NCBI GenBank assembly: GCA_910585045.1
Contig: CAJUCD010000006.1
Location: 12,580 to 76,579 of the forward strand
Length of the DNA stretch: 64,000 nucleotides
Direction: 5' to 3'
Source: an uncultured Bacilli bacterium
GTDB taxonomy: Bacteria > Bacillota_I > Bacilli_A > RF39 > UBA660
In this document: piece by piece, positions 1-64,000 of the stretch
Numbering within the stretch: the stretch's first letter is position 1
How the letters are laid out: the number at the start of each line of letters is the position of its first letter
Translations under genes and position numbers: made by a program
The notes under the pieces: generated by a model
The model's database searches: none
What the model was told of the DNA's origin: nothing
Seen by the model: only the letters and a program-made list of their open reading frames with translations

Positions 1-993
1 ATAATGAATGATGATTCTAAAAGAGTAGCCTTTTTAAGACCAAAAATTATTAGATGTATTCAAAATTTTATGGATAATAAAGGTTTTACAGAAGTAGAAA
101 CTCCAATATTATCTACACTTCTTACAGGAGCTAGTGCAAGACCATTTATAACTCATCATAATGCTCAAGATTTAGATATGTATCTTAGAATTGCTTTAGA
201 GCTACCACTTAAAAGATTATTAGTTGGAGGAATGGAAGCAGTTTATGAAATTGGCAGAGTATTTAGAAATGAAGGTATGGATCCTAAACATAATCCAGAA
301 TTTACGTTAATGGAAGCTTATTTGGCTTATAGTGATTTGGATGGAATGATGGATTTAACAGAGAATATGTTTCAAACAATAGCAAAAAATGTTATGGGTA
401 AAATGACTTATAATTTTGGTGGATATGAGATTAACTTAGAAGGACCTTGGGCTCGTGTTAGTATGACTGATGCTATAAAAAATGCTACGGGTATTGATTT
501 TAAGAAAGAGATGACAGTAGATGAGGCGCTAGAGTTAGCACATGAACATCATATTGAAGTACAAGACCATGAACATAGTGTTGGTCATATAATAAATTTA
601 TTTTTTGAGAAATATGTCGAAGAAACATTAATTCAGCCTACATTTTTATATGGGCATCCAATTGAAATTTCTCCACTTACTAAAAAGAATCCTGAAGATC
701 CAAGATTTGTGGATAGATTTGAGTTGTTTATTGCAGGTAAAGAATTTGCGAATGCTTATACGGAATTAAATGATCCTATTGATCAATTAGAAAGATTTGA
801 AGAACAGTTAAAAGAAAAGAATTTAGGTAATGAGGAAGCTAATGATATTGATATGGATTTTATAGAAGCTTTAGAGTATGGCATGCCACCTGCTGGAGGT
901 ATAGGATATGGAATTGATAGACTTTGTATGTTGTTTTTAGAGCAAGAGTCTATTAGAGATGTATTGTTATTTCCAACAATGAAAAGTAGATAA
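1..993 (+). CDS. lysS: lysyl-tRNA synthetase (class II), C-terminal ~330 aa; 5' end lies outside the window
   Basis: Class II aaRS motifs 2 and 3 (FRNEG; [13 protein letters not shown]) and LysRS-type catalytic core (ELNDPIDQ); ORF runs to the window edge. Confidence 0.9.
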
Positions 994-1005
994 AATAATA
1001 AATAT

Positions 1006-1050
1006 AGATTATTATGAATTTGTTTTTGTAATAATCTTTTTAATTTTTTA
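1006..1050 (+). terminator. possible rho-independent terminator after lysS
   Basis: 9-bp inverted repeat agattatta/taataatct followed by a T-rich run; the loop is large, so this is weak. Confidence 0.35.
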
Positions 1051-1169
1051 ATTATTTTTATATTTTGTTAAAGCAGTTAATAATATTTTCACAAATATTT
1101 CACTAAAAAAATTATATTTTCTCTTTAATTTCAAATATTTTGTGTTATAATTTTATAGGAGGGAAATTT

Positions 1170-2585
1170 ATGAAGAAAAAAGAAAAGAATCATGGTTTAT
1201 TAAAAGCTATTATTTTATGTTGTGTTATTGCATTTGTGTTGACATGGATTATACCTAATGGTGGACTTGCAACATCAACATCAATGAAAAGATTGGGATT
1301 AACTGATTTATCATTTGTTTTTTATCATGCTTTATATTATAGTTTAGATAAAATAATTCTTTTATTTACTATTGGTGGTTTGTATGGAGTATTAACTAAA
1401 ACTAGTGCTTATGATAAATTAACTAGTAATATTGCTAAGAAATTATCAAAGCATAAAACTTTATTTGTAGTATTAGTTTCAGTATTAATAGCATTATTAA
1501 CAAGTGTTATCGCTCAAGGTTATGTATTGATTATCTTTATTCCATTTATTATTTCTATAATGAATAGAATGAAATTAGATAAAATAACTGTATTATCTGC
1601 GACATTTGGTGCGCTATTAGTTGGAACTATGGGTGCTACTTATGGTAGTGAAGGTGTTGTTTATTTAAATCAATATTTTATTGGTACTACACCTAATATT
1701 TTAAAAGATACTTTACTAGTTAGAGCAGGAATTTTATTAGTAGGTTTGGTGTTGTTTAATTTCTTTACAGTTATGCATATGAAAAAAACAACTGACAATA
1801 ATGAAATTGTAGAAGATATATTTTTAGAAGAAAAAGAAGATGAAAGTAAAATTAACACATCTTTACCTATTGTAGTGATTTTAGGTTTAATGTTTATTAT
1901 TACTATTTTAGGTTATGTAAATTGGGCAGATAATTTTGGAATTGAGATATTTAATACATTCCATGAAAAATTAACAACAATTGAAGTTGGTAAAGGGTTC
2001 TTCTTATTTAAGGATCTTCTTGGAACACAACCTGAAGCTTTAGGAACTTGGGAATTAGTATTTTCAATGGCATCTATTGTTTTGATATTTACAGTGATTT
2101 TAGGTTTATGCTATAAGTTTAAATTAGATGAATTTTTTGATGCATACATAAGTGGAATGAAAAAAGTTTTAAAGCCTATCGCTTGTGTTGTTGCAGCTTG
2201 GGTGCTTATGGTAATAGTTTATTTATCACCTTATGTGGCAACAATCATTGGTAAAATTTTAGGTTTAACTGATGGCTTTAATTTAGCTACTATGACATTG
2301 TCTGGTTTAATTACAAATATTTTCCATACAGATTTAGGTTTTTCAGGTTATATTTTAAGTTCTCATTTAGTGGCAGAATATGCTGATCATATTAAGCCTA
2401 TTTATATTATGTTAGTGTCTTTATATGGTTTTGTTCAATTCTTTATACCTACAAGTGCTATTTTAGGTATAGGTGTTACATCTTTAAATGTTAAATATAA
2501 AGATTGGCTAAAATATATTTGGAAATTTGTCTTAGGCATGTTTGTTTGTTTAATAGTAATTTTTGCTTTACTAACAATTATTTAA
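1170..2585 (+). CDS. polytopic membrane transporter, YfcC-like putative ion/amino-acid transporter family
   Basis: About 12 predicted TM helices; N-terminus ...LTWIIPNG resembles YfcC-family proteins; GGAGGG RBS 6 nt before the ATG at 1170 (the ORF track's 1140 start is probably too early). Confidence 0.5.
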   Translation: MKKKEKNHGLLKAIILCCVIAFVLTWIIPNGGLATSTSMKRLGLTDLSFVFYHALYYSLDKIILLFTIGGLYGVLTKTSAYDKLTSNIAKKLSKHKTLFVVLVSVLIALLTSVIAQGYVLIIFIPFIISIMNRMKLDKITVLSATFGALLVGTMGATYGSEGVVYLNQYFIGTTPNILKDTLLVRAGILLVGLVLFNFFTVMHMKKTTDNNEIVEDIFLEEKEDESKINTSLPIVVILGLMFIITILGYVNWADNFGIEIFNTFHEKLTTIEVGKGFFLFKDLLGTQPEALGTWELVFSMASIVLIFTVILGLCYKFKLDEFFDAYISGMKKVLKPIACVVAAWVLMVIVYLSPYVATIIGKILGLTDGFNLATMTLSGLITNIFHTDLGFSGYILSSHLVAEYADHIKPIYIMLVSLYGFVQFFIPTSAILGIGVTSLNVKYKDWLKYIWKFVLGMFVCLIVIFALLTII

Positions 2586-2608
2586 GAAAGCTTTTTAGCT
2601 TTCTTTTT
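2586..2608 (+). terminator. rho-independent terminator
   Basis: gaaagct-tttt-agctttc hairpin followed by TTTTT immediately after the stop codon. Confidence 0.6.
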
Positions 2609-2634
2609 GTGCTTTTAGTAAGGAACAATTTATA

Positions 2635-2663
2635 TTGAAAAAATGCGATTAACATGCTATAAT
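2635..2663 (+). promoter_or_regulatory. sigma-A type promoter of the Tad-like operon
   Basis: TTGAAA (2635-2640), 17-nt spacer, TGcTATAAT extended -10 (2655-2663), about 25 nt upstream of the GAGGT RBS and ATG at 2689. Confidence 0.55.
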
Positions 2664-2688
2664 CTTAGATATGAGGTTGGTGTATACT

Positions 2689-3435
2689 ATGAAAAAAATT
2701 GGAGGTATCGGGGTAGCCTTAATTGTATTTTTTGCAAGTTTAGGGTTAGCTAAAGCAACTTGTGATACGACAGAAATGAATAGGTTACGGAGTTTAGCAT
2801 CTAATGTTAAAACAAGTTATAAAGAGGTTTTTGAACCAATGGAGGATGGTACTTTTACTCCGCCAGATGGTCTTACTGATGAGATGATAGAAGACTATGT
2901 GGCTTATAGAACTTTGTTTGAGGTTTATATTACAAATCTTACAGAGGATTTATATATAGAAGTAAAAGATACAATTAGTGGTAAAACTACTAAGTATACT
3001 TATAAAGATTCTAATAATGGTACAATAACTATTAAGAATTATAATATAGAGGTTATAAATAAATATACAATAAGTATTTATACAACTAATACAGATTGTT
3101 CTAATTCTAAATTAAGAACGATTGAAACTAAGACACCAAGATTTAATAATTATAGTGCTTTAGATTATTGTCAAAATAATAAAGAATATTATATGTGTCA
3201 TATGTACGTTGATTATGATTTGCCACCTATGGAAGATTTTGTGAAAAAAATTAACAAGTACATAACTGATAAAGAAAAAAAACAACAACAAGAGGAAGAG
3301 GATAAAAAGAATCAAGGATTTATAGAATTTTTAAAAGAGAATAAATCAACTATTATAATTGTGTCATCAGTTATAGTTGTTGCAGGGGTAGGGGCTACCG
3401 TTGTGATTATTAGAAGACGGAGGAGAGTAGTATGA
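2689..3435 (+). CDS. secreted protein with signal peptide and C-terminal TM anchor plus RRRRR tail; first gene of the Tad-like operon
   Basis: N-terminal signal peptide (MKKIGGIGVALIVFFASLGLAKA); C-terminal hydrophobic helix followed by RRRRRVV; no LPXTG; stop overlaps the next start; the ORF-track start at 2671 is replaced by the RBS-supported ATG at 2689. Confidence 0.65.
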   Translation: MKKIGGIGVALIVFFASLGLAKATCDTTEMNRLRSLASNVKTSYKEVFEPMEDGTFTPPDGLTDEMIEDYVAYRTLFEVYITNLTEDLYIEVKDTISGKTTKYTYKDSNNGTITIKNYNIEVINKYTISIYTTNTDCSNSKLRTIETKTPRFNNYSALDYCQNNKEYYMCHMYVDYDLPPMEDFVKKINKYITDKEKKQQQEEEDKKNQGFIEFLKENKSTIIIVSSVIVVAGVGATVVIIRRRRRVV

Positions 3436-6400
3436 AAAGATTACTTAAAAGTTTTGGTTTAATTGTATTATTATTCTGTTTAACATTTTTAGAAGATGTA
3501 AATGCAGCTTCAGTTACAGTTGGAGGTTATACTGCAAATGATCCTTATAGTGGAACAGCAACTACAGGGACTAAATCATCTTCAAAGTATGCTTTGAGTG
3601 GAGTTCCTAGTAAAGCAGTTCTTAATACTCCTGGTGGGGCAAGAAGTAATTTACAATATTATTTGCATAACTTAAATGGTAAAGAAATTTATTGTATGGA
3701 TGCAGCATTAGCTTCAACTAATAAAGGATTATATGCTGGTCGTATTTTGTTTTATGAACAAAATACTTTAGAGAAAGCAGCAATAGATTCATGGACTTAT
3801 ATGTATGATATTTCTTTAATGACTGCTTTGATTAGTGGTGGTTATGCTGATTATTTCCAACATAGTTTGGCTGTTCGTACAGTATCAGCTGCTTGGGGTG
3901 CTTTACAATGGAGTACTAATAGTGATGATAAGATTCAAAATAGCGCAGCTAATAATTATTCACGTGATCAAATGTCAGCTTTTTATGGAACAGCTTATAA
4001 GTGGATACAAGAAGATTCTGAAATTCAAGAATATATTGATACAATAAATAAAGCATTACCTTCTGCAAAGGTTGGCTCTCAGTTATCTGGATATTCTGGT
4101 TATTATTGGACTGGTAATTTGGATGGAGCTAAAGCAGCATTTAAAGCAGCATTAAAAGCTTCAGCTGATCATGCATCTAAATTAGGTGGTAAATCTAATA
4201 TTAAATTTGGTACACCGATTCCAGATAGTAAAGTAGAAGAAACAGAAGATTCTAATGGTACTTTAGTTAAAAAACAAATTGAATTTAAGGCAACAGTTGA
4301 AGAATTTAAACAACAAGATGATAATCCTGCTATTTTTAAAATAGATAGTATAGCATTTGATGGTGGTTATAGTATATATGGAGCTTTAAAAGAGCCTCAA
4401 TTATCTTATGTTTCTATTGCAGGTAATACTATTTGTGAGGGTGCAGAGATTTGTGCAGCTTTTGTAGGACGCAATCTTTTAGAAGGTCTAGATTTACCAG
4501 AAAAGTTTGAAATTGTAATTAAAGTTCAAGTTGAGGGTTATAGTAAAGTTAATAATTCTGGAACTCCAATGTTAAACTGTGGAAAGCAACCTATGCCTTA
4601 TACAATAAAATATAGTTATGGTGGTGGTGGATTTAATTCTACTGGTACTAAGAGTGAGTTAGAAAATAATATTGCAATTGTTTGGCGTAATCAAAGTGAT
4701 GCTAAAGATATGCAAAGATTTGTTAGCTATGAAGGAAAACATACTCCTGATGGTTCTGGAGATGATGAGAATAATGATGAATTAACTCCAGGGGAATTAA
4801 AAGGTGAAGTTAGTTTAGTTGAAGATTGTGATTGTGATGAATTAGCAGAAGCTTGTATAGCTACTAATGATAAAAATAGTGATCCTTGTCAACAATTTTT
4901 CGATGCTGGTTGTGATGAGTGTGATGAATTAGAAGTTTTATGTGAATTAGGTGATCAAGCAGCTTGTGATCAATATGATAAAGAATGTAAAAAAATACCT
5001 GAGGATGCACTTTGCCCAACAGGAAAAACTGAAATTACAGAGTGTTGTGATGAGGCAGGAGACTTATTAATTATTGATGGAACTAATGGTTCAGGTTTGA
5101 TGGATGATCCTTATGAAATTCATGGTAATAAAGTAGAAGATATAAAATTATGTTTTGTCGATTATATAGAGGATAATAAAGATCCGATAGATGAAAAAAA
5201 TAATAAATATCAAATGTTAACTGATGATAGAGTAGTTGGAAATCCTTATTGTAAAGTTAATTGTCGTGAGGATTACGCGATAACATTCCCAACTGCTAAA
5301 AGAGTAAATGCTGGTAGATATTTTACTTTCCAAGCTAAAATGGAATCACATAAACAATGTTTTACAAGTAAAATTGATAGAGAACAGTATATTGAAGATA
5401 TGGTTAATTATTTGAAGGCGATAGAGCAAGCTTATAATACTTATCAAGAATATTATAGAGCATGGGAATTATCTGTTCCAAATCCTTCTATTCAAATTCC
5501 AACTGGATGTCAAAATGGAACTGCAGATACTTGTGCGACTATTACAGATATAGCTATTCCTGTTCAAGATGGTGGATCAGCTGGTGTGTCTGGTAATTAT
5601 ACATATGTTGGTTTGCGTTTTGATATTGATGAAGAACGTGGAGAGTTAAAGTCACCACCAACTCCTGAAAATAGAAATGCAACTCATACATTACATACTA
5701 TTTGGGGACCTGCTACTGTGTGTACAGGACAATCGTGTTATATTGATAAATTTGGAAATAAACATTGTTCTCCATGTGACGTGGCAGTTTATCCAAATTA
5801 TGAAGAAAAAACAGAACAAGATTTTAAAGATGATATGGAAAAGGTTTATACTCAAGCTAAGAGTGATTATGAATCTGCTATTCAAGGATTAAAAGAGGCA
5901 ATTAAAAACTTTAAAGGATGTAGCGAATGGGAGACTGATTATAAACCAGATCCAGAAGTAAAATACGATTATGAAGAAGATTATAGAAGTATGGCTGGAA
6001 TGCCAATTGATATGGATGGTTCATATGATGTTGAAGAAACAACTTATTCTTATTGTAGTCAAGAGTGGACTAATGATGTAACTGTTGATGTAGATAAAAC
6101 TTATGAATCATGTAAGGGTGGTTCAGGATTTAGTAGTGATACAAAGGAATCATTGTTATATATTGAAAGCTGTAGTTTAAATGGTTATAACGGTGGTTGT
6201 GTATCTTATAAAGATAATATGTCAAAAGCAATATTTAAAAAGTCAAATGCTGATGCAGCAGGAGAATATAAGCCACAAAGTATTTTCTGGAATATATATC
6301 CAGATGGAAATATTATTACTAATGGTAATACAAGTAATGGAGTATTACTTGAAGAATCATTGCCAGTAGCTCTTGATACTCGTAAAGGTGTTCATGAATA

Positions 6401-7160
6401 TAATGTTGTTGTTAATAATATTGGTGAATTTTATAAAGATGGAACACAAGGTAGATTTGTAGGAAGTAATGGTATTATTGATACTGAAATCAATTATGTT
6501 TGTTCTTATTTAGTAAATATACCTGATGCTGTTATGACTTGTGATTCAAATGGTTGTGAAGGACCAAATTGTACAAATGATTGTGTTGGACCAAATTGTG
6601 ATGACTTCGAGTGCGAAGGTGAAAATTGTGTTTCTGATTGTGTAAGTTCTGGATGTATGTATGATAAAGATTCAGGTTTAACTTATTATGAAAAAGAAGT
6701 AACTCTTGGTAATTTATTCCCTCAAGGAACAGCTGCTTCAAACTGGGATTCTAGTCAAAGCTCAAAAGCAGCCGCAACAATTAAAGAAATTGAATCTGGT
6801 GATGGAAGTTTAGATAATCCAGGAGGAAATGCTATTTTTGATCAAGAACCAATTTTAAGTATTACATTTACACCATCTATTTCTCAAGCAATTCTAAAAT
6901 ATAATGAAGATGCTGAGAGTGATGGTGGGTATTCTAATAAAACAGTTTATTGTAAAGATGTTGGTGGATATGAAAAAGTTGGATGTTACAGCGAATTTAT
7001 GGATGATTTCATAGATGGTAATATTAATGGTGTAAGTACTGCTGATTCTATTAATTCTAAAAGTTTAATTGGAAAAGATAGATCTTATCGAAGTAGTGTT
7101 GATAAATATTTCCAATTATGGGGTGCTATTAGTGATAAAATAGGCCCATCTTGGAAATAA
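3432..7160 (+). CDS. giant (1242 aa) secreted cysteine-rich acidic protein; candidate substrate, adhesin or tip protein of the Tad-like system
   Basis: Signal peptide ...EDVNA/AS; more than 60 Cys in clustered CxC, CDxC and CxGPNC modules (e.g. DCDCDELAEAC..., CDSNGCEGPNCTNDCVGPNCDDFECEGENC); no TM or anchor; GGAGGAG RBS; 4-nt overlap with the upstream gene. Confidence 0.85.
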   Translation: MKRLLKSFGLIVLLFCLTFLEDVNAASVTVGGYTANDPYSGTATTGTKSSSKYALSGVPSKAVLNTPGGARSNLQYYLHNLNGKEIYCMDAALASTNKGLYAGRILFYEQNTLEKAAIDSWTYMYDISLMTALISGGYADYFQHSLAVRTVSAAWGALQWSTNSDDKIQNSAANNYSRDQMSAFYGTAYKWIQEDSEIQEYIDTINKALPSAKVGSQLSGYSGYYWTGNLDGAKAAFKAALKASADHASKLGGKSNIKFGTPIPDSKVEETEDSNGTLVKKQIEFKATVEEFKQQDDNPAIFKIDSIAFDGGYSIYGALKEPQLSYVSIAGNTICEGAEICAAFVGRNLLEGLDLPEKFEIVIKVQVEGYSKVNNSGTPMLNCGKQPMPYTIKYSYGGGGFNSTGTKSELENNIAIVWRNQSDAKDMQRFVSYEGKHTPDGSGDDENNDELTPGELKGEVSLVEDCDCDELAEACIATNDKNSDPCQQFFDAGCDECDELEVLCELGDQAACDQYDKECKKIPEDALCPTGKTEITECCDEAGDLLIIDGTNGSGLMDDPYEIHGNKVEDIKLCFVDYIEDNKDPIDEKNNKYQMLTDDRVVGNPYCKVNCREDYAITFPTAKRVNAGRYFTFQAKMESHKQCFTSKIDREQYIEDMVNYLKAIEQAYNTYQEYYRAWELSVPNPSIQIPTGCQNGTADTCATITDIAIPVQDGGSAGVSGNYTYVGLRFDIDEERGELKSPPTPENRNATHTLHTIWGPATVCTGQSCYIDKFGNKHCSPCDVAVYPNYEEKTEQDFKDDMEKVYTQAKSDYESAIQGLKEAIKNFKGCSEWETDYKPDPEVKYDYEEDYRSMAGMPIDMDGSYDVEETTYSYCSQEWTNDVTVDVDKTYESCKGGSGFSSDTKESLLYIESCSLNGYNGGCVSYKDNMSKAIFKKSNADAAGEYKPQSIFWNIYPDGNIITNGNTSNGVLLEESLPVALDTRKGVHEYNVVVNNIGEFYKDGTQGRFVGSNGIIDTEINYVCSYLVNIPDAVMTCDSNGCEGPNCTNDCVGPNCDDFECEGENCVSDCVSSGCMYDKDSGLTYYEKEVTLGNLFPQGTAASNWDSSQSSKAAATIKEIESGDGSLDNPGGNAIFDQEPILSITFTPSISQAILKYNEDAESDGGYSNKTVYCKDVGGYEKVGCYSEFMDDFIDGNINGVSTADSINSKSLIGKDRSYRSSVDKYFQLWGAISDKIGPSWK

Positions 7161-7176
7161 GGAAGGAGTGTAATAT

Positions 7177-8625
7177 ATGAATACTTCTTATTGGGGGTAT
7201 TGGTTAGTTGCAATGGGTGTTGCTATTGTTGGACTGATGATTTCAGTACAAGGTATTACAACTAATACAGCTCAAAATTATTATGGTTTAAAAGAGGTGG
7301 TAGATGCATCTATGTTAGAGGCTATAGATGCAGCCTACTATCGTGATTATAATGAAGTTAAAATTGATAAAGAAAAATTTATGGAAGTTTTAATTAGAAA
7401 ATTGCCAACTTTTATAGGAGTAAATGAAACATATGAGCTTAATTTTTATGCTTTATATGAAGCTCCGCCTAAAGTTAGTGTAGAGATTAAAACTCATAGT
7501 GGAACTAGTTTTGTAAGTTCTAAAGATTATGATACTGTTACAAGAGTTAGTGCAGTATTACAAGTATTTAATAAAATTGATAGTGTTGGTATAGCGGATG
7601 GTGGAAGTGGTAGTTCTGGTAGTGGCGGAACTACTTCTAAACCAAGCAATGGTTCTACTAGTAATGGTAATGGTACCAATAATGGAACTGTAAATAAACC
7701 TGATACTCCTGTTGGAGGGGAAACATCTGGAAGTGGCGATGATGAAACATGTAAGTCTGGTATAACTTCTAATGAATTAAGCGGAATGCATGGAACTGCA
7801 ATGGTTGCTAAAGCTATTTATGAAAAAGCGGATTTTAAAGAAACTAGTAGAAGTGCTACACCAGGTGTTAAATTTGATATTTTAGGTGAAAATGGAAATA
7901 ATTGGGCTATTCAATATGATGGCAAATGTGGCTGGGTAGATAGCAATTATATGGCTATTAATATGGCTGAGTATATACCTAATGTTGAATTTAATATTAC
8001 TAATGCTTCGTCAAGTATTTATAAGTCTTCTGAAAAGAATATTCCTGGTTTGACAGGACAAAAACTTTATAGTAGCGAATATACTAATAGTTGGGTTCCA
8101 GGTACATTTAGTTTTGCAAAGAAATTAAAAGTAGCAGCAGCTAATGCAAAAGCAGCTGGAGATACAATTGTTGTAAATGATGCTTATAGACCAACTTCAG
8201 TTTCAAGTTTTGCTAATCAAAAATTAAAAGCATTATATAATAGTGATTCTGTTGTTCGTGAGAATATAGAGTTTAGTGTTGGTGAAAGCCTTAAGAAGCA
8301 TTCTTGGGGAATCAGCTGGTTTTTAGCTCAAAATTTATCTACACATAATACTGGTTGTGCAGTTGATGCATCTTTAAAGGGAAAAGCAATGCCTACAGCT
8401 ATGCATGAGCTTAGTACAAAAGCGATAAAATATTGGGGTCCTAGTACTTCTCATGAATCAAAAAATTATTCTGTCGGAATGAAGAATAATGTTCATGCTC
8501 AAGATTTAAGTAGATATATGATGAGTGCAGGTCTTACAGATTTAGCTTCAGAATGGTGGCATTATCAAGATAGTGCTTGTCATTCAAAGATTGGTAGTGG
8601 AGCTAATTTCTGGAGTGCAGTGTAG
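7177..8625 (+). CDS. membrane-anchored peptidoglycan hydrolase: N-terminal TM, G/S/T/N-rich linker, SH3b-like domain and M15 (VanY-like D-Ala-D-Ala carboxypeptidase) domain
   Basis: N-terminal TM helix; low-complexity GGSGSSGSGGTTSKPSNGSTSNGNGTNNG; SH3b-like GVKFDIL...WAIQYDGKCGWVDSNYM; M15 signature S-x-H-x-x-G-x-A-V-D (STHNTGCAVDASL); GGAAGGAG RBS. Confidence 0.75.
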   Translation: MNTSYWGYWLVAMGVAIVGLMISVQGITTNTAQNYYGLKEVVDASMLEAIDAAYYRDYNEVKIDKEKFMEVLIRKLPTFIGVNETYELNFYALYEAPPKVSVEIKTHSGTSFVSSKDYDTVTRVSAVLQVFNKIDSVGIADGGSGSSGSGGTTSKPSNGSTSNGNGTNNGTVNKPDTPVGGETSGSGDDETCKSGITSNELSGMHGTAMVAKAIYEKADFKETSRSATPGVKFDILGENGNNWAIQYDGKCGWVDSNYMAINMAEYIPNVEFNITNASSSIYKSSEKNIPGLTGQKLYSSEYTNSWVPGTFSFAKKLKVAAANAKAAGDTIVVNDAYRPTSVSSFANQKLKALYNSDSVVRENIEFSVGESLKKHSWGISWFLAQNLSTHNTGCAVDASLKGKAMPTAMHELSTKAIKYWGPSTSHESKNYSVGMKNNVHAQDLSRYMMSAGLTDLASEWWHYQDSACHSKIGSGANFWSAV

Positions 8626-8637
8626 AAGGAGGATAAA

Positions 8638-9450
8638 ATGGGAAATATAGTAACGACTTTTAAAAGATTCTTGTCAAATAAGAATACTGTTACAATAATT
8701 GGTGTAATGCTAGGAATAGTAGTACTTTATGTTGGTTATAACTATAGAGTTAATCATGCTATTGAGACAGTTTCAATTCCTTATGCTAAACAGTCAATTA
8801 AATCAACAGAGCAGATTACTCAGGATTTAATTGGTACAACTGAGGTTCTTAGATCTCTAGTTACAAGTAATAAAAATTTATTATCTCGTACTAATCAGGT
8901 GATAAATTCAACTGCACCTTTTTGTGTAAATGTTGGAACTAGTGTACCACAAGGAGCTTTCTTTTATAATGAGCAAGTTCTACCTTGTAAAGGTATAAAT
9001 AGTAATGCTTTAAAGGATATGCCAGATGGTTATAAAGCAGTTGCTCTTAATGTAGATCTTCAATCAACTTATGGTAATTCAATGTACCCTGGAGATTATA
9101 TTGATTTATATGTAAAAATGACAAGTGATGAAGGTAAAATTATATATGGTGAATTTATAACAAAATTACCAATTTTGGATGTACGTGACAGTAATGCTAA
9201 AAGTTTATTTTACGGATCATCTGTTAGTGGAACTCCAGCATTATTATTGTTTGCAGTTCCTCAAGAATTATATTTATTAATTAGTAAAGCTAATTATGTA
9301 GGTAGTGTAGAGTTGGTTCCAGTTCCTGGTAATGCATCTTATACTAGCGCACCAGGTGAAACAGCAGTTAAAAGCGAGTATTTAAGAAATCAAATTCTTG
9401 ATTATACTCAAGATATTCCTGATGAAGTTATACCTGATAGTGTTTCATAA
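8638..9450 (+). CDS. CpaB/RcpC-like pilus-assembly protein (N-terminal TM plus SAF-like domain)
   Basis: Single N-terminal TM; region VSIPYAKQSIKSTEQITQDLIGTTEV resembles the CpaB SAF-domain start; sits immediately upstream of the CpaF-family ATPase. Confidence 0.45.
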   Translation: MGNIVTTFKRFLSNKNTVTIIGVMLGIVVLYVGYNYRVNHAIETVSIPYAKQSIKSTEQITQDLIGTTEVLRSLVTSNKNLLSRTNQVINSTAPFCVNVGTSVPQGAFFYNEQVLPCKGINSNALKDMPDGYKAVALNVDLQSTYGNSMYPGDYIDLYVKMTSDEGKIIYGEFITKLPILDVRDSNAKSLFYGSSVSGTPALLLFAVPQELYLLISKANYVGSVELVPVPGNASYTSAPGETAVKSEYLRNQILDYTQDIPDEVIPDSVS

Positions 9451-9484
9451 ATAAAAGAATAAAGAATAAGGGAGGTGTTCATAA

Positions 9485-10579
9485 ATGAATGATGCAATAT
9501 TTTCGCAGATTGATTTTGGACCTTTAAAGGAATTTATAGATATTGATGATATTACAGATATCTCATATTCTAATGGTGGACAATTGTGGCTTAAATCTTT
9601 AACTAAAGGAGTTTATAGAGTTGAAAGACCAGAAATAAATAATCCACTGATAGAAAAGCTAGCGTTCCAATGTTCAAATGTAATGGGAAAAACATTCAAT
9701 ATGGCACACCCTTTTTTAGATGCTGAAAGTACAGAATTACGTCTTAACTTTGTTCACGATTCGATAGCTACTAATGGAGTAGCACTAGTTATTCGTAAAA
9801 CGCCAGCGAAGATTCGTCTTAATAAGGAAAAATTACTAAATGAAGAATATGTTAGAGCGGATTTATTAGATTTTCTACTTAATTGTGTACAGGGTCATGC
9901 TAATATAATTGTTAGTGGGGAAACTGGTTCTGGTAAAACAGAGCTTGTTAAGTATCTTGCTAGTACTACTAAAGAAAATGAAAAAATAATAACTATAGAA
10001 GATACTTTGGAGTTGCACTTAGATAGAATATTTCCACATCGAGATATTGTAGCGATGAAAACAAATAATATTGCTTCTTATTCGGATGTTTTAGTTACAT
10101 GTATGAGACAGAATCCAATTTGGATATTATTATCAGAGGTTCGTAGTGCTGAGGCAGTAATGGCAGTACGTAACTCAATATCTTCAGGACATCATATTAT
10201 TTCGACAATCCATTCAGATAAAGCAGCATTAATTCCAATGCGTATGTATAGTTTGATAGAGTCTAACATTGATGTTGAACAGTTTGTTACTACTATACAT
10301 AGATATGTACAAATTGGAATATATGTAAAAGGCTATATGAGTGAGAAATTAGGAAGATTTCAACGTGAAATAATGGAAATTTGTGAATTTTATGTTGATG
10401 ATGATAATAAACCGCAAGTTAATACAATATTTCAAAAAACTTTGGATGGGAAATATACTTTAAATAATCCTACAAAACATCTTAGAAGCTATTTAGCAAT
10501 TCAAGGTGTTATCTTACCAGATGATTTATTTCATATAGAAAGTAGTAATATTGGTTCTGAGATGATAGAGTCTTTGTAG
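9485..10579 (+). CDS. CpaF/TadA-family (VirB11-like) secretion ATPase
   Basis: Walker A GETGSGKTE, Walker B/Asp box WILLSEVRSAEA, His box GHHIISTIHSD; 364 aa; GGGAGG RBS. Confidence 0.85.
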   Translation: MNDAIFSQIDFGPLKEFIDIDDITDISYSNGGQLWLKSLTKGVYRVERPEINNPLIEKLAFQCSNVMGKTFNMAHPFLDAESTELRLNFVHDSIATNGVALVIRKTPAKIRLNKEKLLNEEYVRADLLDFLLNCVQGHANIIVSGETGSGKTELVKYLASTTKENEKIITIEDTLELHLDRIFPHRDIVAMKTNNIASYSDVLVTCMRQNPIWILLSEVRSAEAVMAVRNSISSGHHIISTIHSDKAALIPMRMYSLIESNIDVEQFVTTIHRYVQIGIYVKGYMSEKLGRFQREIMEICEFYVDDDNKPQVNTIFQKTLDGKYTLNNPTKHLRSYLAIQGVILPDDLFHIESSNIGSEMIESL

Positions 10580-10592
10580 AGGGAGGATTTGA

Positions 10593-11489
10593 ATGGAATT
10601 AGTTATTTTAATGGCAATAGCGTTATTTGTAATTATATATCGCAGAAATGATGGTAGTGAATCCTTTTATACTTTTATGAAATCTCAGTTTGGAATTGTA
10701 TATCAGAAATATGCTCCTTATAGTTTTCAGACTATAAGTGCAAAAATGAAAGAATTAAAACAAGAATATACAATGAAAGACTATATGATTCAAATTGTGG
10801 TATTAGGTGGTTTAGCTGGTGGTATAGCATATTTATATTTTTATAGTTTAATAATGGTTGCTGCGTATGGTGGAGTTGCAATAGCATTGATTCCATATTT
10901 GGCTTGGTTAAGAAGTAAAAGGCTTTATAGTGAGTATATATTTGAGCAAATTCAAGTTTATACAACTAATGTTATTATGGAATTTAATACAACACAAAGT
11001 TTTGTTAAATCATTAGAAGGTGTTAGAGATTCTGGTATTGTTGAAGATCCTGTTTTGGAAGATATAAAAATGATGATTAATATGTCTTATCAAAATGGTA
11101 CTATAGATGAATCTATTGAGTATTTTAATCAAAAATATCCATATTATATGGTTAAAAATATGCATCAATTGTTTTTACAAATTACCAAAGAAGGTGCTAA
11201 AGATTCTGGTGAAGCTTTAGAAAATATGAGTATGGATATAGACTCTTTAGTTGAAGGCGTTTATAGGGACCAAATGGACCGTAAACAATTTCATACTAAA
11301 TTTATAACATTTGCTTTGGTTTTATTTTTGTTAGTTTTAGTTATGCAAGTTTTATTAGGGAAAGATAGTTATTTAAAGCTTTTAGATATGTGGTATGTTC
11401 ATATAATATTACATGCTATAATTTTTATTAATTGCTTTTTCTTACTCTCAGGTGAAAAATATTATAATGATGATGTGGGGGTAGAATAA
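10593..11489 (+). CDS. TadB-like inner-membrane platform protein (T2SS-F-like)
   Basis: N-terminal TM, ~150-aa cytoplasmic domain, C-terminal TM helices; position directly after the ATPase; GAGGGAGG RBS. Confidence 0.55.
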   Translation: MELVILMAIALFVIIYRRNDGSESFYTFMKSQFGIVYQKYAPYSFQTISAKMKELKQEYTMKDYMIQIVVLGGLAGGIAYLYFYSLIMVAAYGGVAIALIPYLAWLRSKRLYSEYIFEQIQVYTTNVIMEFNTTQSFVKSLEGVRDSGIVEDPVLEDIKMMINMSYQNGTIDESIEYFNQKYPYYMVKNMHQLFLQITKEGAKDSGEALENMSMDIDSLVEGVYRDQMDRKQFHTKFITFALVLFLLVLVMQVLLGKDSYLKLLDMWYVHIILHAIIFINCFFLLSGEKYYNDDVGVE

Positions 11490-12277
11490 TGCAAATAGAG
11501 ATAGCTATTATAGCTGCGATTATTTTTTATATATTAACTAAAAGTGGTAAAATTAGTATAAGTAAATTAATTGCAGATAATGAAATGTATTTAAGAAAAT
11601 TAAAAGAATCTGATTATGATTTTTATGTAAGAGCAAAATATGGTGATTCAGTTAATCCAGATATTTTATTTAATAAGAGATTACAAAATGCTTTTATTAT
11701 TATAGCTTTGACGTTTTGTTTGCTTTTGAATAATATGTCATATGTTTATGCTTTAGTTTGTTTAATAGTAGGTTTTTTGTTCTTTAAATTAGATTATATG
11801 AATTTAAAAAGCTATTATAAAAAACATTTAAATGATATTGATACTATGCTTCCATATTATTTAAAAGGTTTAGAAATTTTAATTCAACATTATACGGTGC
11901 CAGTAGCTATTGGTAAATCAATGGAGGATGCTCCTGAGATTTTTAGAGATGGTTTAAAAAATTTAATTAATGAGATTAATGCTGGTAATGATACAATTGA
12001 ACCTTATATGGAGTTTGCAAGACAATACCCAGTTCGTGATTCAATGAGAATGATGCGTTTGTTATATCGTCTTAGTTTAGGAAGACAGGAGAGAAAGCAA
12101 GAGCAATTATTGGCTTTTTCAAAAACAATTTCTAATTTACAGCAAAAAGCAAGAGAAACTAAATATAAAAACCGTTTGGATAAAATGGAAGGTAAGACAA
12201 TGAGCATGCTTATTACTACTGGATTAGGAGTTATGGTACTTTTGATATTAGCAGTAATAATGTTAATGGGAATTTAG
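11489..12277 (+). CDS. TadC-like inner-membrane platform protein (T2SS-F-like)
   Basis: Same TM / cytoplasmic domain / TM architecture; start overlaps the previous stop (ATGA). Confidence 0.55.
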   Translation: MQIEIAIIAAIIFYILTKSGKISISKLIADNEMYLRKLKESDYDFYVRAKYGDSVNPDILFNKRLQNAFIIIALTFCLLLNNMSYVYALVCLIVGFLFFKLDYMNLKSYYKKHLNDIDTMLPYYLKGLEILIQHYTVPVAIGKSMEDAPEIFRDGLKNLINEINAGNDTIEPYMEFARQYPVRDSMRMMRLLYRLSLGRQERKQEQLLAFSKTISNLQQKARETKYKNRLDKMEGKTMSMLITTGLGVMVLLILAVIMLMGI

Positions 12278-12358
12278 TTTACATTTAATGTGTTAATGAC
12301 TTGACATTTAATATTAGTTAAGATAGAATTATATTATATAGGAAAGCGAGGAAAGTGT

Positions 12359-12790
12359 ATGTTAATAATGGCAGCGCCTAAGGTGTGTTCTGATTTACAA
12401 GAAGTATGGCAAATTGTGGGATGGATATTATGGGTTTTTAAAATTGTAATTCCAATTATAATTATTATATTTGGTATGATAGATTTAGGAAAAGCTGTAG
12501 TTGCTAGTAAAGATGATGAAATAAAGAAATCTATTAAATCATTAGCTATGAGAGCAGTTGCAGGTGTAATAATATTCTTTATTCCAGCTTTAGTTGCAGC
12601 TATCTTTGGTATGGTGGATAGTTTCCAAGAAGTTGAAGGAGAATATGCTGTTTGTGAATTATGTATTAAGAATCCTGGTAAATGCGGTAGCAATGCTGGA
12701 TCTGGTAATAATGATCGTGGAACTAAGGAGTCTTGTACTAGTGCTGGCGGAGTTTGGGATAGTAAAACAAATACTTGCCAAGGCATTTAA
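12359..12790 (+). CDS. small two-helix membrane protein with cysteine-rich C-terminal tail; candidate pilin/major subunit (VirB2/TrbC-like topology, not Flp-like)
   Basis: Two hydrophobic helices (IVGWILWVFKIVIPIIIIIFGMI and AVAGVIIFFIPALVAAIFGMV) separated by a charged loop; tail CELCIKNPGKCGS...CTSAGGVWDSKTNTC; last gene before the operon terminator. Confidence 0.5.
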   Translation: MLIMAAPKVCSDLQEVWQIVGWILWVFKIVIPIIIIIFGMIDLGKAVVASKDDEIKKSIKSLAMRAVAGVIIFFIPALVAAIFGMVDSFQEVEGEYAVCELCIKNPGKCGSNAGSGNNDRGTKESCTSAGGVWDSKTNTCQGI

Positions 12791-12810
12791 TAATATTAAT
12801 TTAAGAAAAT

Positions 12811-12838
12811 ATTCCAGAAATGGAATTTTTTTGTTTTT
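12811..12838 (+). terminator. rho-independent terminator ending the Tad-like operon
   Basis: attcca-gaaa-tggaat hairpin followed by TTTTTTTGTTTTT. Confidence 0.65.
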
Positions 12839-12891
12839 AATGCATAAAAGTATTGACTTTAAACATAATATTTACTATAATTTAGTAGTAC

Positions 12892-12967
12892 TGCTCGTTT
12901 AGCTCAGTCGGTAGAGCGCACGGCTGTTAACCGTTAGGTCGTAGGTTCGAGTCCTACAACGAGCGCC
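12892..12967 (+). tRNA. tRNA-Asn (anticodon GTT)
   Basis: Cloverleaf with 7-bp acceptor gctcgtt/aacgagc, anticodon loop ctGTTaa, T-loop ggttcgagtcc, 3' CCA. Confidence 0.9.
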
Positions 12968-12978
12968 ATTTAGTATAT

Positions 12979-13017
12979 TAACAAACCTAGATAATTACTG
13001 GGTTTGTTTTATTTTTG
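12979..13017. repeat. tRNA-trailer hairpin element, copy 1 (second copy at 47877-47914)
   Basis: aacaaacc-N13-ggtttgtt followed by TTATTTTTG; 36 of 38 nt identical to 47877-47914. Confidence 0.55.
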
Positions 13018-13078
13018 TCTGTTTTTTTGAAAATGGCAAAATAAAAGAGATACTTAAGAAATCTTATGGAATATCTCT

Positions 13079-13113
13079 CCGTAATATACAAGTAATATAC
13101 AGGTAATATACAA
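13079..13113. repeat. three tandem direct repeats of gtaatatacaN; shorter two-copy version at 47967-47988
   Basis: cgtaatatacaa gtaatatacag gtaatatacaa; same 22-nt block recurs at 47967-47988. Confidence 0.5.
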
Positions 13114-13249
13114 ATATGTAATTAAATTTTTTATGTTATAAAATATTTTTTGGCACCTTTTTTCGGCACTATATAAAGAGATTAAGAAAATTACAATAAC
13201 ATTTCAATTCTTTACAAATAAAAATCTATCAGTAAGATAGATTTCTTTG

Positions 13250-13735
13250 TTATTTGCAACTATAGTCTTTTAAGTTATTTTCTTTAAATTCATCTAAAGA
13301 AATATTTGTAGAAGAATAGAAGCTATCATCATCAAAATTTTCGCCTAAAGATTCTTTTAAAGAGTCAATATTAAGTTTAGTATAATCAACTGTCATAACA
13401 TATTTTAAATTAGTATCAGATTCTTTGGTGTATTTAACATCCATGCCTTCTATTTCGTTGAATAGGTTAGCAAATATTACTCCAAATGAATAAGACATTT
13501 CTAACATATCTTTATCCATTTCAGAAATGTTAATATTTTCAACTTTGGTAACTTTATTATTTTTATAAGTAATATTCATTGTGTCATCAATTTTTTTACC
13601 ATCATCATCAGTATCAATTTTGTTACAACTTAATGTGCCAGAATTAGTTTTTGTTTCTGGAGAATTTTCTTTTTTTTCACATCCAGTTAAAAAGAAGGTA
13701 GCAGCTAATAATGCTATTAGTAAACCTTTTTTCAT
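13250..13735 (-). CDS. lipoprotein, function unknown
   Basis: Lipobox LLAATFFLTG|C after MKKGLLIAL; GAGGTG RBS; acidic secreted domain. Confidence 0.6.
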   Translation of the reverse strand: MKKGLLIALLAATFFLTGCEKKENSPETKTNSGTLSCNKIDTDDDGKKIDDTMNITYKNNKVTKVENINISEMDKDMLEMSYSFGVIFANLFNEIEGMDVKYTKESDTNLKYVMTVDYTKLNIDSLKESLGENFDDDSFYSSTNISLDEFKENNLKDYSCK

Positions 13736-13949
13736 AAAACTCAATTTCACACCTCACTTTCTAAATTTTTTATTAAAATACAAAAGTGATTTAACCATTA
13801 TCGTTAAGATAGTGTTATATACAAATTATAATAAAAATTATGTAATAAATCAAACTTATTTGTAAAATTAAATGAAATATTTGCCATTGACTATAAATAC
13901 GTTTGTATGTTATTATGAATATAACTTAAGGATTATAAAGGTATTTAAT

Positions 13950-16298
13950 ATGAAAGAAAATATAGTTATTATTGCGGAAAATAGTAAAAAGAAAAAAATT
14001 TTGATGAAACTTAGTAGAAGTAAGTTATTGTATAATATTAAATTTTTAACTTTTAAAGAATTAAAGAAAAAGATTTTTTTTGATTATGATAATAAAACAT
14101 TAGAATATGTTATGAAAAATTATAATGTTGGTTTAAGTGTTGCTAGAATATATTTGGATAATTTATATTTTTTGAAGGATATTAATTATAAAAAAGTGCA
14201 ATTTTTAATAGATTTAAAAAAAGATTTGGAAGATAAGAATTTATTAATCTTAGATCACAATTTTAAAGATTGGATTAATAATAAAAAAGTAATTGTTTAT
14301 GGATATAAGAAGTTTTCAAAAGAACAAGAAATTCTTTTAAATAGTTTAGAAGTTAATTATGAAATTAAAGATGATAATTTAAAGCAATGTATGCCAGTAG
14401 TTTATGAAGCAAAAACTATGGAAGATGAAGCCCAATTTGTTGTTACTAAGATTAGTGAATTATTGAGTAAAAAAATTGATATTAATAAAATTAAGCTCGT
14501 TATTAGTAGTGACTATAGAAATGTTGTAATAAGATATTTTAGATTGTTTAATATTCCTATTAATATGGATAGTTTATCTTCTTTTTATAGTACAATTCTT
14601 GCCCAAGATTTTTTAAAGAATTATGATAATTTAGATATTGCTGATAATATTTTATTATTAAGAGAAAAATATAGTAATGTTAATGATTTAGTAAATATTA
14701 TTAATAGATCTGTTTTAGTAGAAAATAAAGAATTAAGAAAAGAATTTATAATAGAAGATTTGAAGAATTGTAAAGTAAAACCTAAAGTTTATGACAAAGC
14801 TGTTTCTATTTGTGATTTAGAGGAAATAGAAGAAGATGATTATGCTTTTATAATGGGATTTAATATAAATTTTTATCCTAAAGTATTTCGTGATGAAGAA
14901 TATTTGAGTGATGAGATAAAAGAAGCTTTAGGAATTGATATTAGTTCTTATAAAAATATGATAGCTAAAGAATATATTAAAGATGTGATACTTAGTTTGC
15001 CTAATTTATATCTTACTTATAAACTTTCTAGTGCTAAAGGAGTTTTTTATCCTTCACTTTTAATTCAGGAAATGGGATTACGAGTGGAAACTATAGAAAT
15101 GGAAGCTGCAGTTTCTTTTTCAAAAATTTGGTCTAAAATTAAATATGCACATGATTTGGATAATTTTTATAAGTTTAATGTAATTGGAGACAATTTAGGA
15201 TTATATAAGAATAGTTTGATGATAGATTATAGAGAGTATAATAATGAATTTAATGGTATAAATAATGACTTTTATAAGGAAAGCTTAGGAAATGAGTTAA
15301 GTTTAGCTTATACTAATATGGAAATGTATAATGAGTGTGCATTTAGATATTATTTAAGTAAAGTTTTAAAAATAGATTTGTTTGAGGAAAGTTTTAAAAC
15401 TATTATAGGTAATATAGTACATCATATTCTAGAGCTAGGTTTAAAAAAGGATATTGATATTAATGTAGAAATTATAAAGTTCATTAAAGAAAAAGATTAT
15501 GTTTTAACGTCAAGAGAATATTTTTATTTAGAGATGTTAAGTGAGGATATAAAAAAAATATTAAGGGTAATAAAGAAACAATCTTTACATAGTAAATTAA
15601 ATAAATATTTATTTGAAAATGAATTTTATGTTTATAAAGATAGACAAGATATTAATGTTTCATTTAAGGGATTAATAGATAAAGTTATGTATGCTGATAT
15701 TAATGGTAAAGAAGTTATTATGGTGGTTGATTATAAAACAGGAAGTACTTTAGTTACTTTGGATAATTTAGAGTATGGCTTAAATATTCAGTTGCCTATT
15801 TATTTATATTTATTAAAAAATTCTGAAAGATTTAAAGATGCTGTTATTGCTGGCTTTTATGTTCAAAAAGTTTTAGATAGCGTGCCATCAATAGTGGATG
15901 GTAAAAGTATTAATGAATTAAGAGAAGAAAATATGAGATTGCAGGGTTATTCTAATAGTTCTAATAGTATTTTAGAATTAATTGATGATGAGTATCAAGA
16001 TAGTAAGATTATAAAAGGTTTGAGATTTAAAACAAATGGAGAACTATATAGTAGTGCTAAAGTATTATCTAGTAAAGATATGGATGATTTGACAGTAAAA
16101 GTAGATTTAAAGATTGAAGAATGCATTAGCAATATTTTGGAAGGTAAGTTTGATATTAACCCTAAAGTAATCAATAATAAAAATATTTCATGTACATATT
16201 GTAAATTTAAAGATATTTGTTTTAAGTGTAAGAAAGATGAAATAGTGTTAGGAGGTGAAGTTGATGAATTGGACGAAGGAACAGGAGTTAGCAATTAA
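13950..16298 (+). CDS. addB: helicase-nuclease AddAB subunit B (compact form with RecB-like nuclease and Fe-S Cys cluster)
   Basis: C-terminal RecB-family nuclease motif VVDYKTGS and Cys cluster CTYCKFKDICFKC; directly upstream of addA with overlapping ends; shorter than typical AddB. Confidence 0.7.
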   Translation: MKENIVIIAENSKKKKILMKLSRSKLLYNIKFLTFKELKKKIFFDYDNKTLEYVMKNYNVGLSVARIYLDNLYFLKDINYKKVQFLIDLKKDLEDKNLLILDHNFKDWINNKKVIVYGYKKFSKEQEILLNSLEVNYEIKDDNLKQCMPVVYEAKTMEDEAQFVVTKISELLSKKIDINKIKLVISSDYRNVVIRYFRLFNIPINMDSLSSFYSTILAQDFLKNYDNLDIADNILLLREKYSNVNDLVNIINRSVLVENKELRKEFIIEDLKNCKVKPKVYDKAVSICDLEEIEEDDYAFIMGFNINFYPKVFRDEEYLSDEIKEALGIDISSYKNMIAKEYIKDVILSLPNLYLTYKLSSAKGVFYPSLLIQEMGLRVETIEMEAAVSFSKIWSKIKYAHDLDNFYKFNVIGDNLGLYKNSLMIDYREYNNEFNGINNDFYKESLGNELSLAYTNMEMYNECAFRYYLSKVLKIDLFEESFKTIIGNIVHHILELGLKKDIDINVEIIKFIKEKDYVLTSREYFYLEMLSEDIKKILRVIKKQSLHSKLNKYLFENEFYVYKDRQDINVSFKGLIDKVMYADINGKEVIMVVDYKTGSTLVTLDNLEYGLNIQLPIYLYLLKNSERFKDAVIAGFYVQKVLDSVPSIVDGKSINELREENMRLQGYSNSSNSILELIDDEYQDSKIIKGLRFKTNGELYSSAKVLSSKDMDDLTVKVDLKIEECISNILEGKFDINPKVINNKNISCTYCKFKDICFKCKKDEIVLGGEVDELDEGTGVSN

Positions 16299-19200
16299 TC
16301 AAGAAGGAACTAATATAATTGTATCCGCAGGAGCTGGTTCAGGTAAAACAGCAGTTTTATCAGAAAGGGTTCTTAGGAAAGTTAAAAGTGGAATTGATAT
16401 AAGGAATATACTTATTTTGACTTTTACAAATGAAGCAGCTGGAGAAATGAAAAATAGAATCCGTAAGAAATTAATGAAAGAAGATTTAAAAGAACAATTG
16501 GAATATATTGATGCTGCTTATATTACAACTTTTGATGCTTATGCCTTATCAATTGTGAAGAAATATCATTATTTATTAAACATTAGTAAAAATATTTCAA
16601 TTATTGATGCGTCTCTAATTATGTTAGAAAAAGAAAGAGTATTAGAAGAAATATTTTTGGAATTGTATGATAAAAAAGATGAAGATTTTTTAAAATTAAT
16701 AAGAGATTTTACTAATAGAAATGATAAAGTAATAAAGGAAGCTATTTTAAGTATAAATGATGCTTTAGATTTGAAATATGATAAAAAAGAGTATTTAGAT
16801 AGTTATTTAGAAAATTTTTATAAAGATGATTATATAAATTGTTTATTTGATGAATATTATGCTTATTTAAAGAATTTAGTAACGTCTTTAGAAAATGATG
16901 TTTATGCTTTAGAAGGAATGGTTGACGAAAAACTATTTGGGAAAATTTATGATAGTTATAGTGTTCTATTTAATCCTAAATGTTATAATGATTTATATAA
17001 GATTAAAGATATACCAAGAGTGCAATTTAGAAATATTCCTGAGGAAGCTATAAGTATAAAAGAATCTTTAAAAGCTAATAAAGATGAAATTTTAGAATTA
17101 ACAAAATATAGTGAAGAAGAATTAAAAGAGCAAATTAAGAGTACTAAGACTTATGTTAAAGTTATTATAGATATTATTTTAAAACTTGATGAAAGATTAA
17201 ATAAATATAAATTAAAAAATGAAGCTTTTGAGTTTTGTGATATTGCTAAAATGGCAATTAGAGTAGTTAAGGAACATGAAGATATTTGTGAAGAACTAAA
17301 AAATACTTATAATGAAATATTAATTGATGAATATCAAGATACTAATGATTTACAAGAGATTTTTATATCTAATATAGAGAATTCTAATGTTTATATGGTA
17401 GGGGATATAAAGCAATCTATTTATCGTTTTAGGAATGCTAATCCTAATATATTTAAAAATAAATATGATAATTATGCTAAATCTATAGGTGGTGAAAAAA
17501 TAGATTTATTAAAGAATTTTCGCTCTAGAAAAGAAGTATTAGATAATATTAATAAAATATTTGAATTAATAATGACTAATGATATTGGAGGGGTTGACTA
17601 TCAAGATAGTCATGCGATGGTTTATGGTAATTTAGCTTATATAAATGAAGGTAAAAATGATTATGATAATAATATGGAAATTATTAAGTATGATAATGAT
17701 TTTAAAGATTTTTCAAAAGCGGAAATAGAAGCTTTTATTATAGCTAATGATGTAAAAAAGAAATATTTGAATAAATATCAAGTTTATGATTTTGATTTGA
17801 AAAAAAATAGAAATATTAAGTATAGTGATTTTTGTATAATTTTGGATAGAGGCAGTGATATGCCTATATATAAGAAAATATTTGAGTCATTAAATATTCC
17901 GATGGTTGTTTATAAAGATAGTGATTTAGTAATGGAAAATGATATTTTAATTATTAAAAATATTGTTAATTTAGTTATATTGATTAAAGAAAAAGACTAT
18001 GGAATAAATATGCGATATGCTTTTACTAGTGTTGCTAGAAGTTTTGTTGGCAATATGAGTGATGCAGAGATTTTTAAATGTATAAAGAGTAATTCTTTTT
18101 TTGAAACAGAAGTTTATCGGAAATGTTTTCTTTTAGCAGATGATTTAGATAATAAGACTCCAAATATTTTATTAAGAGAAATAATAGATATATTTAATTT
18201 TTATGAAAATTTTATTAAAGTTGGAAATGTTAAAGCAGGAATTACAAGGTTGGAATATTTATTAGATTTAGCAAGCTCAATAGAAAATTTAGGTTTTACT
18301 ATTTTGAATTTTAGAGACTATTTAGATAATATAGTTAGTAATAAAAAAGAAATAAGGTATAAAGAACTTAATGAAGACAGTAATTGTGTAAAGATAATGA
18401 ATATTCATAAATCTAAAGGATTAGAATTTGCTATTTGTTATTTTGCAGGTTTTAAAAAAGATTTTAATTTAAGAGATTTGAATTCTAGATTTATGTTTGA
18501 TAATAAATATGGAATTTTAACACCATTTTATAATGAAGGAATAGGGACACTTTTAACAAAAACTTTAATTAAGCAGAAATATTATCAAGATGAAATTTCA
18601 GAGAAGATTAGACTATTTTATGTTGCATTTACAAGAGCTAAAGAAAAGATAATAATGGTTATGCCTGATTTTAAAAATGAGATGGTTCAAAATAATCATA
18701 TTGATTATTTAACTGGTATTAAATATAGGTCTTTTTATGATTTTATAAATTCTATTTCGATTAATTTGCGAAATTATACTACTACTATATCTTTAGATTC
18801 TTTAAATATTAATAAAGACTATGAAAGTGTTTTGAATACTTCTAATTTGGATGTAACATGTAACGATAGCATATGTTTTTATGAGAATGAAATTGATAGT
18901 AAATTAATAGAAAATAAACATGCATCAAAAATAATAAATAGTGTTTTGACAAGAGAAGAAGCTAAAACTTTAGAGTTTGGTACAATGATGCATGAAATGT
19001 TAGAAATGACAGATTTTAAGAAAATTTTAATTACTAATAAATATGTGGAAAATTTAAAGAATAATTTTGATTTTGATGGGGCAATTATATATCAAGAATT
19101 AGAATTTATATATTTTGGGGAAGATATAGAATATCATGGAATAATTGATTTGATGTTAGAGTATGATAAGGAAATAAAAATTATTGATTATAAGTTAAAG

Positions 19201-19341
19201 AATATTGATGATGAGGCTTATAAAAAACAGTTGGTTGTGTATTTTAATTATGTTAAATCAGTGAGTGATAAAGATGTTAAACTTTATTTGTATTCTATTT
19301 TGGATAATGTAGTTAAGGAAATAGAATATGTTGAGATGTAA
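16264..19341 (+). CDS. addA: ATP-dependent helicase/nuclease AddA (UvrD-like helicase plus RecB nuclease)
   Basis: Walker A SAGAGSGKTAVL, UvrD/Rep motifs (TFTNEAAGEMKNRI, LIDEYQDTN), C-terminal nuclease IIDYK; AGGAGGTG RBS. Confidence 0.85.
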   Translation: MNWTKEQELAINQEGTNIIVSAGAGSGKTAVLSERVLRKVKSGIDIRNILILTFTNEAAGEMKNRIRKKLMKEDLKEQLEYIDAAYITTFDAYALSIVKKYHYLLNISKNISIIDASLIMLEKERVLEEIFLELYDKKDEDFLKLIRDFTNRNDKVIKEAILSINDALDLKYDKKEYLDSYLENFYKDDYINCLFDEYYAYLKNLVTSLENDVYALEGMVDEKLFGKIYDSYSVLFNPKCYNDLYKIKDIPRVQFRNIPEEAISIKESLKANKDEILELTKYSEEELKEQIKSTKTYVKVIIDIILKLDERLNKYKLKNEAFEFCDIAKMAIRVVKEHEDICEELKNTYNEILIDEYQDTNDLQEIFISNIENSNVYMVGDIKQSIYRFRNANPNIFKNKYDNYAKSIGGEKIDLLKNFRSRKEVLDNINKIFELIMTNDIGGVDYQDSHAMVYGNLAYINEGKNDYDNNMEIIKYDNDFKDFSKAEIEAFIIANDVKKKYLNKYQVYDFDLKKNRNIKYSDFCIILDRGSDMPIYKKIFESLNIPMVVYKDSDLVMENDILIIKNIVNLVILIKEKDYGINMRYAFTSVARSFVGNMSDAEIFKCIKSNSFFETEVYRKCFLLADDLDNKTPNILLREIIDIFNFYENFIKVGNVKAGITRLEYLLDLASSIENLGFTILNFRDYLDNIVSNKKEIRYKELNEDSNCVKIMNIHKSKGLEFAICYFAGFKKDFNLRDLNSRFMFDNKYGILTPFYNEGIGTLLTKTLIKQKYYQDEISEKIRLFYVAFTRAKEKIIMVMPDFKNEMVQNNHIDYLTGIKYRSFYDFINSISINLRNYTTTISLDSLNINKDYESVLNTSNLDVTCNDSICFYENEIDSKLIENKHASKIINSVLTREEAKTLEFGTMMHEMLEMTDFKKILITNKYVENLKNNFDFDGAIIYQELEFIYFGEDIEYHGIIDLMLEYDKEIKIIDYKLKNIDDEAYKKQLVVYFNYVKSVSDKDVKLYLYSILDNVVKEIEYVEM

Positions 19342-19418
19342 AATAAATATAAATTTTGGGTATTTAATTGAGTTAAATATAATATTGTGATAATATATTT
19401 ATATAAGGAGGCGATTAT

Positions 19419-19973
19419 ATGCCAGTTTGGTTAATTGTAATTTTAGCAATTATAGTTGTAATTATTTTATGGGTAATAGCTACTTATAATTCACTAATAT
19501 CGCTAAAAAATAGAGTTAAGGATGCATGGAGTCAAATTGATGTTCAACTAAAAAGAAGATTTGATTTAATTCCTAATTTAGTAGAGACTATTAAAGGATA
19601 TACTAAGCATGAAAGTGAAACTTTAGAAAATGTTGTTAAAGCAAGAAATACTTATTTATCTGCAACATTACCTGAGGATCAAATGAAGGCTGATGGGGAA
19701 CTTACACAAGCGATTAATAAATTATTTGCACTTACTGAGTCTTATCCAGATTTAAAAGCTAATACTAATTTTACAGATTTACAAGAACAACTTAAAGAGA
19801 CAGAAAATAAAATTGCTATGTCAAGACAGTTTTATAATGACATTGTAATGCAATATAATAACAAAGTTGAGATGGTGCCATCTAATATTGTAGCAAGCAT
19901 TTTCAAATTTCAAAAACAAGCATTTTTTGAAGCTGTAGAATCTGAAAGAGAAAATGTAAAAGTTAAATTTTAA
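19419..19973 (+). CDS. lemA: LemA family membrane protein
   Basis: N-terminal TM and the family-wide block [41 protein letters not shown]. Confidence 0.85.
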
Positions 19974-20000
19974 GACTTACCATTGTAAGTCTTTTTTTGA
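19972..20000 (+). terminator. rho-independent terminator
   Basis: aagacttac-catt-gtaagtctt hairpin followed by TTTTTTT. Confidence 0.6.
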
Positions 20001-20009
20001 AGGTGAGAT

Positions 20010-21896
20010 ATGAAAAAGTTTATTGTAGGAGTATTATTATTTTTAGTAAGTCCTTTTATGGTGGAGGCAGCTGATTATGATATTACTGATTTTGCTGTTA
20101 GAGCGTATATTCAAGATAATGGAGATTTATTAGTTAATGAAATTATAATTCTGGATGGTAGCTTTAATGGGTATGAAAGAGATTTGGATTTTAAGCCTGT
20201 TTTAAGTGATAGATATGAGTCTTCTAATTTTTATCAAGGCAGTGGTATAGATGATTTAACTATTAAAGGAAAATATGTTTCAAAATATAGTGATGATTTA
20301 TTTTTAGATGAAGATTATAATACTTTTGTGGAAGTATCAAATGCCAGTAATGGTGATAAAGCTAAATATGTAAAAAGTAGTTTAAGTTCGGGTTATAGAA
20401 TGAGAATGTATTATAAAGCTAGTAAACAAAAAGTTGCTTTTTATATTAAATATACAATTAGTAATTTAGTAGTTAAACATAATGATGTAGCAGAATTATA
20501 TTATCCTTTTATTGGTGATGCTTTTGAAGATAAAATCAAAAATGTAGATATTAAAGTTTATTTGCCTGATAATGATGAATCATCTTTTCATAGAGTATGG
20601 GCTCATGGGTCTTTAGCAGGTGAAGTAGAAAAAATTAATAATGAAGGTTTGCATGCTTATGCATCAAATATAAACCAAGGCGAAGTATTAGATGTTAGAA
20701 TGACTTTTGATGCTAAATTAGTACCTTATTGTAGTAAAAAAAGTAATCAAGTTTATTTTGATAAAATTATAGATATAGAGACTAAAAGGGCAAATGATGC
20801 TAATCAATTAAGAGAAGAATTGCTTATTAAATATAATATTTATAAGTATGGAACAATTATATTTTATGTGTTGGTTGTAGGATTATGGATTTATACTTAT
20901 TATAAATATGGTAAAAGCCCTAAATCTTTATATTACGCAAAATATAATAGGGAATTTATTGATGATTATAATGTGGAGGTAATAGATTATTTAATGAATA
21001 AAAAAATTACTCCTAATGCAATGAGTGCTTCTATTATGAATTTGATTTATAAGAAAAATATTAGTGTTCAAGAATTGCCAGATTTGAAAAAAAATAAAGA
21101 TTATGAATTTACTTTAGAAAATATGGATAATATTAATGAAAGTGAAAAGATATTAATTGAGTTTTTGTTTGATAAAGTTGGTAAAGGTAAATTAAATAAT
21201 GAAAAGAAAATATTTACTACAAAAGATTTAAAAAAATATGCTGATGGAACAAAAACATGTAATACTTTTATATCAAGTTATACAAAATGGAAAAATAATA
21301 TCATGAGTGTAGCAATGAGAGAGAATTTTTATGAGAAAAGTTTTGTACCTATATTTTTTGGTGTTTTTGTTTTAATATTAGGAGTATTATTATTTATATT
21401 TGGGGTAAATAATGGTTCTGATTTTGTGCCAGGATATTTTATACCAATTGTTTGTATTATTTTTATGTTTTACACTATCTTAGTTGATAAAAAAACTATT
21501 AAAGGAGCAGAACATTATGATAAATGGAAAGCTTTTAAAAATTTCTTAAATGATTTTGGAGCATTTGATTTAAAAGAATTACCTGAAATAGTATTGTGGG
21601 AAAAATATTTAGTATATGCGATAATTTTTGGTTTAGCAAAAACTGTTCAAAAAAGTATGAATGTTAAAATTAAAGAACTTGATATGACAAGTGTAGATTA
21701 TTATCCTTCTTATTTTTACATAGATTTGGGTGGGTCTATTAGTTATTCTATAAATAATGCAATTAGCACTGCATATAGTAGACAGGCGGCTAATTATTCT
21801 AATAGTCACTCTAGTTCATCATCAGGTGGGGGATTTGGTGGTGGCTTCTCTGGTGGCTCTGGATTTTCTGGAGGCGGTGGAGGTCGCGGATTTTAA
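20010..21896 (+). CDS. DUF2207-type membrane protein (usual LemA partner), Gly-rich C-terminus
   Basis: Signal peptide, large extracellular domain, two internal TM segments, GGGFGGGFSGGSGFSGGGGGRGF tail; conserved pairing with lemA. Confidence 0.65.
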   Translation: MKKFIVGVLLFLVSPFMVEAADYDITDFAVRAYIQDNGDLLVNEIIILDGSFNGYERDLDFKPVLSDRYESSNFYQGSGIDDLTIKGKYVSKYSDDLFLDEDYNTFVEVSNASNGDKAKYVKSSLSSGYRMRMYYKASKQKVAFYIKYTISNLVVKHNDVAELYYPFIGDAFEDKIKNVDIKVYLPDNDESSFHRVWAHGSLAGEVEKINNEGLHAYASNINQGEVLDVRMTFDAKLVPYCSKKSNQVYFDKIIDIETKRANDANQLREELLIKYNIYKYGTIIFYVLVVGLWIYTYYKYGKSPKSLYYAKYNREFIDDYNVEVIDYLMNKKITPNAMSASIMNLIYKKNISVQELPDLKKNKDYEFTLENMDNINESEKILIEFLFDKVGKGKLNNEKKIFTTKDLKKYADGTKTCNTFISSYTKWKNNIMSVAMRENFYEKSFVPIFFGVFVLILGVLLFIFGVNNGSDFVPGYFIPIVCIIFMFYTILVDKKTIKGAEHYDKWKAFKNFLNDFGAFDLKELPEIVLWEKYLVYAIIFGLAKTVQKSMNVKIKELDMTSVDYYPSYFYIDLGGSISYSINNAISTAYSRQAANYSNSHSSSSSGGGFGGGFSGGSGFSGGGGGRGF

Positions 21897-21918
21897 AATT
21901 TTAATTAAAAAAAAATCA

Positions 21919-22866
21919 TTAGTTTTCACTAATGGTTTTTAATTCGCTATAAATAGCTCTATTAAATTCATGTTCTTTACTTGTTATATTGCTATCAGCT
22001 AATATTAATTCTTCAGTATTTATAAGAAAATATTTATGATATAAATAATCTTTGCCATCACTACTTACAGGATCATCCCAAGTTAAGTCTAAATGAAGCC
22101 ATTCATTATTTATTTTAACAGCATTCCAAACATGGCCAGCTGGTTCTTTTATGTTTTCATTGGTAGTGGCTATTTTAAAATTATCATAGCCCATATTAGT
22201 TAAGAATATAGCCATTAAATCAGTATAGCCATTACATGTTGCTAAATGATTAAATAAAGTTCCATAAGCACTATAACTCTTAGTTTCTTTATTGTTATTA
22301 ATATCATATTTAGTATTATTTATGATATAATCGTGTATAACTTTTATTTTGTCATAATCATCAGTTAAATCACTTGTTATCATTGAAGAAATAATTTTAT
22401 TTACTTCTTCATTTATTTTAGTTATTTCTTCTTGTTCATATAAATATTTTATTTTTAATGTTACTTCACCAGAATCAGAAATGGTTGTATTTATACTTGT
22501 AAAAGAATTGAAAGGATGAACATAATTATTTAAATGAGTTAAAAGATTGGCATCACTACTAATGTCATTTATATCTTTAAGACAGTTTTTATATTCTTTA
22601 GGGCAATAAAAAGTAAATATATCAGTACCACTATTAATTATAGTATAAATAATATTTAAGTGTTCTTGTTTACTATAAGGTGTAAAATTATTAGTATTAG
22701 ATACAAAAGTATAATTATTATTTTTGTAATATGCATTGTAAGCTTCTATATTATTAATATTAGGATGATTTATAAAAGCAATAATTTTGTCTGTGATGGG
22801 ATCAACATTTAATAAAATTGTTAAAATAGTCATTATACAAAGCATAGGAATAAATAGTTTTTTCAT
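21919..22866 (-). CDS. secreted transglutaminase-like cysteine protease domain protein
   Basis: Signal peptide; Cys-His-Asp core (ATCNGYTDLMA ... AGHVWNAV ... LDLTWDD); AAGGTGAG RBS. Confidence 0.6.
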   Translation of the reverse strand: MKKLFIPMLCIMTILTILLNVDPITDKIIAFINHPNINNIEAYNAYYKNNNYTFVSNTNNFTPYSKQEHLNIIYTIINSGTDIFTFYCPKEYKNCLKDINDISSDANLLTHLNNYVHPFNSFTSINTTISDSGEVTLKIKYLYEQEEITKINEEVNKIISSMITSDLTDDYDKIKVIHDYIINNTKYDINNNKETKSYSAYGTLFNHLATCNGYTDLMAIFLTNMGYDNFKIATTNENIKEPAGHVWNAVKINNEWLHLDLTWDDPVSSDGKDYLYHKYFLINTEELILADSNITSKEHEFNRAIYSELKTISEN

Positions 22867-22916
22867 ATTCTCACCTTTATAAGTATAGCAAAAAAAAAAG
22901 AAGTTCACAATAAATG

Positions 22917-23180
22917 TTACTTCATATTTTTAACTTTATTTGATAATCTTGATTTTTGTCTATCAGATGTGTTACTTTTTATTAAACCTTTGCTAACAGC
23001 TTGGTCTAAATATTTTTGAACATCTTTATATAAAGTATTAGCTTTTTCTGAATCACCATTAGCAATAGCTTTGTCAGTTTCTCTTATTAAATTTTTAACT
23101 CTAGCTTTTAATTCGTGATTATTCTCAGTTTTTTTTGCTATAACCTTTATAGCTTTTTTAGAGCTTTTAATATTTGCCAC
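22917..23180 (-). CDS. rpsT: 30S ribosomal protein S20
   Basis: MANIKSSKKAIKV... and KNLIRETDKAIANGD are typical S20 sequence; 87 aa, basic. Confidence 0.9.
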   Translation of the reverse strand: MANIKSSKKAIKVIAKKTENNHELKARVKNLIRETDKAIANGDSEKANTLYKDVQKYLDQAVSKGLIKSNTSDRQKSRLSNKVKNMK

Positions 23181-23352
23181 TTAAAACACTCCTTCCTTGA
23201 TTTCAGTATCAATTCTATCAAAATATTAGTAGTTTTTCAAGCTTTTTAGGGAATAATTTGACATTTTCTATTTATATGATAGAATATTTTGATAAATTAT
23301 ATTAAAAGCAGAAAAATTTTATGTTTGATTTTTAATATTTTAGGGGTTAAAA

Positions 23353-24078
23353 ATGGGGAATAGATATATTAGTATAGAGTTAAATTTTTTAGATAAAGAA
23401 GCATTTTATAGTTTATTTAAAACAATTTCTGGAATTACTGAAGAACAAAAAAGAGAAATTGTAGATAGTTTATTTCAGGCTTTAGATATTTCAAGACGAA
23501 ATAGATTAGTAAGATATCGAAATGGAGAATTTACTGCTAAGTCAGAAAGTGGTAATAAAGCTCGAAGTGATCAACAAATATTGCAAAAACAATATTTAAG
23601 AGAGATAAAAAAAATTTATGATGGTTATAGTTTTTATGATGCATTTTTAGATTTTCCAGAAGTTAGTATTTATAGGAAAAAGCTTATTATTGATAGTATT
23701 TTGGCTAAATTGTCAGATGAGCAAAGGGATAATGTAATTAGAGCTTTAAAAAAGGAAATTTTAATAAAAGATGTACCAAGTTTAAGAGCTATTTTAAGAA
23801 GGGTTAAAAGTCAATATGAATCTTTAATAAAAAGAAATTTATATGGAAGAAATATTTATAATATTTTACCAGATATAAATGGTATAGGTAATGAAAAGAA
23901 AATGGAGATAGCAGATAAATTGTTTTCTAGATTCTCTTTAGAAAGACAAGAAAATATGTTAAGGCTTTTAGCTTTAGAGATTAATTCTAGTAGTGAAAGT
24001 GGTCATATGGCCTATCAAGATTTGGATATTTATAAAAGGCAATATAATAGATATATAGAAGATAGAATAGTTGGTTGA
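23353..24078 (+). CDS. hypothetical helical protein
   Basis: Long ORF, no recognisable motifs; transcribed divergently from rpsT. Confidence 0.4.
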   Translation: MGNRYISIELNFLDKEAFYSLFKTISGITEEQKREIVDSLFQALDISRRNRLVRYRNGEFTAKSESGNKARSDQQILQKQYLREIKKIYDGYSFYDAFLDFPEVSIYRKKLIIDSILAKLSDEQRDNVIRALKKEILIKDVPSLRAILRRVKSQYESLIKRNLYGRNIYNILPDINGIGNEKKMEIADKLFSRFSLERQENMLRLLALEINSSSESGHMAYQDLDIYKRQYNRYIEDRIVG

Positions 24079-24093
24079 AATAATTTTTGTGAA

Positions 24094-24345
24094 ATGGTAA
24101 ATAGTAATTTTGGTTTAAATCTTGATGCTGCAATGTCTTTTGATAAAATGGATTTATTATGGTCGAGTTTAGAAATTGTAGAAGATAGTTTTAGAAGAAA
24201 TGGTAAAGATAAACGACCAGTATATATTAAGTATATGTATAGAGTTTTAGAGAAAATTATTTTATCTGACCCAGATTTAGATTTACAAAATCTTATTATT
24301 AGATACATAACTGTAACAATAAATTGTGTTGTAAATAGAAGATAG
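24094..24345 (+). CDS. hypothetical protein (83 aa)
   Basis: ORF only. Confidence 0.25.
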   Translation: MVNSNFGLNLDAAMSFDKMDLLWSSLEIVEDSFRRNGKDKRPVYIKYMYRVLEKIILSDPDLDLQNLIIRYITVTINCVVNRR

Positions 24346-24449
24346 ATTCCATTAAGAGAAGAAGTTATTGATGATATTGTAAATGAGATTCATGAAAATC
24401 CTAAAAGGTGATTGTAGGTATATCATTTTAGTTTTTGCTAATACTATAA

Positions 24450-25190
24450 ATGGTGGCAGTTATGAAAAAAGTGTTTATGGATTCGGCAAAAATTATTAAA
24501 GATAATATGATGAAAATTGATGAAAAGAATTACCGGGGATATAATGTTACTCATTTTAAAGTAGATTATTCTAATGAAAAGGTTTTAAAAAGAATAAGGG
24601 GAGATTATTTTTCAATTAATTTTGATTATGTTTCTTTACATAAGCAGGAAAAAATGTTAAAAAAAGAAGTAATGAAAATATTGAAAGTGTTTTTTATGGG
24701 AGAAAGTGCCCAAAAACCGTTAATAGTTGGTTTAGGTAATTCTAGTATTACTTGTGATAGTTTAGGAGTTAATACTACTAATAAGGTGATGGCTACTAAT
24801 CATTTTAATGATTTTTTAAATATTCCAAAAGTAGCCTTGTTTAACCCAGAAGTTACAGAGAAGACAGGAATAAGTTCTTTTAGTTTAATTGAAATGGTTG
24901 TTAAAAAGTTAAATCCTACTATAATTATTATGATAGATTCTTTGGCAACTAATAATGAAATGTATTTAAATAATTGTATTGAAATTAATAATACAGGAAT
25001 TATTCCTGGTAGTGCTATTAAAGAAAATAAAAAAATAGATGCTAAAACTTTTGGAATTCCTGTAATTGCAATAGGAGTTCCTTTAGTAATTGAAAGAAAT
25101 AAGAATCTTTTTACGACACCTAATGTTAAAGAAATAATAGATTTAACAAGTAAAATAATAAGTGATGCTTTAAATGATTTGTTTTTTTAA
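24450..25190 (+). CDS. gpr: germination protease (spore protease GPR), shortened C-terminus
   Basis: PLIVGLGNSSITCDSLG, IDSLA and GIPVIAIGVPLVIE align with GPR catalytic blocks (LIVGLGNWNVTPDALGP ... GVPVIAIGVP); conserved position next to rpsT and spoIIP. Confidence 0.7.
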   Translation: MVAVMKKVFMDSAKIIKDNMMKIDEKNYRGYNVTHFKVDYSNEKVLKRIRGDYFSINFDYVSLHKQEKMLKKEVMKILKVFFMGESAQKPLIVGLGNSSITCDSLGVNTTNKVMATNHFNDFLNIPKVALFNPEVTEKTGISSFSLIEMVVKKLNPTIIIMIDSLATNNEMYLNNCIEINNTGIIPGSAIKENKKIDAKTFGIPVIAIGVPLVIERNKNLFTTPNVKEIIDLTSKIISDALNDLFF

Positions 25191-25300
25191 GTAAATAAAT
25201 TGCATTTTTTTCTGATTAATGATAATATATTTATAGGATTAATTTTCTATATTTCTTTTTAGGATATATATGTAATTGAAATCCAAAAGGAGGTAGGAAA

Positions 25301-25474
25301 ATGCAAGACAAAAAATTAGTTTGTAAAGATTGTGGCGAAGAATTTGAATTTTCAGAAGCAGAACAAAGATTTTATCAAGAACGTAATTTATCAGAACCTA
25401 AGAGATGTAAAGCTTGTCGTGATAAAAAACGTGCTAATAATGAAAAAAATGATAATAAAAAATATGCAGCTTAA
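25301..25474 (+). CDS. 57-aa CxxC...CxxC zinc-ribbon protein
   Basis: AAAGGAGGTAGG RBS; MQDKKLVCKDCGEEF...KRCKACRDKKRANNEK; followed by a terminator. Confidence 0.5.
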   Translation: MQDKKLVCKDCGEEFEFSEAEQRFYQERNLSEPKRCKACRDKKRANNEKNDNKKYAA

Positions 25475-25490
25475 TTAAAGCTGTTTTTTT
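25467..25490 (+). terminator. rho-independent terminator
   Basis: cagctt-aatta-aagctg hairpin followed by TTTTTTT. Confidence 0.55.
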
Positions 25491-25586
25491 GTGCTTTTAA
25501 AAGAGATAAACTAGTTTTAAAATATGAACGACATTCTTTGACATAATTTTAAGGTTTGTTTTTATATAATATTAATGGTGAATGAT

Positions 25587-26516
25587 ATGCGGAGATTTAT
25601 AACTAGAAAAGTTAAGAAAAAAATAAGATATAAGTTTTTTTATAATGTTTGTTTAGTTGGAATACCTTTAATTATTATATCTAATATTTTAATTATGATG
25701 TTTTTTAATATATTTAGTGAAGATTCAGTTTTAGATATATTAGTTAGTAGTTCTTATGGAAATATTTATAATAATAGTAATAATAATTTTTTTTATAAAA
25801 ACTTGTATGGATTTGATTTAAAAAAAGACAAAGCAGTTTTTAGTGAAAGTAATATTAATGATTTATTGCTTGATTTTAAAGAGAATGAGCCTTTAATTTA
25901 TATATACAATACTTTTCAAACTAATAAATATAAAAGTAATTATTATAATTCTTATAATATTAATCCTGTTATAACTCAAGCTAGTAGAATTTTACAAGAA
26001 TATTTAAAATTACAAAAAATTAGTTCATATCTGGAAACAAAAAGTGTTGCTAAAGTATGTAAAGATAATAATATATCTTATGATAAAAGTTATAGATGTT
26101 CTAGAATATTGTTAGAAGAAGCTAAAAATAATAATCATTCATTAGATTTTTTTATAGATTTACAAATGTCTGATTATAATTATGATATTACAACAGCTAA
26201 TATAGATGGTAATAGTTATGCTAAAATTTTATTTGTAGTGGGAACAGATAATGGTAATTATAGTCTAAATCAAGATTTGGCTAATTCTTTAAATGGTATT
26301 TTAGAAGAAAAGTATAAAAGTTTAGTTAGAGGAGTTAGTCTTAGAGGGGGAGAAGGCTATCAGGGAGTTTATAATCAAGATTTTAATAAAAATGTTTTAT
26401 TAATTCAAGTAGGTGGAAAAGATAATACAATAGATGAGGTTAATAGAAGTTTAAAAGCTTTATCAGAAGTATTTTATGAATATTTAAAGGGGGAAAATAA
26501 TAATGAAAATAAGTAA
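25587..26516 (+). CDS. spoIIP: stage II sporulation protein P
   Basis: N-terminal TM; PLIYIYNTFQTN and LIQVGGKDNTIDEV blocks typical of SpoIIP; classic synteny with gpr. Confidence 0.75.
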   Translation: MRRFITRKVKKKIRYKFFYNVCLVGIPLIIISNILIMMFFNIFSEDSVLDILVSSSYGNIYNNSNNNFFYKNLYGFDLKKDKAVFSESNINDLLLDFKENEPLIYIYNTFQTNKYKSNYYNSYNINPVITQASRILQEYLKLQKISSYLETKSVAKVCKDNNISYDKSYRCSRILLEEAKNNNHSLDFFIDLQMSDYNYDITTANIDGNSYAKILFVVGTDNGNYSLNQDLANSLNGILEEKYKSLVRGVSLRGGEGYQGVYNQDFNKNVLLIQVGGKDNTIDEVNRSLKALSEVFYEYLKGENNNENK

Positions 26517-26832
26517 AAAAGGAAAATATTTTTTTAGAATATTGTTTGTATTCTTATTGGTATTTGTAGCTCTTAATATTGCTTATGAAAGTGGGTATTA
26601 TGAAACTAAATCGAAAAATAAAGCAATTCTTACTAAAGATGCTATGATGAGGTTTGAAGAAGATTTAAAAAATGGTCAGATGGTAGATGTTACGAATTAT
26701 TTAGAAGAAGATGATATTGATTATTCTACTAAAGTTAGCAAAATAGGTAATAAATTGTCTAATACTGTTAGTGAATTTATGACTAAAGGTATATCAGGGC
26801 TGTTTGATGCTTTGAAAGGCTTATTTTGGTAA
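26503..26832 (+). CDS. small membrane protein, possibly YqxA-like (DUF3679)
   Basis: N-terminal TM; 109 aa; position after spoIIP matches yqxA in Bacillus. Confidence 0.35.
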   Translation: MKISKKGKYFFRILFVFLLVFVALNIAYESGYYETKSKNKAILTKDAMMRFEEDLKNGQMVDVTNYLEEDDIDYSTKVSKIGNKLSNTVSEFMTKGISGLFDALKGLFW

Positions 26833-26893
26833 TGCGTAAAAAAGTATAGTTTTTTTCTTCAATTACTAGTATAATTAATTAAGAGGTGAGTTT

Positions 26894-27982
26894 ATGCGAA
26901 TAGTTGTTAGTGCTGGTGGTACAGGTGGCCATATTTATCCGGCTCTTGCGATAATTGATAAACTAAAAAAAGAATATAAAGATTTGGAAGTTTTATATAT
27001 TGGGACTAAGTCACGAATGGAAAGTGAAATTGTTCCTAAAAGAGGAATTCCATATGAAGGTATAGAAATTTATGGTTTTAGTAAAAATGTTTTAAAAGAT
27101 ATAAAGAATGTATTTTTAATTTCAAATAGTTATCGTAAATGTATTAAACTAATAAAGGATTTTAAACCTGATTTGGTTTTAGGATTTGGTGGTTATGTTA
27201 CTTATCCTGTTATTAAAGCTGCTAAGAAACTTAAAATAAAAACTTTTTTACATGAGCAAAATAGTTTAGTTGGCAAAACTAATAGATATTTATCTTCTGG
27301 AGTAGATTTGGTAGCAGTTTCTTTTTTATCTACTATTGAACAATTTAAAAAAGCTAAAAAAGTAGTGTATACTGGTAATCCTTGTGGGGGAGCAGCATTA
27401 ACTACTAAAGAAATTAAAAAAAGTGAGATAGGCTTTGATGATAAAAAGAAATTAGTTATAATAGTGGCTGGTTCTTTAGGAAGTAGCACCATGAATGATA
27501 AATTAAAAGATTTTTTACGATTAAGTAAAAAAGAAAATTATCAAATTTTATATATAACTGGTAATAAATATTATGAAGAATTTGTTAAAGATACAAGATT
27601 TTCTAGTAATGTTAAAATTTTGCCTTATTTAGATAATTTATCAGGTTTAATGCGTAATGCAGATTTAGTTATAACAAGAGCAGGAGCTAGCACTATTAGT
27701 GAAATATTAGCTCTTAGTAAGCCCGCTATATTTGTTCCTAGCCCATATGTTGCTAATAATCATCAGTATTATAATGCTAAAGAAATTGTAGATGCAAATG
27801 CAGGTATTATGATAGAAGAAAAAGATTTAAATGGAGAGTATTTATATAAAACGGTTAAAGATGTTTTAAATGATAAAGAAAAGTATGAGATTATGAAAAT
27901 GAATTTGAAAAACTTAGGGAAAACTGATAGTAGTGAGATAATTGCTAAAGAAATTAGGGAGATTCTTCATGAAAGATATTAA
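26894..27982 (+). CDS. murG: UDP-GlcNAc:undecaprenyl-PP-MurNAc-pentapeptide GlcNAc transferase
   Basis: MRIVVSAGGTGGHIYPALAI... and GT28 C-terminal domain. Confidence 0.9.
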   Translation: MRIVVSAGGTGGHIYPALAIIDKLKKEYKDLEVLYIGTKSRMESEIVPKRGIPYEGIEIYGFSKNVLKDIKNVFLISNSYRKCIKLIKDFKPDLVLGFGGYVTYPVIKAAKKLKIKTFLHEQNSLVGKTNRYLSSGVDLVAVSFLSTIEQFKKAKKVVYTGNPCGGAALTTKEIKKSEIGFDDKKKLVIIVAGSLGSSTMNDKLKDFLRLSKKENYQILYITGNKYYEEFVKDTRFSSNVKILPYLDNLSGLMRNADLVITRAGASTISEILALSKPAIFVPSPYVANNHQYYNAKEIVDANAGIMIEEKDLNGEYLYKTVKDVLNDKEKYEIMKMNLKNLGKTDSSEIIAKEIREILHERY

Positions 27983-28847
27983 AGGTATTATTGTTTTAGA
28001 AGAAGCTTCATTGCTTAATAATAATACTTATAAAATTCCTAGTATATGTAAATATTTAATTACAGTTAATGAAATAGATGGTTTGATTGAACTTTTAAAA
28101 TATTTGCGAAATAATAATATCAAGTATTTTATTTTAGGGGCAGGATCTAATGTGGTTTTAGGTGATTATTTTGATGGAGCTGTAATTAAATTAAATGGTT
28201 TAAATTATGTAAATATTAATGATTTAGATGTTGTAGTTGGAGCAGGTACTATGATGGGTAGGCTCACAATGAAAACAGTAGAAGCAAATTTAACTGGTTT
28301 AGAATGGGCAATAAATATTCCAGGAACTGTTGGTGGAAGTATTGTTGGTAATGCAGGTGCCTATAATTCAGAGATGTTTGATTCTTTGGTTAGTATAAAG
28401 GTTTTAAATGATAATTTGGAGATTCAAAGTATAAAAAAAGAAGATTTAATTTATAATTATAGACATACTAATATTAAGGAATTAAAATTAGTTGTTTTAG
28501 AAGGAACTTTTAGACTTGATAAGGGTAATAAAGAAGAATCATTAGAGCTTATTAAAGATAGATGTGAGAGAAGATGTCAATCTCAGCCTCTTGATATGCC
28601 TTCTGCTGGTAGTGTTTTTAGAAATCCAGATGGAGATTATGCAGGGCGTTTAATAGAGCAAGTAGGTCTTAAAGGCAAAACTTTGGGAGGAGCACAGATA
28701 TCTTTAAAACATGCCAATTTTATTGTAAACACAGGTAGTGCTACTAGTAAAGATATTAAAAATTTGATAGAATTAGTACAAAAAGAAGTAAAGGATAAGT
28801 TTGATATAGATTTAATTGTAGAGCAAGAAATTCTAGATTGGAAGTAG
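27969..28847 (+). CDS. murB: UDP-N-acetylenolpyruvoylglucosamine reductase
   Basis: FAD-binding fold, GAGSN, LKGKTLGGAQISLKHANFIVN C-terminal MurB block; overlaps murG. Confidence 0.85.
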   Translation: MKDIKGIIVLEEASLLNNNTYKIPSICKYLITVNEIDGLIELLKYLRNNNIKYFILGAGSNVVLGDYFDGAVIKLNGLNYVNINDLDVVVGAGTMMGRLTMKTVEANLTGLEWAINIPGTVGGSIVGNAGAYNSEMFDSLVSIKVLNDNLEIQSIKKEDLIYNYRHTNIKELKLVVLEGTFRLDKGNKEESLELIKDRCERRCQSQPLDMPSAGSVFRNPDGDYAGRLIEQVGLKGKTLGGAQISLKHANFIVNTGSATSKDIKNLIELVQKEVKDKFDIDLIVEQEILDWK

Positions 28848-28850
28848 AAA

Positions 28851-29615
28851 ATGGCTAATGTAAAAAGGGTAAAAAGAAGAAGAATTAATTTTAAAGCTGT
28901 TATTTTGTTGCTATTAATAGTTTATTTAATAGTAATGCTTTTATATACTTTTTTTACAATGCCAATAAAAAATATTTATATTAAAAATACTACACTTTTA
29001 AGTGATAATGATGTAATTGAAGTAGCAGGTATTAAAGATTATCCTTCAATTTTTAAGCTTAGTTCAAAAAAGTTAGAGGAGAAAATTCTTTCTTTAGAAT
29101 TAGTAGAAAAAGTTAAAGTTAGTAAAAAATTAAATGGTAAGTTAATTATTGATATAGATGAGGCTGTACCTTTATTTTATGTGAGAAGTACTGATAAAGT
29201 TGTCCTTAGTTCTAAAAAACACGTAAATAATAATAATAAATATTTAGGCATTCCAGCTTTAATTAATAAAGTGCCTAATGATTTACTTAATAAGTTTATT
29301 GAAGCTTTTAAAGAAGTTGATTTAGATATCTTAAAAATGATAAATGAAATAGAGTATAATCCTAATATTAGCGATAATGTAGTTATAGATGATAATCGCT
29401 TTTTACTCAGAATGAATGATACTAATATTGTATATGTCAATGTACTTAATATGAAGAGATTAAATGATTATAAAGAGTTTTTTATGCTTATTGGAGATAA
29501 TAGAGGTATTTTATATTTAGATAGCTATGATAGTGATAATAATTTAGTAGGATTATTTACGTCTTTTGATAGTCAGGTGGGTGAAGATGATAGTGGTAGA
29601 GATCAACAAGATTAA
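28851..29615 (+). CDS. divIB: cell division protein DivIB/FtsQ (POTRA domain)
   Basis: Basic N-terminus, one TM, POTRA-like region; position after murB. Confidence 0.6.
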   Translation: MANVKRVKRRRINFKAVILLLLIVYLIVMLLYTFFTMPIKNIYIKNTTLLSDNDVIEVAGIKDYPSIFKLSSKKLEEKILSLELVEKVKVSKKLNGKLIIDIDEAVPLFYVRSTDKVVLSSKKHVNNNNKYLGIPALINKVPNDLLNKFIEAFKEVDLDILKMINEIEYNPNISDNVVIDDNRFLLRMNDTNIVYVNVLNMKRLNDYKEFFMLIGDNRGILYLDSYDSDNNLVGLFTSFDSQVGEDDSGRDQQD

Positions 29616-30228
29616 TTATCAAAATAAATTGTTAGAATTAGTAAGAGATTTTAAGGATAAACCAACATTATTGTTACATAGTTGTTGTGGTCCTTGTTCG
29701 ACACAGGTTATTGATTTTTTAAAGGATTATTTTATTATTACAGTTTATTATTTTAATCCTAATATTGAGCCACAAGAAGAATATTTAAAAAGAAAAAATG
29801 AACAAATTAGGTTTATTAAGGAATTAAATGAGAAAAATAACTATTTTGTTAAATTTTTGGACTGTGATTATGATAATAATATTTTTAAAGAAATATCTTT
29901 AGGCTTAGAAAAAGAACCAGAAGGTGGAGCTAGATGTGGTAAATGCTTTTATTTAAGAATGTATGAAACTGCACTTAAAGCTAAAGATGAAGGTTATGAA
30001 TATTTTGGAACTACTCTTACTGTTAGTCCGCATAAGAATAGTCAAGTAATTAATAAAATTGGAGAAACTATTGCAAATAATTTGGGGATTAAATATATTT
30101 ATGGAGATTTTAAAAAGAATGATGGCTATAAAAAAAGTATAGAATTTAGTAAAACTTATAATCTATATCGTCAAGATTATTGTGGTTGCTTATTTGGAAA
30201 GGAAACAAGAAATGGAAGTAATAAATAA
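29587..30228 (+). CDS. queH: epoxyqueuosine reductase QueH (DUF208)
   Basis: LLLHSCCGPCS motif and C-terminal CGC; AGGTGG RBS. Confidence 0.7.
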   Translation: MIVVEINKINYQNKLLELVRDFKDKPTLLLHSCCGPCSTQVIDFLKDYFIITVYYFNPNIEPQEEYLKRKNEQIRFIKELNEKNNYFVKFLDCDYDNNIFKEISLGLEKEPEGGARCGKCFYLRMYETALKAKDEGYEYFGTTLTVSPHKNSQVINKIGETIANNLGIKYIYGDFKKNDGYKKSIEFSKTYNLYRQDYCGCLFGKETRNGSNK

Positions 30229-30700
30229 ATATATAACTTTAGTGACTTTTGTGCCTTGGATATTTATTTATATAAAAAGTATTATAGATAATTTAAAGAA
30301 AGATAATTATAAAAAGTTTTCTTTTAAATATTTAAGAAAGAATTTTTTTAAAGTATTTAGATTAGATATTTTGTTGATAGTTATTGTTTTCTTTTATTTT
30401 TCGTCTTTTAAAGTAGGATTTGTAGATAAATATTTATTTGCTGTTATGTGTTTATATATGTTTGTTAATAGTTTTTATGAAGAAAAGATGGAATTAAAAA
30501 AGAATTTTTTTAAAGATAATATGCTTCATTTAATATTATTACTTTTAGTAAGTTTGATTCCATTTTTAGTATATAGTATTAAAAAAGATTTACTATTAAC
30601 TTATAAAATAATGTTAATGTTTCTATTTTTAGAGTATATTATAATTCTAGTAATTAGTTATACAATTATGTTGGGGAAATTACTTTTTAAAATCAAATAA
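30182..30700 (+). CDS. hypothetical polytopic membrane protein
   Basis: 4-5 TM helices, no recognisable motifs. Confidence 0.35.
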   Translation: MVAYLERKQEMEVINKYITLVTFVPWIFIYIKSIIDNLKKDNYKKFSFKYLRKNFFKVFRLDILLIVIVFFYFSSFKVGFVDKYLFAVMCLYMFVNSFYEEKMELKKNFFKDNMLHLILLLLVSLIPFLVYSIKKDLLLTYKIMLMFLFLEYIIILVISYTIMLGKLLFKIK

Positions 30701-30726
30701 AAATTTGCTAATATAGCAAACTTTTT

Positions 30727-31935
30727 TTATATTTCTAATTCTTCATCCATAGATATATCTATTGTTTTTAATACTTCTTCCATAGTAGTTAGTCCCATGA
30801 TAACTTTTTCTAAACCATCTTGAAACATCGTTGTAATATCATCTTTAGCATTATAAACTAGTTTTTTTAACTCTTTTCTTTTGACATTGCTTGTAATAGC
30901 ATCGCGGATATCTTCGTTTATGGTTAATACTTCATGAAGGGCTATACGACCTGTAAAACCATTATGGCAATGTTTACAGCCTGTAGGAAGATATAATTCA
31001 TTTACATCAATATTTAAATGTTTTTTAATTAGTTTTTTTTCATATGATGTAGCAGGTCTGGTACTGCGACATTTTGGACAAAGCTTTTTAACTAGTTTTT
31101 GAGATATAATTCCTGTTAAAGCAGAGCCTAATAAATATCTTTCAACTTGCATATCTAAAAGTCTTTCAATAGTAGTTAAAGAATTATTAGTATGAATAGT
31201 TGATAAAACTAAATGTCCTGTAATACTAGCGCGAATAGCTATACGAGCTGTTTCATCATCACGGATTTCACCAACCATAATAATATCAGGATCTTGTCTT
31301 AATATACTTCTTAAAGTGTGAGAGAAAGTTAATCCAATATCACTTAATACTTGAACTTGATTAATGTTTTCTAGACGCATTTCAACCGGGTCTTCAACTG
31401 TGATAATATTTCGCTCTTTAGTATTTAATTTTTGTAAGAGAGCATAAACAGTAGTAGATTTTCCAGTACCTGTAGCACCAGTAACAAGAATAAGTCCGTT
31501 GGGATTTTCAATCATTTGGTTGATTTTAGTTAAATTGTTTCTTGAAAAACCAAGAGTATCTAAACCGTTTAAGCTCATACTATAATCGAGAATACGAATA
31601 ACAATTTTTTCACCATCTATAACAGGTAATGATGAAACACGTAAATCTAGAGTAATATCGTTAATAGCATTTTTGATAGCCCCATCTTGAGGTAATCTAG
31701 TTTCTGTTATATTCATACCACTTATAATCTTGATTCTAGTAATAACATTTTTAGTTAATGTAAGAGGAATCTTAGTATAGTCTTCTAGTTCACCATCAAT
31801 TCTAATTCTAACTAAAAGAGAATCGGGAGTTGGGTCAAAATGAATATCACTAGCTTTTCTTTTAATAGAATCAACAATAATGGTATTTACAATATCTACA
31901 ATAGAGTTTTGTTCAAAGTCAAATATTCTTATCAC
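30727..31935 (-). CDS. GspE/PilB/ComGA-family type II/IV secretion ATPase (orphan)
   Basis: Walker A GATGTGKST, Asp/His boxes (IMVGEIRDDETA; LVLSTIHTN), C-terminal tetracysteine CPKC...CKHC; no adjacent platform or pilin genes. Confidence 0.8.
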   Translation of the reverse strand: MIRIFDFEQNSIVDIVNTIIVDSIKRKASDIHFDPTPDSLLVRIRIDGELEDYTKIPLTLTKNVITRIKIISGMNITETRLPQDGAIKNAINDITLDLRVSSLPVIDGEKIVIRILDYSMSLNGLDTLGFSRNNLTKINQMIENPNGLILVTGATGTGKSTTVYALLQKLNTKERNIITVEDPVEMRLENINQVQVLSDIGLTFSHTLRSILRQDPDIIMVGEIRDDETARIAIRASITGHLVLSTIHTNNSLTTIERLLDMQVERYLLGSALTGIISQKLVKKLCPKCRSTRPATSYEKKLIKKHLNIDVNELYLPTGCKHCHNGFTGRIALHEVLTINEDIRDAITSNVKRKELKKLVYNAKDDITTMFQDGLEKVIMGLTTMEEVLKTIDISMDEELEI

Positions 31936-32123
31936 AATTTACCACCTTATTCTATAAATATTATAGCATAGTAATATTATTTAGGCTAGGGAATATATTT
32001 TTTAATTAAATGTTTTTTGGTTTATTAGTAAAATTTAATAGATAGACTTTGAAAAAGAAATAGAGAAATATAAAGATAATTGTTAGTTTTTCTTTCTTTT
32101 CATTTTTAGTTATAATTGTTATA

Positions 32124-33356
32124 ATGTTTTTAGGTGGTATTATGTATCAAAATATTGTAATAGAAAGTTTAGACCATTATGGAAGAGGTATTGCTCATAT
32201 TGATTCAAAAGTAGTTTTTGTTGAAAATGCTTTACCTGATGAAATTGTTGATATAGAAGTTACTAGTTCTAAGAAGAAATTTAGTTTAGCTAAAGTGGTA
32301 AAATATATAAAAATTAGTCCTAAAAGAATAGATAGTAAATGTCTTTATTTTGGTATGTGTGGTGGTTGTAATTTGCTTAATTTACAATATGATAATACAT
32401 TAGATTTTAAATTAAATAAAATAAGAGAACTATTAACTAAAAATAGAATTATTTATAATGGTAATTTTGATGTTATAGAAAATAAAAATAAATATAATTA
32501 TCGAAATAAAATCAGTTTAAAGATAGTAAATGGTAAAATAGGCTTTTTTCAAGATAAAACTCATGATTTAGTTATGATAGATGATTGTTTGGTTGCGCAT
32601 AAAGTAATAAATAAAATTATTAAAAACTATAAACTTTTAAATGTGCAGAATGGTGAACTTATTGTTAGAGTAAATTCTAATGATGAAGTTTTATTAATTA
32701 TAAAAAGTAATGATAATAATTATGATATAGAGTTAGGAAAATTAAAAGAGTTAGTTAAATTAGTAGGAATAGTTTATAATGATAAAACTATATTTGGCGA
32801 TAATTTCTTTTATGAGCGAGTAGGAGGTTTTTTATTTAAAGTTTCTTATAATTCTTTTTTTCAGGTTAATAGATATATTTGTGAAGTTTTATTTAATTTG
32901 ATTAAAGATAAAGTTCTAGAAGATGATAATGTATTAGATTTGTATTGTGGTGTTGGAACATTAGGAATTGTAGCAAGTAAAAAGGCTAAAAGTGTTATTG
33001 GGATAGAAATTATTGAAAATGCAGTTTTAAATGGAGTTTTTAATGCTCAAATTAATAAATGTAATAATATTAAATTTATGTTGGGTGATGTTTCTAAAAC
33101 TGTTAATAAATTGAATATTGAATTTGATACTTTAATTGTTGACCCTCCCCGTAAAGGTTTAGATTATAATACTATTCAGTTTATTAAAGATAATAAATTT
33201 AAAAAGATTATTTATGTATCTTGTGACCCAAATACTTTAATGCGAGATTTAAAGTCATTAAGCGATATTTATAAAATAGATGAATATAAAGTTTTAGATA
33301 TGTTTAGTTATAGTTATCATGTGGAAAGCTTTTGTTTATTAGAATATGTTAATTAA
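32124..33356 (+). CDS. rlmD: 23S rRNA (uracil-C5)-methyltransferase RlmD/RumA family (TRAM + SAM MTase)
   Basis: TRAM N-terminus, Fe-S Cys (CLYFGMCGGC), SAM motif LDLYCGVGT, DPPRKG; start may instead be the second ATG at 32142. Confidence 0.75.
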   Translation: MFLGGIMYQNIVIESLDHYGRGIAHIDSKVVFVENALPDEIVDIEVTSSKKKFSLAKVVKYIKISPKRIDSKCLYFGMCGGCNLLNLQYDNTLDFKLNKIRELLTKNRIIYNGNFDVIENKNKYNYRNKISLKIVNGKIGFFQDKTHDLVMIDDCLVAHKVINKIIKNYKLLNVQNGELIVRVNSNDEVLLIIKSNDNNYDIELGKLKELVKLVGIVYNDKTIFGDNFFYERVGGFLFKVSYNSFFQVNRYICEVLFNLIKDKVLEDDNVLDLYCGVGTLGIVASKKAKSVIGIEIIENAVLNGVFNAQINKCNNIKFMLGDVSKTVNKLNIEFDTLIVDPPRKGLDYNTIQFIKDNKFKKIIYVSCDPNTLMRDLKSLSDIYKIDEYKVLDMFSYSYHVESFCLLEYVN

Positions 33357-33374
33357 GTAAAAGGAAAAAGATAG

Positions 33375-33923
33375 ATGAAAGAAAATTTAAGATTAGAATT
33401 TAAAAAATTAAGAAATGATATAGAAGATAAAACTTTAAAAGATGAAAGAATTTGTATTAATTTTTTAAATTCTAAATTGTATCAAAATGCTGAAGTAGTA
33501 TTATGTTATTATCCTTTAAGTAATGAAATAAATACAATTAAAATTATAAAAACATGCTTTAAAGATAATAAAAAAATAGCTTTGCCAGTATGTTTAGAAG
33601 ATAATAAAATTGGTTTTTATTATATTAATAATTTGGATGATGTAGCTAAGGGTAAGTATGATATAATGGAACCTTTAATTAAAAGATGTGAAAAAGTAAC
33701 TGATTTTGGCGAGTGTGTACTTATTGTTCCTGGCTTGGCTTTTGATATTAAAGGATATCGTCTAGGTTATGGAAAAGGCTATTATGATAGGTTTTTAAGT
33801 GAAAACAAAATATTAACTGTAGGTTTTTGCTATAATAAATTTATTGTAAATGAATTACCTATAAATCAATTTGATAAAAAAGTTGAATATATTTGTAGTG
33901 AAAATGGTTTATGTAGTTTATAA
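33375..33923 (+). CDS. 5-formyltetrahydrofolate cyclo-ligase
   Basis: Size and the GLAFDIKGYRLGYGKGYYDR signature. Confidence 0.75.
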   Translation: MKENLRLEFKKLRNDIEDKTLKDERICINFLNSKLYQNAEVVLCYYPLSNEINTIKIIKTCFKDNKKIALPVCLEDNKIGFYYINNLDDVAKGKYDIMEPLIKRCEKVTDFGECVLIVPGLAFDIKGYRLGYGKGYYDRFLSENKILTVGFCYNKFIVNELPINQFDKKVEYICSENGLCSL

Positions 33924-33943
33924 TGAAATTAATGGAGGAAAAA

Positions 33944-34492
33944 ATGAATTTATATATTAGTGGTAGTAATAGAAAACATAATAGTTATAATTTTTTAAAT
34001 AGAATTAAAAATGTAGATGATATTTTGATTTCTTTAGGGGACTTGAATATTAAATATTGTGGTGGATGTAATGATTGCGCTAAGAATGAATTTAATAAGT
34101 GTATTTTAAAAGATGACATGGATAAAATTTATAAAGCAATAAGCGAATGTAATAAAATCATTGTTATGAGCCCAATTTATATGAATCAAATAACAGGGAT
34201 TTTAAAAAATGTGATAGATAGATTTAATCCATATTGTTCTAGTGAAAAATTAAAGAATAAAAAGCTGTTTTTAATTACAGTTGGACAGATGAGTGAAGAA
34301 GAACAAGCTGAAGTAGTTAATGATATAAATAATTATTTTGAAGGTATAAGCGAATTTCTTTATTTTGATTTTGAATATTTATATAACTTTAGTAGTGGTG
34401 ATATATTAGAATTAGATGATATAAATAAGACGTATAAAGAAGAAGACTTAAATAGTATTATTAATGAAATAAAAAGTAAAATTAATGATTAA
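33944..34492 (+). CDS. iron-sulfur flavoprotein (Isf-like) / flavodoxin-fold FMN reductase
   Basis: Flavodoxin-like N-terminus and compact CGGCNDC-x7-C cluster; GGAGG RBS. Confidence 0.45.
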   Translation: MNLYISGSNRKHNSYNFLNRIKNVDDILISLGDLNIKYCGGCNDCAKNEFNKCILKDDMDKIYKAISECNKIIVMSPIYMNQITGILKNVIDRFNPYCSSEKLKNKKLFLITVGQMSEEEQAEVVNDINNYFEGISEFLYFDFEYLYNFSSGDILELDDINKTYKEEDLNSIINEIKSKIND

Positions 34493-34506
34493 TTTAGGAT
34501 GGTAAT

Positions 34507-35097
34507 ATGAACTATGTATATACAGAAAAAGATTTAGCATTAATATCATGGGAATTAATAGATAAATTTATTGATAAATTATATGATGATATTATTAATT
34601 ATTTAAAAAAAGAGAATTTAGTAATTAAATATATAGTGCCAATTATGAGAGGTGGAGGTGTACCAGCTATTAAGTTGTCACATATGTTTAATGTAATAGA
34701 TATGTTGCCAATACAGTTAAAATATAATCATGAAACTTGTAATGTAGATTTGAAGATAGACTTAGATAACTATCAAGTTGATAAATTGAATGATAAAGAG
34801 TGTATTTTACTTATAGAAGGAAATCATGTTACAGGAAAGACTGCTAATATCGCTGCTTCGCAAATTCGGCATAAATTTGGTGATAATGTGAAAATAATAT
34901 ATATTTCTTTAACTAGAGATTATACTTATAGGAACAGTGTTCAAGGAGTTTGTTATACAACTTGGGCTATGACTACTAATGAAACTAAGCAATTAACTGT
35001 TGAAGAATGCAATAAATTAAATATTGATTATAATTTGGTTTCGGTATATCCTTGGGAAAATAATCAAGAAGAATTAAAAGAATTAAAAGCAGAATAA
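34507..35097 (+). CDS. phosphoribosyltransferase-like protein
   Basis: PRTase-like PRPP loop ILLIEGNHVTGKTA and RGGGVPA loop. Confidence 0.4.
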   Translation: MNYVYTEKDLALISWELIDKFIDKLYDDIINYLKKENLVIKYIVPIMRGGGVPAIKLSHMFNVIDMLPIQLKYNHETCNVDLKIDLDNYQVDKLNDKECILLIEGNHVTGKTANIAASQIRHKFGDNVKIIYISLTRDYTYRNSVQGVCYTTWAMTTNETKQLTVEECNKLNIDYNLVSVYPWENNQEELKELKAE

Positions 35098-35170
35098 ATA
35101 ATATGTAAAGTCCTTATTGATAGGGCTTTTTCTTATACTTATTTGATGTATAATTATGTTAGAGGTAATT

Positions 35171-36535
35171 ATGAGAAGTAGTATTAAATTAAGTGAAAAA
35201 GGGAAAAAATTTTTTACCAGTTTATTAATTTTAGTAATGGTTATTTTTTTAGCTATTTGTAATACTCCTAAAAAAGATTATAAACATGAAATTTTAGAAG
35301 GAGATAATTATAGTTTAAAAATTGATTATCCAGATATTAAAAATAAATTAATAGCTAAAGAGGCAATAAGTTTTATTGATGATAGAAAAAAAGAATTTAT
35401 TAACAGTATAAAAGATTTGGAGAAAAAAGAATCAAAATATGATTTTTCAGTTACATATAATTTAAGTAGTTATAATAATATAGATGTTCTTCATTTGCTT
35501 ATTTTTTCTTATACAGGTGGAGCACATTATATAAGAGAAGATAAGTCTTATTATTATAATAATCAAACAGGTAAAGAATTAACTTTGAATGATTTATTAG
35601 CTAGTGATGATAGTTTGTCTAAATTATCAAATTTGGCTTATTATTATGTAATGGAATATAGTCATAATAATAGTTTAAATTTATCAGAAGAAATGGTTAG
35701 AGAAGGGACAGAAGCTAAGTTAGATAATTTTTTACATTTTACATTTATTCAGGAAGGTTTAGAAATTTTATTTCCACCGTATCATGTAGCAGCATGGGCT
35801 TATGGTGAGATTAAAATAATTATTCCTTATAATGAATTAAGAGAAGTGATAAAAGAGGAGTATATTATACCTCATGGAAATAATAATGAAGAAACAATAA
35901 ATCCTAAAGTGCGTTCTTTGGATGAATTTCAAGGAAAAAAATTAATTGCTTTTACTTTTGATGATGGTCCTGCTTTAAAATCAACAAATAAACTTTTGGA
36001 TAATTTAGATAAATATAATGCAAGAGTGACTTTTTTTGTGTTAGGTAGTCGGGTTAATCAGTATAAAGATACTCTTAAAAAAGCTTATTTACAAGGAAAT
36101 CAAATAGGTAGTCATACTTATAGTCATCTTAATTTATTGAAATTAAATGATTATGATATTATAAGAGAGATTAAAAATACTAATAAAGTTATTAAAGATA
36201 TTATAGGAGTTGAACCTACTTTACTTAGACCTCCTTATGGTAATATTAATAAAGAAATAAAGAGCTTAGCGGATATGTATACAATTTTATGGGATATAGA
36301 TACAGAAGATTGGAAGTTAAAAGATAAGAATAAAATAGCGGAGAATATTGTTAAATATGCTCATGATGGAGCAATTGTTTTATTACATGATTTGTATGAT
36401 ACTTCAATTGAAGGAGCTTTATTGGCAATGGAACAGCTGATTAAAGAAGATTATGCTTTTGTGACTATTGAAGAAATGATAAAATTAAAAAATATAAATT
36501 TAGATAAAGAAAAATCTTATTTTAGTATTAAATAA
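35171..36535 (+). CDS. polysaccharide deacetylase with N-terminal DUF3298/DUF4163 (RsiV-like) domain
   Basis: N-terminal TM; C-terminal NodB-type motifs FTFDDGP, HTYSH, LLRPPYG. Confidence 0.6.
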   Translation: MRSSIKLSEKGKKFFTSLLILVMVIFLAICNTPKKDYKHEILEGDNYSLKIDYPDIKNKLIAKEAISFIDDRKKEFINSIKDLEKKESKYDFSVTYNLSSYNNIDVLHLLIFSYTGGAHYIREDKSYYYNNQTGKELTLNDLLASDDSLSKLSNLAYYYVMEYSHNNSLNLSEEMVREGTEAKLDNFLHFTFIQEGLEILFPPYHVAAWAYGEIKIIIPYNELREVIKEEYIIPHGNNNEETINPKVRSLDEFQGKKLIAFTFDDGPALKSTNKLLDNLDKYNARVTFFVLGSRVNQYKDTLKKAYLQGNQIGSHTYSHLNLLKLNDYDIIREIKNTNKVIKDIIGVEPTLLRPPYGNINKEIKSLADMYTILWDIDTEDWKLKDKNKIAENIVKYAHDGAIVLLHDLYDTSIEGALLAMEQLIKEDYAFVTIEEMIKLKNINLDKEKSYFSIK

Positions 36536-36633
36536 TAAAATGTTGTTTATAATAATGGTAAACTGATGTAAAGCACAATTGATTTAAAGTTAGTATTGTG
36601 ATATTATATTTGATAGTAAAGGAGTAGAGAAAT

Positions 36634-37041
36634 ATGCCTAAGGAATTAGTAGCTATGCAAATGAAATTTTTAGAATCTCATATAGGAGATGAAGGCGTTT
36701 GTATTTATTATGAAAAAGGAGAACGTAAGGAAATAAAAGGCCCTATTAAATTAGTTGAACCTTTTGATAGAATTGTAATTGGTACATATTCGTTACCATT
36801 TGTAGGCGCTTCTATAATTATTGAACAGGTAGCGGCTAATGGGTCTAGTGTTTATTATTATTCTGGAGCTAAAGATTATATTCAACTTTTTGAAACTGAT
36901 CATTATGGACTTGTTATGGCTCAAAAGGAAATATTGGGTTATAGTGTTAAAGATGTTTCTATGAATGCTTCGTACAATGAGGCTTCTGAAGATCAAAAAC
37001 CACAGTCAATTCCTGGTGGTAGAGGTTACCATAAATTTTAG
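36634..37041 (+). CDS. hypothetical protein (135 aa)
   Basis: ORF with AGGAG RBS. Confidence 0.4.
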   Translation: MPKELVAMQMKFLESHIGDEGVCIYYEKGERKEIKGPIKLVEPFDRIVIGTYSLPFVGASIIIEQVAANGSSVYYYSGAKDYIQLFETDHYGLVMAQKEILGYSVKDVSMNASYNEASEDQKPQSIPGGRGYHKF

Positions 37042-37359
37042 AAATATATAACACATATATTTATGTATTTGGACATGATTAATATCATGTCTTTTTTAAT
37101 TAAGTTTTAATAATAAAGCGTTTTTTATATTAAATGTTAGTAAAAAATAAATGCAATATTTAATAAAAAAATTTTATTAATAATAACAAACAAACGAATT
37201 GCTTACTGTGAAATTAGTTTGCTAATATTTATTTATAGGTCAAGGGTTTTAGTAAATATTGACGTACTCTTGATTTAAAATAAATAATAAATTAAAGAAT
37301 TAAATGCAAGTTTTAAAAAGGGGCATTTAATTCTTGAAGTAATAAGTTTTTTTTAAAAT

Positions 37360-37388
37360 TTGACAAGGGGGGGGGGTTATGTTATAAT
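37360..37388 (+). promoter_or_regulatory. consensus sigma-A promoter with a G10 homopolymer in the spacer (candidate slipped-strand phase-variation switch)
   Basis: TTGACA (37360-37365), 17-nt spacer aGGGGGGGGGGttatgt, TATAAT (37383-37388); G10 at 37367-37376 in a ~27% GC genome. Confidence 0.6.
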
Positions 37389-37416
37389 GTTGGCATAAAA
37401 AAAGGGGTAATGGTTG

Positions 37417-38397
37417 ATGAATAATAAGGGGTTATTATATTCAAATACAAATTTTTCGGAGATTCCGAGAAATGATATTTTAGATTTTTTAAATTTGATT
37501 TCAAAGTTTGAAATACCTTATAGAGATAGTTTAAATCTTCCTAGTTCAGCGTCTTTTGGTGTTGAAATAGAATATGAAGGTATGGATAAAGCAAAAGCTG
37601 ATAAGTTTGTTAATATTCTTGGTGGTTGGGAATCTACTATAGATTCTACTTTGGAGTCTGGTGGAGAGATTGTTTCTTCAAGATTATCTGATGAGAAAAG
37701 AGTATGGCAAGATTTATATTTGATTTGTGAACTTTTAAAATGTAATGATGCAAAGACAGATAAAAATGCAGGATTACATGTTAGCGTAGGGACACATTTA
37801 TTAGGTAGAGATTACCATTCATGGGAACTATTAGCTAAAATATATATGCTTTATGAAAGAGTTTTAGTAAGATTTGCTAAAGGCGATAAACATAGAATGC
37901 GTGATACTTTTATATATTTTGCTAGACCATTAGGGTTGAAAATGCTACAACAACGTAATTTATTAGAAAAAAGAAGATTAGGAAGTATAAAAAGCTTTTT
38001 GGAAGATTATGAAGAAAATAAAAAAGGTGCTATTAATTTTAGAAGTTTAGATTTTTCTCGTGCTATGAGTCCATATAATACTTTTGAATTGCGTTTATTT
38101 AATTCTACTACTGATAATTGCGTTATTCAAAATGATGTAAATGCAACATTAAAAATGACATTAGCAGCGGCTAATAAATCTGTTGATAGTGATTTATTGA
38201 GTGAGAGATTAGATAGATTAGAAGCTCAAAAACTTACAGGTCAGGAATATTTGCATCAGTGTAATAATGTATTATTAAGAGATGCTTTTGAGTTCGTTGA
38301 TTTGATTTTTGATAACGATTTAGATAAAGTGTGTTTTTTAAAGCAATATTTAGGAGATTCTAGTCTTGTTACAATGGCATCAGGGAGAAGTGCCTAA
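37417..38397 (+). CDS. putative amidoligase (Amidoligase_2/PF12224-like, GS/GCS-fold)
   Basis: N-terminal FGVEIEYEG block; conserved neighbourhood with an AIG2/GGCT gene described for this family in Firmicutes; stop overlaps the next start. Confidence 0.45.
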   Translation: MNNKGLLYSNTNFSEIPRNDILDFLNLISKFEIPYRDSLNLPSSASFGVEIEYEGMDKAKADKFVNILGGWESTIDSTLESGGEIVSSRLSDEKRVWQDLYLICELLKCNDAKTDKNAGLHVSVGTHLLGRDYHSWELLAKIYMLYERVLVRFAKGDKHRMRDTFIYFARPLGLKMLQQRNLLEKRRLGSIKSFLEDYEENKKGAINFRSLDFSRAMSPYNTFELRLFNSTTDNCVIQNDVNATLKMTLAAANKSVDSDLLSERLDRLEAQKLTGQEYLHQCNNVLLRDAFEFVDLIFDNDLDKVCFLKQYLGDSSLVTMASGRSA

Positions 38398-38861
38398 TGA
38401 ATGATAAGAAATATTATTTAGCTTATGGTAGTAATCTAAATTTATTAAGAAATAGATGTCCATATATTGAATATGTAGGAGCAACTGTTTTAGATGGGTA
38501 TGCTTTAGCTTTTAGAGGTTCTTGTGATAATTATGCATATCTTACAATCGAACCTCAAAAAGATGGAATTGTTCCAGTAGGTATTTTTAAGATTAGTAGG
38601 GAAGAAGAGCAAGCTTTAGATTATTATGAAGGGTTTCCATTATTATATGGTAAAGTATATATGCCTATAACTATTGCTGGTGAAGATATAGAAGCATTAA
38701 TATATGTTATGAATAGAAGGTATAGTTATCACATTCCTTCACAAGACTATTTTGTTGAATGCTTGCGTGGATATATGCATTTTAAATTTGATTTAACATT
38801 ATTGTCAGAAGCTTTTAGAAGGTCTAGTGATAATAGAGGTCTTATAAGAATAAAAAAATAA
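38397..38861 (+). CDS. AIG2/gamma-glutamyl cyclotransferase-like protein
   Basis: YLAYGSNLN N-terminal motif, catalytic-Glu region DYYEGFP; 154 aa. Confidence 0.65.
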   Translation: MNDKKYYLAYGSNLNLLRNRCPYIEYVGATVLDGYALAFRGSCDNYAYLTIEPQKDGIVPVGIFKISREEEQALDYYEGFPLLYGKVYMPITIAGEDIEALIYVMNRRYSYHIPSQDYFVECLRGYMHFKFDLTLLSEAFRRSSDNRGLIRIKK

Positions 38862-38873
38862 CACTTTAAGGTG

Positions 38874-39035
38874 TTATTTTTCAATTGTTCTAGCTTCTCT
38901 AGCACTGATTCTAACTTTATTTCCATTAATAGTCTTTTTTTGAATATTAGGTTTTTGTTTTGTTTTTGTTGCGTTTAGTGCATGACTTCTTTTGTTACCT
39001 GATAAAGGTTTCTTTGTTGTAACTTTCTTTGCCAT
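38874..39035 (-). CDS. rpmB: 50S ribosomal protein L28
   Basis: Manual translation (53 aa): MAKKVTTKKPLSGNKRSHALNATKTKQKPNIQKKTINGNKVRISAREARTIEK, with the L28 core GN.RSHALNAT; below the ORF-track size cutoff. Confidence 0.8.
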   Translation of the reverse strand: MAKKVTTKKPLSGNKRSHALNATKTKQKPNIQKKTINGNKVRISAREARTIEK

Positions 39036-39141
39036 TTCGCCACCTCCAAAATTTGTTTACTTATAAAACTTTACCATAATAAGAGGGAAAAGTCAATTTA
39101 ATTATATGAGTTTATTAATATAATATGGAGAAAAATAAAAT

Positions 39142-39170
39142 TTGACTTGTAGTTTTTACCGTGATATAAT
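39142..39170 (+). promoter_or_regulatory. sigma-A promoter for the 39197 gene
   Basis: TTGACT, 17-nt spacer, TGaTATAAT; followed by an AAAGGAGGGG RBS. Confidence 0.5.
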
Positions 39171-39196
39171 ACATTTCGCCAAAAAGGAGGGGTATA

Positions 39197-39475
39197 ATGA
39201 GTTCAAGTCAAAAATCAATTGAAGAAAGAATTAGTTATTTAATTGCAACTATGAGAGGAACAACAATATTATATGAAACTTGGTTTAAAGGAGTTATGTT
39301 ATGTAGAGATTCTTTAAAAAGTGGAATTGATAGTGAATTAATTAAAAGTTTTATTGATGCTTTATTAGCTGTTAATGTTGATGTAAAAAATGCAGCTGAA
39401 AATGCTTCTCATAAGTGTTTAAAAGATACTTTATCAGCTATAGGTAGTAATTCAAATGTAATAGGAAGAACCTAA
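39197..39475 (+). CDS. hypothetical protein (92 aa)
   Basis: Strong promoter and RBS; no recognisable motifs. Confidence 0.45.
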   Translation: MSSSQKSIEERISYLIATMRGTTILYETWFKGVMLCRDSLKSGIDSELIKSFIDALLAVNVDVKNAAENASHKCLKDTLSAIGSNSNVIGRT

Positions 39476-39542
39476 ATTATTAGATTCTTTTTTTGTTATA
39501 AAAATTAATTTCTTAGAATACAATTTTTTAGGAGATGATTAG

Positions 39543-40289
39543 ATGAATTGTAAAATACCATTTACAAAAGATATTGACTTTGAAAAAAAACTGTATGAGA
39601 TAACTAGTATTAGCTTAGAGCATGAGATTAAAGTGGAAGATGGAAATTTAAAAGGAAATTTTATAGTTTCAGGAGATTTTAAAAGTCATGAGGTTAGTGT
39701 TAATAAAGAGGCTTTTTCTTATATTTTACCTTTTGAAATAGAAATTGCTGATGATATTGATGTAGATACAATTGAATTTATGATTGAAGATTTTACATAT
39801 GAGATCGTAGAAAGTAATATTCTTAGAGTAAATATTGATTTTAATGTTATTGCTAGTAAAAAAGAAATAGAAGAAGAAGTTGTTGAAGAAGAAACAGTAT
39901 TTAGAGATGCAAGTGAATTATTTGAAACTGAAGAAAATCTGGAAAAGGATTTAATAGAACAAGAGCCAGAAATATTAGAGACTTTAGAAGTAGATTCAGA
40001 TAAGGAAGAAAATTTAATAGTAGAAGAAAATCTAGAAAGAGATGAAAAAATTGTAGAAATTAGAGAAGATACTAATATTATTAAAGAGAGTGAAAATACA
40101 ATTATTAGTAGTGTTCAAGGTGTAGATGATGAATATACTACATATCACATTCATATGGTAAGTGATGGTGAATCTGTAGAAACTATTTGTACAATGTATA
40201 ATTCGAATATGAGTATTTTAGCTGAATATAATGATTTAAATAACATTGCTCAAGGAGATAAATTAATTATTCCTGATAAAAATGAATAA
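39543..40289 (+). CDS. acidic protein with C-terminal LysM domain (SpoVID-like spore-coat morphogenetic protein candidate)
   Basis: Glu-rich repeats (EENLEKD, EENLERDE) and C-terminal LysM (YTTYHIHMVSDGESVETICTMYNSNMSILAEYNDLNNIAQGDKLIIP); followed by a CotS-like gene as in spoVID-ysxE. Confidence 0.4.
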   Translation: MNCKIPFTKDIDFEKKLYEITSISLEHEIKVEDGNLKGNFIVSGDFKSHEVSVNKEAFSYILPFEIEIADDIDVDTIEFMIEDFTYEIVESNILRVNIDFNVIASKKEIEEEVVEEETVFRDASELFETEENLEKDLIEQEPEILETLEVDSDKEENLIVEENLERDEKIVEIREDTNIIKESENTIISSVQGVDDEYTTYHIHMVSDGESVETICTMYNSNMSILAEYNDLNNIAQGDKLIIPDKNE

Positions 40290-41172
40290 TGCACTAGAAG
40301 AAATAAAAGGTACTTATAAGCCATATCGTATAACAAAGAAGAAAAATGTGACAATTATAGATTCAACAAGTGGTTCTTATGTGATAAAAGAAAAAAAAGA
40401 TAATAAAATAAATAAAGCTTATAGTTATTTAATTAGTCGTAGTTTTGATTATTTTCCTGAATTGCAAGGGGAAATGCGAAGTGATGTGAATGTATTTCAA
40501 TATGTAGAAGAAGTTAATATGCCAGTTGAACAAAAAGCTTTAGATATGATGGAATTAGTAGCACTTCTTCATAATAAAACTACTTATTATAAGGAAATAA
40601 CTGAGGATAAGTATAAAGAGATATATGATAATTTGAAAAATAATATTATTTATACTAAAAATTATTATGATAATATGTATAATATTTTAATAGAAGAAAC
40701 TTATATGAGTCCTAGTCATTATTTATTTATGCGAAATATTTATAAAGTTTTTGCAGCTTTAGACTATACGTTAAATGAACTTGATGTTTGGTATGATAGT
40801 ACTAAAGATGATTTAAAAGAAAGAGTTGCTTTTATTCATAATAATTTAGAAGTTGAACATTTTATAAAAAATAAAAAGGGATATTTGGTTAGTTGGGAAA
40901 AATCAAAGATCGATTCGCCAATATTAGATTTAATTACTTTTTATCAAAAAGAATATATGAATTTTGATTTTGAATCGTTATTTCGTAAATATTTAAAAAA
41001 TTATCCTTTAAAGGATAATGAGCAAAAATTATTGTTTATTGTAATAAGTATTCCACCATTAATTAATTTAGAAGGTAAAGAAATGAATGTTACAAGAGAT
41101 ATTAGAAAAAAATTAGACTATATTTTTAAGACTGAGAATTTAATTAAAAATCTTAGCAGCGAGGGTATATAA
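40282..41172 (+). CDS. CotS/YsxE-family spore-coat protein-like (kinase-like fold)
   Basis: Size, composition and synteny with the LysM protein; overlapping start. Confidence 0.35.
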   Translation: MNNALEEIKGTYKPYRITKKKNVTIIDSTSGSYVIKEKKDNKINKAYSYLISRSFDYFPELQGEMRSDVNVFQYVEEVNMPVEQKALDMMELVALLHNKTTYYKEITEDKYKEIYDNLKNNIIYTKNYYDNMYNILIEETYMSPSHYLFMRNIYKVFAALDYTLNELDVWYDSTKDDLKERVAFIHNNLEVEHFIKNKKGYLVSWEKSKIDSPILDLITFYQKEYMNFDFESLFRKYLKNYPLKDNEQKLLFIVISIPPLINLEGKEMNVTRDIRKKLDYIFKTENLIKNLSSEGI

Positions 41173-41583
41173 TGCGAAACATTAAATAAAATAATAAAAA
41201 TACTTCTATTAAAAGAATAAAAAGATTAAATCTTAATGGAATTATAAGCGTTATAATTATTTGATAGAAGATAAGTATTGATAAACAAAATATAGCTAGG
41301 ATAGTAAATAATCCGCCACCACAATTTCTATTTGGACACATTTTAATCACCTAGTTTATTTTATGCAAGTTTTGTTTTAGTGTATAAATTAACGCCTAGT
41401 TATGTAATAAATGTTAATTTGGCAAAAATTGTCGAACGAATTTTGTTGACTATTACTCTCAGTAAATATAAAATTAAAGTGTACAGAGAAAAATCTGTAT
41501 AGAAGAGCACTTGATCGATTTCCAAACTCTCTTTTGGCTTTATGCCCTCGTGGTCAAGTGCTCTTTTTGTTTTGAGGTTAATA

Positions 41584-41823
41584 ATGGATATAGATGAAGT
41601 TTATAATATCATAGGAAAGAATATTAGATTTTATAGAATGAATAATTTAAAATATGGATACTTATCTCAGGAAAGTTTATCAAGAATATGTATGGTTAGT
41701 ATAAGTATAATTAGAAATATGGAAGCTAAAAGAAAGAATAATATTATAAATTTAGTAGCAATTAATAATATAGCTAAAGCGTTAGATGTTCCTTTGTATA
41801 AATTTTTTTTGAAAGATAGTTAA
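41584..41823 (+). CDS. small XRE-family HTH protein
   Basis: HTH-like IGKNIRFYRMNNLKYGYLSQESLSRICMVSISIIRNME; GAGG RBS; the ORF-track start at 41542 lies inside an upstream hairpin. Confidence 0.5.
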   Translation: MDIDEVYNIIGKNIRFYRMNNLKYGYLSQESLSRICMVSISIIRNMEAKRKNNIINLVAINNIAKALDVPLYKFFLKDS

Positions 41824-41892
41824 ATCATTGTAAATAGGTTTACATAATTTGATAATTGTTTTATAAAGCTTTTATGTGGTATAATAGACTAG

Positions 41893-42738
41893 GTGAATCA
41901 TATGAAAGAAGAGTACTTTGTTAATATTGCTATTAGTAGAGCAATAGAATTATATTTATCAAGTTCTAAAAATAAAGATAGTATTCTTTATAATTCTTTC
42001 TTAGTGGTTACAGTACGAATTTTAGCTTTTATTTATGGTGAACTAGATGTTTTAAATCCATATTATTTGAATAATAGTGTTGCTTTTTTTAATAATTTAG
42101 CGAAGTATGGAATGAGTAGAGCAGATATTGCAATTTTTAAAGAAGAGTTTTTAAATTATTATAAATTTGAAGAAGAAAATAATAATGGTAAAATTAAGTT
42201 TAAAAATCCTTATTTTAAAAATGTTTTAAAGTATTTAGTAGATATGTTTATTTTTAAAAGAAATAGTGTTGAAGTAACTTATCAAGAAGAAGAAATGTTT
42301 TTAGATCTGGCTTATACAAGTCATACTAAGAATCCATATAGAGTTTCATATAATTATTTAGCTAGTGAAAATCCACAATATATAGAGAAGTATTATTATT
42401 CTAAAGTTAATCAATTTGATGTTACTAGTGATTTATCAAAGACTATTAGTACTAATCTTAATTTAGAAGCTTTAAAATATGTGGGAGTAGATTTGTCTAG
42501 TCTTAAAAATATGAGTAAAGATGAAATAGAGAATGCTAAAAATGAGGCTTATAATTATTTTATGGTAGATGCTACTAGTCCAAGTAGAGATGATGATTTG
42601 GAATCAGCAATAAATAATTTTAAGAACTATGGTAAAAAAGTTACAACTGGAAATGGATATGTGGATATTTTATTACTGATGAGTGTTATTGTAACCTCAT
42701 TTAGTGTAATAGCAATTATTATTTTTAGTTTAGCTTAA
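41893..42738 (+). CDS. hypothetical tail-anchored protein (C-terminal TM)
   Basis: Soluble helical domain followed by C-terminal TM LLLMSVIVTSFSVIAIIIFSLA. Confidence 0.4.
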   Translation: MNHMKEEYFVNIAISRAIELYLSSSKNKDSILYNSFLVVTVRILAFIYGELDVLNPYYLNNSVAFFNNLAKYGMSRADIAIFKEEFLNYYKFEEENNNGKIKFKNPYFKNVLKYLVDMFIFKRNSVEVTYQEEEMFLDLAYTSHTKNPYRVSYNYLASENPQYIEKYYYSKVNQFDVTSDLSKTISTNLNLEALKYVGVDLSSLKNMSKDEIENAKNEAYNYFMVDATSPSRDDDLESAINNFKNYGKKVTTGNGYVDILLLMSVIVTSFSVIAIIIFSLA

Positions 42739-42750
42739 GCAGGAGGGTTT

Positions 42751-43032
42751 ATGGAAGTTATTGAGGTTAATCATAAAAAATATCAAGTTATGCGTAATTA
42801 TAAAGATGCTATAGATATAGAAGCATTGTCAGAAAAGCTTACTGATTATTTTGATGATTTTGATTATATTGTAGGTGATATTGCCTACGGGAAGTTAAGA
42901 CTTAAAGGTTTTAATAGTAAAACTAATAAAAATTTTAAAGTTATAAATGATGTAGATAAAGTAGATGAATATATTTTAAATAATTGTGCTTATGGTTGTC
43001 GGTGGTTTATGATTAGCGAAATAAAAGATTGA
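42751..43032 (+). CDS. YutD-like (DUF1027) protein
   Basis: ~93 aa; MEVIEVNHKKYQV...FDYIVGDIAYGKLRLKGF pattern; yut-region synteny. Confidence 0.45.
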   Translation: MEVIEVNHKKYQVMRNYKDAIDIEALSEKLTDYFDDFDYIVGDIAYGKLRLKGFNSKTNKNFKVINDVDKVDEYILNNCAYGCRWFMISEIKD

Positions 43033-43081
43033 ATATAAAAAGTTATTTTGTTATAATGTTTAAAGAATAGAGGGATTGTTT

Positions 43082-44167
43082 ATGGCTAAGGTGAATATTA
43101 CAAAGCCTGTTGGAGGTGTGGAGTCACTTCCTTTGGTTAGTGCTTTTAAAGTTGAAGATAATGTTTATACTGTTTTTGATAGTGAAAAAAATGGTTCTAT
43201 GGGTTTGCCTATAATTTATGTTAGTAAATTAAGTAATAATAAATTGGAGAAAATAAATGATACTAATGAGTGGCAAAGTGTTAAGAATTATTTAAAAGGT
43301 ATAATTAGTGGTACTAATTTTCAGTATGTAAATATTGGTAATGATTTAAATGCTGATGAAGCTTATTATATGCCTCTTACTTTACCACAGGCTTCTTTTG
43401 ATATGATAAAGTCGAGATATGTAGTAAATGATGATAAAGGTACTACAGCTGAGGAAGTTTTAATGCCAGATAATAACGGAGTAGAAGAAGCTAAGCCAGA
43501 AGTTTTTAATGAAACTGTAATGCCTGCAGCTCCAGAAGTAGTATCTACTCCAGAAACTGTTTTACAACCAGAAGTTGCTGTAAATTCTAATGTAGTTAAT
43601 CCAATGCCAGTAGAAAATAATCCTATTCCAGCAGAGGCTCCTAAAGAAGTAAGTACTCCAAATGCTGTAGAATCACCTGCACCAGCAGTTAATATGATGC
43701 CTCCTGAACCTGTAGCAGAATCTGTAATGCCTACAGCTCCAGTTGCACCAGTAATGCCAAATAATAATGTTACAAGTAATGTAAGTATGAGTAGTGCTCC
43801 AATGGAAGTTGCTCCAATACCTACTAATAATGTTGCTACTGCATCGGTAACTACTGAAGTTGAGAATAATGATAATAGTGAATTTGATAGTGATAGAGAG
43901 ACTTTTTTAAAAGCTTGTGAGAATATGTTTGATGCTGTTATTTCAAAATATCAAAAGCAATTATTAGAGTATAAAAAAAGAGAAGAAGAATTGAAAAGAA
44001 AAGAAGCTGAGATAGAGCAAAAATTAAAAAATGCAAGTGAGCATTTAGCTAATGCCGAGGCTAGAGAACAAGTAGCTAATATAGCTCATGATAATGCCCA
44101 AAGAGTTATGGATTTGAATAATTTTATGCCACAAGCTCCTGATAATAATCAAACTGGTGTTATATAA
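43082..44167 (+). CDS. hypothetical protein with Pro/Val/Ala-rich 'PEVV/PAAPEVV' repeat region and C-terminal coiled coil
   Basis: Repeats PEVFNETVMPAAPEVVSTPETVLQPEVAV...; coiled-coil KREEELKRKEAEIEQKLKN. Confidence 0.45.
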   Translation: MAKVNITKPVGGVESLPLVSAFKVEDNVYTVFDSEKNGSMGLPIIYVSKLSNNKLEKINDTNEWQSVKNYLKGIISGTNFQYVNIGNDLNADEAYYMPLTLPQASFDMIKSRYVVNDDKGTTAEEVLMPDNNGVEEAKPEVFNETVMPAAPEVVSTPETVLQPEVAVNSNVVNPMPVENNPIPAEAPKEVSTPNAVESPAPAVNMMPPEPVAESVMPTAPVAPVMPNNNVTSNVSMSSAPMEVAPIPTNNVATASVTTEVENNDNSEFDSDRETFLKACENMFDAVISKYQKQLLEYKKREEELKRKEAEIEQKLKNASEHLANAEAREQVANIAHDNAQRVMDLNNFMPQAPDNNQTGVI

Positions 44168-44202
44168 ACATCAGTTTTTTCATATGGTTTAATAGTGATA
44201 TT

Positions 44203-45132
44203 ATGAAAGAAAGTATAAATTATTATTATAATTTTAATGTTTCAGAAGTAGAATATTGGGGTAGTATTTACCGTTTTAAATATTATGGTGATAGTTTTTA
44301 TTTTGTTCCTTTAAAAAGATTAGATACAGAGTTAGAAGATATAATTTTAGTGAGTAAAGAACTTAAATCTAGAGGTATTTTAGTGCATGATATTATTGGA
44401 AATAAATTTAATGAGATTGTTACTAATGTTAATGGGGGAAATTATATTCTTCTTAAGCCAATTGGCGATATTTATGAAGAATATGGATTAGATTCAATTA
44501 TAAATTTTAATAATAGTTTGTTATTAAACGCTAATAAGAGTAAAATTTATAGAAATTCTTGGGCTAAACTTTGGAGTGATAAGTTAGATTATTTTGAATA
44601 TCAAATTCGAGAGCTTGGTAAAGATAAAAAAGTTATTTTAGATAGTTTTAGTTATTATATAGGTTTGGGAGAAAATGCTATTAGTTATGTTAATAGTACA
44701 ATTGCAAAATATAAACCAGATGATAGGGATAGAATTTGTTTGTCACATAAAAGAATTAATTTTCCAAATTATAAATTGAATTATTTTAATCCTTTGAGTT
44801 TTATTTTTGATTTAGAGGTAAGAGATATAGCTAGTTTTATTAAGAGTGCTTTTATGGCAGGAGAGAATGCTATTAGTTATTTAAAAGAAGTTTTGAGATT
44901 AAAAAAATTTTCAATTTATAGTTTGCAGCTTTTGTATGCAAGATTAATTTATCCAACATATTATTTTGATATATATGAAAAAGTTATGAATGATGAGGAA
45001 GATGAAGATGCTTTAATTCCAATAATTGATAAAAGTGAGGCATATGAAATATTTTTACAAGAAGCTTATTTTGAAATTAGTAGATATGCTCCAATTGAAA
45101 GAATAGAGTGGCTATTAAAAAAAGAGTTATAA
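44203..45132 (+). CDS. hypothetical protein (possibly CotS/YutH-like)
   Basis: ORF; position in the yut-like region. Confidence 0.3.
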   Translation: MKESINYYYNFNVSEVEYWGSIYRFKYYGDSFYFVPLKRLDTELEDIILVSKELKSRGILVHDIIGNKFNEIVTNVNGGNYILLKPIGDIYEEYGLDSIINFNNSLLLNANKSKIYRNSWAKLWSDKLDYFEYQIRELGKDKKVILDSFSYYIGLGENAISYVNSTIAKYKPDDRDRICLSHKRINFPNYKLNYFNPLSFIFDLEVRDIASFIKSAFMAGENAISYLKEVLRLKKFSIYSLQLLYARLIYPTYYFDIYEKVMNDEEDEDALIPIIDKSEAYEIFLQEAYFEISRYAPIERIEWLLKKEL

Positions 45133-45363
45133 TTCTACGTTTATAACTCCTTCAATTTCAGGTATTTGCTCTTTTAAGTAAGTTTCAATACCATAGTTGA
45201 TAGTTTCATCTTGATATCCACAGTGAGCACATGCCCCTGTAAGTTTTATAAAAACAAATTTATCTTCGTATTTTATAAATTCAATATCGCCACCATCTTG
45301 ATTTAATAAAGGACGAATATCGTTTAATAGTTCTTTTATTTGAGTTGCTTTATCTTTTTCCAT
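45127..45363 (-). CDS. NifU-like Fe-S cluster assembly domain protein (Nfu/YutI-like)
   Basis: LTGACAHCGYQDETI and overall Nfu C-terminal domain pattern. Confidence 0.8.
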   Translation of the reverse strand: MEKDKATQIKELLNDIRPLLNQDGGDIEFIKYEDKFVFIKLTGACAHCGYQDETINYGIETYLKEQIPEIEGVINVEL

Positions 45364-45448
45364 TTATAATCACCTTGTATAAATAATTATATTTTAAAAA
45401 TTTTTAAAAGTAAAGGGAAATGTGTTATAATTTAGGTGGTGAATATAT

Positions 45449-45793
45449 ATGTATAAAGTAAATGATATTGTGAAGTGTACTATATCTGGTTTTAAGGATT
45501 ACGGGATATTTGTAAGTGTTGATGCGGATTATGATGGGTTAATTCATATATCAGAGATTTCTGAAAGTTTCGTTCGAAATGTGACTGATTATGGGGAAAT
45601 GGGAGAAGAAATTTTTGCTAAAATAATAGGAATTGATGAAAAAACAAATCAGCTTAAATTGTCAATAAAGAATATTAATTATAAGGTTGATGGTAAAGAT
45701 GCAGATGATGAAGATTTAAATGGTTTTTTGCCATTAAAGAAACATCTTAATATTTGGATTAATGAGAAAGTTAAAGATATAAAAAGATTCTAA
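45449..45793 (+). CDS. S1 RNA-binding domain protein (YugI/general stress protein 13-like)
   Basis: S1 fold: IVKCTISGFKDYGIFVSVDADYDGLIHISEIS. Confidence 0.75.
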   Translation: MYKVNDIVKCTISGFKDYGIFVSVDADYDGLIHISEISESFVRNVTDYGEMGEEIFAKIIGIDEKTNQLKLSIKNINYKVDGKDADDEDLNGFLPLKKHLNIWINEKVKDIKRF

Positions 45794-45821
45794 ATTAAAA
45801 TTAGAACCTTTTTTGTTAGTA

Positions 45822-45852
45822 ATAAAAAAAGCCTTTGAAAGGCTTAAATTTT
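45822..45852. terminator. bidirectional rho-independent terminator between the S1 gene and the minus-strand tRNA-Leu
   Basis: aagcctt-tga-aaggctt hairpin flanked by A-run and T-run. Confidence 0.55.
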
Positions 45853-45856
45853 CAGA

Positions 45857-45945
45857 TGGTGCCCAAGGCCGGACTTGAACCGGCACGAGCTTTAACACTC
45901 GCAGGATTTTAAGTCCTGTGCGTCTACCTATTCCGCCACTTGGGC
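45857..45945 (-). tRNA. tRNA-Leu (anticodon TAA), long variable arm
   Basis: Reverse complement gcccaagtggcggaataggtag...cttaaaatcc...ggttcaagtccggccttgggcacca; anticodon loop ctTAAaa. Confidence 0.9.
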
Positions 45946-46173
45946 AGGCACTGTCTTAATTAATAAGACTATTTAAGTATAATATGTTTTTTTTAGTTTT
46001 GCAAGTGTTTTTATGATAATTTTTAATTTTTATGGATATTTTACTGGTAAATAGGGAATATAATATAATATGGAGCTAAAAAATAGTTGTTTTAGAATGT
46101 AGAATTTAAAAACTTGTTGACATGTTATTTTATATTATGTTATAATTCAATTGTTAACGAGAAAAAAGTTCTT

Positions 46174-46266
46174 GGAGGAATACCCAAGTCTGGCTGAAGG
46201 GACCGGTCTTGAAAACCGGGAGGTCGAGCAATCGGCGCAGGGGTTCGAATCCCTTTTCCTCCGCCA
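46174..46266 (+). tRNA. tRNA-Ser (anticodon TGA), long variable arm
   Basis: Acceptor ggaggaa/ttcctcc, anticodon stem ccggt/accgg with loop ctTGAaa, T-loop ttcgaat, CCA. Confidence 0.85.
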
Positions 46267-46288
46267 CTTTAAGTGTTAGCATGTATAT

Positions 46289-46365
<77 letters not shown>

Positions 46366-46370
46366 ATTGT

Positions 46371-46447
46371 GGTTCGTTAGTCTAGAGGCCTATGACGTCT
46401 GCCTGTCACGCAGAAGATCACGGGTTCGAATCCCGTACGAACCGCCA
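46371..46447 (+). tRNA. tRNA-Asp (anticodon GTC)
   Basis: Anticodon arm tctgc-ctGTCac-gcaga, T-loop ttcgaat, CCA. Confidence 0.9.
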
Positions 46448-46454
46448 TTTTTTT

Positions 46455-46530
<76 letters not shown>

Positions 46531-46540
46531 GATTGATACC

Positions 46541-46572
46541 AAACTCGAACTTTTATGTTTCGAGTTTTAAAA
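46541..46572 (+). terminator. terminator hairpin after the tRNA cluster
   Basis: aaactcgaa-N9-ttcgagttt, 9-bp stem. Confidence 0.5.
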
Positions 46573-46686
46573 TACTTCAAAATATGGTAGAATATTTATA
46601 AAGAAACTAATTGAATATGTCAATTTAGTAAACACACTTGCATAATGACAATAATCATTATGCAAATTACGAGGGGAATAGTTTAT

Positions 46687-47217
46687 ATGGAATTATTAGA
46701 AGTTTTAAACGAGAATGGTATTCCAACTGGGGAAATATTAGATAAAAACAAAGTTCACAAAGAAGGAAAATACCACAAAGAAGTAGCACTAATATTATTG
46801 AACAAGAAAGGTGAAATTCTTTTACAAAAAAGATCCTCAACAAAAGAAATTGAGCCAAACAAATGGGCATGGCATGGAGGTCATGTTATTGCGGGAGAAA
46901 CAAGTAAAGAAGCAATTATTAGAGAAACAAAAGAGGAATTAGGGTTAACTTTAACTAAAAATCAAATTAAGTTATTAGTCGAACTAAGAAGAGACAAGTT
47001 TCCAAATAGGCAATATACAGTAGCATATTATTCAAGATGTAATTTAAATGTTGATGAGTTTAAGATTCAAAAAGATGAACTATCTGAAGTAAAATGGTTT
47101 TCTTTTAGAAAATTTAAAGATATGATTTATAGTAGTCATCCTGACATGATGTTTAAAAATAATGAAAACACTAATAAAATAATTAGTGCTTTAGAAAACA
47201 TAATTAAATCTTACTAA
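46687..47217 (+). CDS. NUDIX hydrolase
   Basis: Nudix box GGHVIAGETSKEAIIRETKEELGL; GAGGGGAA RBS. Confidence 0.75.
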   Translation: MELLEVLNENGIPTGEILDKNKVHKEGKYHKEVALILLNKKGEILLQKRSSTKEIEPNKWAWHGGHVIAGETSKEAIIRETKEELGLTLTKNQIKLLVELRRDKFPNRQYTVAYYSRCNLNVDEFKIQKDELSEVKWFSFRKFKDMIYSSHPDMMFKNNENTNKIISALENIIKSY

Positions 47218-47800
47218 TAATGTTATATACATCATCCCATTTATATACTCTATAAATTTGGTTATTAGTATATGAATGGTTGTACTTTGCATCAAAGCAT
47301 AGTAGTTTCATATGATTTTTTAGTTGTTCTATATTTGAAATGGAATCTTCAATCATAATATCAATTTTATTGTTTAAGCAAGCCTTTAGCTTATTTAAAT
47401 TAGAGAAAACAATCTTGTCATACATTATATTATTTTTATCCAACCATTTGATAATTAGTTTTTCCATATTTTTTTGTCTTTTAATACCTCTTTTGACAAT
47501 TTGGCTATCGTAGGTTCTTGCAGTAATTATAATTATTTTATTTCCATCATTTTTCAATTTTTCGATTATATTGCTAGCATTTTCTCTAACTTTTATAGAT
47601 GTAGCATATTTTTCCCAATGTGTATCCCAAAATTGGTGACTATCTTCTTTACTTAAAAAACCACAAATGGAATTTGTATTCATTGTATCATCAAAGCCTA
47701 AATTATTTTCAATCATATATTTTTTACCAACAGTTTTTATATAATTTTCCAAATCAGTAAGAACTCCATCTATATCTATTCCAATGTTCATTATAATCAC
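47204..47800 (-). CDS. HAD-superfamily hydrolase, 5'(3')-deoxyribonucleotidase-like
   Basis: HAD motif I IGIDIDGVL at the N-terminus; ~195 aa. Confidence 0.5.
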   Translation of the reverse strand: MIIMNIGIDIDGVLTDLENYIKTVGKKYMIENNLGFDDTMNTNSICGFLSKEDSHQFWDTHWEKYATSIKVRENASNIIEKLKNDGNKIIIITARTYDSQIVKRGIKRQKNMEKLIIKWLDKNNIMYDKIVFSNLNKLKACLNNKIDIMIEDSISNIEQLKNHMKLLCFDAKYNHSYTNNQIYRVYKWDDVYNIISKI

Positions 47801-47848
47801 CTTTTATAGTATAACACATTGTGATATTCAAAAAAAGTTATTGAACGT

Positions 47849-47865
47849 CCTCCCTTAGGGCACCA
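47849..47865 (+). other. tRNA 3'-end-like remnant (…cctcccttagggcaCCA) followed by the same trailer element as tRNA-Asn; possible att-site scar
   Basis: Ends in an acceptor-like gggca + CCA with no upstream tRNA body; 12 nt downstream is repeat copy 2. Confidence 0.35.
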
Positions 47866-47876
47866 GTTAGAATATC

Positions 47877-47914
47877 AACAAACCTAAATAAATACTGGGT
47901 TTGTTTTATTTTTG
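47877..47914. repeat. tRNA-trailer hairpin element, copy 2
   Basis: aacaaacctaaataaatactgggtttgttttatttttg, 36/38 identical to 12979-13017. Confidence 0.55.
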
Positions 47915-47966
47915 CTTATTTTTTGAATTTTCAAATTTCACTCATAAACACCTATAATCTTTGCTA

Positions 47967-47988
47967 CGTAATATACAAGTAATATACA
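47967..47988. repeat. gtaatatacaN direct repeats, two copies
   Basis: cgtaatatacaagtaatataca identical to 13079-13100. Confidence 0.5.
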
Positions 47989-47999
47989 CATTTATAATG

Positions 48000-48242
48000 C
48001 TAATATTCTATTCTTTCTAAATACTTTAATAATTCTTTTATTGATTTTTTTACATAAGCATCGTTAGTCACATCTTTAGATAAACTATGACCCATCAACT
48101 TTTTTATAACTGGATCGGGTATTTCTAGCTCAGAACATTTTGTAGCAAATGAGAACAAAATGCAGACATTTCTCAAAAATTTTAGGTTTATAGTGCAAAA
48201 ACATAGGTAAAAGGTATTAGCATGGAAGCATTCGAAGTTATA
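48000..48242 (-). pseudogene. remnant of a tyrosine recombinase (integrase) C-terminus
   Basis: Minus-strand translation ...ILFSFATKCSELEIPDPVIKKLMGHSLSKDVTNDAYVKKSIKELLKYLERIEY* matches integrase box II (h-T-F-A-T ... G-V/I-P-x-x-V-I-x-x-L-L/M-G-H-S ... Y); the upstream frame has no start and the catalytic R/H positions are replaced (L/F). Confidence 0.4.
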
Positions 48243-48817
48243 TTAGGCATATTAAATAATCTAATTGTTAACAAAGCATTTAATAAAAAAATAAGTCTTA
48301 AAAGATGATTGCCTTACATTTTTATATATTATTCAGTAATTATACTTTTATTATTTGTTATTATCTTTTTAAGCATTAGCTATATAAGATTAAAAAATAT
48401 AATAGGATATTTTCTAATTTTATTAGGTATTATTCTTTTTGTACTACTACTATTACCATTATTTGCTTATAGAGATAAATAATTTCTTTCTTATAACAGT
48501 TATCCATCGTAATTGAGAAGAAGAAAGAATTTTTGGGTTTTATATGAAAAATAAGACAAAAGCAAAAATGTTGTAAACTGTTATATTTATGTCATAAATT
48601 TTGTGAAGCTAACCTAATTGGTACTTGTAGATGATTTTATTTCATTAACGAGTTTTAAAATGTTGATGGAAATATTAAAATATTGAAGTGTTTAAGCTAT
48701 AAGTTTTTTCTTTTAATGAAACTGTTAATTTAGATTTAGTTGCTGGAATATTCCTTATTAGGAAGTTTTTTTGTTTAGGAAAATATGTTATAATTAATTC
48801 TGAAGTAAGAGGTTGCT

Positions 48818-49519
48818 ATGATAAAGTATGAAATATCTTTGAAGGATATAGATTTTAATTATTTTCATTTTACAAAAAAGAAGAATATTATTTCTATTGA
48901 AGAAAAAGGTTTGTTACCAAAAAAATCTTTTCATGCTCAATCTTTGGAGGTTACGAAAAAGGTGTTTTTTGTAGAAGGGTTAGATAATCTTTTAATATTA
49001 TTTGATTGTTGGATAAATATTTGTGAAAAATATCCACTTATTCCAGGGTTTTTTAATATAGGTACAAAAATTAAAGGAAAGAATATATTTTCAAAGTTAT
49101 TTATTAAAGCTTATTTTAAATGGATAGAATTTAATAAATTACATAAGTTTGTTTCATATAAATATTTTGATAGATTTTTAAAAAAATATATATTACTTAA
49201 TATAGATGTTAAAGAAGGCTTAGACTTTAGTTTTGATGATATGGATCAGATAAAAGCTAAGGGGTATGATAAGTATTTTTTGATGAAAGCTGGTTATTCT
49301 TTAAAGTATTCAAATTTGGATTCTATAAAAATGGATAAATGGAATTTACATACTTTTTCAAATCATGGTGTAGATTCTAAAAAAATAAAATTATGTTATA
49401 TTAATGGTTCTTATAATATGTTGGATATAATTAAATATGCTTTGGCTAACTCTAAGTTAGATGTAGAAAATATTTGTCCTGTTCTTTGGGGTTATTTAAA
49501 AACAAGAAAAATATTATAA
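48818..49519 (+). CDS. hypothetical cytoplasmic protein (233 aa)
   Basis: ORF with GAGG RBS; no reliable motif; weak resemblance of the N-terminus (YFHFTKKKNIISIEEKGLLP) to DarT-like/DUF4433 starts. Confidence 0.45.
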   Translation: MIKYEISLKDIDFNYFHFTKKKNIISIEEKGLLPKKSFHAQSLEVTKKVFFVEGLDNLLILFDCWINICEKYPLIPGFFNIGTKIKGKNIFSKLFIKAYFKWIEFNKLHKFVSYKYFDRFLKKYILLNIDVKEGLDFSFDDMDQIKAKGYDKYFLMKAGYSLKYSNLDSIKMDKWNLHTFSNHGVDSKKIKLCYINGSYNMLDIIKYALANSKLDVENICPVLWGYLKTRKIL

Positions 49520-49573
49520 AAAAATACTAAATTTTAAAATTTTGGACAAATTAATATAGAGGTTTAGATATTA

Positions 49574-50329
49574 ATGAAGAAATTTAGAATTAGTAATATT
49601 TTTTTAATAGTTATAATTTTTCTTATAAGTAGTTCTTTAATAAATGAATTGTTTTTGGGCTTTTGGGATAAAGTTTTTTTGTGTGCTTTTTCCTTGATAT
49701 TATTAATAGTTTTAAAATTTGTTCAGTATAAATTTAAGTTTTTTTTATCTAATACTTTAGAATTATTAATTTGTTGTTTTATATTTTTAACAAGTATTTT
49801 AGGAGAAGTTTATAATTTTTATACACTTATTTCTTGGTGGGATATTTTAGTGCATTTTTTTAGTGGAGTATTAGGAGTTGCTGTTTGTTTTGCTTTTTTA
49901 AGGCTCGTTTTTAAAAATTGTTCTAAAGGTGTTTCTTATATTTTATTAATTGTTTCTATTTGTTTTAGCATTACTATTGGAGTAATGTGGGAATTTGGTG
50001 AATATTATACAGATAAATATTTAAATTGGGATGGTCAGAAAGATACTATATTAACTAAAATATCTTCGATAAAATTAGATGCTAGTAAAAATAGTAAGCC
50101 AGTTGTAATTAAAGATATTTCTAAAACAACTTTGTATAATAAAGAAGAGCAAGAATTAGCAATTATTAAAGGAGGTTATTTAGATATAGGGCTTAATGAT
50201 ACAATGTTGGATTTAATGATAGCATTTCTAGGCTCAAGTATGTATGTGGCTTTTATAATTATGTTTTTGAAGTTTAGTAATATTGATTCTTATCAAAAAA
50301 GATTTGGCATTGTAAAATTAAATAGATAA
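49574..50329 (+). CDS. hypothetical membrane protein (5-6 TM)
   Basis: Hydrophobic helices throughout; GAGG RBS. Confidence 0.45.
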   Translation: MKKFRISNIFLIVIIFLISSSLINELFLGFWDKVFLCAFSLILLIVLKFVQYKFKFFLSNTLELLICCFIFLTSILGEVYNFYTLISWWDILVHFFSGVLGVAVCFAFLRLVFKNCSKGVSYILLIVSICFSITIGVMWEFGEYYTDKYLNWDGQKDTILTKISSIKLDASKNSKPVVIKDISKTTLYNKEEQELAIIKGGYLDIGLNDTMLDLMIAFLGSSMYVAFIIMFLKFSNIDSYQKRFGIVKLNR

Positions 50330-50380
50330 TGTCATAAAAAGATACTTAAAGCGTACAGTTAATTAGAGGTGTTATTTGTT

Positions 50381-51529
50381 TTGAAAAAAGTTTTTATGTT
50401 TTTATTTAGTTTAGCATTTTTAATTCCAATTACTTTTGTAAATGCAGAGGATTCTTTAAATTTAGAAAGTGAATCAGCTATTTTAATTGATTACGCAAGT
50501 GGAAAAGTATTATATGAAAAAAATGCAGATGCAAAGCTTCCAATGGCTAGTATGACTAAAATTATGAGTATGCTTTTAATTATGGAAAATATTGATAATG
50601 GTAACTTAAATTATAATGATAAAGTAGTTATAAGTAAAAATGCAAGTGGAATGGGTGGTTCGCAAGTTTTTTTACAAGAAGGGGAAGAATATAAATTAGA
50701 AGATTTATTAAAATGTATAGCTGTTTCTAGCGCTAATGATGCAGTGGTGGCAATGGCTGAAAAGATAAGCGGAAGTGTAGAAGCATTCGTAGAGTTAATG
50801 AATAAAAAAGCAAAAGATTTAGGGTTAGAAAATACAAATTTTGCTAATCCACATGGTCTTGATAATGAAAATCATTATTCAACAGCGAGAGATATGGCAA
50901 AGATGGGGCAAGAGTTACTTAAATATCAGGATATACTTAGATTTACTTCTATTTATGAAGATTATTTGACTAAACCAGATGGCTCACAAGTGTGGCTAGT
51001 TAATACAAATAGATTAGTAAGATTTTACGACGGAGTAGATGGTTTGAAAACAGGATATACAACTGATGCAGGTTATTGTCTTACAGCAACAGCTAAAAAA
51101 AATGATTTGCGACTTATAAGTGTAGTTATGAAAGCTAGTAGTGGTGATAGTCGTAGTAAAGATACTGCTACTTTGTTAACTTATGGATTTAATTCTTATA
51201 AAAATGTAATTATTTATTCTAAAGATAAAGAATTGGGAGAAGTTCAAGTAGTTAATGGTCGAGTAGATAAGGTTAAGGTTTATTTAAAAGAAGATGCAAC
51301 ACAGTTGCTTGGAGTTACAGAAAAACCTAAGGATTACAGTTTTAATATTAAAGCCTCTAAAATAAAAGCTCCTATTAATAAAAATACAGTTGTAGGTACA
51401 GTAGAAATAATTGATAATGAAGGAAATATTGTAAGAGAAGTTGATATAATTATAAAAGAAGAATTAGAAAAAGCTAATTTTTGGAATTATTTAAGAAGAA
51501 ATTTAAAATTAATAACTAGTGGAAAATAG
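50381..51529 (+). CDS. D-alanyl-D-alanine carboxypeptidase (peptidase S11, PBP5-like)
   Basis: Signal peptide; SxxK (ASMTKIMS), SAN (SSANDA) and KTG (LKTGYT) motifs; TTG start with AGAGGTG RBS. Confidence 0.8.
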   Translation: MKKVFMFLFSLAFLIPITFVNAEDSLNLESESAILIDYASGKVLYEKNADAKLPMASMTKIMSMLLIMENIDNGNLNYNDKVVISKNASGMGGSQVFLQEGEEYKLEDLLKCIAVSSANDAVVAMAEKISGSVEAFVELMNKKAKDLGLENTNFANPHGLDNENHYSTARDMAKMGQELLKYQDILRFTSIYEDYLTKPDGSQVWLVNTNRLVRFYDGVDGLKTGYTTDAGYCLTATAKKNDLRLISVVMKASSGDSRSKDTATLLTYGFNSYKNVIIYSKDKELGEVQVVNGRVDKVKVYLKEDATQLLGVTEKPKDYSFNIKASKIKAPINKNTVVGTVEIIDNEGNIVREVDIIIKEELEKANFWNYLRRNLKLITSGK

Positions 51530-51577
51530 TCAGTCTATGATTGACTTTTTAAATTTTAAAAATTATAATTTAATTAT

Positions 51578-51663
51578 GCAAGAGTGGCGGAATGGTAGAC
51601 GCACTACTTTGAGGGGGTAGCGAGTGAATACTTGTGGGAGTTCAAATCTCCTCTCTTGCACCA
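51578..51663 (+). tRNA. tRNA-Leu (anticodon GAG), long variable arm
   Basis: gcaagagtggcggaatggtagacgc...anticodon arm ctact-ttGAGgg-ggtag...gagttcaaatctcctctcttgcacca. Confidence 0.85.
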
Positions 51664-51810
51664 TATTGATTGATACTCGAACTTTTTATTTGATAGTAGT
51701 AAATATTAACTAGAAGTATTGCCTAGTTTTTTTTATTATTTGAGAATGGAAGTTAATAAATTATAGATGGTTTTAAGGTGTTAGAGCTTGATAATTCTTT
51801 TTTTGAATTA

Positions 51811-51839
51811 TTGAATTTCAAGTGAAAAATGTTATAATT
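51811..51839 (+). promoter_or_regulatory. consensus-like promoter ~290 nt upstream of the next ORF (long leader or small RNA?)
   Basis: TTGAAT, 17-nt spacer, TGtTATAAT. Confidence 0.4.
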
Positions 51840-52123
51840 TAACTGTAATAAAAAAATCATAAATTTTTGGAGATTGCTAAAATAAGTAGAGAACTTTTAC
51901 AACTATATGATAAATTTCTTAAATGAATGTAAAGGTTTATGTTTTTGAATAAAATTATGATTATTTTTTAATACTTTCAATCAAATGGTTTAAGAATTAA
52001 TTAAATATATACTTTAATATTTAAAGTTTAAGTTTTATTTTACTTAAATTTGTGTTAAATTATTTCTATAAATTGAATTGGTAATTAAAAAAACGATATT
52101 GTAAACTTATTTAGGAGAATATT

Positions 52124-52678
52124 ATGAAAATCAAAAATAAATTAGAAAGTCCAAAAAAGATTAATGAATTGAAACTTAATAAATTTCCTGAACAAATATT
52201 TAAAAAAGGGGAAGAATATAAAGTTAAGAAATTTTTGGAAAATTATCCAGTAGCATATTATGCCATTAGAGATAAATCTAAATCTTGTGGAGTTTTTAAA
52301 TTAAAGGTTACTAAAGAAAATGTTTTAGAAGAAATTAAGGAATATAGTCTTTTTTCTATTAATGTTAGTTCTGCAAATTATTCTAATAATCAGTTGTTAG
52401 TAGGAGAAATTGAGTTTTTATCAAATGGCGAAATATATGCTACTTTGTCTACTGATTCTAAAGCATCTGTTCGAGATGCGCTTTGTAATCCAACGTATAA
52501 TTTAAAAACTAATATATTTGATAGAAGTTTAGACAATATTCCATATTTTGATTATATTTATAATTATATTATTTCTAAGGGGCTTATGGATGTTATTGTG
52601 GAATTTTCATTGTTTGATAAAGAAGTTGGTATTAAGAAAGAAAAAATTGTAGTTTATGAATTAAGAACTCATTATTAA
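52124..52678 (+). CDS. hypothetical protein (184 aa)
   Basis: ORF with GGAGAA RBS. Confidence 0.45.
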   Translation: MKIKNKLESPKKINELKLNKFPEQIFKKGEEYKVKKFLENYPVAYYAIRDKSKSCGVFKLKVTKENVLEEIKEYSLFSINVSSANYSNNQLLVGEIEFLSNGEIYATLSTDSKASVRDALCNPTYNLKTNIFDRSLDNIPYFDYIYNYIISKGLMDVIVEFSLFDKEVGIKKEKIVVYELRTHY

Positions 52679-52774
52679 ATAAATACTATGAAAGATAACG
52701 TAAAAGTTAATCTTTTTTTATTGACAAGATGTTATATACTGTTATATACTACATATAACAGTTATGGAGGTAAT

Positions 52775-53152
52775 ATGAAAATTATTATAAGTAATAATAG
52801 TGCAATTCCAATATATGAGCAAATAAAAAATGCCATAATTAATGGGATAATTAATGGTGATTTGCAGGAAAATGAAAGTTTGCCTTCAATTAGAACATTA
52901 GCTCAAGATATAAGAATAAGTGTAATGACAATAAAAAAAGCTTATGATGAACTTGAAAATGAAGGTTATATAATTACACGGCATGGAAAAGGTAGTTTTG
53001 TAGCTCCTAAAAATATTGAATTAGCTATGGAGCAAGCTAAAAAAGAAATAGAAGCAAATATAATTAAAATTTTAGAAATTGCTAATAAATTTGAGATAAG
53101 TAAAGAGGAAATAAAAGATTTGTTTGATTATTTAGAGGAGGAAGAAAAATGA
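52775..53152 (+). CDS. GntR-family (YtrA-like) transcriptional regulator
   Basis: Winged HTH LPSIRTLAQDIRISVMTIKKAYDELENEGYIITRHGKGSFV; GGAGGT RBS; followed by ABC ATPase and permease (ytrABC-like). Confidence 0.75.
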   Translation: MKIIISNNSAIPIYEQIKNAIINGIINGDLQENESLPSIRTLAQDIRISVMTIKKAYDELENEGYIITRHGKGSFVAPKNIELAMEQAKKEIEANIIKILEIANKFEISKEEIKDLFDYLEEEEK

Positions 53153-54009
53153 AGAAAGCTATAGAGTTAAAAAGCGTAGTTAAAAGATATGATGATAAGT
53201 TTCAATTAGGCGAAATAAGCTTAGATATACCTAGTGGAATTATTGTAGGCTTGATTGGTGAAAATGGAGCTGGAAAAACTACTCTTATAAATTCTATTTT
53301 AAAAATTCTAAAAATTGATAATGGTAATATTAAAATATTTGGAAAAGATTTAACACAAGAAGATGGGATTATTAAAGAGGATATAGGTGTAGTATTAGAT
53401 GATATGTTTTTACCGGAAATTCTTTTTGTTAAAGATATTAATTTAATAATGAAGGATATTTATAAAAGATGGGATGTTGGTTTATTTGCTAAATATTTAA
53501 AAGAATTTGGTATTTTAGAAAATAAACAAATTAAAGCTTTGTCAAAAGGAATGAGAAAGAAACTTGAGATAGCAACAGCTTTAGCTCATCATCCAAAACT
53601 TTTAATTTTAGATGAACCTACAAGTGGATTAGATCCCATAGTTAGAAACGAAGTATTGGATATATTTTTAAAATTTATTAGTGATGAAGAACATACTATT
53701 TTATTGTCAACACATATAACTAGTGATTTAGAACATATTGCAGATAAAATAATTTTTATAGATAAAGGGCAAATTATTTTAAATGAAGATAGAGATAATA
53801 TTATGGATAATTATAAAATTCTTAAATGTGAAATAGATTATTTTTCAAATATTGATAAGAAAGATATTATTGCATATAAGAAAAATAAATATAATTATAA
53901 TATTTTAATTAATGATAAAAATGGTATAAGTAAAAAATATAAAGAGGCTATTGTAGATAAAATAACATTAGAAGATTTGATGGTTTTAGTAATTAAGGGT
54001 GATAAATAA
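53149..54009 (+). CDS. ABC transporter ATP-binding protein
   Basis: Walker A GENGAGKTT, ABC signature LSKGMRKKL, Walker B LLILDEPTSGLD. Confidence 0.85.
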   Translation: MKKAIELKSVVKRYDDKFQLGEISLDIPSGIIVGLIGENGAGKTTLINSILKILKIDNGNIKIFGKDLTQEDGIIKEDIGVVLDDMFLPEILFVKDINLIMKDIYKRWDVGLFAKYLKEFGILENKQIKALSKGMRKKLEIATALAHHPKLLILDEPTSGLDPIVRNEVLDIFLKFISDEEHTILLSTHITSDLEHIADKIIFIDKGQIILNEDRDNIMDNYKILKCEIDYFSNIDKKDIIAYKKNKYNYNILINDKNGISKKYKEAIVDKITLEDLMVLVIKGDK

Positions 54010-54641
54010 TGAAAGGTTTGATAAATAAAGATTTGTTGATGGTAAAAAGTAATTTAAAAATGTTAGGAATGGTTTTTATAGCTTTTATTTTAATGGCTTT
54101 AAATGACATGAGTAATTTCTTTTTTATACCAGCATTTTTAAGTATAACTATTATGATGTCAACTTTTAGTTATGATGAATATAATAAAACTAATGCTTTT
54201 GTAATTACACTTCCAAAAGGAAGGGAGAATGCTGTTAAAGCAAAATATTTGGCTACATTATTAATAGTTTTAATTTCAATAATATTAACATTTAGCATTT
54301 ATTTTATAGTTGGTTTTATTAAGAATAATGTAGATATTGAGGAGTTATTTGTTAGTGCTTTAGGTTGCGGAGTAGGTATTATATTATTAGAAGCTATATT
54401 ATATCCTTTTATTTTTAAATTTGGAATTGAAAAAAGCAGAATTGGTATGTTTGTTGGTGTTTTTATTATAGTTGGTATTATTACATTAATATTTAAAAGT
54501 AATATTTCTATTAAAGTACCAGAGTTAATTGTAACTTTATTTGATAAATGTTGGTTTATAATAATTCCAATGTTAATAGTATTAATCTTATTAGTTTCTT
54601 ATAAAATATCTAAAAATATTTATTTGAAAAAAGAATTTTAA
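54009..54641 (+). CDS. ABC-2-type permease-like membrane protein
   Basis: 6 TM helices; overlapping ATGA junction with the ATPase gene. Confidence 0.5.
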   Translation: MKGLINKDLLMVKSNLKMLGMVFIAFILMALNDMSNFFFIPAFLSITIMMSTFSYDEYNKTNAFVITLPKGRENAVKAKYLATLLIVLISIILTFSIYFIVGFIKNNVDIEELFVSALGCGVGIILLEAILYPFIFKFGIEKSRIGMFVGVFIIVGIITLIFKSNISIKVPELIVTLFDKCWFIIIPMLIVLILLVSYKISKNIYLKKEF

Positions 54642-54811
54642 AATTAGCTCTAAAGTTAAATGCTTTAGACTTTTTTTTACTTTGATATATATTTGATGTA
54701 TAATATTAAGGGTAAAGTGATAAATTTGTTGAATATTCTTAAAAATAGACGAAAGTTTAGTTTAAGTATAAATTTATTTTAAAGTAAAATTATGTTAAAA
54801 GGAGGATTAAA

Positions 54812-55480
54812 ATGAAGTTATGTATATCATCTTTTGGTTTTACGACTAAAGAAATCGCACTATCTGTTGAAAAGCTAATAGGAAAATCACTAAGTGAAGT
54901 AAATATTGCAATTGTTTATGATGCAGCTTTGGCATCATGTGGTAATAAAAGATGGTTTATAGAGGAATCTGCTAATATTGCAAATTTTATTGGAGGAAAT
55001 ATTTACTTTGTAAGTATTTTAAAATTTAGTGCGGAAGAAATAAAAAAAAGTTTTATTAATGCTGATATTATTTATTTGATGGGAGGTAAAAAACATTTTT
55101 TAGCAGGGTTATTTCGTCAAACTAATACAATAGATTTACTTAAAGAAATAACTCATGAAAAAGTAATTATGGGTACATCTGCTGGTTCTATGGCATTATG
55201 TAGACAAATTACAAGCGTTAAATTTTGGCAAGAAAGATATAATGTTTCTAAGGATGAGATAATAAAGAAACCAGAACTAGATATAGTTGATTTTAGTATT
55301 GTGCCACATTTTATGCGAGAAGACCATTTGTTATGGGATGAAAAATTTTTAAAGAGAGTGTTAAATGATAATCTATATCCAGTTTATGCTTTAAATGATA
55401 ATCAAGCTATAATTTATGATAATGGCAATATATCTTTTGTTGGAGGAAATCCTCTTGTATTTGGGAAACGTGATAAATGA
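54812..55480 (+). CDS. peptidase S51 (dipeptidase E / cyanophycinase-like) family protein
   Basis: IYLMGGKKHFLAGL and IMGTSAGSMALC blocks. Confidence 0.55.
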   Translation: MKLCISSFGFTTKEIALSVEKLIGKSLSEVNIAIVYDAALASCGNKRWFIEESANIANFIGGNIYFVSILKFSAEEIKKSFINADIIYLMGGKKHFLAGLFRQTNTIDLLKEITHEKVIMGTSAGSMALCRQITSVKFWQERYNVSKDEIIKKPELDIVDFSIVPHFMREDHLLWDEKFLKRVLNDNLYPVYALNDNQAIIYDNGNISFVGGNPLVFGKRDK

Positions 55481-56208
55481 AAACATTATGGAGTCCTTGG
55501 CATGGCTGTCATAAGTGTAGTCCTGGTTGTGCTAATTGTTATGTTTATTATTTAGATAAAATACGAGATAAAGATGCAAGTATTGTTAATCGTAGTAAGA
55601 CTAATTTTAATTTACCTTTAAAAAAGAATAGAAAAGGAGATTATAAAATTCCTAGTGGAACTGAAGTGGCTACTTGTTTTACATCAGATTTCTTTTTGGA
55701 AGAAGCAGATTCTTGGCGATATGAAGCATGGGAGATAATAAAGAAAAGAAGAGATGTTAATTTTTTAATATGTACTAAAAGAATTGAAAGATTTGATGTT
55801 TCTTTACCAAAAGATTGGCATGAAGGATATTCTAATGTAATTATAGCTGTTACGGCAGAAAATCAAAAAATGGCTGATATAAGAGTTCCTATTTTATTAA
55901 ATATTAAAGCAAAAAGAAAAATGATTTTAGTAGCACCCATTTTAGAATATGTAGATTTAAAACCATATTTAAAAACTGGAGAAATAGAACAGGTATCTGT
56001 AGGAGGAGAATCTTATCAAAATGCAAGAGTGTGTGACTTTAGTTGGATAAAAAAAATATATTTAGATTGTAAATTATATAATGTTAAATTTGATTTTCAT
56101 CAAACAGGTTCTAGTTTTTTGAAAGATGGGAAGTTGTATAAAATTAAACATCATGAGGAGTATCAACAGGCTAAAAAAGGAATGCAAGTTTTAGCTCAAT
56201 TAAAATAA
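55477..56208 (+). CDS. DUF5131 (phage Gp37/Gp68 family) protein
   Basis: N-terminal WSPWHGCHKCSPGCANCYVYY is the hallmark of this family; overlaps the S51 gene stop. Confidence 0.6.
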   Translation: MKTLWSPWHGCHKCSPGCANCYVYYLDKIRDKDASIVNRSKTNFNLPLKKNRKGDYKIPSGTEVATCFTSDFFLEEADSWRYEAWEIIKKRRDVNFLICTKRIERFDVSLPKDWHEGYSNVIIAVTAENQKMADIRVPILLNIKAKRKMILVAPILEYVDLKPYLKTGEIEQVSVGGESYQNARVCDFSWIKKIYLDCKLYNVKFDFHQTGSSFLKDGKLYKIKHHEEYQQAKKGMQVLAQLK

Positions 56209-56274
56209 AGTAATATTATTGACAATAAATGTATTTTATATGATAATTGAGTTAGAAGTAGAGGCGAATAGAAA

Positions 56275-57180
56275 ATGGAATTTATAATTGTAGAGATTGG
56301 AAGTACTAATACAAAGGCTTTTATTAATAAGGGAGAAGATTTAGAATCTTTAGGATTTGTAACTATTGAATTTAAAGATAATTTTAAAAAAGAAAATAAA
56401 ATAGCTGATAGTGATAAGGAAAAGTTATTTAATTATATTGCAGAATTAAAGAAGAAATGTACTAATATTTATGTTTATGGAACTAGTGTTTTTAGAAATC
56501 TTGATGATGAGGCTAAAAAATTATGGTTAGAAGAATTTAGAAATAGAACTGGTTATGATTTTACTATAGTTAGTAGTGAAAAAGAAAATAGATATACTAC
56601 TTATGGAGCTTTTGATAAATCTTATAAAGGTAGTATAGCCATTATGATTGGTGGAGGAGCTTCTACAGAATTAGCAATTTTTGATAATGGAGAATTGGTA
56701 GAGGAACAATTTTATAATTTTGGTGTAACTAGTGCTACAGATAAATTTCCTGATATTAGAAGCGATAAGGTTCAAAGTGATTATAAAGATATGTTAGAGT
56801 ATATGAAAAGTTTAATAGATAATCCTGCAGAGCATAAAGCAGATGTTTTAGTACTGGCAGGAGGCGACCATATTTATTTTGCGGAAGGTGCTAAATATCC
56901 TATACAGAAGAATAAGTTTTACGATAATAAATTGCATCCCTATTATATGGAAATAGCAGATTGTGATAAAGAGGATCAAAAATTTTTTTATGAAACTTCT
57001 TTAGATGAAATATGTCATAGAACTAATAAAGAGTCATGGTGGCGTGGTGTACGTGGAATGCGTTTATGTGTAAAGACTTTATGCGATATGTTGGATGTTA
57101 AATATGTAATTCCAACAAGTATTAATATGATTTATGGAATAGCAGAGGAAATAAAAAATGAAAACAGAGATAGAAGCTAG
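56275..57180 (+). CDS. ASKHA-fold (actin-like ATPase) protein, possibly Ppx/GppA-type phosphatase
   Basis: N-terminal IIVEIGSTNTKAF phosphate-1 loop, second IMIGGGASTELAIF loop. Confidence 0.35.
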   Translation: MEFIIVEIGSTNTKAFINKGEDLESLGFVTIEFKDNFKKENKIADSDKEKLFNYIAELKKKCTNIYVYGTSVFRNLDDEAKKLWLEEFRNRTGYDFTIVSSEKENRYTTYGAFDKSYKGSIAIMIGGGASTELAIFDNGELVEEQFYNFGVTSATDKFPDIRSDKVQSDYKDMLEYMKSLIDNPAEHKADVLVLAGGDHIYFAEGAKYPIQKNKFYDNKLHPYYMEIADCDKEDQKFFYETSLDEICHRTNKESWWRGVRGMRLCVKTLCDMLDVKYVIPTSINMIYGIAEEIKNENRDRS

Positions 57181-57691
57181 AATTTTAGATATTAATAAAG
57201 AAGAATTAATTAAAAAATTAGAAAATATGGGAGCAACATTTGTTAATAATTATGAACAAAAAAGATATGTTTATGATTTTAAACCTGCAGTAAAAGGAAA
57301 GTGGATAAGGCTTCGAAGTGATGGCGAACATTCAACTCTTACAATAAAAGAAATTAATAATGATAAAATAGATGGAACAAAAGAATTAGAAATTTTAGTA
57401 AGTGATATTGATGATACTAATTTAATATTAGAAAAGTTAGGATATAAAGCTCGCAGTTATCAAGAAAATAGAAGAATAAGATATGTATATAATAATATTG
57501 AAATAGATATTGATTCTTGGCCTTTAATTCCTACTTATGTTGAATTTGAAGGAACAAGTGAAGAAGAAATAAGAGAGTTTGTAAAATTATTAGGATATAA
57601 AACTAGTGATTTAACCACTTTAAATGTTAATAAGATATATGAGTATTATGGATTAGATATTGATTCTTATGCAGTTTTAAAATTTGATTAA
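57158..57691 (+). CDS. CYTH-domain (triphosphate tunnel metalloenzyme / CyaB-like) protein
   Basis: N-terminal EIEARILDINKEEL (ExExK) and mid TLTIKE; 23-nt overlap with the upstream gene. Confidence 0.6.
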   Translation: MKTEIEARILDINKEELIKKLENMGATFVNNYEQKRYVYDFKPAVKGKWIRLRSDGEHSTLTIKEINNDKIDGTKELEILVSDIDDTNLILEKLGYKARSYQENRRIRYVYNNIEIDIDSWPLIPTYVEFEGTSEEEIREFVKLLGYKTSDLTTLNVNKIYEYYGLDIDSYAVLKFD

Positions 57692-57853
57692 ATAAGGAAG
57701 AAATTCTTTATTTTTTTTAATACCATGGTATACTATTTATAAGGTAATATATATAAAAATTAATAATGTTAAAGTTGGTTGACAAATTTCAAATTAAAGT
57801 TGGTAGTGTGCAACTCTTTAATTTAGTAGAATGATTTTGAGGTGAGAAAATAT

Positions 57854-58468
57854 ATGTCTATTGGAGAAAAAATTTATAGTTTACGCAAAAGTAAAAATAT
57901 GAGTCAAGAAGATTTAGCTAATGTTCTTAATGTTTCAAGACAAACAGTTAGTAAATGGGAAACTGGGGAGTCTAATCCTGATATTGAAAAAATAGTGCCT
58001 TTGTGTGATTTTTTTGATATTTCAACTGATGAATTATTGAAAGGAAGTAATTCTTATTTAGAGCGGGAAATAGTTTTGGAGAAAAAAAGAAATAAAGCAC
58101 TTACTATGTCGCTTTGTATTGTAATATTTGTTGTGATGATGATTATTATGATGATATTTGATGAGATTGGTGTTAGTGATTCTTTAATGGCGACAATTAT
58201 ATTAATTGGTTTGGGGTCTATTTCTATAATATTAGTTTATTATTTTACTGCTCAGCCAGTTAATAATAGAAAAATAAAATTAGGTATGAATTTAGAAAAA
58301 AGAAAATTAATTAATTCGATTGTTAATATGTTAACTGTAATAATTTATTTTTTAGTAAGTTTTTTGTTTCAAGCTTGGGCTGTATCATGGATAATTTTGA
58401 TAATTGGAGCATTAATTAAGAGAATTATAGAATTAGTAGATATTTTAAGGAGAGAAGAAAATGAATAA
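57854..58468 (+). CDS. membrane-bound XRE-family transcriptional regulator (HTH plus 3 TM)
   Basis: HTH IYSLRKSKNMSQEDLANVLNVSRQTVSKWETGESNP; C-terminal TM helices; GAGGTGAG RBS. Confidence 0.7.
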   Translation: MSIGEKIYSLRKSKNMSQEDLANVLNVSRQTVSKWETGESNPDIEKIVPLCDFFDISTDELLKGSNSYLEREIVLEKKRNKALTMSLCIVIFVVMMIIMMIFDEIGVSDSLMATIILIGLGSISIILVYYFTAQPVNNRKIKLGMNLEKRKLINSIVNMLTVIIYFLVSFLFQAWAVSWIILIIGALIKRIIELVDILRREENE

Positions 58469-59333
58469 TAAAACATTAATTGTTACAAATATTATAATAC
58501 TAGTTTGTATTATAATTGGCCTTATTTGGTTTATGTTTTGGGGCTTTAATTTAAAGTTTAATTTTGGTGGGGTAGATAAAAAAATAATTAAAACTGAAAA
58601 TTTTAAAATAGAAGATATAAAAAGTATTATAAGTGATGTTAAAAGCTATGATTTGGTACTTACAGAAGGTAAATCTGATGAAGTTAAAGTAGAATTTTAT
58701 AGTAGTGATAAGAATAAAAATAATTTAAATATTGTAAATAAAAATGGAATTTTAACTGTAGAGCAAACAGGGTCTTCGATTTGTTTTGGTTTTTGTAATA
58801 TGGATAGTGAAATAATTATTTATGTTCCGAGTGGTTTTCTTGGAAAGATAAATTTTAGTAGTAATTCTGGAGATATAGAAGTTTTAACAGATTTATTAGG
58901 TAGTGATTATAATATTAAAACTACTAGTGGAGATATTGCACTTGGTTATTTAAATACATGTAAAATTCGCAGTATAAGTGGAAGTGTAAGTATCGATAAG
59001 GGTAAATCTGTAGATATTGCTACTACTAGTGGTGATGTTATAATAGATAAATTAGAAGAAGCTTCTATTAAAACTGTAAGTGGAGAAATTGATATAAATA
59101 ATCTTTTAAGTGGTGGTAATTTTAATACAACAAGTGGAGATATTGAAATAAATAATTTTATGATAGATAAAAATACAAGATTTGAGACAACAAGTGGAGA
59201 AATTGAAATTAATCTTTTAAATGAAGCTTTGATAAATGTTAGTACAGTATCTGGCGAAAAAGATATTAAATCATCTTATGGAGAATATAAATTAGATGTT
59301 AAGACTGTAAGTGGAGATGTGAAGATTAAATAG
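58461..59333 (+). CDS. DUF4097 (LiaG-like beta-helix 'putative adhesin') protein with N-terminal TM
   Basis: Repeated TTSGDIEINN / TVSGEIDINN / TTSGDVIIDK units. Confidence 0.6.
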   Translation: MNNKTLIVTNIIILVCIIIGLIWFMFWGFNLKFNFGGVDKKIIKTENFKIEDIKSIISDVKSYDLVLTEGKSDEVKVEFYSSDKNKNNLNIVNKNGILTVEQTGSSICFGFCNMDSEIIIYVPSGFLGKINFSSNSGDIEVLTDLLGSDYNIKTTSGDIALGYLNTCKIRSISGSVSIDKGKSVDIATTSGDVIIDKLEEASIKTVSGEIDINNLLSGGNFNTTSGDIEINNFMIDKNTRFETTSGEIEINLLNEALINVSTVSGEKDIKSSYGEYKLDVKTVSGDVKIK

Positions 59334-59344
59334 GAGGCTTGTTA

Positions 59345-60175
59345 ATGGATTTTAGCAATAAAGAAGTATTGCAAGTTAATGGTAAAATTAGATATATTTG
59401 TTTTAAAGAACTATCAGAATATAAAGATTTAGTACATGCTTATACTGTAGATAATAATTATAGTTTTCGAACAGATATGTTTAATAGTAGTAATAGTTTG
59501 TCTTCTTTAGAATATCAAAAATCAAGTGATAATTATAAAATTCTTTGCCAAGATTTAGGTATAGATTATAAAAATATTGTTAAAGTAAATCAAGAACATA
59601 CGGCAAATATAGTCGTAATTAAAGATAAAAAAAATAAAGATTCTTGGTCTGTTAATAATGAAGATTATCGCAATGTAGATGGGTTAATAACAAACCAAAA
59701 GAATGTTGTATTAACAACAGTTAGTGCTGATTGTATTATTCTTTTTATGTTTGATCCTGTGAAAAAAGTTATTGCTAATATTCATTCAGGTTGGCGAGGA
59801 ACTTTAGAAGAGATAGGTATTAAAGCTTTAAAGATAATGCATAAGGAATTTGATTGTAATTTTAAAGATATAAAGATTCTTTTTAATCCTAGTATTTTGG
59901 GTGATTGTTTTGAAGTTCTTTATGATGTAAAAGAAAAGTTTTATGGGAAATTTAAGTATTTAGATAATATAGAAAAGATAATAAAAACTAAAAATGGAAA
60001 ATGGATTATAGATACTGTATTATTAAATAAAACCTTATTTTTAAATATTGGAGTTAAAGAATCTAATTTGATATGTAGTAATATTTGTACAAAATGTAAT
60101 AAAAGTTATATGCATTCTTATAGAGGTAGTATGGGACAAGGAGGTCTTAATACTGCGCTTATAATGCTTATGTAA
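59345..60175 (+). CDS. pgeF: YfiH/PgeF-family (DUF152) purine nucleoside phosphorylase / peptidoglycan editing factor
   Basis: Conserved HSGWRGT and Cys/His pattern; AGGAGG RBS. Confidence 0.7.
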   Translation: MDFSNKEVLQVNGKIRYICFKELSEYKDLVHAYTVDNNYSFRTDMFNSSNSLSSLEYQKSSDNYKILCQDLGIDYKNIVKVNQEHTANIVVIKDKKNKDSWSVNNEDYRNVDGLITNQKNVVLTTVSADCIILFMFDPVKKVIANIHSGWRGTLEEIGIKALKIMHKEFDCNFKDIKILFNPSILGDCFEVLYDVKEKFYGKFKYLDNIEKIIKTKNGKWIIDTVLLNKTLFLNIGVKESNLICSNICTKCNKSYMHSYRGSMGQGGLNTALIMLM

Positions 60176-60250
60176 CAGAAATGTAATATTAGATAAATTG
60201 CAGAATTCGACAATTTATGATAAAATAAAGCTAGAACTTGGGGTAGTGCT

Positions 60251-61810
60251 ATGTTAAGAAGACTTGAGTTTAAAAAGCGTGGTAAAAATGCTTTTTATCG
60301 AAATTGGAAATCCTGTATTTTGATTTGTTTTGTTTTTGCGATATTAGTTGGTGGAACAGTAATAAGTATTAGAAATACAGAAGTAAATAGTGAAATTAAT
60401 GTTAGTGTTTGGAATTTAAAGGGAGATAATAATTCAGAGATTGTTAATGATTTTATTAATGGAATTACAGGCAAAAGTCCTATAGAAAGTGAATTCTTAA
60501 ATAATACTAAAGGGGTATTAGGAACTATTTCTAATAATGTTTCTAAAACAGGTTCTTTTCTCTTTGGAATTTTAAATGCTTTAAATCAAGCGTTGTTTAA
60601 AGATAGAGTTTGGGCAAGTGTTATTATAATTATTGGAGCTAGTCTCTCTTTCTTATACTGGGTTTTTGGTAGTAAAGTTTTAGAAGTAGGAAAAGCAAGG
60701 TTTTTCTTAGAAAATAGAAAATATACTAAAACAAAAGCTAATAAGATGATTTTACCTTATAGAATAGGAAAGACTACACATATAGCTTATACAATGTTTG
60801 TTAAAAATATTTATAATATTTTGTGGTATTTGACATTAGTTGGTGGAGTAATTAAATCTTATAGTTATATGATGGTGCCATATATTTTAGCAGAAAACCC
60901 AAAAATTAAAACTCGAGATGCTATAAAGTTATCAAGAGATATGATGAATGGTTATAAATGGGAAGTTTTTAAATTAGATTTGTCTTTTATTGGTTGGGGA
61001 ATTTTAGGAATAATTACTTTTAATATTTCTAATTTAGTATTTACTACTCCTTATATGAATGCAACTAAAGCAGAAATTTATATGTATTTAAGAGATTTAG
61101 CTAAAACTAGAGGCATTAAAAATGCTAAATTACTAAAAGATACTAATTTAGAAGGAGATATAGTATTAGGAGAATATCCAGTTTATGATTATATGCTTAA
61201 GAGTTCGAAACCAAGAAAATGGTTAACTTTTAATTATAATCGAGATTATTCTTTTTGGAATATAGTTTTATTATTTTTTGCTTTTGCCTTTTTAGGATGG
61301 ATTTGGGAAGTATTACTATTTTTATTTCAAACAGGTTCATTTGTTAATAGAGGAGCACTGCATGGACCTTGGCTTCCTATTTATGGTGCTGGTGGCATAG
61401 CTATGTTGGTATTACTAAAAAAGGTTCGTAAAAATCCTTTTGTGTATTTTATCTTTGCTATGATTGTTAGTGGCATAATTGAGTATTTTACAAGTGTTTA
61501 TTTAGAAATTGTTCATCATATGGCATGGTGGGATTATACTGGTTTCTTTTTAAATATTAATGGAAGGGTATGTTTAGAAGGCTTAATGTTATTTGGAATT
61601 TGTGGTGTGGCAGTTACTTATGTGTTAGCTCCAGTGATAGCTAATGTCTTAGATAAAATAGATAAAAATATTAAAATGTTTTTGTGTGTAGGTTTGGTTT
61701 TATTAATAGCAGGTGATTTTTATATTTCTGGAAAAAATCCAAATATTGGTGAAGGAGTAACAACAGAAGTAGTAGAAAATAGTAAAATTAAAGATAGATT
61801 AAGGAACTGA
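60251..61810 (+). CDS. hypothetical polytopic membrane protein (two-domain)
   Basis: Multiple TM helices in both halves; C-terminal half has WWDYTGFF similar to CmpB/DUF1113-type membrane proteins. Confidence 0.45.
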   Translation: MLRRLEFKKRGKNAFYRNWKSCILICFVFAILVGGTVISIRNTEVNSEINVSVWNLKGDNNSEIVNDFINGITGKSPIESEFLNNTKGVLGTISNNVSKTGSFLFGILNALNQALFKDRVWASVIIIIGASLSFLYWVFGSKVLEVGKARFFLENRKYTKTKANKMILPYRIGKTTHIAYTMFVKNIYNILWYLTLVGGVIKSYSYMMVPYILAENPKIKTRDAIKLSRDMMNGYKWEVFKLDLSFIGWGILGIITFNISNLVFTTPYMNATKAEIYMYLRDLAKTRGIKNAKLLKDTNLEGDIVLGEYPVYDYMLKSSKPRKWLTFNYNRDYSFWNIVLLFFAFAFLGWIWEVLLFLFQTGSFVNRGALHGPWLPIYGAGGIAMLVLLKKVRKNPFVYFIFAMIVSGIIEYFTSVYLEIVHHMAWWDYTGFFLNINGRVCLEGLMLFGICGVAVTYVLAPVIANVLDKIDKNIKMFLCVGLVLLIAGDFYISGKNPNIGEGVTTEVVENSKIKDRLRN

Positions 61811-61866
61811 AAAATATTTTTTCAGTTTTTCTTTTGTTAAAGACATGATATAATAAAGTATATTAT

Positions 61867-62202
61867 ATGGGAGGTATTATGGATTGGTGTTTTAAATTAA
61901 AAGAGTCGTGGCTAAAAAAAGATGTAAAGAACATTTTGGAATTATTTTCCGAAGATGTTGTTTACTATGAATCTCCTTTTTGTAAGATAGATAATTTATT
62001 AGAAGTTTGGGAAGAAATTAAAAGTCAAGAAATAAAAAGATTAGATTATGAAATATTATGCGAGAATAATAATGTTATAATTGCTAATTTTAAATTGGAA
62101 GATCAATTAGGATATACTGATATGATATATGAAATAAGATTAAATCAGGATAAGAAGTGTAATTATTTTAAGCAGTGGTATATGGTAAATAATGTTTGTT
62201 AA
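61867..62202 (+). CDS. hypothetical protein (NTF2/SnoaL-like?)
   Basis: ORF with GGGAGG RBS. Confidence 0.35.
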   Translation: MGGIMDWCFKLKESWLKKDVKNILELFSEDVVYYESPFCKIDNLLEVWEEIKSQEIKRLDYEILCENNNVIIANFKLEDQLGYTDMIYEIRLNQDKKCNYFKQWYMVNNVC

Positions 62203-62253
62203 ATGATAATTTTTGTGATAAAATATTTTTTTAGAAAAAAGGAGGGCTAAATT

Positions 62254-63561
62254 ATGAGAAAGTGTGTTTGTTTAATTGGAAAGCCTAATGTAGGTAAATC
62301 AACGATTTTTAATAAATTAATTAAAGAAAAAAAATCTATTATAATGGATGAGCCTGGTGTTACTAGAGATAGAATATATGGGGTAGCAAATTATAAAGAT
62401 AAAAAGTTTTCAGTTATAGATACTGGTGGTTTGGTTGATGAAACTAATGATTTTAATAAAGAAATAAAAATGCAAGCGGAATTAGCAATTGATGAAGCTG
62501 ATGTTATATTATTTGTTGTTGATGGAAAATATGGTTTAGATAATAGTGATTATTTTATTCGTGATATGTTAATAAAAACTCAAAAAGAAGTTATTGTGGT
62601 AGTTAATAAAATAGATAATGATAAAAGAAAAGATGCTATATATGAATTTTATGAACTTGGTTTTCCTATAGTTTTAAGTGTAAGTGCTGAACATAATTTG
62701 GGCTTTAATGAGCTATTAGAACAAATTGTAAAGGATATAAATGTAACTGATGAAGAAAAAGAGACAATTCCAAGATTTTGTCTTATAGGAAGACCTAATG
62801 TAGGTAAGAGTAGTCTTATAAATGCTATTTTGAATGAAGAACGAGCAATAGTTAGTGATATTGCAGGAACAACTAGAGATTCTATAGATACTAAATTTAC
62901 TTATGATAAAAAAGAGTATATTGCTATAGATACCGCAGGTTTAAGAAAAAAAGGGCGTATTTATGAAAATGTGGAAAAATTTAGTTATATTAGAAGTATG
63001 CGAGCTATTGATGAAGCTGATGTATGCGTAGTAGTTATAAGTGCGCTTGAAGGAATATTAGAGCATGATAAGCATATTTTAGGATATGCCTTAGAATCAG
63101 GTAAAGGGGTAGTTTTAGTAGTTAATAAGTGGGATACAGTAGATAATCCTGATTTAGATATTAAAAAGTGGAAACTTAAAATTAAAAATGAATTTCAATT
63201 TGCTGATTATTTAAAAGTAGTATTTTTATCAGCTAAAACACGTAAGAGAATTCATACTTTAATGCCTGAGATAATTGATGCTTATAATAATAATCAAAAA
63301 ATTATTAAAACTAGTTTATTAAATAATGTTATTACAGAAGCAGTAAGTCTTAATGCACCTCCTTCTTATAAAGGAAAAAGATTAAAAATATATTTTGTAA
63401 GTCAAACTGATATTAAACCACCTAAATTTACTTTGCAAGTTAATAATAAAGGTTTAGTTCATTTTAGTTATGAACGTTATTTAGAAAATAAATTACGAGA
63501 AACTTTTGATTTTAGTGGAACTCCAATTACATTCCAGTTTAAAAATAAAGGAGATAAATAA
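62254..63561 (+). CDS. der: GTPase Der/EngA (tandem GTP-binding domains plus KH-like)
   Basis: Two G domains (GKPNVGKSTIFN...DTGG...NKID; GRPNVGKSSLIN...DTAG...NKWD). Confidence 0.9.
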   Translation: MRKCVCLIGKPNVGKSTIFNKLIKEKKSIIMDEPGVTRDRIYGVANYKDKKFSVIDTGGLVDETNDFNKEIKMQAELAIDEADVILFVVDGKYGLDNSDYFIRDMLIKTQKEVIVVVNKIDNDKRKDAIYEFYELGFPIVLSVSAEHNLGFNELLEQIVKDINVTDEEKETIPRFCLIGRPNVGKSSLINAILNEERAIVSDIAGTTRDSIDTKFTYDKKEYIAIDTAGLRKKGRIYENVEKFSYIRSMRAIDEADVCVVVISALEGILEHDKHILGYALESGKGVVLVVNKWDTVDNPDLDIKKWKLKIKNEFQFADYLKVVFLSAKTRKRIHTLMPEIIDAYNNNQKIIKTSLLNNVITEAVSLNAPPSYKGKRLKIYFVSQTDIKPPKFTLQVNNKGLVHFSYERYLENKLRETFDFSGTPITFQFKNKGDK

Positions 63562-63579
63562 AAAAGTAAATAATCATTT

Positions 63580-63846
63580 CTAATTATTTACTTTTTTTTC
63601 TTTTTCATCAATTCTTTTCTTTTGTATGATATGAGCTTCGTTATAAGCTAATAAATCATTGGCGTCAATACCTAATTTTGAAGCAATATATTCAACATTT
63701 TCAATAGTAAGATTAACTTCACCACGTTCAGCACAAGCATAATATTTAGGTGAAAGACCCATATTAGTATAAAATACTTCTTGGCTTAATTTAGATTTAT
63801 AACGATAGTATTTTAAATTTATTCCAATTCTCTTTTTTAAATCCAT
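63580..63846 (-). CDS. XRE-family HTH transcriptional regulator
   Basis: HTH KLSQEVFYTNMGLSPKYYACAERGEVN. Confidence 0.65.
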   Translation of the reverse strand: MDLKKRIGINLKYYRYKSKLSQEVFYTNMGLSPKYYACAERGEVNLTIENVEYIASKLGIDANDLLAYNEAHIIQKKRIDEKEKKVNN

Positions 63847-63966
63847 CCAAACTGACTCCTCATACTTAATATTATTGATAATTTATAATAATGTCCACCT
63901 AGTTAAAACTATACAAAATTTGACATTGCAAAGTTTTTGGTATATTATATATCTAGTGGAGGATTT

Positions 63967-64000
63967 ATGGGTAAAAGTAGTACAAATGTAAATTTTAAGT
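63967..64000 (+). CDS. start of an ORF continuing beyond the window
   Basis: AGTGGAGGA RBS then ATGGGTAAAAGTAGT... Confidence 0.3.
   Translation, partial: MGKSSTNVNFK

Follow-up and report, generated by a model that had tools for sequence, protein, structure and literature searches.

The described systems nearest to the operon analysed here lie within the conjugation operons of plasmids pLS20 (Bacillus subtilis, genes 34-45) and pHTbeta (Enterococcus faecium, pMG1-like), in which genes for an adhesin, a DUF5411-like protein of ~126-140 aa, an ATPase, two paralogous membrane proteins and a T4SS_pilin protein follow each other in the order also found here. In pLS20, genes 36-45 are listed as 'unknown' with gene 37 as 'putative VirB11' (PMC8557374), and the large upstream protein Tie is wall-associated and needed for mating (PMC11730352); the large upstream protein of pHTbeta is a SpaA/thioester protein and predicted adhesin. 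In Roseburia, Ruminococcus and Eubacterium, a 'secretion-related membrane machinery' was predicted by Miller, Stern and Burstein in 2022, by computation only and with >2000 detections (PMC9523054). Its operon resembles ours in having 8-9 genes, including a CpaF ATPase, a PilC/GspF-like protein, DUF5411 and a large surface protein, but differs by a single PilC-like protein (434 aa), the presence of an internalin-like protein and a number of peptides of 24-77 aa; no CpaB or VirB2-like gene was reported for it.

Canonical Tad/Flp (type IVc) systems, such as Aggregatibacter Tad, Caulobacter Cpa and Bifidobacterium Tad, encode, in an order shared with our locus, CpaB/RcpC, a CpaF/TadA-type motor and a TadB/TadC pair (compared with Rhizobium locus L091), whereas our locus is without the Flp prepilin, TadV, TadZ and TadE/F, carries DUF5411, g1, g2 and a VirB2-like gene instead, and has a short ATPase which is equally close to VirB11 and CpaF. 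The TANB77 pilus cluster (PMC11680825) is likewise Tad-like and confined to one lineage of uncultured gut Firmicutes, but includes TadZ and CpaE, a 640-aa TadA, a fused TadB-C and seven pilin-like genes, and lacks both DUF5411 and a VirB2-like gene. Arrays of VirB2-like T4SS pilins in Patescibacteria, called by the same PF18895 profile as our g8 (bioRxiv 10.1101/2025.01.22.634366), are similarly chromosomal, relaxase-free and present as multiple paralogues in reduced-genome hosts, but are located beside VirB4/VirB6-type T4SS genes and not beside a Tad-like motor.

The window analysed here comprises 64,000 nt of an uncultured gut Bacilli bacterium (GCA_910585045.1, contig CAJUCD010000006.1, positions 12,580-76,579 of the forward strand). 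The reading we favour, with belief and doubt about evenly balanced, is that its eight-gene operon, chromosomal and vertically inherited, encodes a reduced version of a Tad-like envelope machine whose family extends throughout the Firmicutes, and that this machine displays the g2 protein.

Gene layout and transcription signals

The operon consists of eight ORFs, named g1 to g8 (Table 1), with successive gaps of -4, 16, 12, 34, 13, -1 and 81 nt and a GGAGG-type ribosome-binding site upstream of every start. ORF calls and a consensus scan bear out the eight genes, the packing, the ribosome-binding sites and the upstream promoter described in the first-pass annotation. The promoter-like site ahead of g1 matches 11/12 consensus positions and has the extended TG, was the top match within positions 900-14000, and lies just 3′ of the terminator (2584-2605) of the upstream DcuC-like gene. 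The longest ORF of g1 starts at 2671, but its start is most likely the ATG at 2689 (MKKIGG..., signal peptide), in agreement with gene calls made independently for six further contigs.

Table 1. Features of the g1-g8 operon, in window coordinates.
Feature	Position	Strand	Evidence
Operon promoter-like site, TTGAAA-17 nt-TGcTATAAT	2635..2663	+	consensus scan
g1, 248-aa secreted protein	2689..3435	+	ORF call, signal-peptide and membrane-helix features
g2, 1242-aa secreted protein	3432..7160	+	ORF call, signal peptide, 44 Cys
g3, membrane-anchored DUF5411/M15 protein	7177..8625	+	Pfam profile search
g3 DUF5411 domain	aa 1-130, nt 7177-7566	+	Pfam E = 7e-43, 146 bits
g3 weak SH3b-like segment	aa ~227-259, nt ~7855-7953	+	SH3_3 E = 0.053
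g3 M15 VanX/VanY-type peptidase domain	aa 310-465, nt 8104-8571	+	Peptidase_M15 E = 6e-10
g4, CpaB/RcpC-like	8638..9450	+	RcpC E = 1e-4, TIGR03177 E = 1e-6
g5, 364-aa CpaF/VirB11-family secretion ATPase	9485..10579	+	T2SSE 94.7 bits
g6, 298-aa polytopic membrane protein, TadB-like (remote T2SSF)	10593..11489	+	family HMM
g7, 262-aa polytopic membrane protein, TadC-like judging from its place in the operon and a remote similarity	11489..12277	+	hhalign
Internal promoter-like site, TTGACA-17 nt-TAGAAT	12301..12329	+	consensus scan; g7-g8 gap
g8, 143-aa VirB2-like two-helix hairpin	12359..12790	+	Pfam T4SS_pilin PF18895 E = 0.011
Weak hairpin (6-bp core, GAAA loop), then T-run	~12805..12838	+	sequence and fold energy

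The earlier picture of a single promoter-to-terminator unit holds at its 5′ end but overlooked the second promoter-like site. The -35 box, 17-nt spacing and -10 box of that site are kept in 34/34 related loci around a spacer of variable sequence, which indicates that g8 has its own promoter. What had been called a clean terminator is a weak hairpin (-8.3 kcal/mol, z = -1.5), which was missed by the consensus scan and is equalled in folding by 17/200 shuffles; it is the probable terminator of the operon. A tRNA-Asn gene is located downstream.

The motor core and its plasmid counterparts

By sequence, g5 belongs to the T2SSE superfamily of ATPases with CpaF as its nearest solved relative, in line with its first description as a CpaF/TadA-family ATPase. 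The Walker A motif (GETGSGKT, aa 145-152) and the Asp, Walker B and His boxes are intact, the VirB11 (109 bits) and TadA-type (97 bits) scores are both under the equivalog cut-offs, and the top match among PDB sequences was CpaF (1e-15), followed by FlaI (2e-14) and VirB11 (2e-13). The CpaB-like assignment of g4 was likewise upheld, as the SAF-like and RcpC-like domains of the protein come after a single N-terminal membrane helix, with Pfam RcpC found in 29/33 and SAF in 10/33 members of its family.

The proposed TadB/TadC-like platform pair, g6 and g7, had zero direct Pfam matches and is retained as a remote assignment, with a T2SSF similarity that is transitive and a poor AF2 model for g6. 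The g6 family HMM scored 44 bits against a Priestia 'T2SS F family' protein, itself at 24.2 bits on T2SSF; the broadened g6 profile reached 22.7 bits and 86.9% (hhalign) against Rhizobium TadB, and that of g7 reached 11 bits and 39% against Rhizobium TadC. The two broadened profiles align with each other at 97-98.6% (hhalign, E = 3e-11 to 4e-15), by which g6 and g7 are judged to be paralogues, and both genes match the bona fide Rhizobium TadB/TadC in gene order.

A common order of genes (large surface protein, DUF5411, in some cases CpaB, CpaF/VirB11 ATPase, TadB-like, TadC-like, VirB2-like pilin) was found in a Priestia plasmid, pXO1, pBMB71 (pAW63-type), a B. cereus plasmid and an Exiguobacterium plasmid, and also in a pLS20-type plasmid and pHTbeta, with our family HMMs matching the gene at the corresponding position in every plasmid locus compared. 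The first-pass annotation had regarded the gene set as unlike any known, which goes too far in view of this module in Gram-positive conjugative plasmids, of the identity of g3 as a DUF5411 protein, and of the earlier computational flagging of DUF5411 plus CpaF systems in Clostridia (PMC9523054). The pLS20 and pHTbeta ATPases scored 160-163 bits with the g5 HMM, and the membrane proteins scored 77 and 60 bits (pHTbeta, broadened g6/g7 profiles) or 10-16 bits (pLS20-type plasmid, narrower profiles). Gene 36 of pLS20 has 25.5 bits on DUF5411 and its gene 45 has 32.1 bits on T4SS_pilin (PF18895), above the Pfam cut-off, while the pHTbeta pilin has 56 bits on PF04956 and 26.7 bits on PF18895. Unlike our operon, these two blocks are accompanied by VirD4, lack CpaB, include DUF4320 and single-helix peptides of 47-50 aa, and have adhesins whose thioester or SpaA domains bear no relation to g2.

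The pXO1, pBMB71, Priestia koreensis, B. cereus and Exiguobacterium operons encode a wall-binding protein and a protein of 780-990 aa, DUF5411 (26-31 bits on Pfam), an annotated SAF/RcpC CpaB (72-116 bits with the g4 HMM), an ATPase (113-198 bits), a TadB-like protein (16-44 bits, with T2SSF the top weak Pfam match in 4/5) and a TadC-like protein (24-47 bits); in plasmid modules the second of the two membrane genes matched the g7 HMM at 47-60 bits. They differ from our chromosomal operon in being plasmid-borne and in having a TadV-like peptidase, a TadZ-like ATPase, Flp-like pilins of 67-89 aa and DUF4320.

With its nearest characterised contexts being the pLS20, pHTbeta, pXO1 and pAW63-type conjugation operons, with g8 in a VirB2-like family and with the tRNA-Asn gene at its 3′ side, the operon might be taken for the relic of a conjugative element, or for a domesticated part of one, that still serves DNA transfer or uptake. 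We regard this as highly unlikely, as VirB4, VirD4, relaxase and integrase were not seen among the window ORFs (mostly read by eye), the housekeeping flanks are in constant order across dozens of species, and both composition and synonymous-site divergence are those of the host and the flanking genes. The operon type is found on the chromosome across about 70 species-level gut MAGs and is vertically inherited: the lysS-dcuC and addBA flanks are unchanged in many species, and the GC3 of the operon equals that of its flanks. The g5 proteins are 91-94% identical in species in which LysRS is 65% identical, and g5, g6 and g7 show 83-93% identity compared with 54-66% for LysRS, AddA and AddB. Third-position synonymous saturation is equal in g5-g7 and the housekeeping sets, so that the high protein identity speaks for strong purifying selection as opposed to recent transfer.

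g8 and the pilin-maturation genes

The earlier description of g8 as a two-helix, Cys-tailed, pilin-like protein is consistent with a conserved N-terminal Cys, a C-terminal YxxCxxC...C tail and PF18895 matches in 24/30 family members (best 4.9e-8), with T4SS_CagC in 3. Its N-terminus is placed outside the cell because paralogues carry true signal peptides. Beyond the common Pfam family, there was zero detectable sequence similarity between g8 and the plasmid VirB2-like proteins, and no g8 homologue was found in the pXO1, pBMB71, Priestia, B. cereus and Exiguobacterium operons. We consider g8 a candidate filament subunit; against this counts that VirB2-type pilins are known as products of assembly by VirB4-based T4SS and not by Tad motors.

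As first noted, Flp pilin, TadV, TadZ and TadE/F are not recognisable in the operon; scanning the 64-kb window for leader motifs gave no ORFs of the Flp/TadE type, and no TadZ- or TadV-like genes were seen among its larger ORFs (mostly read by eye). Sister clades and plasmid modules carry some or all of Flp-like, TadE/DUF4320-like, TadZ and TadV genes, and their absence here means that fibre subunits may be encoded elsewhere, or that the machine is fibre-free. Since sister-clade loci have, in the interval from g7 to g8, two Flp-like genes (53-91 aa) as well as two that are TadE-like, the operon in the window is a reduced variant and not a new kind.

The same sister-clade genes, and the TadV-like peptidase, TadZ, Flp-like pilins and DUF4320 of the plasmid relatives, would also suit an ordinary Tad (Flp) adhesive pilus with its pilin, pseudopilin and prepilin-peptidase genes elsewhere in the genome and g8 as an accessory membrane protein. 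Unlinked maturation genes seem normal in this group, as TadV is missing within 10 kb even of pilin-bearing sister-clade loci, and a second ATPase in the window, of canonical GspE/PilB type (409 bits), hints at another type IV filament system that could supply a peptidase. However, the sister-clade leader motif M[KR]E[AS]..G is absent from the window and from all 42 close-clade loci, and g8 with its promoter is kept in every close-clade locus while the pilin block is gone from all, which makes this account unlikely.

Surface proteins and the proposed display machine

As first described, the g1 protein is secreted, with a signal peptide, and ends in a membrane helix and RRRRR tail; the ectodomain between them has ~190 aa with 4 Cys, and of the first description only the start needed revision. 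It had no match in Pfam, NCBIfam or PHROG, its identity among relatives is 31-45%, and its gene invariably lies immediately 5′ of g2. The latter is a secreted, Cys-rich protein, as first proposed, with a hypervariable N-terminal part (~450 aa) and two conserved regions, a block in the middle at aa 595-650 and the C-terminal third, the latter with CxxxxC repeats (aa 1037-1075) and a terminal GPSWK. Both are fast-evolving members of the operon. A Pfam domain was found in 0/26 members of the g2 family, and the family profile had zero matches to PDB sequences.

The first-pass annotation had described g3 as an SH3b plus M15 hydrolase. The M15 part stands, with intact zinc/catalytic motifs (STHNTGCAVD and EWWH, aa 388-397 and 459-462), but the SH3b match is weak in g3 itself and clearer in a homologue (E = 1e-5). 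A Gly/Ser/Asn linker joins this segment to the DUF5411 domain, which is modelled by AF2 as a long N-terminal helix against a three-stranded sheet (pLDDT 69). Most relatives have the DUF5411 domain alone (~137 aa), so the hydrolase is not fixed in the system.

In the favoured reading of a reduced Tad-like machine, g1 and g2 would leave the cell via Sec, and g3, g4, g6, g7 and g8 would enter the membrane. A g5 hexamer would dock onto a g6/g7 platform, with g4 as extracytoplasmic collar, and ATP hydrolysis would power a short fibre or piston built of membrane-embedded subunits, for which g8, with its own conserved promoter, is the sole candidate in the reduced variant. The pilin-shaped DUF5411 domain of g3 could link the conserved C-terminal part of g2 to this structure, with g1 as a membrane-bound partner of g2, and in the window lineage the fused M15 domain may locally open or trim peptidoglycan. 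For a functional unit speak the tandem duplication of g1, g2 and g3 as one block in two related loci (L030 and L078) and the contrast between N-terminal variability and C-terminal conservation in g2. The machine thus probably mounts the large, fast-evolving g2 on the cell surface, and its hypervariable N-terminal part would be displayed past the wall, where it could serve for adhesion or recognition; the zero recognisable adhesin domains (Pfam, 26 family members) count against the adhesin role. We infer all assembly steps, the g8 subunit role and the adhesion output, while the gene content, homologies, synteny, selection pattern and promoters are observed; no filament is known from any member of the family, which counts against the reading.

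The protein-export apparatus also suggested at first is unlikely in the strict sense, as g1 and g2 carry ordinary Sec signal peptides. These signal peptides, the wall hydrolase on g3 in the window lineage and the absence of a long-fibre pilin gene would fit a T2SS-like release or wall-crossing device, an option already raised in the first reading, in which a short pseudopilus or piston drives Sec-exported g2, and perhaps others, into the medium without a stable filament. To our knowledge no Tad-type system acts as a secretion piston in monoderms, the hydrolase fusion is absent from most relatives, and the conserved C-terminal third and terminal motif of g2 are expected of a retained, docked protein; we hold such a device to be improbable. 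The plasmid positional counterparts of g2 are, moreover, wall-associated adhesins (PMC11730352).

Operon layout and transcription signals

The eight plus-strand ORFs, designated g1 to g8, are separated by intergenic gaps of -4, 16, 12, 34, 13, -1 and 81 nt, and a GGAGG-type ribosome-binding site is located ahead of all eight starts, which together with the promoter confirmed the eight-gene operon recognised in the first-pass annotation. The promoter-like site proposed there was the top consensus match within the surrounding 13 kb, and is placed after the terminator of the upstream DcuC-like gene. The g1 coding sequence most likely starts at position 2689, with a signal peptide from MKKIGG, consistent with independent gene calls on six other contigs. 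A second promoter-like site (TTGACA-17-TAGAAT) was found inside the 81-nt gap 5′ of g8, and since both boxes and their spacing are kept in 34/34 related loci while the spacer is variable, there is good evidence to take it as functional. The terminator following g8, previously described as clean, is a hairpin of low stability (-8.3 kcal/mol, z = -1.5) that runs into a T-run. An antisense ORF overlapping g8 almost exactly found no support and is most likely spurious.

The operon is flanked by lysS, the DcuC-like gene, a lipoprotein gene, addB and addA. Directly downstream lies a tRNA-Asn gene, and no integrase or repeat marks this tRNA gene as an insertion site.

Positions of individual features in the window and, where a locus number (L) is given, in related loci
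Feature	Position	Strand	Remarks
Promoter-like site upstream of g1	2635-2663
Conserved GP[SA]WK ending of g2	7143-7157
Antisense ORF opposite g8	12334-12786	-	150 aa
tRNA-Asn promoter-like site	12853-12881
tRNA-Asn	12893-12968		Directly 3′ of operon
tRNA-Asn terminator	12980-13008		Strong
Transglutaminase-core protein with signal-anchor	21919-22908	-	Unrelated to operon
Germination protease GPR	24450-25190
SpoIIP	25575-26516
Second ATPase, GspE/PilB/ComGA-type	30727-31935	-	Pfam T2SSE 409 bits; not in operon
Amidoligase_2 protein, then small overlapping ORF	37414-38861		Unrelated to operon
pLS20 gene 36	L085:8365-8745		25.5 bits on DUF5411
pLS20 gene 45	L085:12954-13184		32.1 bits on Pfam T4SS_pilin (cut-off 26.6)
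Thioredoxin-like and CPBP proteins, sister clade	L054:5019-6210	-	5′ of cluster
CPBP protease, pHTbeta	L092:1532-1975		Precedes module
g8 paralogues ending AWK, sister clades	L051:17211-17579; L058:17181-17588

Tad-like components and the g1-g2-g3 cassette

The g5 protein scored 94.7 bits on Pfam T2SSE (cut-off 24.9) with intact motifs, and its closest solved sequences were CpaF (E = 1e-15), then FlaI and then VirB11, all with similar scores. The VirB11 and TadA models of NCBIfam scored about equally, each below its cut-off, and a PHROGs search returned generic ATPase matches and nothing else. Within the g4 family, RcpC matches were obtained for 29 of the 33 members and SAF matches for 10, with g4 itself matching RcpC at E = 1e-4, below the cut-off, as were its other single-sequence matches. 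The operon hence contains two components of the Tad system, the hexameric CpaF/TadA-family ATPase (g5) and the CpaB/RcpC protein (g4), as the first-pass annotation had called them. It was also right that further Tad components are missing, as the operon has no ORF for a Flp prepilin with a G/XXXXEY-type leader, and no TadV (A24) prepilin peptidase, TadZ or TadE/F pseudopilins. Membership of the SpoIIIA, ComG, T4aP and T2SS systems was rejected on the ATPase scores (44–75 bits for g5 on the ComGA, GspE and PilB models, with cut-offs of 300–675) and missing partners, in agreement with the earlier exclusion of competence, SpoIIIA and type IV pilus systems. The combination of GspE/PilB-type ATPase, PilC-type double-T2SSF platform and class III prepilins, which is typical of competence, type IVa pilus and T2SS loci, is not encoded by the operon.

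A second, canonical ATPase is encoded elsewhere in the window, unaccompanied by neighbouring platform or pilin genes. Such a lone gene suggests that a further type IV filament or competence system is probably encoded at another site in the genome, from which a prepilin peptidase could come. This bears on the possibility that the operon specifies an ordinary Flp pilus whose pilin and peptidase genes are unlinked, which we consider doubtful.

The g8 protein is a two-helix hairpin, and Pfam T4SS_pilin (PF18895), which serves as VirB2-like marker for T4SS loci of Patescibacteria (bioRxiv 10.1101/2025.01.22.634366), was matched by 24/30 members of its family (best E = 4.9e-8), with three of the 30 matching the model of the Cag VirB2 homologue. 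Its N-terminus is outward-facing, as paralogues with true signal peptides show, and four cysteines are (nearly) invariant, with one located ahead of helix 1 and three past helix 2. The VirB2-like g8 would be compatible with a remnant of a DNA-transfer or DNA-uptake system. As judged from translations and the Pfam labels of gene callers, no VirB4, VirD4 or relaxase was found among window ORFs of at least 110 aa or within 10 kb of the operon on six contigs, and we regard such a remnant as very unlikely.

For the membrane proteins g6 and g7, there was no direct match in Pfam or NCBIfam. The g6 profile did not match any PDB sequence, and an AF2 model based on a 23-sequence alignment was poor (pLDDT 57), with Foldseek against the PDB returning noise. 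When the g6 profile was run exhaustively with HMMER, only 294 representatives were obtained, and the ten distant full-length ones lack a T2SSF domain. The best plasmid relatives of g5 are from Bacillaceae, and a plasmid of Priestia koreensis carries, next after its ATPase gene, a gene with the annotation T2SS F family; its product scored 24.2 bits on Pfam T2SSF (cut-off 25.2) and 44 bits with the g6 family HMM, and T2SSF was the sole and top weak match for 4/5 such plasmid proteins. Comparison of narrow g6 and g7 alignments by hhalign was negative, and after addition of plasmid and distant homologues the broadened g6 and g7 profiles aligned over their whole length at 97–98.6%; at the level of these profiles, g6 and g7 are proven paralogues. 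The broadened g6 profile also matched a bona fide Rhizobium TadB (22.7 bits, 86.9%, 189 columns), with the g7 equivalent matching the adjacent TadC at 11 bits (39%), and both gene order and topology fit TadB and TadC following the ATPase. The earlier TadB/TadC-like assignment is likely to hold on the broadened profiles, order and topology, but as a remote relationship without direct Pfam match.

The g1 protein has a signal peptide, an ectodomain of ~190 aa and a C-terminal membrane helix followed by RRRRR, and lacked a family match in Pfam, NCBIfam and PHROGs. The g2 protein has a signal peptide and 44 cysteines, with ~450 hypervariable N-terminal residues followed by a conserved middle block, C-terminal third and terminal GPSWK. 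A Pfam scan of g2 and its homologues (~26 family members) detected no domain, its profile did not match PDB sequences, and one protein was returned when the conserved C-terminal third was used as query in a word-indexed search. It is not homologous to Tie, SpaA-type adhesin or Ig-like proteins, with the best match being a Priestia protein at 17.6 bits. The homologues of g2 end in a conserved GP[SA]WK, and some g8 paralogues of the sister clades, which are more distant loci with additional genes, likewise end in AWK; this common ending may represent a C-terminal recognition tag.

The g3 protein contains a Pfam DUF5411 domain (PF17424, E = 7e-43, 146 bits), a peptidase domain of the M15 type (E = 6e-10), in which the metal and catalytic motifs are preserved, and a weak SH3b segment (E = 0.053), which was clearer in one homologue. 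Searches of g3 and of g4 against PDB sequences returned nothing useful. In most relatives g3 consists of the ~137-aa DUF5411 domain alone, and the wall hydrolase is thus a lineage-specific addition. The presence of a wall hydrolase next to a large secreted protein would suit a T2SS-like device for wall-crossing or release of g2; we consider this quite unlikely. The g1-g2-g3 triplet is tandemly duplicated in L030 and L078, which marks the three genes as one unit, with partial duplications in L025 (g1-g2) and L040 (g3), and several sister-clade loci have a duplicated g4 and two or three copies of g8. The duplicated cassettes and fast-evolving g1 and g2 point to surface recognition under diversifying pressure, directed perhaps at the host, at mucus, at other bacteria or at phage.

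Chromosomal relatives and plasmid modules

The exact g5 ATPase was found on contigs of many gut metagenomes and in one NCBI MAG, always between lysS-dcuC and addBA, and a genome scan for the DUF5411 domain identified 324 species-level genomes with relatives. A g6 search gave at least ~8000 matches, again indicating a widespread module. Of the DUF5411 loci, the best 78 originate from uncultured gut MAGs labelled 'Bacilli', 'Tenericutes' or 'Mycoplasma sp. CAG', with human, mouse, rabbit, chicken and goat as hosts. Between species, identity was 91–94% for g5 and 83–90% for g6 and g7 where that of LysRS, AddA and AddB was 54–66%, and it was only 23–45% for g1 and g2; the comparison of the window with loci L012, L018, L021 and L042 gave 83–93% for the ATPase and platform proteins. 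The synonymous third positions of g5 to g7 are as diverged (saturated) as those of the flanks, and the GC3 of the operon equals that of the host, which argues for purifying selection on a native locus rather than recent transfer. Origin from a mobile element was rejected on the host-like GC3, the housekeeping flanks and the flank-equal synonymous divergence. Judged by these identities, the constraint on ATPase and platform is unusually strong for a pilus-type motor, and motor proteins more conserved than LysRS, AddA and AddB suggest a machine central to the life of this uncultured gut lineage.

The sister-clade loci L054, L057, L058 and L062 have extra genes between g7 and g8, comprising two 53–91-aa Flp-like genes starting MKEATGELNMTV... 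with cysteine-rich tails, two 150–190-aa TadE-like genes and a gene of ~330 aa. The Flp-like leader motif resembles the DUF5411 N-terminus of that clade (MKEAYWGYWL), and is missing from the whole 64-kb window and from all loci of the close clade, which resemble the window operon. Since these small pilins are missing here, the window operon is a reduced version, which either lost or never had them and kept g8 and its promoter. In L054 and in the same region of L058, the genes immediately 5′ of the cluster encode a thioredoxin-like CxxC protein with a membrane anchor and an intramembrane protease of the Rce1/CPBP type, and a CPBP protease gene also precedes the module on the Enterococcus faecium plasmid pHTbeta. 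These proteins may act in disulfide formation or in processing of cysteine-rich surface parts.

The order g1 to g8 is kept by nearly all of the best 78 loci. The ordered module is also present on plasmids, namely a Priestia plasmid, pXO1, the pAW63-type pBMB71, a Bacillus cereus plasmid and an Exiguobacterium plasmid. These plasmids encode a wall-binding protein, a large protein, DUF5411, CpaB, a TadZ-like ATPase, the CpaF/VirB11 ATPase, TadB-like and TadC-like proteins, a Flp-like peptide and DUF4320, with a TadV-like peptidase nearby. The pLS20-type plasmids and pHTbeta have a form without CpaB, which consists of a thioester or SpaA adhesin, a DUF5411-like protein, the ATPase, TadB-like and TadC-like proteins, DUF4320, short peptides and a VirB2-like pilin. 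The family HMMs matched the position-equivalent gene in each plasmid locus, with 113–198 bits for the g5 HMM, and with the g6 and g7 HMMs matching the first and second gene downstream of the ATPase, respectively, in every case. The window shares with these plasmids an ATPase of the CpaF/VirB11 family, orthologous between them, with genes for two polytopic membrane proteins (paralogues of each other) behind it, and a DUF5411 protein (g3) directly 5′ of the (CpaB and) ATPase genes, a position filled in all plasmid loci. A large secreted surface protein is likewise encoded upstream, with g2 corresponding by position and signal peptide only, and the VirB2-like T4SS_pilin downstream (g8) is a feature of the pLS20/pHTbeta subtype. 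Neither the window nor the close clade has DUF4320 or the short single-helix peptides that follow the platform genes on the plasmids. Genes analogous to these are present in the sister clades. The pLS20 genes 36 and 45 have matches to DUF5411 and T4SS_pilin, respectively, and the pilin-like protein of pHTbeta scored 56 bits on TrbC/VirB2 and 26.7 bits on T4SS_pilin. As plasmids have the same pairing, the association between Tad-like motor and VirB2-like hairpin, odd as it looked in the window, is old and recurrent.

In the pLS20 family, genes 36 and 38–45 were listed as unknown and gene 37 as putative VirB11, with the statement that no pilus (VirB2) homologues are encoded (PMC8557374), and a 2024 study described Tie (gene 34) as a wall-associated adhesin which forms surface foci and is needed for mating (PMC11730352). 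Miller, Stern and Burstein (2022) computationally predicted a 'secretion-related' operon of 8–9 genes in Roseburia, Ruminococcus and Eubacterium, with CpaF, PilC/GspF-like, DUF5411 and internalin-like proteins (PMC9523054), which is a different variant from the window operon. Searches of the literature revealed no characterisation of DUF4320, of the pLS20-type plasmid genes as Tad-like, or of Tad in RF39, and a paper on the pELF plasmid was judged irrelevant to the module. The earlier view of a gene set matching nothing known, and possibly a new apparatus, is contradicted by the plasmid modules and by the published prediction of DUF5411 with CpaF (PMC9523054). From the comparative sequence evidence, we conclude that the operon is a reduced chromosomal variant of a widespread, hitherto uncharacterised Firmicutes module, and not a new kind of apparatus.

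Proposed working and significance

What the module is can be stated with far more confidence than what it does. The analysis established its components and what they are homologous to, the conservation of gene order, the pattern of selection and the presence of two promoters, and from these we infer how it may work. The g1 and g2 proteins would cross the membrane through Sec, and a g5 hexamer with the g6/g7 platform and a g4 collar would constitute a Tad-type assembly motor, building a short fibre or piston from membrane-embedded subunits, for which the separately transcribed g8 is the sole candidate in the reduced operon. The most likely output is adhesion or recognition of a partner, because the positional counterparts on plasmids are adhesins and g1 and g2 evolve fast. 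We give roughly even credence to this model of a Tad-type motor, a g8 fibre or piston and an adhesive or recognition output.

A more specific version, which we put forward tentatively and consider improbable as it stands, is that the motor pulls the VirB2-type g8 out of the membrane to build a polymeric filament on the Gram-positive surface, with a DUF5411-g2 complex at the tip. If true, this would combine in one hybrid two filament lineages regarded as separate, and its equivalent in pLS20 and pHTbeta would represent the pilus-like organelle that Gram-positive conjugation has long been missing. The chromosomal copy would then be a core organelle of the cell surface, held under unusually strong constraint, in an abundant lineage of uncultured gut Bacilli. 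Gram-positive conjugation systems are said to lack pili, and plasmids of the pLS20 and pMG1 types mate efficiently in liquid. The pairing of a Tad-like motor and VirB2-like pilin beside an adhesin on such plasmids offers a testable idea for this puzzle. The module is present on plasmids of medical and industrial relevance, such as pXO1 and pXO2-size plasmids of Bacillus anthracis and pHTbeta of vancomycin-resistant E. faecium, as well as on pLS20-type plasmids of natto strains and on Listeria plasmids. Its interest thus lies in the extreme conservation of the motor, the pairing of a Tad motor with a VirB2-like protein, and the light it may shed on Gram-positive conjugative plasmids.

The genes for GPR and SpoIIP in the window indicate that the organism is a spore-former with a wall, and relatives of this spore-former carry Mycoplasma, Tenericutes or Mycoplasmatota labels in public records.

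What the first reader, a model, noticed from the sequence alone, without database searches (positions are those of the whole stretch)
3432..7160. 1242-aa secreted protein with more than 60 cysteines in acidic CxC/CDxC/CxGPNC modules
Extracellular proteins of Gram-positive bacteria usually avoid cysteine. This one has dense modules such as DCDCDELAEACIATNDKNSDPCQQFFDAGCDECDELEVLCELGDQAACDQYDKECKK and CDSNGCEGPNCTNDCVGPNCDDFECEGENCVSDCVSSGC. That suggests disulfide- or metal-knotted mini-domains. It has a signal peptide but no anchor, and it sits between an anchored protein and the PG hydrolase in the Tad-like operon. That position suits a secreted substrate, filament tip or adhesin. It could be a new exoprotein class.
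Basis: seen in the sequence. Interest (0 to 1): 0.7.

Follow-up and report, generated by a model that had tools for sequence, protein, structure and literature searches.

The report
Disulfide-rich thioester-domain adhesin, gut Bacilli
The cysteine-rich giant protein is a previously unannotated relative of the "thioester" adhesins that Gram-positive bacteria use to bond covalently to a target; here it has a disulfide-stapled body of unknown fold, and its gene is the fast-evolving member of a very conserved pilus- or secretion-like operon in uncultured gut bacteria.

Summary
The ORF is real: 3432-7160, 1242 aa, with a signal peptide and no anchor. Both quoted modules are present, but it has 44 cysteines, not more than 60.

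It belongs to an unannotated family of 338 cluster representatives, found in uncultured gut Bacilli MAGs. No Pfam, NCBIfam, PHROG or PDB sequence hit was found.

In 118 of 129 mature homologues the cysteine count is odd (p=9e-24). This fits all cysteines being disulfide-paired except C88.

Residues 541-1242 model confidently (pLDDT 83.9) but match no PDB fold. The CxxxxC ladder itself is not modelled confidently.

The operon is syntenic in 49 MAG loci and collinear with the front of the pLS20 conjugation operon, whose TED adhesin TIEpLS20 is needed for mating: TED adhesin, DUF5411, VirB11/TadA-like ATPase, two membrane proteins, T4SS_pilin. VirB4, VirD4 and a relaxase are absent.

The ATPase is 91-94% identical in most loci. 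The Cys-rich protein is only 25-40% identical.

Verdict: a new variant of a known kind, a covalent adhesin. "Tad-like" and "new class" are only partly supported.

The parts
2671..3435 (+). Partner gene 'up254': signal peptide, about 190-aa extracellular domain with 4 conserved Cys, C-terminal TM helix and RRRRR tail. Its stop overlaps the start of the Cys-rich gene.
   Evidence: Translation. Always immediately upstream of the Cys-rich gene wherever that flank is present on the contig. Duplicated together with it in L012, L020 and L054, and in L053 with a CpaB-like gene between the cassettes. Only 21-46% identical between species. Conservation profile. No Pfam, NCBIfam or PHROG hit.
3432..7160 (+). 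The 1242-aa Cys-rich secreted protein (whole ORF including stop).
   Evidence: Family of 338 cluster representatives.
3432..3506 (+). Sec signal peptide (residues 1-25, cleavage after VNA).
   Evidence: It is the only hydrophobic stretch. Conserved in all homologues.
3507..4766 (+). Thioester-domain (TED) head with class-II-like layout, residues 26-445: beta-barrel lobe, enlarged helical lobe, beta-sandwich. Proposed bond-forming residues are C88 (nt 3693-3695, motif YCMD) and Q428 (nt 4713-4715, motif MQRFV). R149 is invariant.
3549..3869 (+). Within-species variable patch (codons 40-146) in the TED lobe around C88.
   Evidence: 24 of the 25-31 nucleotide differences to six conspecific contigs fall here. 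Flanking genes differ at 0-3 substitutions.
4824..5066 (+). Acidic Cys-rich helical module (residues 465-545; residues 460-545 hold 12 Cys and 26 D/E against 5 K/R). It is built of C-x6-8-C helix staples and its length varies between homologues.
   Evidence: Sequence. Modelled as four helices of 8-11 residues plus a short one, with block pLDDT 91-97 over model residues 431-490, falling to 56-76 after residue 490. Expanded by repeats in P0003, P0004, P0006 and P0011. Its Cys are 60-80% conserved, or lineage-specific.
5067..6530 (+). Conserved body (residues 546-1033): beta core carrying the family signature CxVxC[KR]EDY...NAGRYFTF, a long two-helix hairpin (about 650-679 and 795-831) with a variable Cys-paired beta insert (661-800), then a large beta region.
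6540..6656 (+). CxxxxC 'ladder' (residues 1037-1075): nine Cys at 3-4-residue spacing, with CxGPNC units.
   Evidence: Eight of the nine Cys are 88-99% conserved. With C1024 the modal count is 10. Not confidently modelled: pLDDT is below 50 for residues 1035-1089.
6699..7157 (+). C-terminal alpha/beta domain (residues 1090-1242) with the conserved C1174/C1185 pair. It ends in the conserved terminal pentapeptide GPSWK (nt 7143-7157).
   Evidence: The Cys count of this region is even in 128 of 129 homologues.
7177..8625 (+). DUF5411 protein (N-terminal TM plus about 110 aa), here fused to a Gly/Ser linker and a Peptidase_M15 (VanX/VanY-type) cell-wall hydrolase domain.
   Evidence: Pfam DUF5411 at 7e-43 and Peptidase_M15 at 6e-10. 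Most orthologues are DUF5411-only, about 135 aa. pLS20 gene 36 also matches DUF5411 (E 1.4e-5).
8638..9450 (+). CpaB/RcpC-like membrane-anchored protein (sub-threshold match).
   Evidence: Pfam RcpC at 22.5 bits against a cut-off of 28.8. TIGR03177 at 28 bits against a cut-off of 71.
9485..10579 (+). Secretion/pilus ATPase of the VirB11/TadA(CpaF)/FlaI group.
   Evidence: Pfam T2SSE at 6e-27. PDB sequence hits: CpaF at 61 bits, with FlaI and VirB11 close behind. 33% identity over 308 aa (E 1e-40) to the pLS20 'tadA'/gene 37 product. 91-94% identical in 42 of the 46 MAG loci that carry it and 72-79% in the other four.
10593..12277 (+). Two polytopic membrane proteins (298 and 262 aa; 10593-11489 and 11489-12277), in the positions held by pLS20 genes 38 and 39.
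   Evidence: No T2SSF, Pfam or PDB similarity. Their family HMMs pick pLS20 p38 (E 0.02) and p39 (E 1.8e-4) as top hits among 237 pLS20 ORFs. 78-91% identical in most MAG loci and 63-71% in the divergent ones.
12359..12790 (+). 143-aa two-TM protein of the T4SS_pilin (VirB2-like) family, with a Cys-containing extracellular tail.
   Evidence: PF18895 at E 0.011 for the window copy. All 14 of 14 orthologues match, best E 7.4e-6. pLS20 gene 45 is a PF18895 member at 32 bits.

Best explanation
The protein is a Sec-exported covalent adhesin.

1. Head. Its N-terminal about 420 residues form a thioester domain (TED) with a class-II-like layout. Inferred: Cys88 and Gln428 form an internal thioester that reacts with an amine on a target surface (host glycoprotein, food particle or another cell) and leaves a covalent amide bond.

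2. Body. The rest of the protein takes the place of the usual isopeptide-bonded CnaB stalk and LPXTG anchor of TED adhesins. It consists of an acidic, length-variable module of disulfide-stapled helices, a conserved 700-residue part of unknown fold, a CxxxxC ladder, and a C-terminal domain ending in GPSWK. The parity data imply that all other cysteines are disulfide-paired.

3. Context. The gene and its upstream membrane-anchored partner form a fast-evolving, sometimes duplicated cassette. The cassette heads a very conserved chromosomal operon: DUF5411 (+/- M15 wall hydrolase), a CpaB-like protein, a VirB11/TadA-type ATPase, two membrane proteins and a VirB2-type pilin. This operon is the free-standing counterpart of the front module of pLS20-family conjugation operons, where the TED adhesin TIEpLS20 mediates mating-pair formation.

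4. Display (inferred). The conserved C-terminal body holds the adhesin on the cell or on a filament built by this machine, possibly through the partner protein. The variable TED head points outward.
For: Shown:
- The family is real and large.
- C88 is invariant in 129 of 129 sequences. Q428 and R149 are invariant in 68 of 68.
[quoted passage not shown] TIEpLS20 has YCID and YQRLM.
- The Gln sits in a strand after the beta-sandwich, as in class II TEDs.
- The family HMM's best hit among 237 pLS20 ORFs is TIEpLS20, aligned on the Cys motif.
- 118 of 129 mature homologues have an odd Cys count (p 8.6e-24). Members whose only Cys in the head is C88 are still odd overall, so C88 is the unpaired one.
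- The operon is syntenic in 49 loci. It is collinear with pLS20 genes 34-45: TED, DUF5411, ATPase (33% identity, E 1e-40), p38/p39 as top hits, and T4SS_pilin.
- TIEpLS20 is a sortase-independent TED adhesin required for conjugation in liquid (PMC8092201).
- The head evolves faster than the body (identities). The within-species differences cluster around C88.
Against: - Sequence models of TEDs do not detect the family. Pfam TED_2 reaches only E 0.094, in 1 of 37 members. A family profile finds no PDB TED. hhalign against TIEpLS20 gives only a weak local hit (probability 3.5%).
- The third TED motif, TQxxPhiW, is replaced by A-[IV]-R.
The bond itself is therefore inferred.
- The Cys-to-Gln spacing is 340 residues, against about 170-205 in solved class II TEDs.
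- Nothing shows experimentally that the protein is displayed by, or depends on, the neighbouring machine.
- The target ligand is unknown.
- No thiol-disulfide oxidoreductase was seen in the window (a crude motif scan only).
Confidence: 0.6

Rival explanations
1. The protein has a TED-like fold but no thioester. C88 would be a free or catalytic thiol (for example a protease- or transglutaminase-like nucleophile), or a redox or metal ligand. Binding, if any, would be non-covalent.
For: The third TED motif is not conserved: Arg149 replaces the Gln. TED HMMs do not match. The Cys-Gln spacing is unusually long. The bond could not be checked in the model.
Against: Cys and Gln are the only universally conserved TED residues (PMC6194298), and exactly these two are invariant here, in matching motifs. 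There is no invariant His or Asp triad typical of Cys hydrolases; the invariants are C88, R149, Q428 and C528. Odd parity shows a single unpaired Cys.
Confidence: 0.15
2. The protein is a secreted toxin or effector, for example a pore-former. It would be exported or delivered with the help of the ATPase machine, and the upstream membrane protein would act as a cognate immunity or protection factor.
For: The pair evolves fast and is duplicated as a cassette. The C-terminal body is beta-rich with a helical hairpin. The best Foldseek hit is perforin-2 (E 4.7e-3, but probability only 0.06), and other beta-pore-formers appear among the insignificant hits.
Against: No structural match is significant. 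The pattern of variability is the reverse of polymorphic toxins: the head is variable and the C-terminal body conserved. The partner gene lies upstream and has a large extracellular domain. The head is an adhesin fold.
Confidence: 0.1
3. The Cys modules, especially the CxxxxC ladder, are metal-binding clusters (metallothionein- or zinc-ribbon-like) rather than disulfide knots.
For: The ladder is 23% Cys, with D, E, N and G between the cysteines. AF2 cannot model it, with pLDDT below 50. The organism is an anaerobe of a reducing habitat, and no Dsb-like gene is seen in the window.
Against: The family-wide odd total parity, and the even parity of self-contained regions (124 of 129 and 128 of 129), fit pairwise bonding. 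Cys presence co-varies in pairs: 914/923 r 0.97, 1051/1056 r 0.82, 494/497 r 0.86. C1024 plus the ladder most often gives 10 Cys.
Confidence: 0.1
4. The protein is a structural envelope, S-layer or spore-surface protein unrelated to adhesion. Cys-rich exosporium and coat proteins exist in spore-formers, and the window carries gpr and spoIIP.
For: Sporulation genes lie nearby. The Cys content is high.
Against: A Sec signal peptide and conserved operon membership with an ATPase and a pilin. A TED head. No S-layer, SLH or coat-protein domains.
Confidence: 0.05

Closest known systems
[quoted passage not shown]
   Same: Both have a signal peptide and an N-terminal TED with a YC[ILM]D Cys motif and a QR[FL] Gln motif. 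Neither has an LPXTG or sortase signal. Both are encoded just upstream of a DUF5411 protein, a VirB11/TadA-like ATPase (33% identity), two membrane proteins and a T4SS_pilin gene.
   Different: - TIEpLS20 has 767 aa, one Cys in the TED, Cna-type stalk domains, is plasmid-borne and is part of a full conjugation operon (VirB4, VirD4, relaxase).
- The window protein has 1242 aa, 43 mature Cys, and a disulfide-stapled body of unknown fold. It is chromosomal at a fixed locus between asnS/dcuC and addAB, with no conjugation genes. Pfam TED models do not detect it.
- There is no tblastn match in the plasmid collection.
Sortase-anchored TIE proteins with class II TEDs (BaTIE 6FWV, SaTIE 6FX6, EfmTIE86 6FWY) and class I TEDs (Cpa 2XI9, SfbI 5A0L, CpTIE 5A0G)
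   Different: There are no isopeptide or ester stalk domains and no LPXTG. The helical lobe and sandwich are larger (340 residues between Cys and Gln). The TQxxPhiW motif is replaced. Stabilisation is apparently by about 21 disulfides rather than isopeptide bonds.
DUF5411-marked CpaF/PilC-type operons predicted in Roseburia, Ruminococcus and Eubacterium (PMC9523054)
   Same: These are operons of 8-9 genes in gut Firmicutes that combine a CpaF-type ATPase, a DUF5411 protein and an adhesin- or invasin-like protein.
   Different: Those operons were reported with a recognisable PilC/GspF platform and an internalin-like protein. Here the membrane proteins show no T2SSF signal, the surface protein is a TED, and the hosts are uncultured Bacilli MAGs. 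Homology between the two sets was not tested.
Tad/Flp pili (CpaF/TadA, TadB/C, CpaB/RcpC, Flp, TadV)
   Same: The ATPase belongs to the same broad clade (CpaF is the best PDB sequence hit, 61 bits). There is a sub-threshold CpaB/RcpC match. Two mid-sized membrane proteins follow the ATPase.
   Different: There is no Flp pilin and no prepilin peptidase in the operon. The pilin-like gene is VirB2/T4SS_pilin type. TadB/C homology is not detectable.
Twin-CX9C (CHCH) helical hairpins (recalled from memory, not tested)
   Same: Short helices with Cys at both ends, at regular C-x6-9-C spacing, which suggests disulfide-stapled helix pairs. This resembles the acidic module as modelled.
   Different: CHCH proteins are small mitochondrial intermembrane-space proteins.

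Membership tests
Thioester-domain (TED/TIE) adhesins | Bond-forming Cys in a [YFL]C-Phi-zeta motif, universally conserved | tested here: met
   Y87-C88-M-D, family consensus YCLD. C88 is invariant in 129 of 129 sequences. Motif definition from PMC6194298.
Thioester-domain (TED/TIE) adhesins | [quoted passage not shown] | tested here: met
   M-Q428-R-F-V. It is the only invariant Gln (68 of 68). It lies next to strand 405-411 of the model, after the sandwich. TIEpLS20 has Y-Q-R-L-M.
Thioester-domain (TED/TIE) adhesins | TED fold (beta-barrel lobe plus helical bundle; class II adds a beta-sandwich) | tested here: met
Thioester-domain (TED/TIE) adhesins | TQxxPhiW motif on helix alpha2 | tested here: not met
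   The family has A-[IV]-R149-A... with an invariant Arg. PMC6194298 states that the Gln and Trp of this motif are not essential for bond formation.
Thioester-domain (TED/TIE) adhesins | Match to Pfam TED (PF08341) or TED_2 (PF20610) | tested here: not met
   No hit for the window protein. One of 37 homologues hits TED_2, at E 0.094. TIEpLS20 itself passes (28.8 bits).
Thioester-domain (TED/TIE) adhesins | An actual Cys-Gln thioester (17-Da mass deficit; side chains at bonding distance) | not testable with these tools
Indirect support: exactly one unpaired Cys per protein, by parity.
Thioester-domain (TED/TIE) adhesins | Typical architecture: CnaB, isopeptide or ester stalk domains plus an LPXTG sorting signal | tested here: not met
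   No such domains and no LPXTG or C-terminal TM. This architecture is not strictly defining: TIEpLS20 also lacks a sorting signal.
pLS20-family conjugation operon, front module (genes 34-45) | Gene order: TED adhesin, DUF5411 small protein, VirB11-like ATPase, two membrane proteins, T4SS_pilin | tested here: met
   ATPase: 33% identity, E 1e-40. DUF5411 on both sides. p38 and p39 are the top hits of the two membrane-protein HMMs (E 0.02 and 1.8e-4, in a database of 237 ORFs). PF18895 matches both pilin-like proteins.
Conjugative type IV secretion system | VirB4 and VirD4 ATPases, VirB6/VirB8-like channel proteins, relaxase | tested here: not met
   None lie in the operon or its flanks, which are asnS and dcuC upstream and a DUF1307 gene and addB/addA downstream. 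No ORF in the window has the right size or domains. The locus is at the same chromosomal position in nearly all loci whose flanks are covered.
Tad/Flp (type IVc) pilus system | TadA/CpaF-type ATPase | tested here: inconclusive
   T2SSE domain. CpaF (61 bits), FlaI and VirB11 score about equally. NCBIfam VirB11 and TadA models both fall below their cut-offs.
Tad/Flp (type IVc) pilus system | TadB/TadC platform proteins (T2SSF domain) | tested here: not met
   No T2SSF hit even at E<=5. Profiles of 13 orthologues find nothing relevant in PDB sequences.
Tad/Flp (type IVc) pilus system | Flp-type prepilin and a TadV prepilin peptidase | tested here: not met
   No such ORF lies between 2671 and 13900. 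The only pilin-like gene is of T4SS_pilin type. The rest of the genome was not available.
Metal-binding Cys clusters (metallothionein-like) | Cys used as metal ligands rather than in pairs | tested here: inconclusive
   Parity and pairwise co-variation favour disulfides. The ladder itself is unmodelled and metal content cannot be tested.

The most novel reading that the evidence does not exclude
The operon would be a free-standing Gram-positive apparatus built from a VirB2-type pilin, a VirB11-type ATPase, two novel platform proteins and a DUF5411 or wall-hydrolase component. It would assemble a filament or conduit and display an exchangeable, covalently bonding TED adhesin held on by its conserved disulfide-rich body and its membrane partner. 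pLS20-family plasmids would carry the same module for mating-pair formation. That would mean Gram-positive T4SS-type 'pili' exist, with the TED protein acting as their VirB5-like tip adhesin.
Probability: 0.2. Interest if true: 0.85.

Novelty: new variant of a known kind. Interest (0 to 1): 0.6.

Why it matters
- It adds a large family (338 clusters at 50% identity), invisible to HMM searches, to the covalent thioester adhesins. The family is found in abundant but uncultured gut Bacilli, where adhesion mechanisms are unknown.
- It shows an alternative way to build such an adhesin. About 21 disulfides and a body of unknown fold replace the isopeptide-bonded Ig stalk and sortase anchor. The odd-Cys-count rule gives a simple, checkable signature.
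- It ties the adhesin to a module (DUF5411, VirB11-like ATPase, two membrane proteins, T4SS_pilin) whose function in pLS20-family conjugation is still listed as unknown. A chromosomal version with no DNA-transfer genes suggests the module is an autonomous adhesion or display device. That makes its role testable in B. subtilis/pLS20.
- The contrast between the highly conserved machine (ATPase 91-94% identical where AsnRS is about 65%) and the variable adhesin cassette (25-40%) points to selection on target specificity or on immune or phage exposure.

Tried and rejected
- Word-index homologue searches with the whole protein and with the 129-sequence alignment returned only the self-cluster and one spurious hit. 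A third search with the TIEpLS20 TED found nothing, so no TED profile could be built for hhalign.
- The exhaustive HMMER search was what revealed the family.
- Pfam, NCBIfam, PHROGs and PDB sequence searches of the protein and of 37 homologues found no domain.
- tblastn against the plasmid and phage collections found no match, so the family is not an obvious mobile-element gene.
- The afdb50 fold library was unavailable.
- Self-BLAST found no internal sequence repeats.
- The Tad assignment of the two membrane proteins could not be supported.
- The tm143 family HMM did not pick pLS20 p45 directly. The link rests on both proteins matching PF18895.
- A crude CxxC scan of the window found no secreted thioredoxin-like protein. 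This says little about the rest of the genome.
- The spore-coat and S-layer readings were rejected, because of the Sec signal, the operon context and the absence of relevant domains.

Full report
**1. The observation**

ORF 3432..7160 (+) is one uninterrupted 1242-codon reading frame. It begins with a typical Sec signal peptide (MKRLLKSFGLIVLLFCLTFLEDVNA|AS). This is the only hydrophobic stretch in the protein, and there is no LPXTG-like motif or C-terminal membrane helix.

Both quoted peptide strings are present exactly, at residues 465-521 and 1037-1075. The cysteine count is wrong, however: there are 44 Cys (43 after signal-peptide removal), not more than 60.

The enrichment is nevertheless real. 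Cysteine is 3.5% here against 1.27% across 55 ORFs of >=150 aa found in all six frames of the window (binomial p = 5e-9). The window has 26% G+C and the flanks are ordinary chromosomal genes: asnS, a DcuC-type carrier, addB/addA, lemA, gpr, spoIIP and murG.

**2. A real, large, unannotated family**

No Pfam, NCBIfam, PHROG or PDB sequence match exists for the protein. The word-indexed search found only its own 90% cluster: 40 members on 35 contigs, all metagenomic.

The exhaustive HMMER search of 1.84 billion cluster representatives found 338 proteins at E<=1e-3, of which 71 are at E<=1e-30. Most are 950-1480 aa. All of those inspected start with a signal peptide, and the median is 41 Cys in 132 full-length hits. 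None of the ten clusters looked up carries a name in any source.

A scan of one genome per species returned 49 loci. All are from uncultured MAGs, and those whose sample names indicate a source are animal- or human-associated (rabbit, chicken, Hadza, rumen). They are labelled Bacilli, Tenericutes or 'Mycoplasma sp. CAG:776', with a few evidently mislabelled bins. There is no relative in the plasmid or phage collections. The ORF is therefore neither an artefact nor an orphan.

**3. Anatomy from conservation**

Alignment of 129 members shows these features:
- An N-terminal region with invariant C88 (YCMD; consensus YCLD), invariant R149 (A-[IV]-R-A) and invariant Q428 (QRF).
- An acidic Cys-rich module (residues 465-545) whose length varies. 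It is expanded by repeats in P0003, P0004, P0006 and P0011.
- A well-conserved body carrying the signature CxVxC[KR]EDY...NAGRYFTF, with invariant Cys at 574, 611, 643 and 1024.
- The CxxxxC ladder, in which eight of the nine Cys are 88-99% conserved.
- A C-terminal domain with a conserved Cys pair (1174/1185), ending in the terminal pentapeptide GPSWK.

The N-terminal 520 residues are much more divergent between homologues (down to 12-19% identity) than the C-terminal 700 (25-48%).

**4. The head is a thioester domain**

[quoted passage not shown] In class II TEDs a beta-sandwich is inserted before the Gln-bearing strand.

The family has YC[LM]D and [x]QRF[IV]. Exactly these two residues are invariant, and Q428 sits next to a strand that follows the modelled beta-sandwich.

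The third motif, TQxxPhiW, is not kept, but the same paper says it is dispensable. Sequence-level support is weak:
- Pfam TED models do not match.
- A family profile finds no PDB TED.
- hhalign against TIEpLS20 gives only a local alignment, though it falls precisely on the Cys motif.
- The family HMM does pick TIEpLS20 as its best hit among 237 pLS20 ORFs (E 1e-3), aligning YCLDP on YCIDP with high posterior probability.
- TIEpLS20's Gln motif is YQRLM.

I could not measure the Cys-Gln distance, because model coordinates are not exposed. The bond itself is therefore inferred.

**5. The cysteines are paired, except one**

In 118 of 129 family members the mature protein has an odd number of cysteines, although totals range from the 20s to 75 (two-sided binomial p = 8.6e-24).

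Self-contained regions are even: residues 661-800 in 124 of 129 members, and 1091-1242 in 128 of 129. Cys presence co-varies in pairs: 914/923 r 0.97, 494/497 r 0.86, 1051/1056 r 0.82.

Three members have C88 as the only cysteine in the entire head and are still odd overall. The simplest reading is that every cysteine is in a disulfide except C88.

The acidic module is modelled as four helices of 8-11 residues plus a short one, with block pLDDT 91-97 over model residues 431-490, falling to 56-76 after residue 490. Cys lie at C-x6-8-C spacing, which suggests disulfide-stapled helices forming an extensible spacer. The ladder is not confidently modelled: pLDDT is below 50 for residues 1035-1089. 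With C1024 it most often contains 10 Cys, but a metal-binding role cannot be excluded.

**6. The body has no known fold**

The model of residues 541-1242 (pLDDT 83.9, pTM 0.67) shows:
- a beta core;
- a long two-helix hairpin carrying a variable, Cys-paired beta insert;
- a large beta region;
- the ladder;
- a C-terminal alpha/beta domain.

**7. Context**

Across the 49 loci the gene order is fixed:
- up254
- the Cys-rich protein
- DUF5411 (+/- Peptidase_M15)
- a CpaB-like protein
- the ATPase
- two membrane proteins
- a 2-TM protein

The operon usually lies between asnS/dcuC and addB.

Identity to the window proteins is strikingly uneven:

| Protein | Identity to the window protein |
|---|---|
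| ATPase | 91-94% in 42 of 46 loci; 72-79% in the other four |
| Two membrane proteins | 78-91% in most loci; 63-71% in the divergent ones |
| AsnRS | about 65% |
| AddB | about 54% |
| Cys-rich protein | 25-40% |
| up254 | 21-46% |

The up254 + Cys-rich pair is duplicated in four loci: L012, L020, L053 and L054.

Within the species of the window, six independent contigs are identical or nearly so in the flanking genes (0-3 substitutions, apart from a few small indels) but differ at 25-31 positions in this gene. Of these, 24 lie in codons 40-146, the TED lobe around C88. This is a localised recombination or variation patch; overall dN/dS is about 0.17.

**8. What the machine is**

The ATPase has a T2SSE domain. 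Its PDB sequence neighbours are CpaF, FlaI and VirB11, at similar scores. The CpaB/RcpC match is sub-threshold. The two membrane proteins show no T2SSF signal, even as profiles. The last gene belongs to PF18895 T4SS_pilin: all 14 of 14 orthologues match, best E 7.4e-6. There is no Flp pilin or prepilin peptidase in the operon.

The closest characterised arrangement is the start of the pLS20 conjugation operon:
- gene 34, the TED adhesin TIEpLS20;
- gene 36, which matches DUF5411 (E 1.4e-5);
- gene 37, a VirB11-like ATPase, 33% identical to the window ATPase over 308 aa (E 1e-40);
- genes 38 and 39, two membrane proteins, which are the top hits of the window families' HMMs (E 0.02 and 1.8e-4);
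- gene 45, a PF18895 pilin.

TIEpLS20 is a sortase-independent class II TED adhesin. Its Cys is essential for conjugation in liquid medium (PMC8092201). Genes 36-45 are listed as of unknown function (PMC8557374).

The window operon lacks VirB4, VirD4, VirB6/8 and a relaxase, and it sits at a fixed chromosomal site. It is therefore not a conjugation system but a free-standing version of this module. DUF5411-marked CpaF-type operons with adhesin-like genes have also been predicted in gut Clostridia (PMC9523054).

**9. Mechanism proposed**

- Shown: export signal; TED fold and motifs; one unpaired Cys; operon linkage and its relation to pLS20.
- Inferred: C88 and Q428 form a thioester that captures an amine on a target. 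The disulfide-stapled helices and ladder act as a mechanically stable spacer in place of isopeptide domains. The conserved C-terminal body, perhaps with up254 (which co-varies and co-duplicates with it), retains the protein on the cell or on a filament made by the ATPase/pilin machine. The M15 domain fused to DUF5411 in some species opens the wall locally.
- Unknown: the ligand; whether a filament exists; how disulfides are formed in an anaerobe.

**10. Verdict**

The finding is a genuine and interesting protein, but it is not a wholly new class. It is a deeply divergent, architecturally new variant of the thioester-domain adhesins, attached to a module so far known only from pLS20-type plasmids. 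It was wrong on the Cys count and imprecise on 'Tad-like'.

Noticed in passing
window 9485-12277, compared with L007-L055: The ATPase (91-94% identical in 42 of 46 loci) and the two membrane proteins (78-91% in most loci) are far more conserved between species than housekeeping genes on the same contigs (AsnRS about 65%, AddB about 54%). This means either unusually strong constraint or recent spread of the machine genes.
   Followed up: partly
L012:3767-13381, L020:4591-13759, L053:2500-11731, L054:6750-15230: In four species the up254 + Cys-rich gene pair is present twice. Three are in tandem; in L053 a CpaB-like gene lies between the cassettes. The copies are divergent, so the pair behaves as a duplicable cassette.
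   Followed up: partly
window 3549-3869 (codons 40-146 of the ORF): Against six conspecific metagenome contigs, 24 of the 25-31 nucleotide differences in the 3.7-kb gene cluster in this 320-bp stretch around C88. Neighbouring genes are essentially identical. This looks like a recombination patch in the TED lobe.
   Followed up: yes
window 7177-8625 versus orthologues in L009-L017 and others: The Peptidase_M15 (plus Gly/Ser linker) part is fused to DUF5411 in only about a quarter of the species. Elsewhere the gene encodes DUF5411 alone (about 135 aa), as in pLS20 gene 36.
   Followed up: partly
window 30727-31935 (-): A second T2SSE-family ATPase with CPKC/CKHC motifs (PilB/ComGA-like). The operon ATPase HMM hits it only at E 2e-14. 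It probably belongs to a separate competence or type IV pilus system.
   Followed up: partly
window 12334-12786 (-): A 150-aa ORF on the opposite strand almost completely overlaps the conserved T4SS_pilin-like gene. It is probably a spurious shadow ORF.
   Followed up: no
L003:6179-6754 and L003:12862-13955: On one conspecific contig, up254 and the ATPase are interrupted by 1-2-base indels (gene calls of 191 aa, and of 77 + 302 aa). This is either assembly error or pseudogenisation in that strain.
   Followed up: no
L001:3569-5194 (-), about 5 kb upstream of the operon (outside the window): A large (541-aa) sortase-domain protein lies upstream of asnS in conspecific contigs, although neither the Cys-rich protein nor up254 has an LPXTG motif.
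   Followed up: no
window 19419-21896: A LemA + DUF2207 membrane-protein pair lies next to a transglutaminase-like protein on the opposite strand (21919-22908). It appears unrelated to the finding.
   Followed up: no

What the first reader, a model, noticed from the sequence alone, without database searches (positions are those of the whole stretch)
12359..12790. Candidate pilin with VirB2/TrbC-like two-helix topology and a Cys-rich tail instead of an Flp-type prepilin
The only small structural-subunit-like gene in the operon is 143 aa. It has two long hydrophobic helices separated by a short charged loop and a C-terminal tail with five Cys. It has no class III signal peptide or G/XXXXEY Flp motif. 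A CpaF-type ATPase operon paired with a VirB2-like subunit would be an unusual hybrid. It might explain the absence of a TadV peptidase.
Basis: inference. Interest (0 to 1): 0.6.

Follow-up and report, generated by a model that had tools for sequence, protein, structure and literature searches.

The report
VirB2-like pilin beside a Tad-like operon
The small gene really does encode a membrane protein of the conjugation-type (VirB2-like, type IV secretion) pilin family, but related gut bacteria show it is the first gene of a type IV secretion gene set next to the Tad-like pilus operon, not that operon's replacement pilin.

Summary
The ORF at 12359-12790 (+) is real and matches the description: 143 aa, two long hydrophobic helices, a short charged loop and five Cys in the tail. 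A sixth, invariant Cys sits at residue 10.

It is a divergent member of Pfam T4SS_pilin (PF18895, VirB2-like). The window protein scores below threshold (E=0.011). 26 of 30 homologues match, and one orthologue passes the curated cut-off.

The "hybrid Tad machine" reading is mostly an effect of gene order. In related gut Bacilli MAGs the Tad-like genes are followed by two short pilin-like genes (MKEATGELN leader), two larger pilin-like genes and a TadZ-like gene. The orthologue of this gene comes next. It leads an array of up to eight T4SS_pilin-domain genes, followed by a large membrane protein, split VirB3/VirB4, a wall hydrolase and a VirD4-like coupling protein.

In the window's clade only this gene remains beside the Tad-like operon, and it keeps the same conserved promoter. 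VirB4 is adjacent in one clade member and on another contig in another. The 64-kb window has no VirB4, no Flp-like gene and no prepilin peptidase.

Best reading: a T4SS-family membrane or pilin component whose partners lie elsewhere or were lost. Co-option by the Tad-like ATPase is not excluded (about 10%).

The parts
12301..12329 (+). Promoter-like site TTGACA-17 nt-TAGAAT that serves the pilin-like gene alone
   Evidence: Matches 11 of 12 positions. An AAAAACTTGACA motif is conserved upstream of the orthologues in every locus type, whether TadC, the TadZ-like gene or unrelated DNA lies upstream.
12348..12355 (+). Ribosome-binding site GAGGAAAG, 3 nt before the ATG
   Evidence: Read from the sequence. 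A similar GAGG element sits upstream of the clade A orthologues.
12359..12790 (+). CDS of 143 aa: a VirB2-like protein of the T4SS_pilin (PF18895) family, of a subfamily without a signal peptide
   Evidence: ORF. PF18895 E=0.011. 26 of 30 homologues match PF18895. The L038 orthologue passes the curated cut-off. 663 homologues.
12359..12406 (+). N-tail, residues 1-16 (MLIMAAPKVCSDLQEV), with invariant Cys10; inferred to be extracellular
   Evidence: Net charge -1. M1-M4, P7 and C10 are conserved. The even Cys count in 117 of 118 homologues implies that C10 pairs with a tail Cys.
12407..12481 (+). Transmembrane helix 1, residues 17-41
   Evidence: Hydrophobic segment. AF2 helix 14-48 with pLDDT 84-89.
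12482..12553 (+). Charged loop, residues 42-65 (DLGKAVVASKDDEIKKSIKSLAMR); inferred to be cytoplasmic
   Evidence: 6 K/R against 4 D/E. Nearly every position is invariant in 30 homologues.
12554..12616 (+). Transmembrane helix 2, residues 66-86
   Evidence: Hydrophobic segment. AF2 helix 52-89.
12617..12787 (+). Acidic Cys-rich tail, residues 87-143. It has an invariant C99-x2-C102-x3-P106-x2-C109 motif, then a variable extension carrying C126 and C140. Inferred to be extracellular and disulfide-bonded
   Evidence: Alignment. Cys positions and net charge -3. Low AF2 confidence, pLDDT 40-71.
12805..12838 (+). Terminator-like hairpin followed by a T-run
   Evidence: RNA fold of 12791-12850, -10.4 kcal/mol. 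It has too few G-C pairs for the consensus scan.
2671..7160 (+). Context: two Cys-rich exported proteins that open the upstream operon (254 aa with a signal peptide and a C-terminal anchor; 1242 aa with a signal peptide)
   Evidence: Translations. No family hits. They evolve fast: 25-46% identity across clade A while the ATPase stays at 90-95%.
7177..8625 (+). Context: DUF5411 domain (pilin-like N-terminus) fused to a Peptidase_M15 wall-hydrolase domain
   Evidence: PF17424 7e-43 and PF01427 6e-10. N-terminal pattern shared with the pilin-like genes of relatives.
8638..9450 (+). Context: CpaB/RcpC-like protein
   Evidence: PF16976 1.1e-4 and TIGR03177 1.2e-6, both below their cut-offs.
9485..10579 (+). 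Context: secretion ATPase of the CpaF/FlaI/VirB11 group
   Evidence: T2SSE 5.9e-27. VirB11 2e-31 and TadA 1.3e-27. Best solved relative is CpaF at 1.2e-15.
10593..12277 (+). Context: two polytopic membrane proteins (298 aa and 262 aa) in the TadB/TadC position; family not verified
   Evidence: 5 and 4 hydrophobic segments. No T2SSF hit. No solved relative. No similarity to each other. The AF2 model is too poor, pLDDT 54.

Best explanation
**What it is.** The gene encodes a VirB2-like two-helix membrane protein of the T4SS_pilin family.

**Inferred anatomy.**
- It inserts as a hairpin without a cleaved signal peptide.
- Both ends face outward and the positively charged, invariant loop faces the cytoplasm.
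- The N-tail Cys10 and the tail motif CxxCxxxPxxC form disulfides. The long-tail forms add one more pair, C126 with C140. Together these make a small rigid cap on the outside.

**Shown by comparison with relatives.**
- It is its own transcription unit.
- In related gut Bacilli it is the leading gene of a chromosomal type IV secretion set. That set holds further T4SS_pilin-domain paralogues, a large polytopic protein in the VirB6 position, VirB3-like plus split VirB4, a wall hydrolase and a VirD4-like coupling protein.
- This set lies directly downstream of a Tad-like pilus module that has its own pilin-like genes.

**In the window's clade.** The Flp-like, TadZ-like and remaining T4SS genes are gone from the locus, so the gene looks like the last gene of the Tad-like operon.

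**Most likely function (inferred).** It still works as the membrane or pilin-like subunit of a VirB4-dependent apparatus, which may be reduced and encoded elsewhere. It is not the fibre assembled by the CpaF-type ATPase.
For: **Family.**
- PF18895 is the best Pfam match and spans both helices and the loop.
- 26 of 30 homologues match it, best E 4.7e-7.
- The L038 orthologue scores 28.0 bits against a cut-off of 26.6.
- The family profile also finds the signal-peptide-bearing paralogues that sit next to the VirB6-position gene, for example L088 at 8.6e-8.

**Synteny.**
- Of 85 loci plus the window, 35 carry T4SS genes next to the orthologue. Of these, 26 also have the Flp-like/TadZ-like genes upstream, and 8 have neither Tad-like nor Flp-like genes.
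- Arrays of 2-8 pilin-domain genes start with the orthologue.
- Three consecutive ORFs align end to end with the Mycoplasma ICE VirB4 model NF045975, at positions 2-96, 98-276 and 294-890. The last scores 3.4e-105.
- A CD1115-type VirD4-like protein scores 302.7 bits against a cut-off of 250.

**The Tad-like module has its own pilin-like genes in relatives.**
- These carry a conserved MKEATGELNMTV leader followed by a hydrophobic helix.
- Their best Pfam hint is archaeal type IV Pilin_N, E=0.039.
- Of 72 metagenome loci anchored on the TadZ-like gene, 56 have the orthologue within 600 nt downstream.

**Own promoter.** The motif is conserved in all locus types.

**VirB4 in the window's clade.**
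- L026 has pilin, VirB3-like, TraC-like and VirB4 directly after TadC.
- The MAG that holds clade locus L037 has VirB3-like/TraC-like/VirB4 on another contig, L086.

**Topology.** Charge distribution and the even Cys count in 117 of 118 homologues.
Against: - The 64-kb window, plus 10 kb beyond its right end, contains no VirB4, no gene in the VirB6 position, no coupling protein and no second pilin-domain gene. The proposed partners are therefore unseen in this organism.
- At both places where clade members keep VirB4, the window has other genes. After the pilin gene (as in L026) it has tRNA-Asn and AddAB. After the orphan T2SSE ATPase (as in L086) it has housekeeping genes.
- 42 of 86 sequences keep the gene immediately after TadC with no T4SS genes in the available downstream flank (0.5 to 10.4 kb). 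This could reflect selection for that linkage.
- The window protein itself is below the Pfam cut-off.
- TrbC/VirB2 PF04956 gives no hit.
- No solved pilin matches by sequence or fold.
- Many family members are fused to enzyme domains. The domain may therefore be a membrane anchor rather than a polymerising pilin.
Confidence: 0.55

Rival explanations
1. In this clade the VirB2-like protein is the subunit, or an obligatory membrane partner, handled by the CpaF-type ATPase and the two TadB/TadC-position proteins. It would replace the Flp-like pilins, which were lost.
For: - The gene sits 81 nt after the TadC-position gene in 42 of 86 sequences, in species whose copies have diverged to 53-76% identity.
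- There is no Flp-like, TadE-like or TadZ-like gene and no prepilin peptidase in the window.
- The ATPase and membrane proteins stay 90-95% and 75-91% identical, so the machine is in use and must act on something.
- The window lacks VirB4 at both sites where clade members have it.
Against: - The gene has its own promoter, and that promoter is the same where the gene heads a T4SS array.
- Orthologues occur with T4SS genes and no Tad genes nearby.
- Relatives with the same ATPase and membrane genes have dedicated pilin-like genes.
- VirB4 is retained in at least two clade members.
- An isolated Flp-like/TadZ-like cluster exists in low-GC gut contigs (L114, L115). It may be the relocated set.
- From established knowledge of type IV filament machines: no such machine is known to assemble a two-helix hairpin subunit.
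- DUF5411 remains as a candidate pilin-like substrate.
Confidence: 0.1
2. A coupling or adaptor protein. The gene sits at the seam of the two modules because it links them physically or in regulation, for example as a membrane platform shared by the Tad-like pilus and the T4SS. It would not polymerise into a fibre.
For: - The gene stays with either module after rearrangements: 42 sequences with Tad only, 8 with T4SS only, 18 with both.
- The cytoplasmic loop is invariant while the outside tail varies, which suggests a conserved cytoplasmic partner.
- It is the only member of the arrays that lacks a signal peptide.
- Family members fused to enzymes show the domain can serve as an anchor.
Against: - There is no direct evidence of interaction.
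- Stand-alone T4SS loci with only the signal-peptide-type paralogue exist (L088, L169, L172).
- Tad-like loci without any pilin-domain gene also exist (11 of 72). Neither module therefore strictly needs it nearby.
Confidence: 0.15
3. An orphan survivor. The T4SS was lost in this species and the protein persists with a new stand-alone role as a small disulfide-capped membrane protein, unrelated to secretion.
For: - No T4SS gene lies in the 64-kb window or in 10 kb beyond its right end.
- Clade members show progressive reduction: L026 and L086 keep only VirB3-like/TraC-like/VirB4, without a VirB6-position gene, hydrolase or coupling protein beside them.
Against: - Sequence constraint is strong and matches that of orthologues that sit in full T4SS loci: 42 invariant columns.
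- Promoter and terminator are retained.
- Loss of all partners has not been shown.
Confidence: 0.15

Closest known systems
T4SS_pilin family (Pfam PF18895), the VirB2-like pilins found in arrays beside VirB4/VirB6 in Patescibacteria (Microb Genom 2025, PMC12102498; FEMS Microbiol Rev 2025, PMC12857230)
   Same: - The HMM match spans both helices and the loop.
- Relatives have tandem arrays of 2-8 divergent pilin-domain genes next to VirB3/VirB4, a gene in the VirB6 position, a hydrolase and a VirD4-like protein. No relaxase was seen in the called genes.
- The host is a monoderm and a separate type IV-filament-like module is also present. This parallels the pairing of a type IV pilus with a T4SS described for Patescibacteria.
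   Different: - The hosts are gut Bacilli MAGs, not Patescibacteria. One of them, Ca. Coprovivens, is placed in GTDB order RF39.
- This subfamily has no signal peptide. It has a conserved N-tail Cys and a CxxCxxxPxxC motif.
- The window protein scores below the Pfam cut-off.
- In this clade the gene stands alone next to a Tad-like operon.
TrbC/VirB2 conjugative pilins of diderm T4SS (Pfam PF04956; for example Agrobacterium VirB2, F TraA)
   Same: Two hydrophobic helices joined by a short basic loop. Inferred topology with both ends outside. Linkage to VirB4 in relatives.
   Different: - No PF04956 hit even at E<=10.
- No solved pilin matched by sequence or fold.
- No long cleaved signal peptide.
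- A Cys-rich tail is present.
- The host is a monoderm.
Flp/Fap pilins of Tad systems (Pfam PF04964)
   Same: Only the position, as a small gene just after the TadB/TadC-position genes.
   Different: - No Flp HMM hit and no G/XXXXEY motif.
- It has two helices rather than one, and it is 143 aa long.
- Relatives have other short single-helix genes in the Flp position.
The DUF5411-associated CpaF systems predicted in gut Firmicutes (Nat Commun 2022, PMC9523054)
   Same: The upstream operon shares a CpaF-type ATPase, a DUF5411 protein and otherwise unrecognisable neighbours.
   Different: - That paper reports a recognisable PilC/GspF protein. Here the two membrane proteins match no family.
- In the passage I read it does not mention a VirB2-like gene or a linked T4SS.
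Mycoplasma ICE conjugation genes (NCBIfam Mbov_0396 transmembrane protein and Mbov_0397 VirB4)
   Same: VirB4 of the relatives is closest to the Mycoplasma ICE VirB4 model, 3.4e-105. The best NCBIfam hit of the 143-aa protein is the Mbov_0396 model, whose name carries the tag number next to Mbov_0397.
   Different: - The Mbov_0396 hit is weak: E=0.0077, 15.7 bits against a cut-off of 70. It covers part of a 306-position model.
- The locus here is chromosomal and syntenic across species, not an obvious ICE.

Membership tests
T4SS_pilin (PF18895, VirB2-like) | HMM match over the whole domain at or above Pfam's gathering score (26.6 bits), for the window protein itself | tested here: not met
   16.2 bits, E=0.011, residues 16-81 against profile positions 8-70 of 71. 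It is the top hit but below the cut-off.
T4SS_pilin (PF18895, VirB2-like) | HMM match for the orthologous group | tested here: met
   26 of 30 aligned homologues match at E<=0.01, best 4.7e-7. The L038 orthologue scores 28.0 bits, E=2.4e-6. Several database homologues carry a precomputed PF18895 annotation.
T4SS_pilin (PF18895, VirB2-like) | Two transmembrane helices joined by a short basic loop | tested here: met
   Hydrophobic segments at 17-41 and 66-86. The loop has 6 K/R. AF2 helices 14-48 and 52-89.
T4SS_pilin (PF18895, VirB2-like) | Encoded beside VirB4 and other T4SS genes | tested here: inconclusive
   Not met in the window: tblastn finds nothing in 64 kb. Met for orthologues in 35 of 85 related loci, and in clade member L026.
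T4SS_pilin (PF18895, VirB2-like) | Cleaved N-terminal signal peptide before the first helix | tested here: not met
   The protein starts MLIM, and the first hydrophobic stretch is the domain's own helix 1. Paralogues in the arrays do have signal peptides.
T4SS_pilin (PF18895, VirB2-like) | Polymerises into a pilus or forms part of the T4SS channel | not testable with these tools
   No solved homologue. Needs an experiment or multimer modelling.
TrbC/VirB2 (PF04956) | HMM match | tested here: not met
   Not listed even at E<=10. Only T4SS_CagC PF16943 appears, weakly: E=1.1 here and 0.0045 in the L038 orthologue.
Flp/Fap pilin (PF04964) | HMM match; short leader ending in Gly, then the xxxxEY motif and a single hydrophobic helix | tested here: not met
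   No Pfam hit at E<=10. The motif search is negative for this ORF and for every ORF of at least 30 aa in the window.
Tad/Flp-type pilus machine (the upstream operon) | CpaF/TadA-type secretion ATPase | tested here: met
   T2SSE 94.7 bits. The best solved relatives are CpaF at 1.2e-15, then FlaI, then VirB11 at 1.9e-13. NCBIfam ranks VirB11 slightly above TadA, so the subfamily is not resolved.
Tad/Flp-type pilus machine (the upstream operon) | TadB/TadC platform proteins (T2SSF, PF00482) | tested here: inconclusive
   No T2SSF hit for the window proteins, nor for nine homologues of the 262-aa protein. No solved relative. No similarity between the two proteins. The structure model is too poor, pLDDT 54, and the fold search is meaningless. 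Only position, size and 4-5 hydrophobic segments fit.
Tad/Flp-type pilus machine (the upstream operon) | CpaB/RcpC | tested here: inconclusive
   PF16976 22.5 bits against a cut-off of 28.8. TIGR03177 28 bits against 71. The same weak hit appears in the L038 homologue.
Tad/Flp-type pilus machine (the upstream operon) | Flp-type pilin gene and a prepilin peptidase (TadV, Peptidase_A24) | tested here: not met
   None in the window. All ORFs with at least 4 hydrophobic segments were scanned and none is A24. No homologue of the relatives' pilin-like genes was found. The rest of the genome could not be searched.

The most novel reading that the evidence does not exclude
In this clade of gut Bacilli the two-helix VirB2-like protein may have been taken over by the Tad-like CpaF-type ATPase and its membrane partners. 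This would follow the loss or relocation of the Flp-like pilins and of most T4SS genes. The result would be a chimeric machine that joins parts of the type IV filament and type IV secretion superfamilies.
Probability: 0.1. Interest if true: 0.85.

Novelty: new member of a known kind. Interest (0 to 1): 0.5.

Why it matters
- A 2025 review states that Patescibacteria are unique among monoderms in their potential to make VirB2-type pili (PMC12857230). The family seen here challenges that.
- This family includes tandem arrays of up to eight T4SS_pilin-domain genes beside VirB4 and a VirD4-like protein. It shows the same theme in chromosomes of uncultured gut Bacilli, fused side by side with a Tad-like pilus module.
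- It gives a concrete set of loci in which to ask what a chromosomal, apparently relaxase-free T4SS plus pilus does in these bacteria.
- The window's clade is a natural experiment. The VirB2-like gene has been separated from the rest of the T4SS but kept intact.

Tried and rejected
- **Solved structures.** A profile search with the family alignment gave only chance hits to viral nucleoproteins.
- **TadB/TadC identity of the 298-aa and 262-aa proteins.** Pfam at E<=10, Pfam on nine homologues, PDB profiles, profile-profile comparison of the two, and AF2 plus Foldseek all failed or were uninformative. A homologue search returned only close relatives without annotation.
- **Mobile elements.** tblastn against plasmids and phages found nothing.
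- **Flp-like genes or prepilin peptidase in the window.** Motif scans, tblastn with the relatives' genes and Pfam on all multi-spanning ORFs were negative.
- **Linking VirB4 or the isolated Flp-like cluster (L114, L115) to the window's organism.** There was no overlap in DNA or protein with the window or clade loci. The 10 kb beyond the right end has no relevant gene. The left-end look-up failed because the gene call differs.
- **Lipoprotein or cleaved signal peptide.** Rejected. There is no lipobox and no n-region or h-region before Cys10, read from the sequence.
- **The Mbov_0396 hit.** I treat it as weak and do not rely on it.
Full report
**1. The observation**

The ORF at 12359-12790 on the + strand is real. 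It is 143 aa and starts with ATG. GAGGAAAG lies 3 nt upstream. A promoter-like site, TTGACA-17-TAGAAT, sits at 12301-12329 and matches 11 of 12 positions. A hairpin with a T-run follows the stop.

The protein has five parts:
- a 16-residue N-tail;
- a hydrophobic stretch at residues 17-41;
- a loop at residues 42-65 with 6 K/R and 4 D/E;
- a second hydrophobic stretch at residues 66-86;
- an acidic tail of 57 residues.

AlphaFold2 with 30 homologues gives two long helices, 14-48 and 52-89, at pLDDT 80-89. The tail is poorly defined.

The five tail cysteines are C99, C102, C109, C126 and C140. C10, C99, C102 and C109 are invariant in 30 homologues, while C126 and C140 come and go together with the long tail. 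Of 118 close homologues, 117 have an even number of Cys, either 4 or 6. I take this to mean that all Cys are disulfide-paired. It follows that the N-tail and the C-tail lie on the same, outer side, with the basic loop inside. The charge distribution agrees. This topology is inferred, not shown.

**2. The family**

Pfam's best match is T4SS_pilin (PF18895). It covers residues 16-81 against profile positions 8-70 of 71, but E is 0.011 and the score of 16.2 bits is below the cut-off of 26.6.

Three results strengthen the link:
- 26 of 30 homologues match PF18895, best E 4.7e-7.
- Several database homologues carry the precomputed annotation.
- The orthologue in locus L038 passes the cut-off at 28.0 bits.

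TrbC/VirB2 (PF04956), Flp and TadE give nothing. Searches of solved structures by sequence and by fold give nothing useful.

The family is large. The profile finds 6981 cluster representatives at E<=0.001. Many carry the two-helix domain fused to a signal peptide plus an N-terminal domain, or to C-terminal enzyme domains. No homologue was found on plasmids or phages.

**3. The neighbourhood in the window**

Upstream lies an operon running from 2671 to 12277.

| Coordinates | Product | Evidence |
|---|---|---|
| 2671-7160 | Two Cys-rich exported proteins (254 aa and 1242 aa) | |
| 7177-8625 | DUF5411 domain fused to Peptidase_M15 | |
| 8638-9450 | Weak CpaB/RcpC-like protein | |
| 9485-10579 | Secretion ATPase; best solved relative CpaF (1.2e-15), with FlaI and VirB11 close behind | |
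| 10593-12277 | Two polytopic proteins of 298 aa and 262 aa | |

I could not verify that the last two are TadB/TadC. A 2022 paper had already noted CpaF systems with DUF5411 and otherwise unrecognisable genes in gut Firmicutes (PMC9523054).

Downstream come tRNA-Asn at 12893-12968, a lipoprotein gene on the other strand and AddB/AddA.

The 64-kb window lacks the following:
- a Flp, type IV pilin or TadE motif;
- an A24 peptidase among its multi-spanning ORFs;
- a VirB4 gene.

**4. Related loci change the reading**

I fetched 80 loci from species-representative genomes with the family alignment. I mapped all operon proteins onto them and onto five loci fetched earlier. The hosts are uncultured gut MAGs labelled Bacilli, Tenericutes, Mycoplasma sp. 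or Candidatus Coprovivens. Ca. Coprovivens belongs to GTDB order RF39. Two arrangements stand out. The clade labels A and B are mine.

*Clade A (the window's type).* 42 of 86 sequences have the same order as the window, with the gene right after the TadC-position gene. Conservation differs sharply between products:
- the ATPase is 90-95% identical;
- the 143-aa protein is 53-76% identical;
- the 1242-aa protein is only 25-40% identical.

*Clade B.* The order is as follows:
- a large Cys-rich protein, DUF5411, the CpaB-like protein, the ATPase and the two membrane proteins;
- two genes of 76-100 aa that start MKEATGELNMTV, followed by about 20 hydrophobic residues and a Cys-rich end;
- two genes of 145-204 aa that start MKEAIGGTW;
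- a 330-365-aa protein with a receiver-like N-terminus and a degenerate MinD/ParA-like centre, TadZ-like by architecture;
- the orthologue of the 143-aa gene;
- one to seven further T4SS_pilin-domain genes;
- a polytopic protein of 650-985 aa in the VirB6 position, with no family hit;
- three ORFs that align end to end with the 894-position Mycoplasma ICE VirB4 model;
- a cell-wall hydrolase and a lipoprotein;
- a VirD4-like protein that scores above the curated cut-off.

The short genes' best Pfam hint is archaeal type IV Pilin_N, at E=0.039. DUF5411 proteins share the same N-terminal pattern, MKESYWGYW. The Tad-like module therefore has its own candidate pilins in relatives, and the 143-aa gene belongs with the pilin array of a type IV secretion set.

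**5. Further tests of that assignment**

- The promoter motif AAAAACTTGACA upstream of the gene is conserved whether TadC, the TadZ-like gene or unrelated DNA lies upstream. The gene is its own transcription unit.
- Eight loci have the orthologue with T4SS genes and no Tad or Flp-like genes within 4-10 kb upstream.
- I fetched 80 JGI metagenome loci anchored on the TadZ-like gene. Of the 72 with enough downstream sequence, 56 have the orthologue within 600 nt, 5 have it further away and 11 have none.
- Within clade A, L026 has pilin, a VirB3-like gene, a TraC-like gene and VirB4 directly after TadC.
- The MAG that holds clade A locus L037 has VirB3-like/TraC-like/VirB4 on another contig, L086. 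That contig's neighbourhood (SpoIIP, MurG, MurB, FtsQ, QueH and an orphan T2SSE ATPase) is also present in the window at 25575-31935.
- The window has no VirB4 at either of these two sites.
- Stand-alone T4SS loci with only the signal-peptide-type paralogue also exist.
- Two gut contigs, L114 and L115, carry an isolated cluster of Flp-like, minor-pilin-like and TadZ-like genes. Their GC content is 25-26%. These two kinds of locus are what a scattered clade A genome would look like. I could not tie them to this organism.

**6. Mechanism**

My preferred account is that the protein is a VirB2-like membrane subunit of a VirB4-dependent apparatus.
- It inserts as a hairpin without signal-peptide cleavage.
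- It has a disulfide-locked outer cap and an invariant cytoplasmic loop that probably contacts a conserved partner.

The family match and the synteny in relatives are shown. The topology, the disulfides and the continued dependence on VirB4 are inferred.

Three rivals remain:
The tight conserved adjacency in clade A keeps it alive, as does the lack of any Flp-like gene or VirB4 in the window.
- **An adaptor** between the two modules.
- **An orphan** with a new role.

I put these at 0.10, 0.15 and 0.15, against 0.55 for the preferred account.

**7. Comparison with what is known, and novelty**

The closest known systems are the VirB2-like pilin arrays of the Patescibacteria T4SS (PMC12102498; PMC12857230).

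Shared features:
- the Pfam family;
- the arrays;
- the VirB3, VirB4, VirB6-position, hydrolase and VirD4-like set;
- a monoderm host;
- the co-presence of a type IV-filament-like module.

Differences:
- the host group;
- the signal-peptide-less, Cys-capped subfamily;
- the physical fusion with a DUF5411/CpaF-type module;
- in the window's clade, the solitary position of the gene.

The protein is a new, divergent member of a known family. The hybrid machine is not supported. The wider locus family is worth attention because the 2025 review treats such pilins in monoderms as unique to Patescibacteria.

Noticed in passing
window 12853-13008: A tRNA-Asn (GTT) gene at 12893-12968 directly follows the pilin-like gene. 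It has its own promoter-like site (12853-12881) and terminator (12980-13008). It marks the point where the window's gene order departs from relatives that continue into T4SS genes.
   Followed up: partly
window 30727-31935 (-): A second, full-length T2SSE ATPase (409 bits, PilB/GspE/ComGA type with C-terminal Cys pairs) has no pilin or platform genes beside it. The same orphan gene sits at the same place in clade A locus L086, where VirB3-like/TraC-like/VirB4 follow it. The window has a tRNA methyltransferase gene there instead.
   Followed up: partly
L038 13615-16310; also L026 10466-13096 and L086 9158-11785: VirB4 is split into three consecutive ORFs (about 105, 185 and 594 aa). They align end to end with positions 2-96, 98-276 and 294-890 of the 894-position Mycoplasma ICE VirB4 model NF045975.
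   Followed up: partly
L061 8134-16734; L042 9968-16377; L079 7968-13471: Tandem arrays of 6-8 genes carry a T4SS_pilin domain. Most have a signal peptide and a large N-terminal domain before the two-helix domain. The last members end in a conserved FGLYDLSTCGIG-type motif.
   Followed up: partly
L114 8423-10996 and L115 (human gut metagenome contigs, GC 25-26%): An isolated cluster holds two MKEATGELN pilin-like genes, two larger pilin-like genes and the TadZ-like gene. Housekeeping genes flank it, with no Tad ATPase upstream and no pilin-domain gene downstream. This is the complement of the window's arrangement. It could not be linked to the window's organism.
   Followed up: partly
window 7177-8625, compared with L004-L085: The DUF5411 gene carries a Peptidase_M15 wall-hydrolase domain in the window (482 aa) and in some clade members. 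In most others it is a stand-alone protein of 135-140 aa. Clade B has no such fusion and has a separate large hydrolase after VirB4.
   Followed up: no
window 2671-12277, compared with clade A loci: Conservation inside one operon is very uneven. The ATPase is 90-95% identical and the membrane proteins 75-91%. The CpaB-like protein is 51-66% and the two exported Cys-rich proteins 25-46%. This looks like a fixed motor with fast-evolving surface parts.
   Followed up: no
window 24450-26516; L173 11982-18420: Sporulation genes are present (germination protease, SpoIIP, SpoVIF, SpoIVA). The organism therefore looks like a spore-former, although database labels for its relatives include 'Tenericutes' and 'Mycoplasma sp.'.
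   Followed up: no
L114 12019-12332 and L014 16323-16640: A noncoding-looking stretch of about 320 nt is 76% identical between an otherwise unrelated metagenome contig and a clade A locus. It may be a conserved RNA gene. I did not examine it.
   Followed up: no
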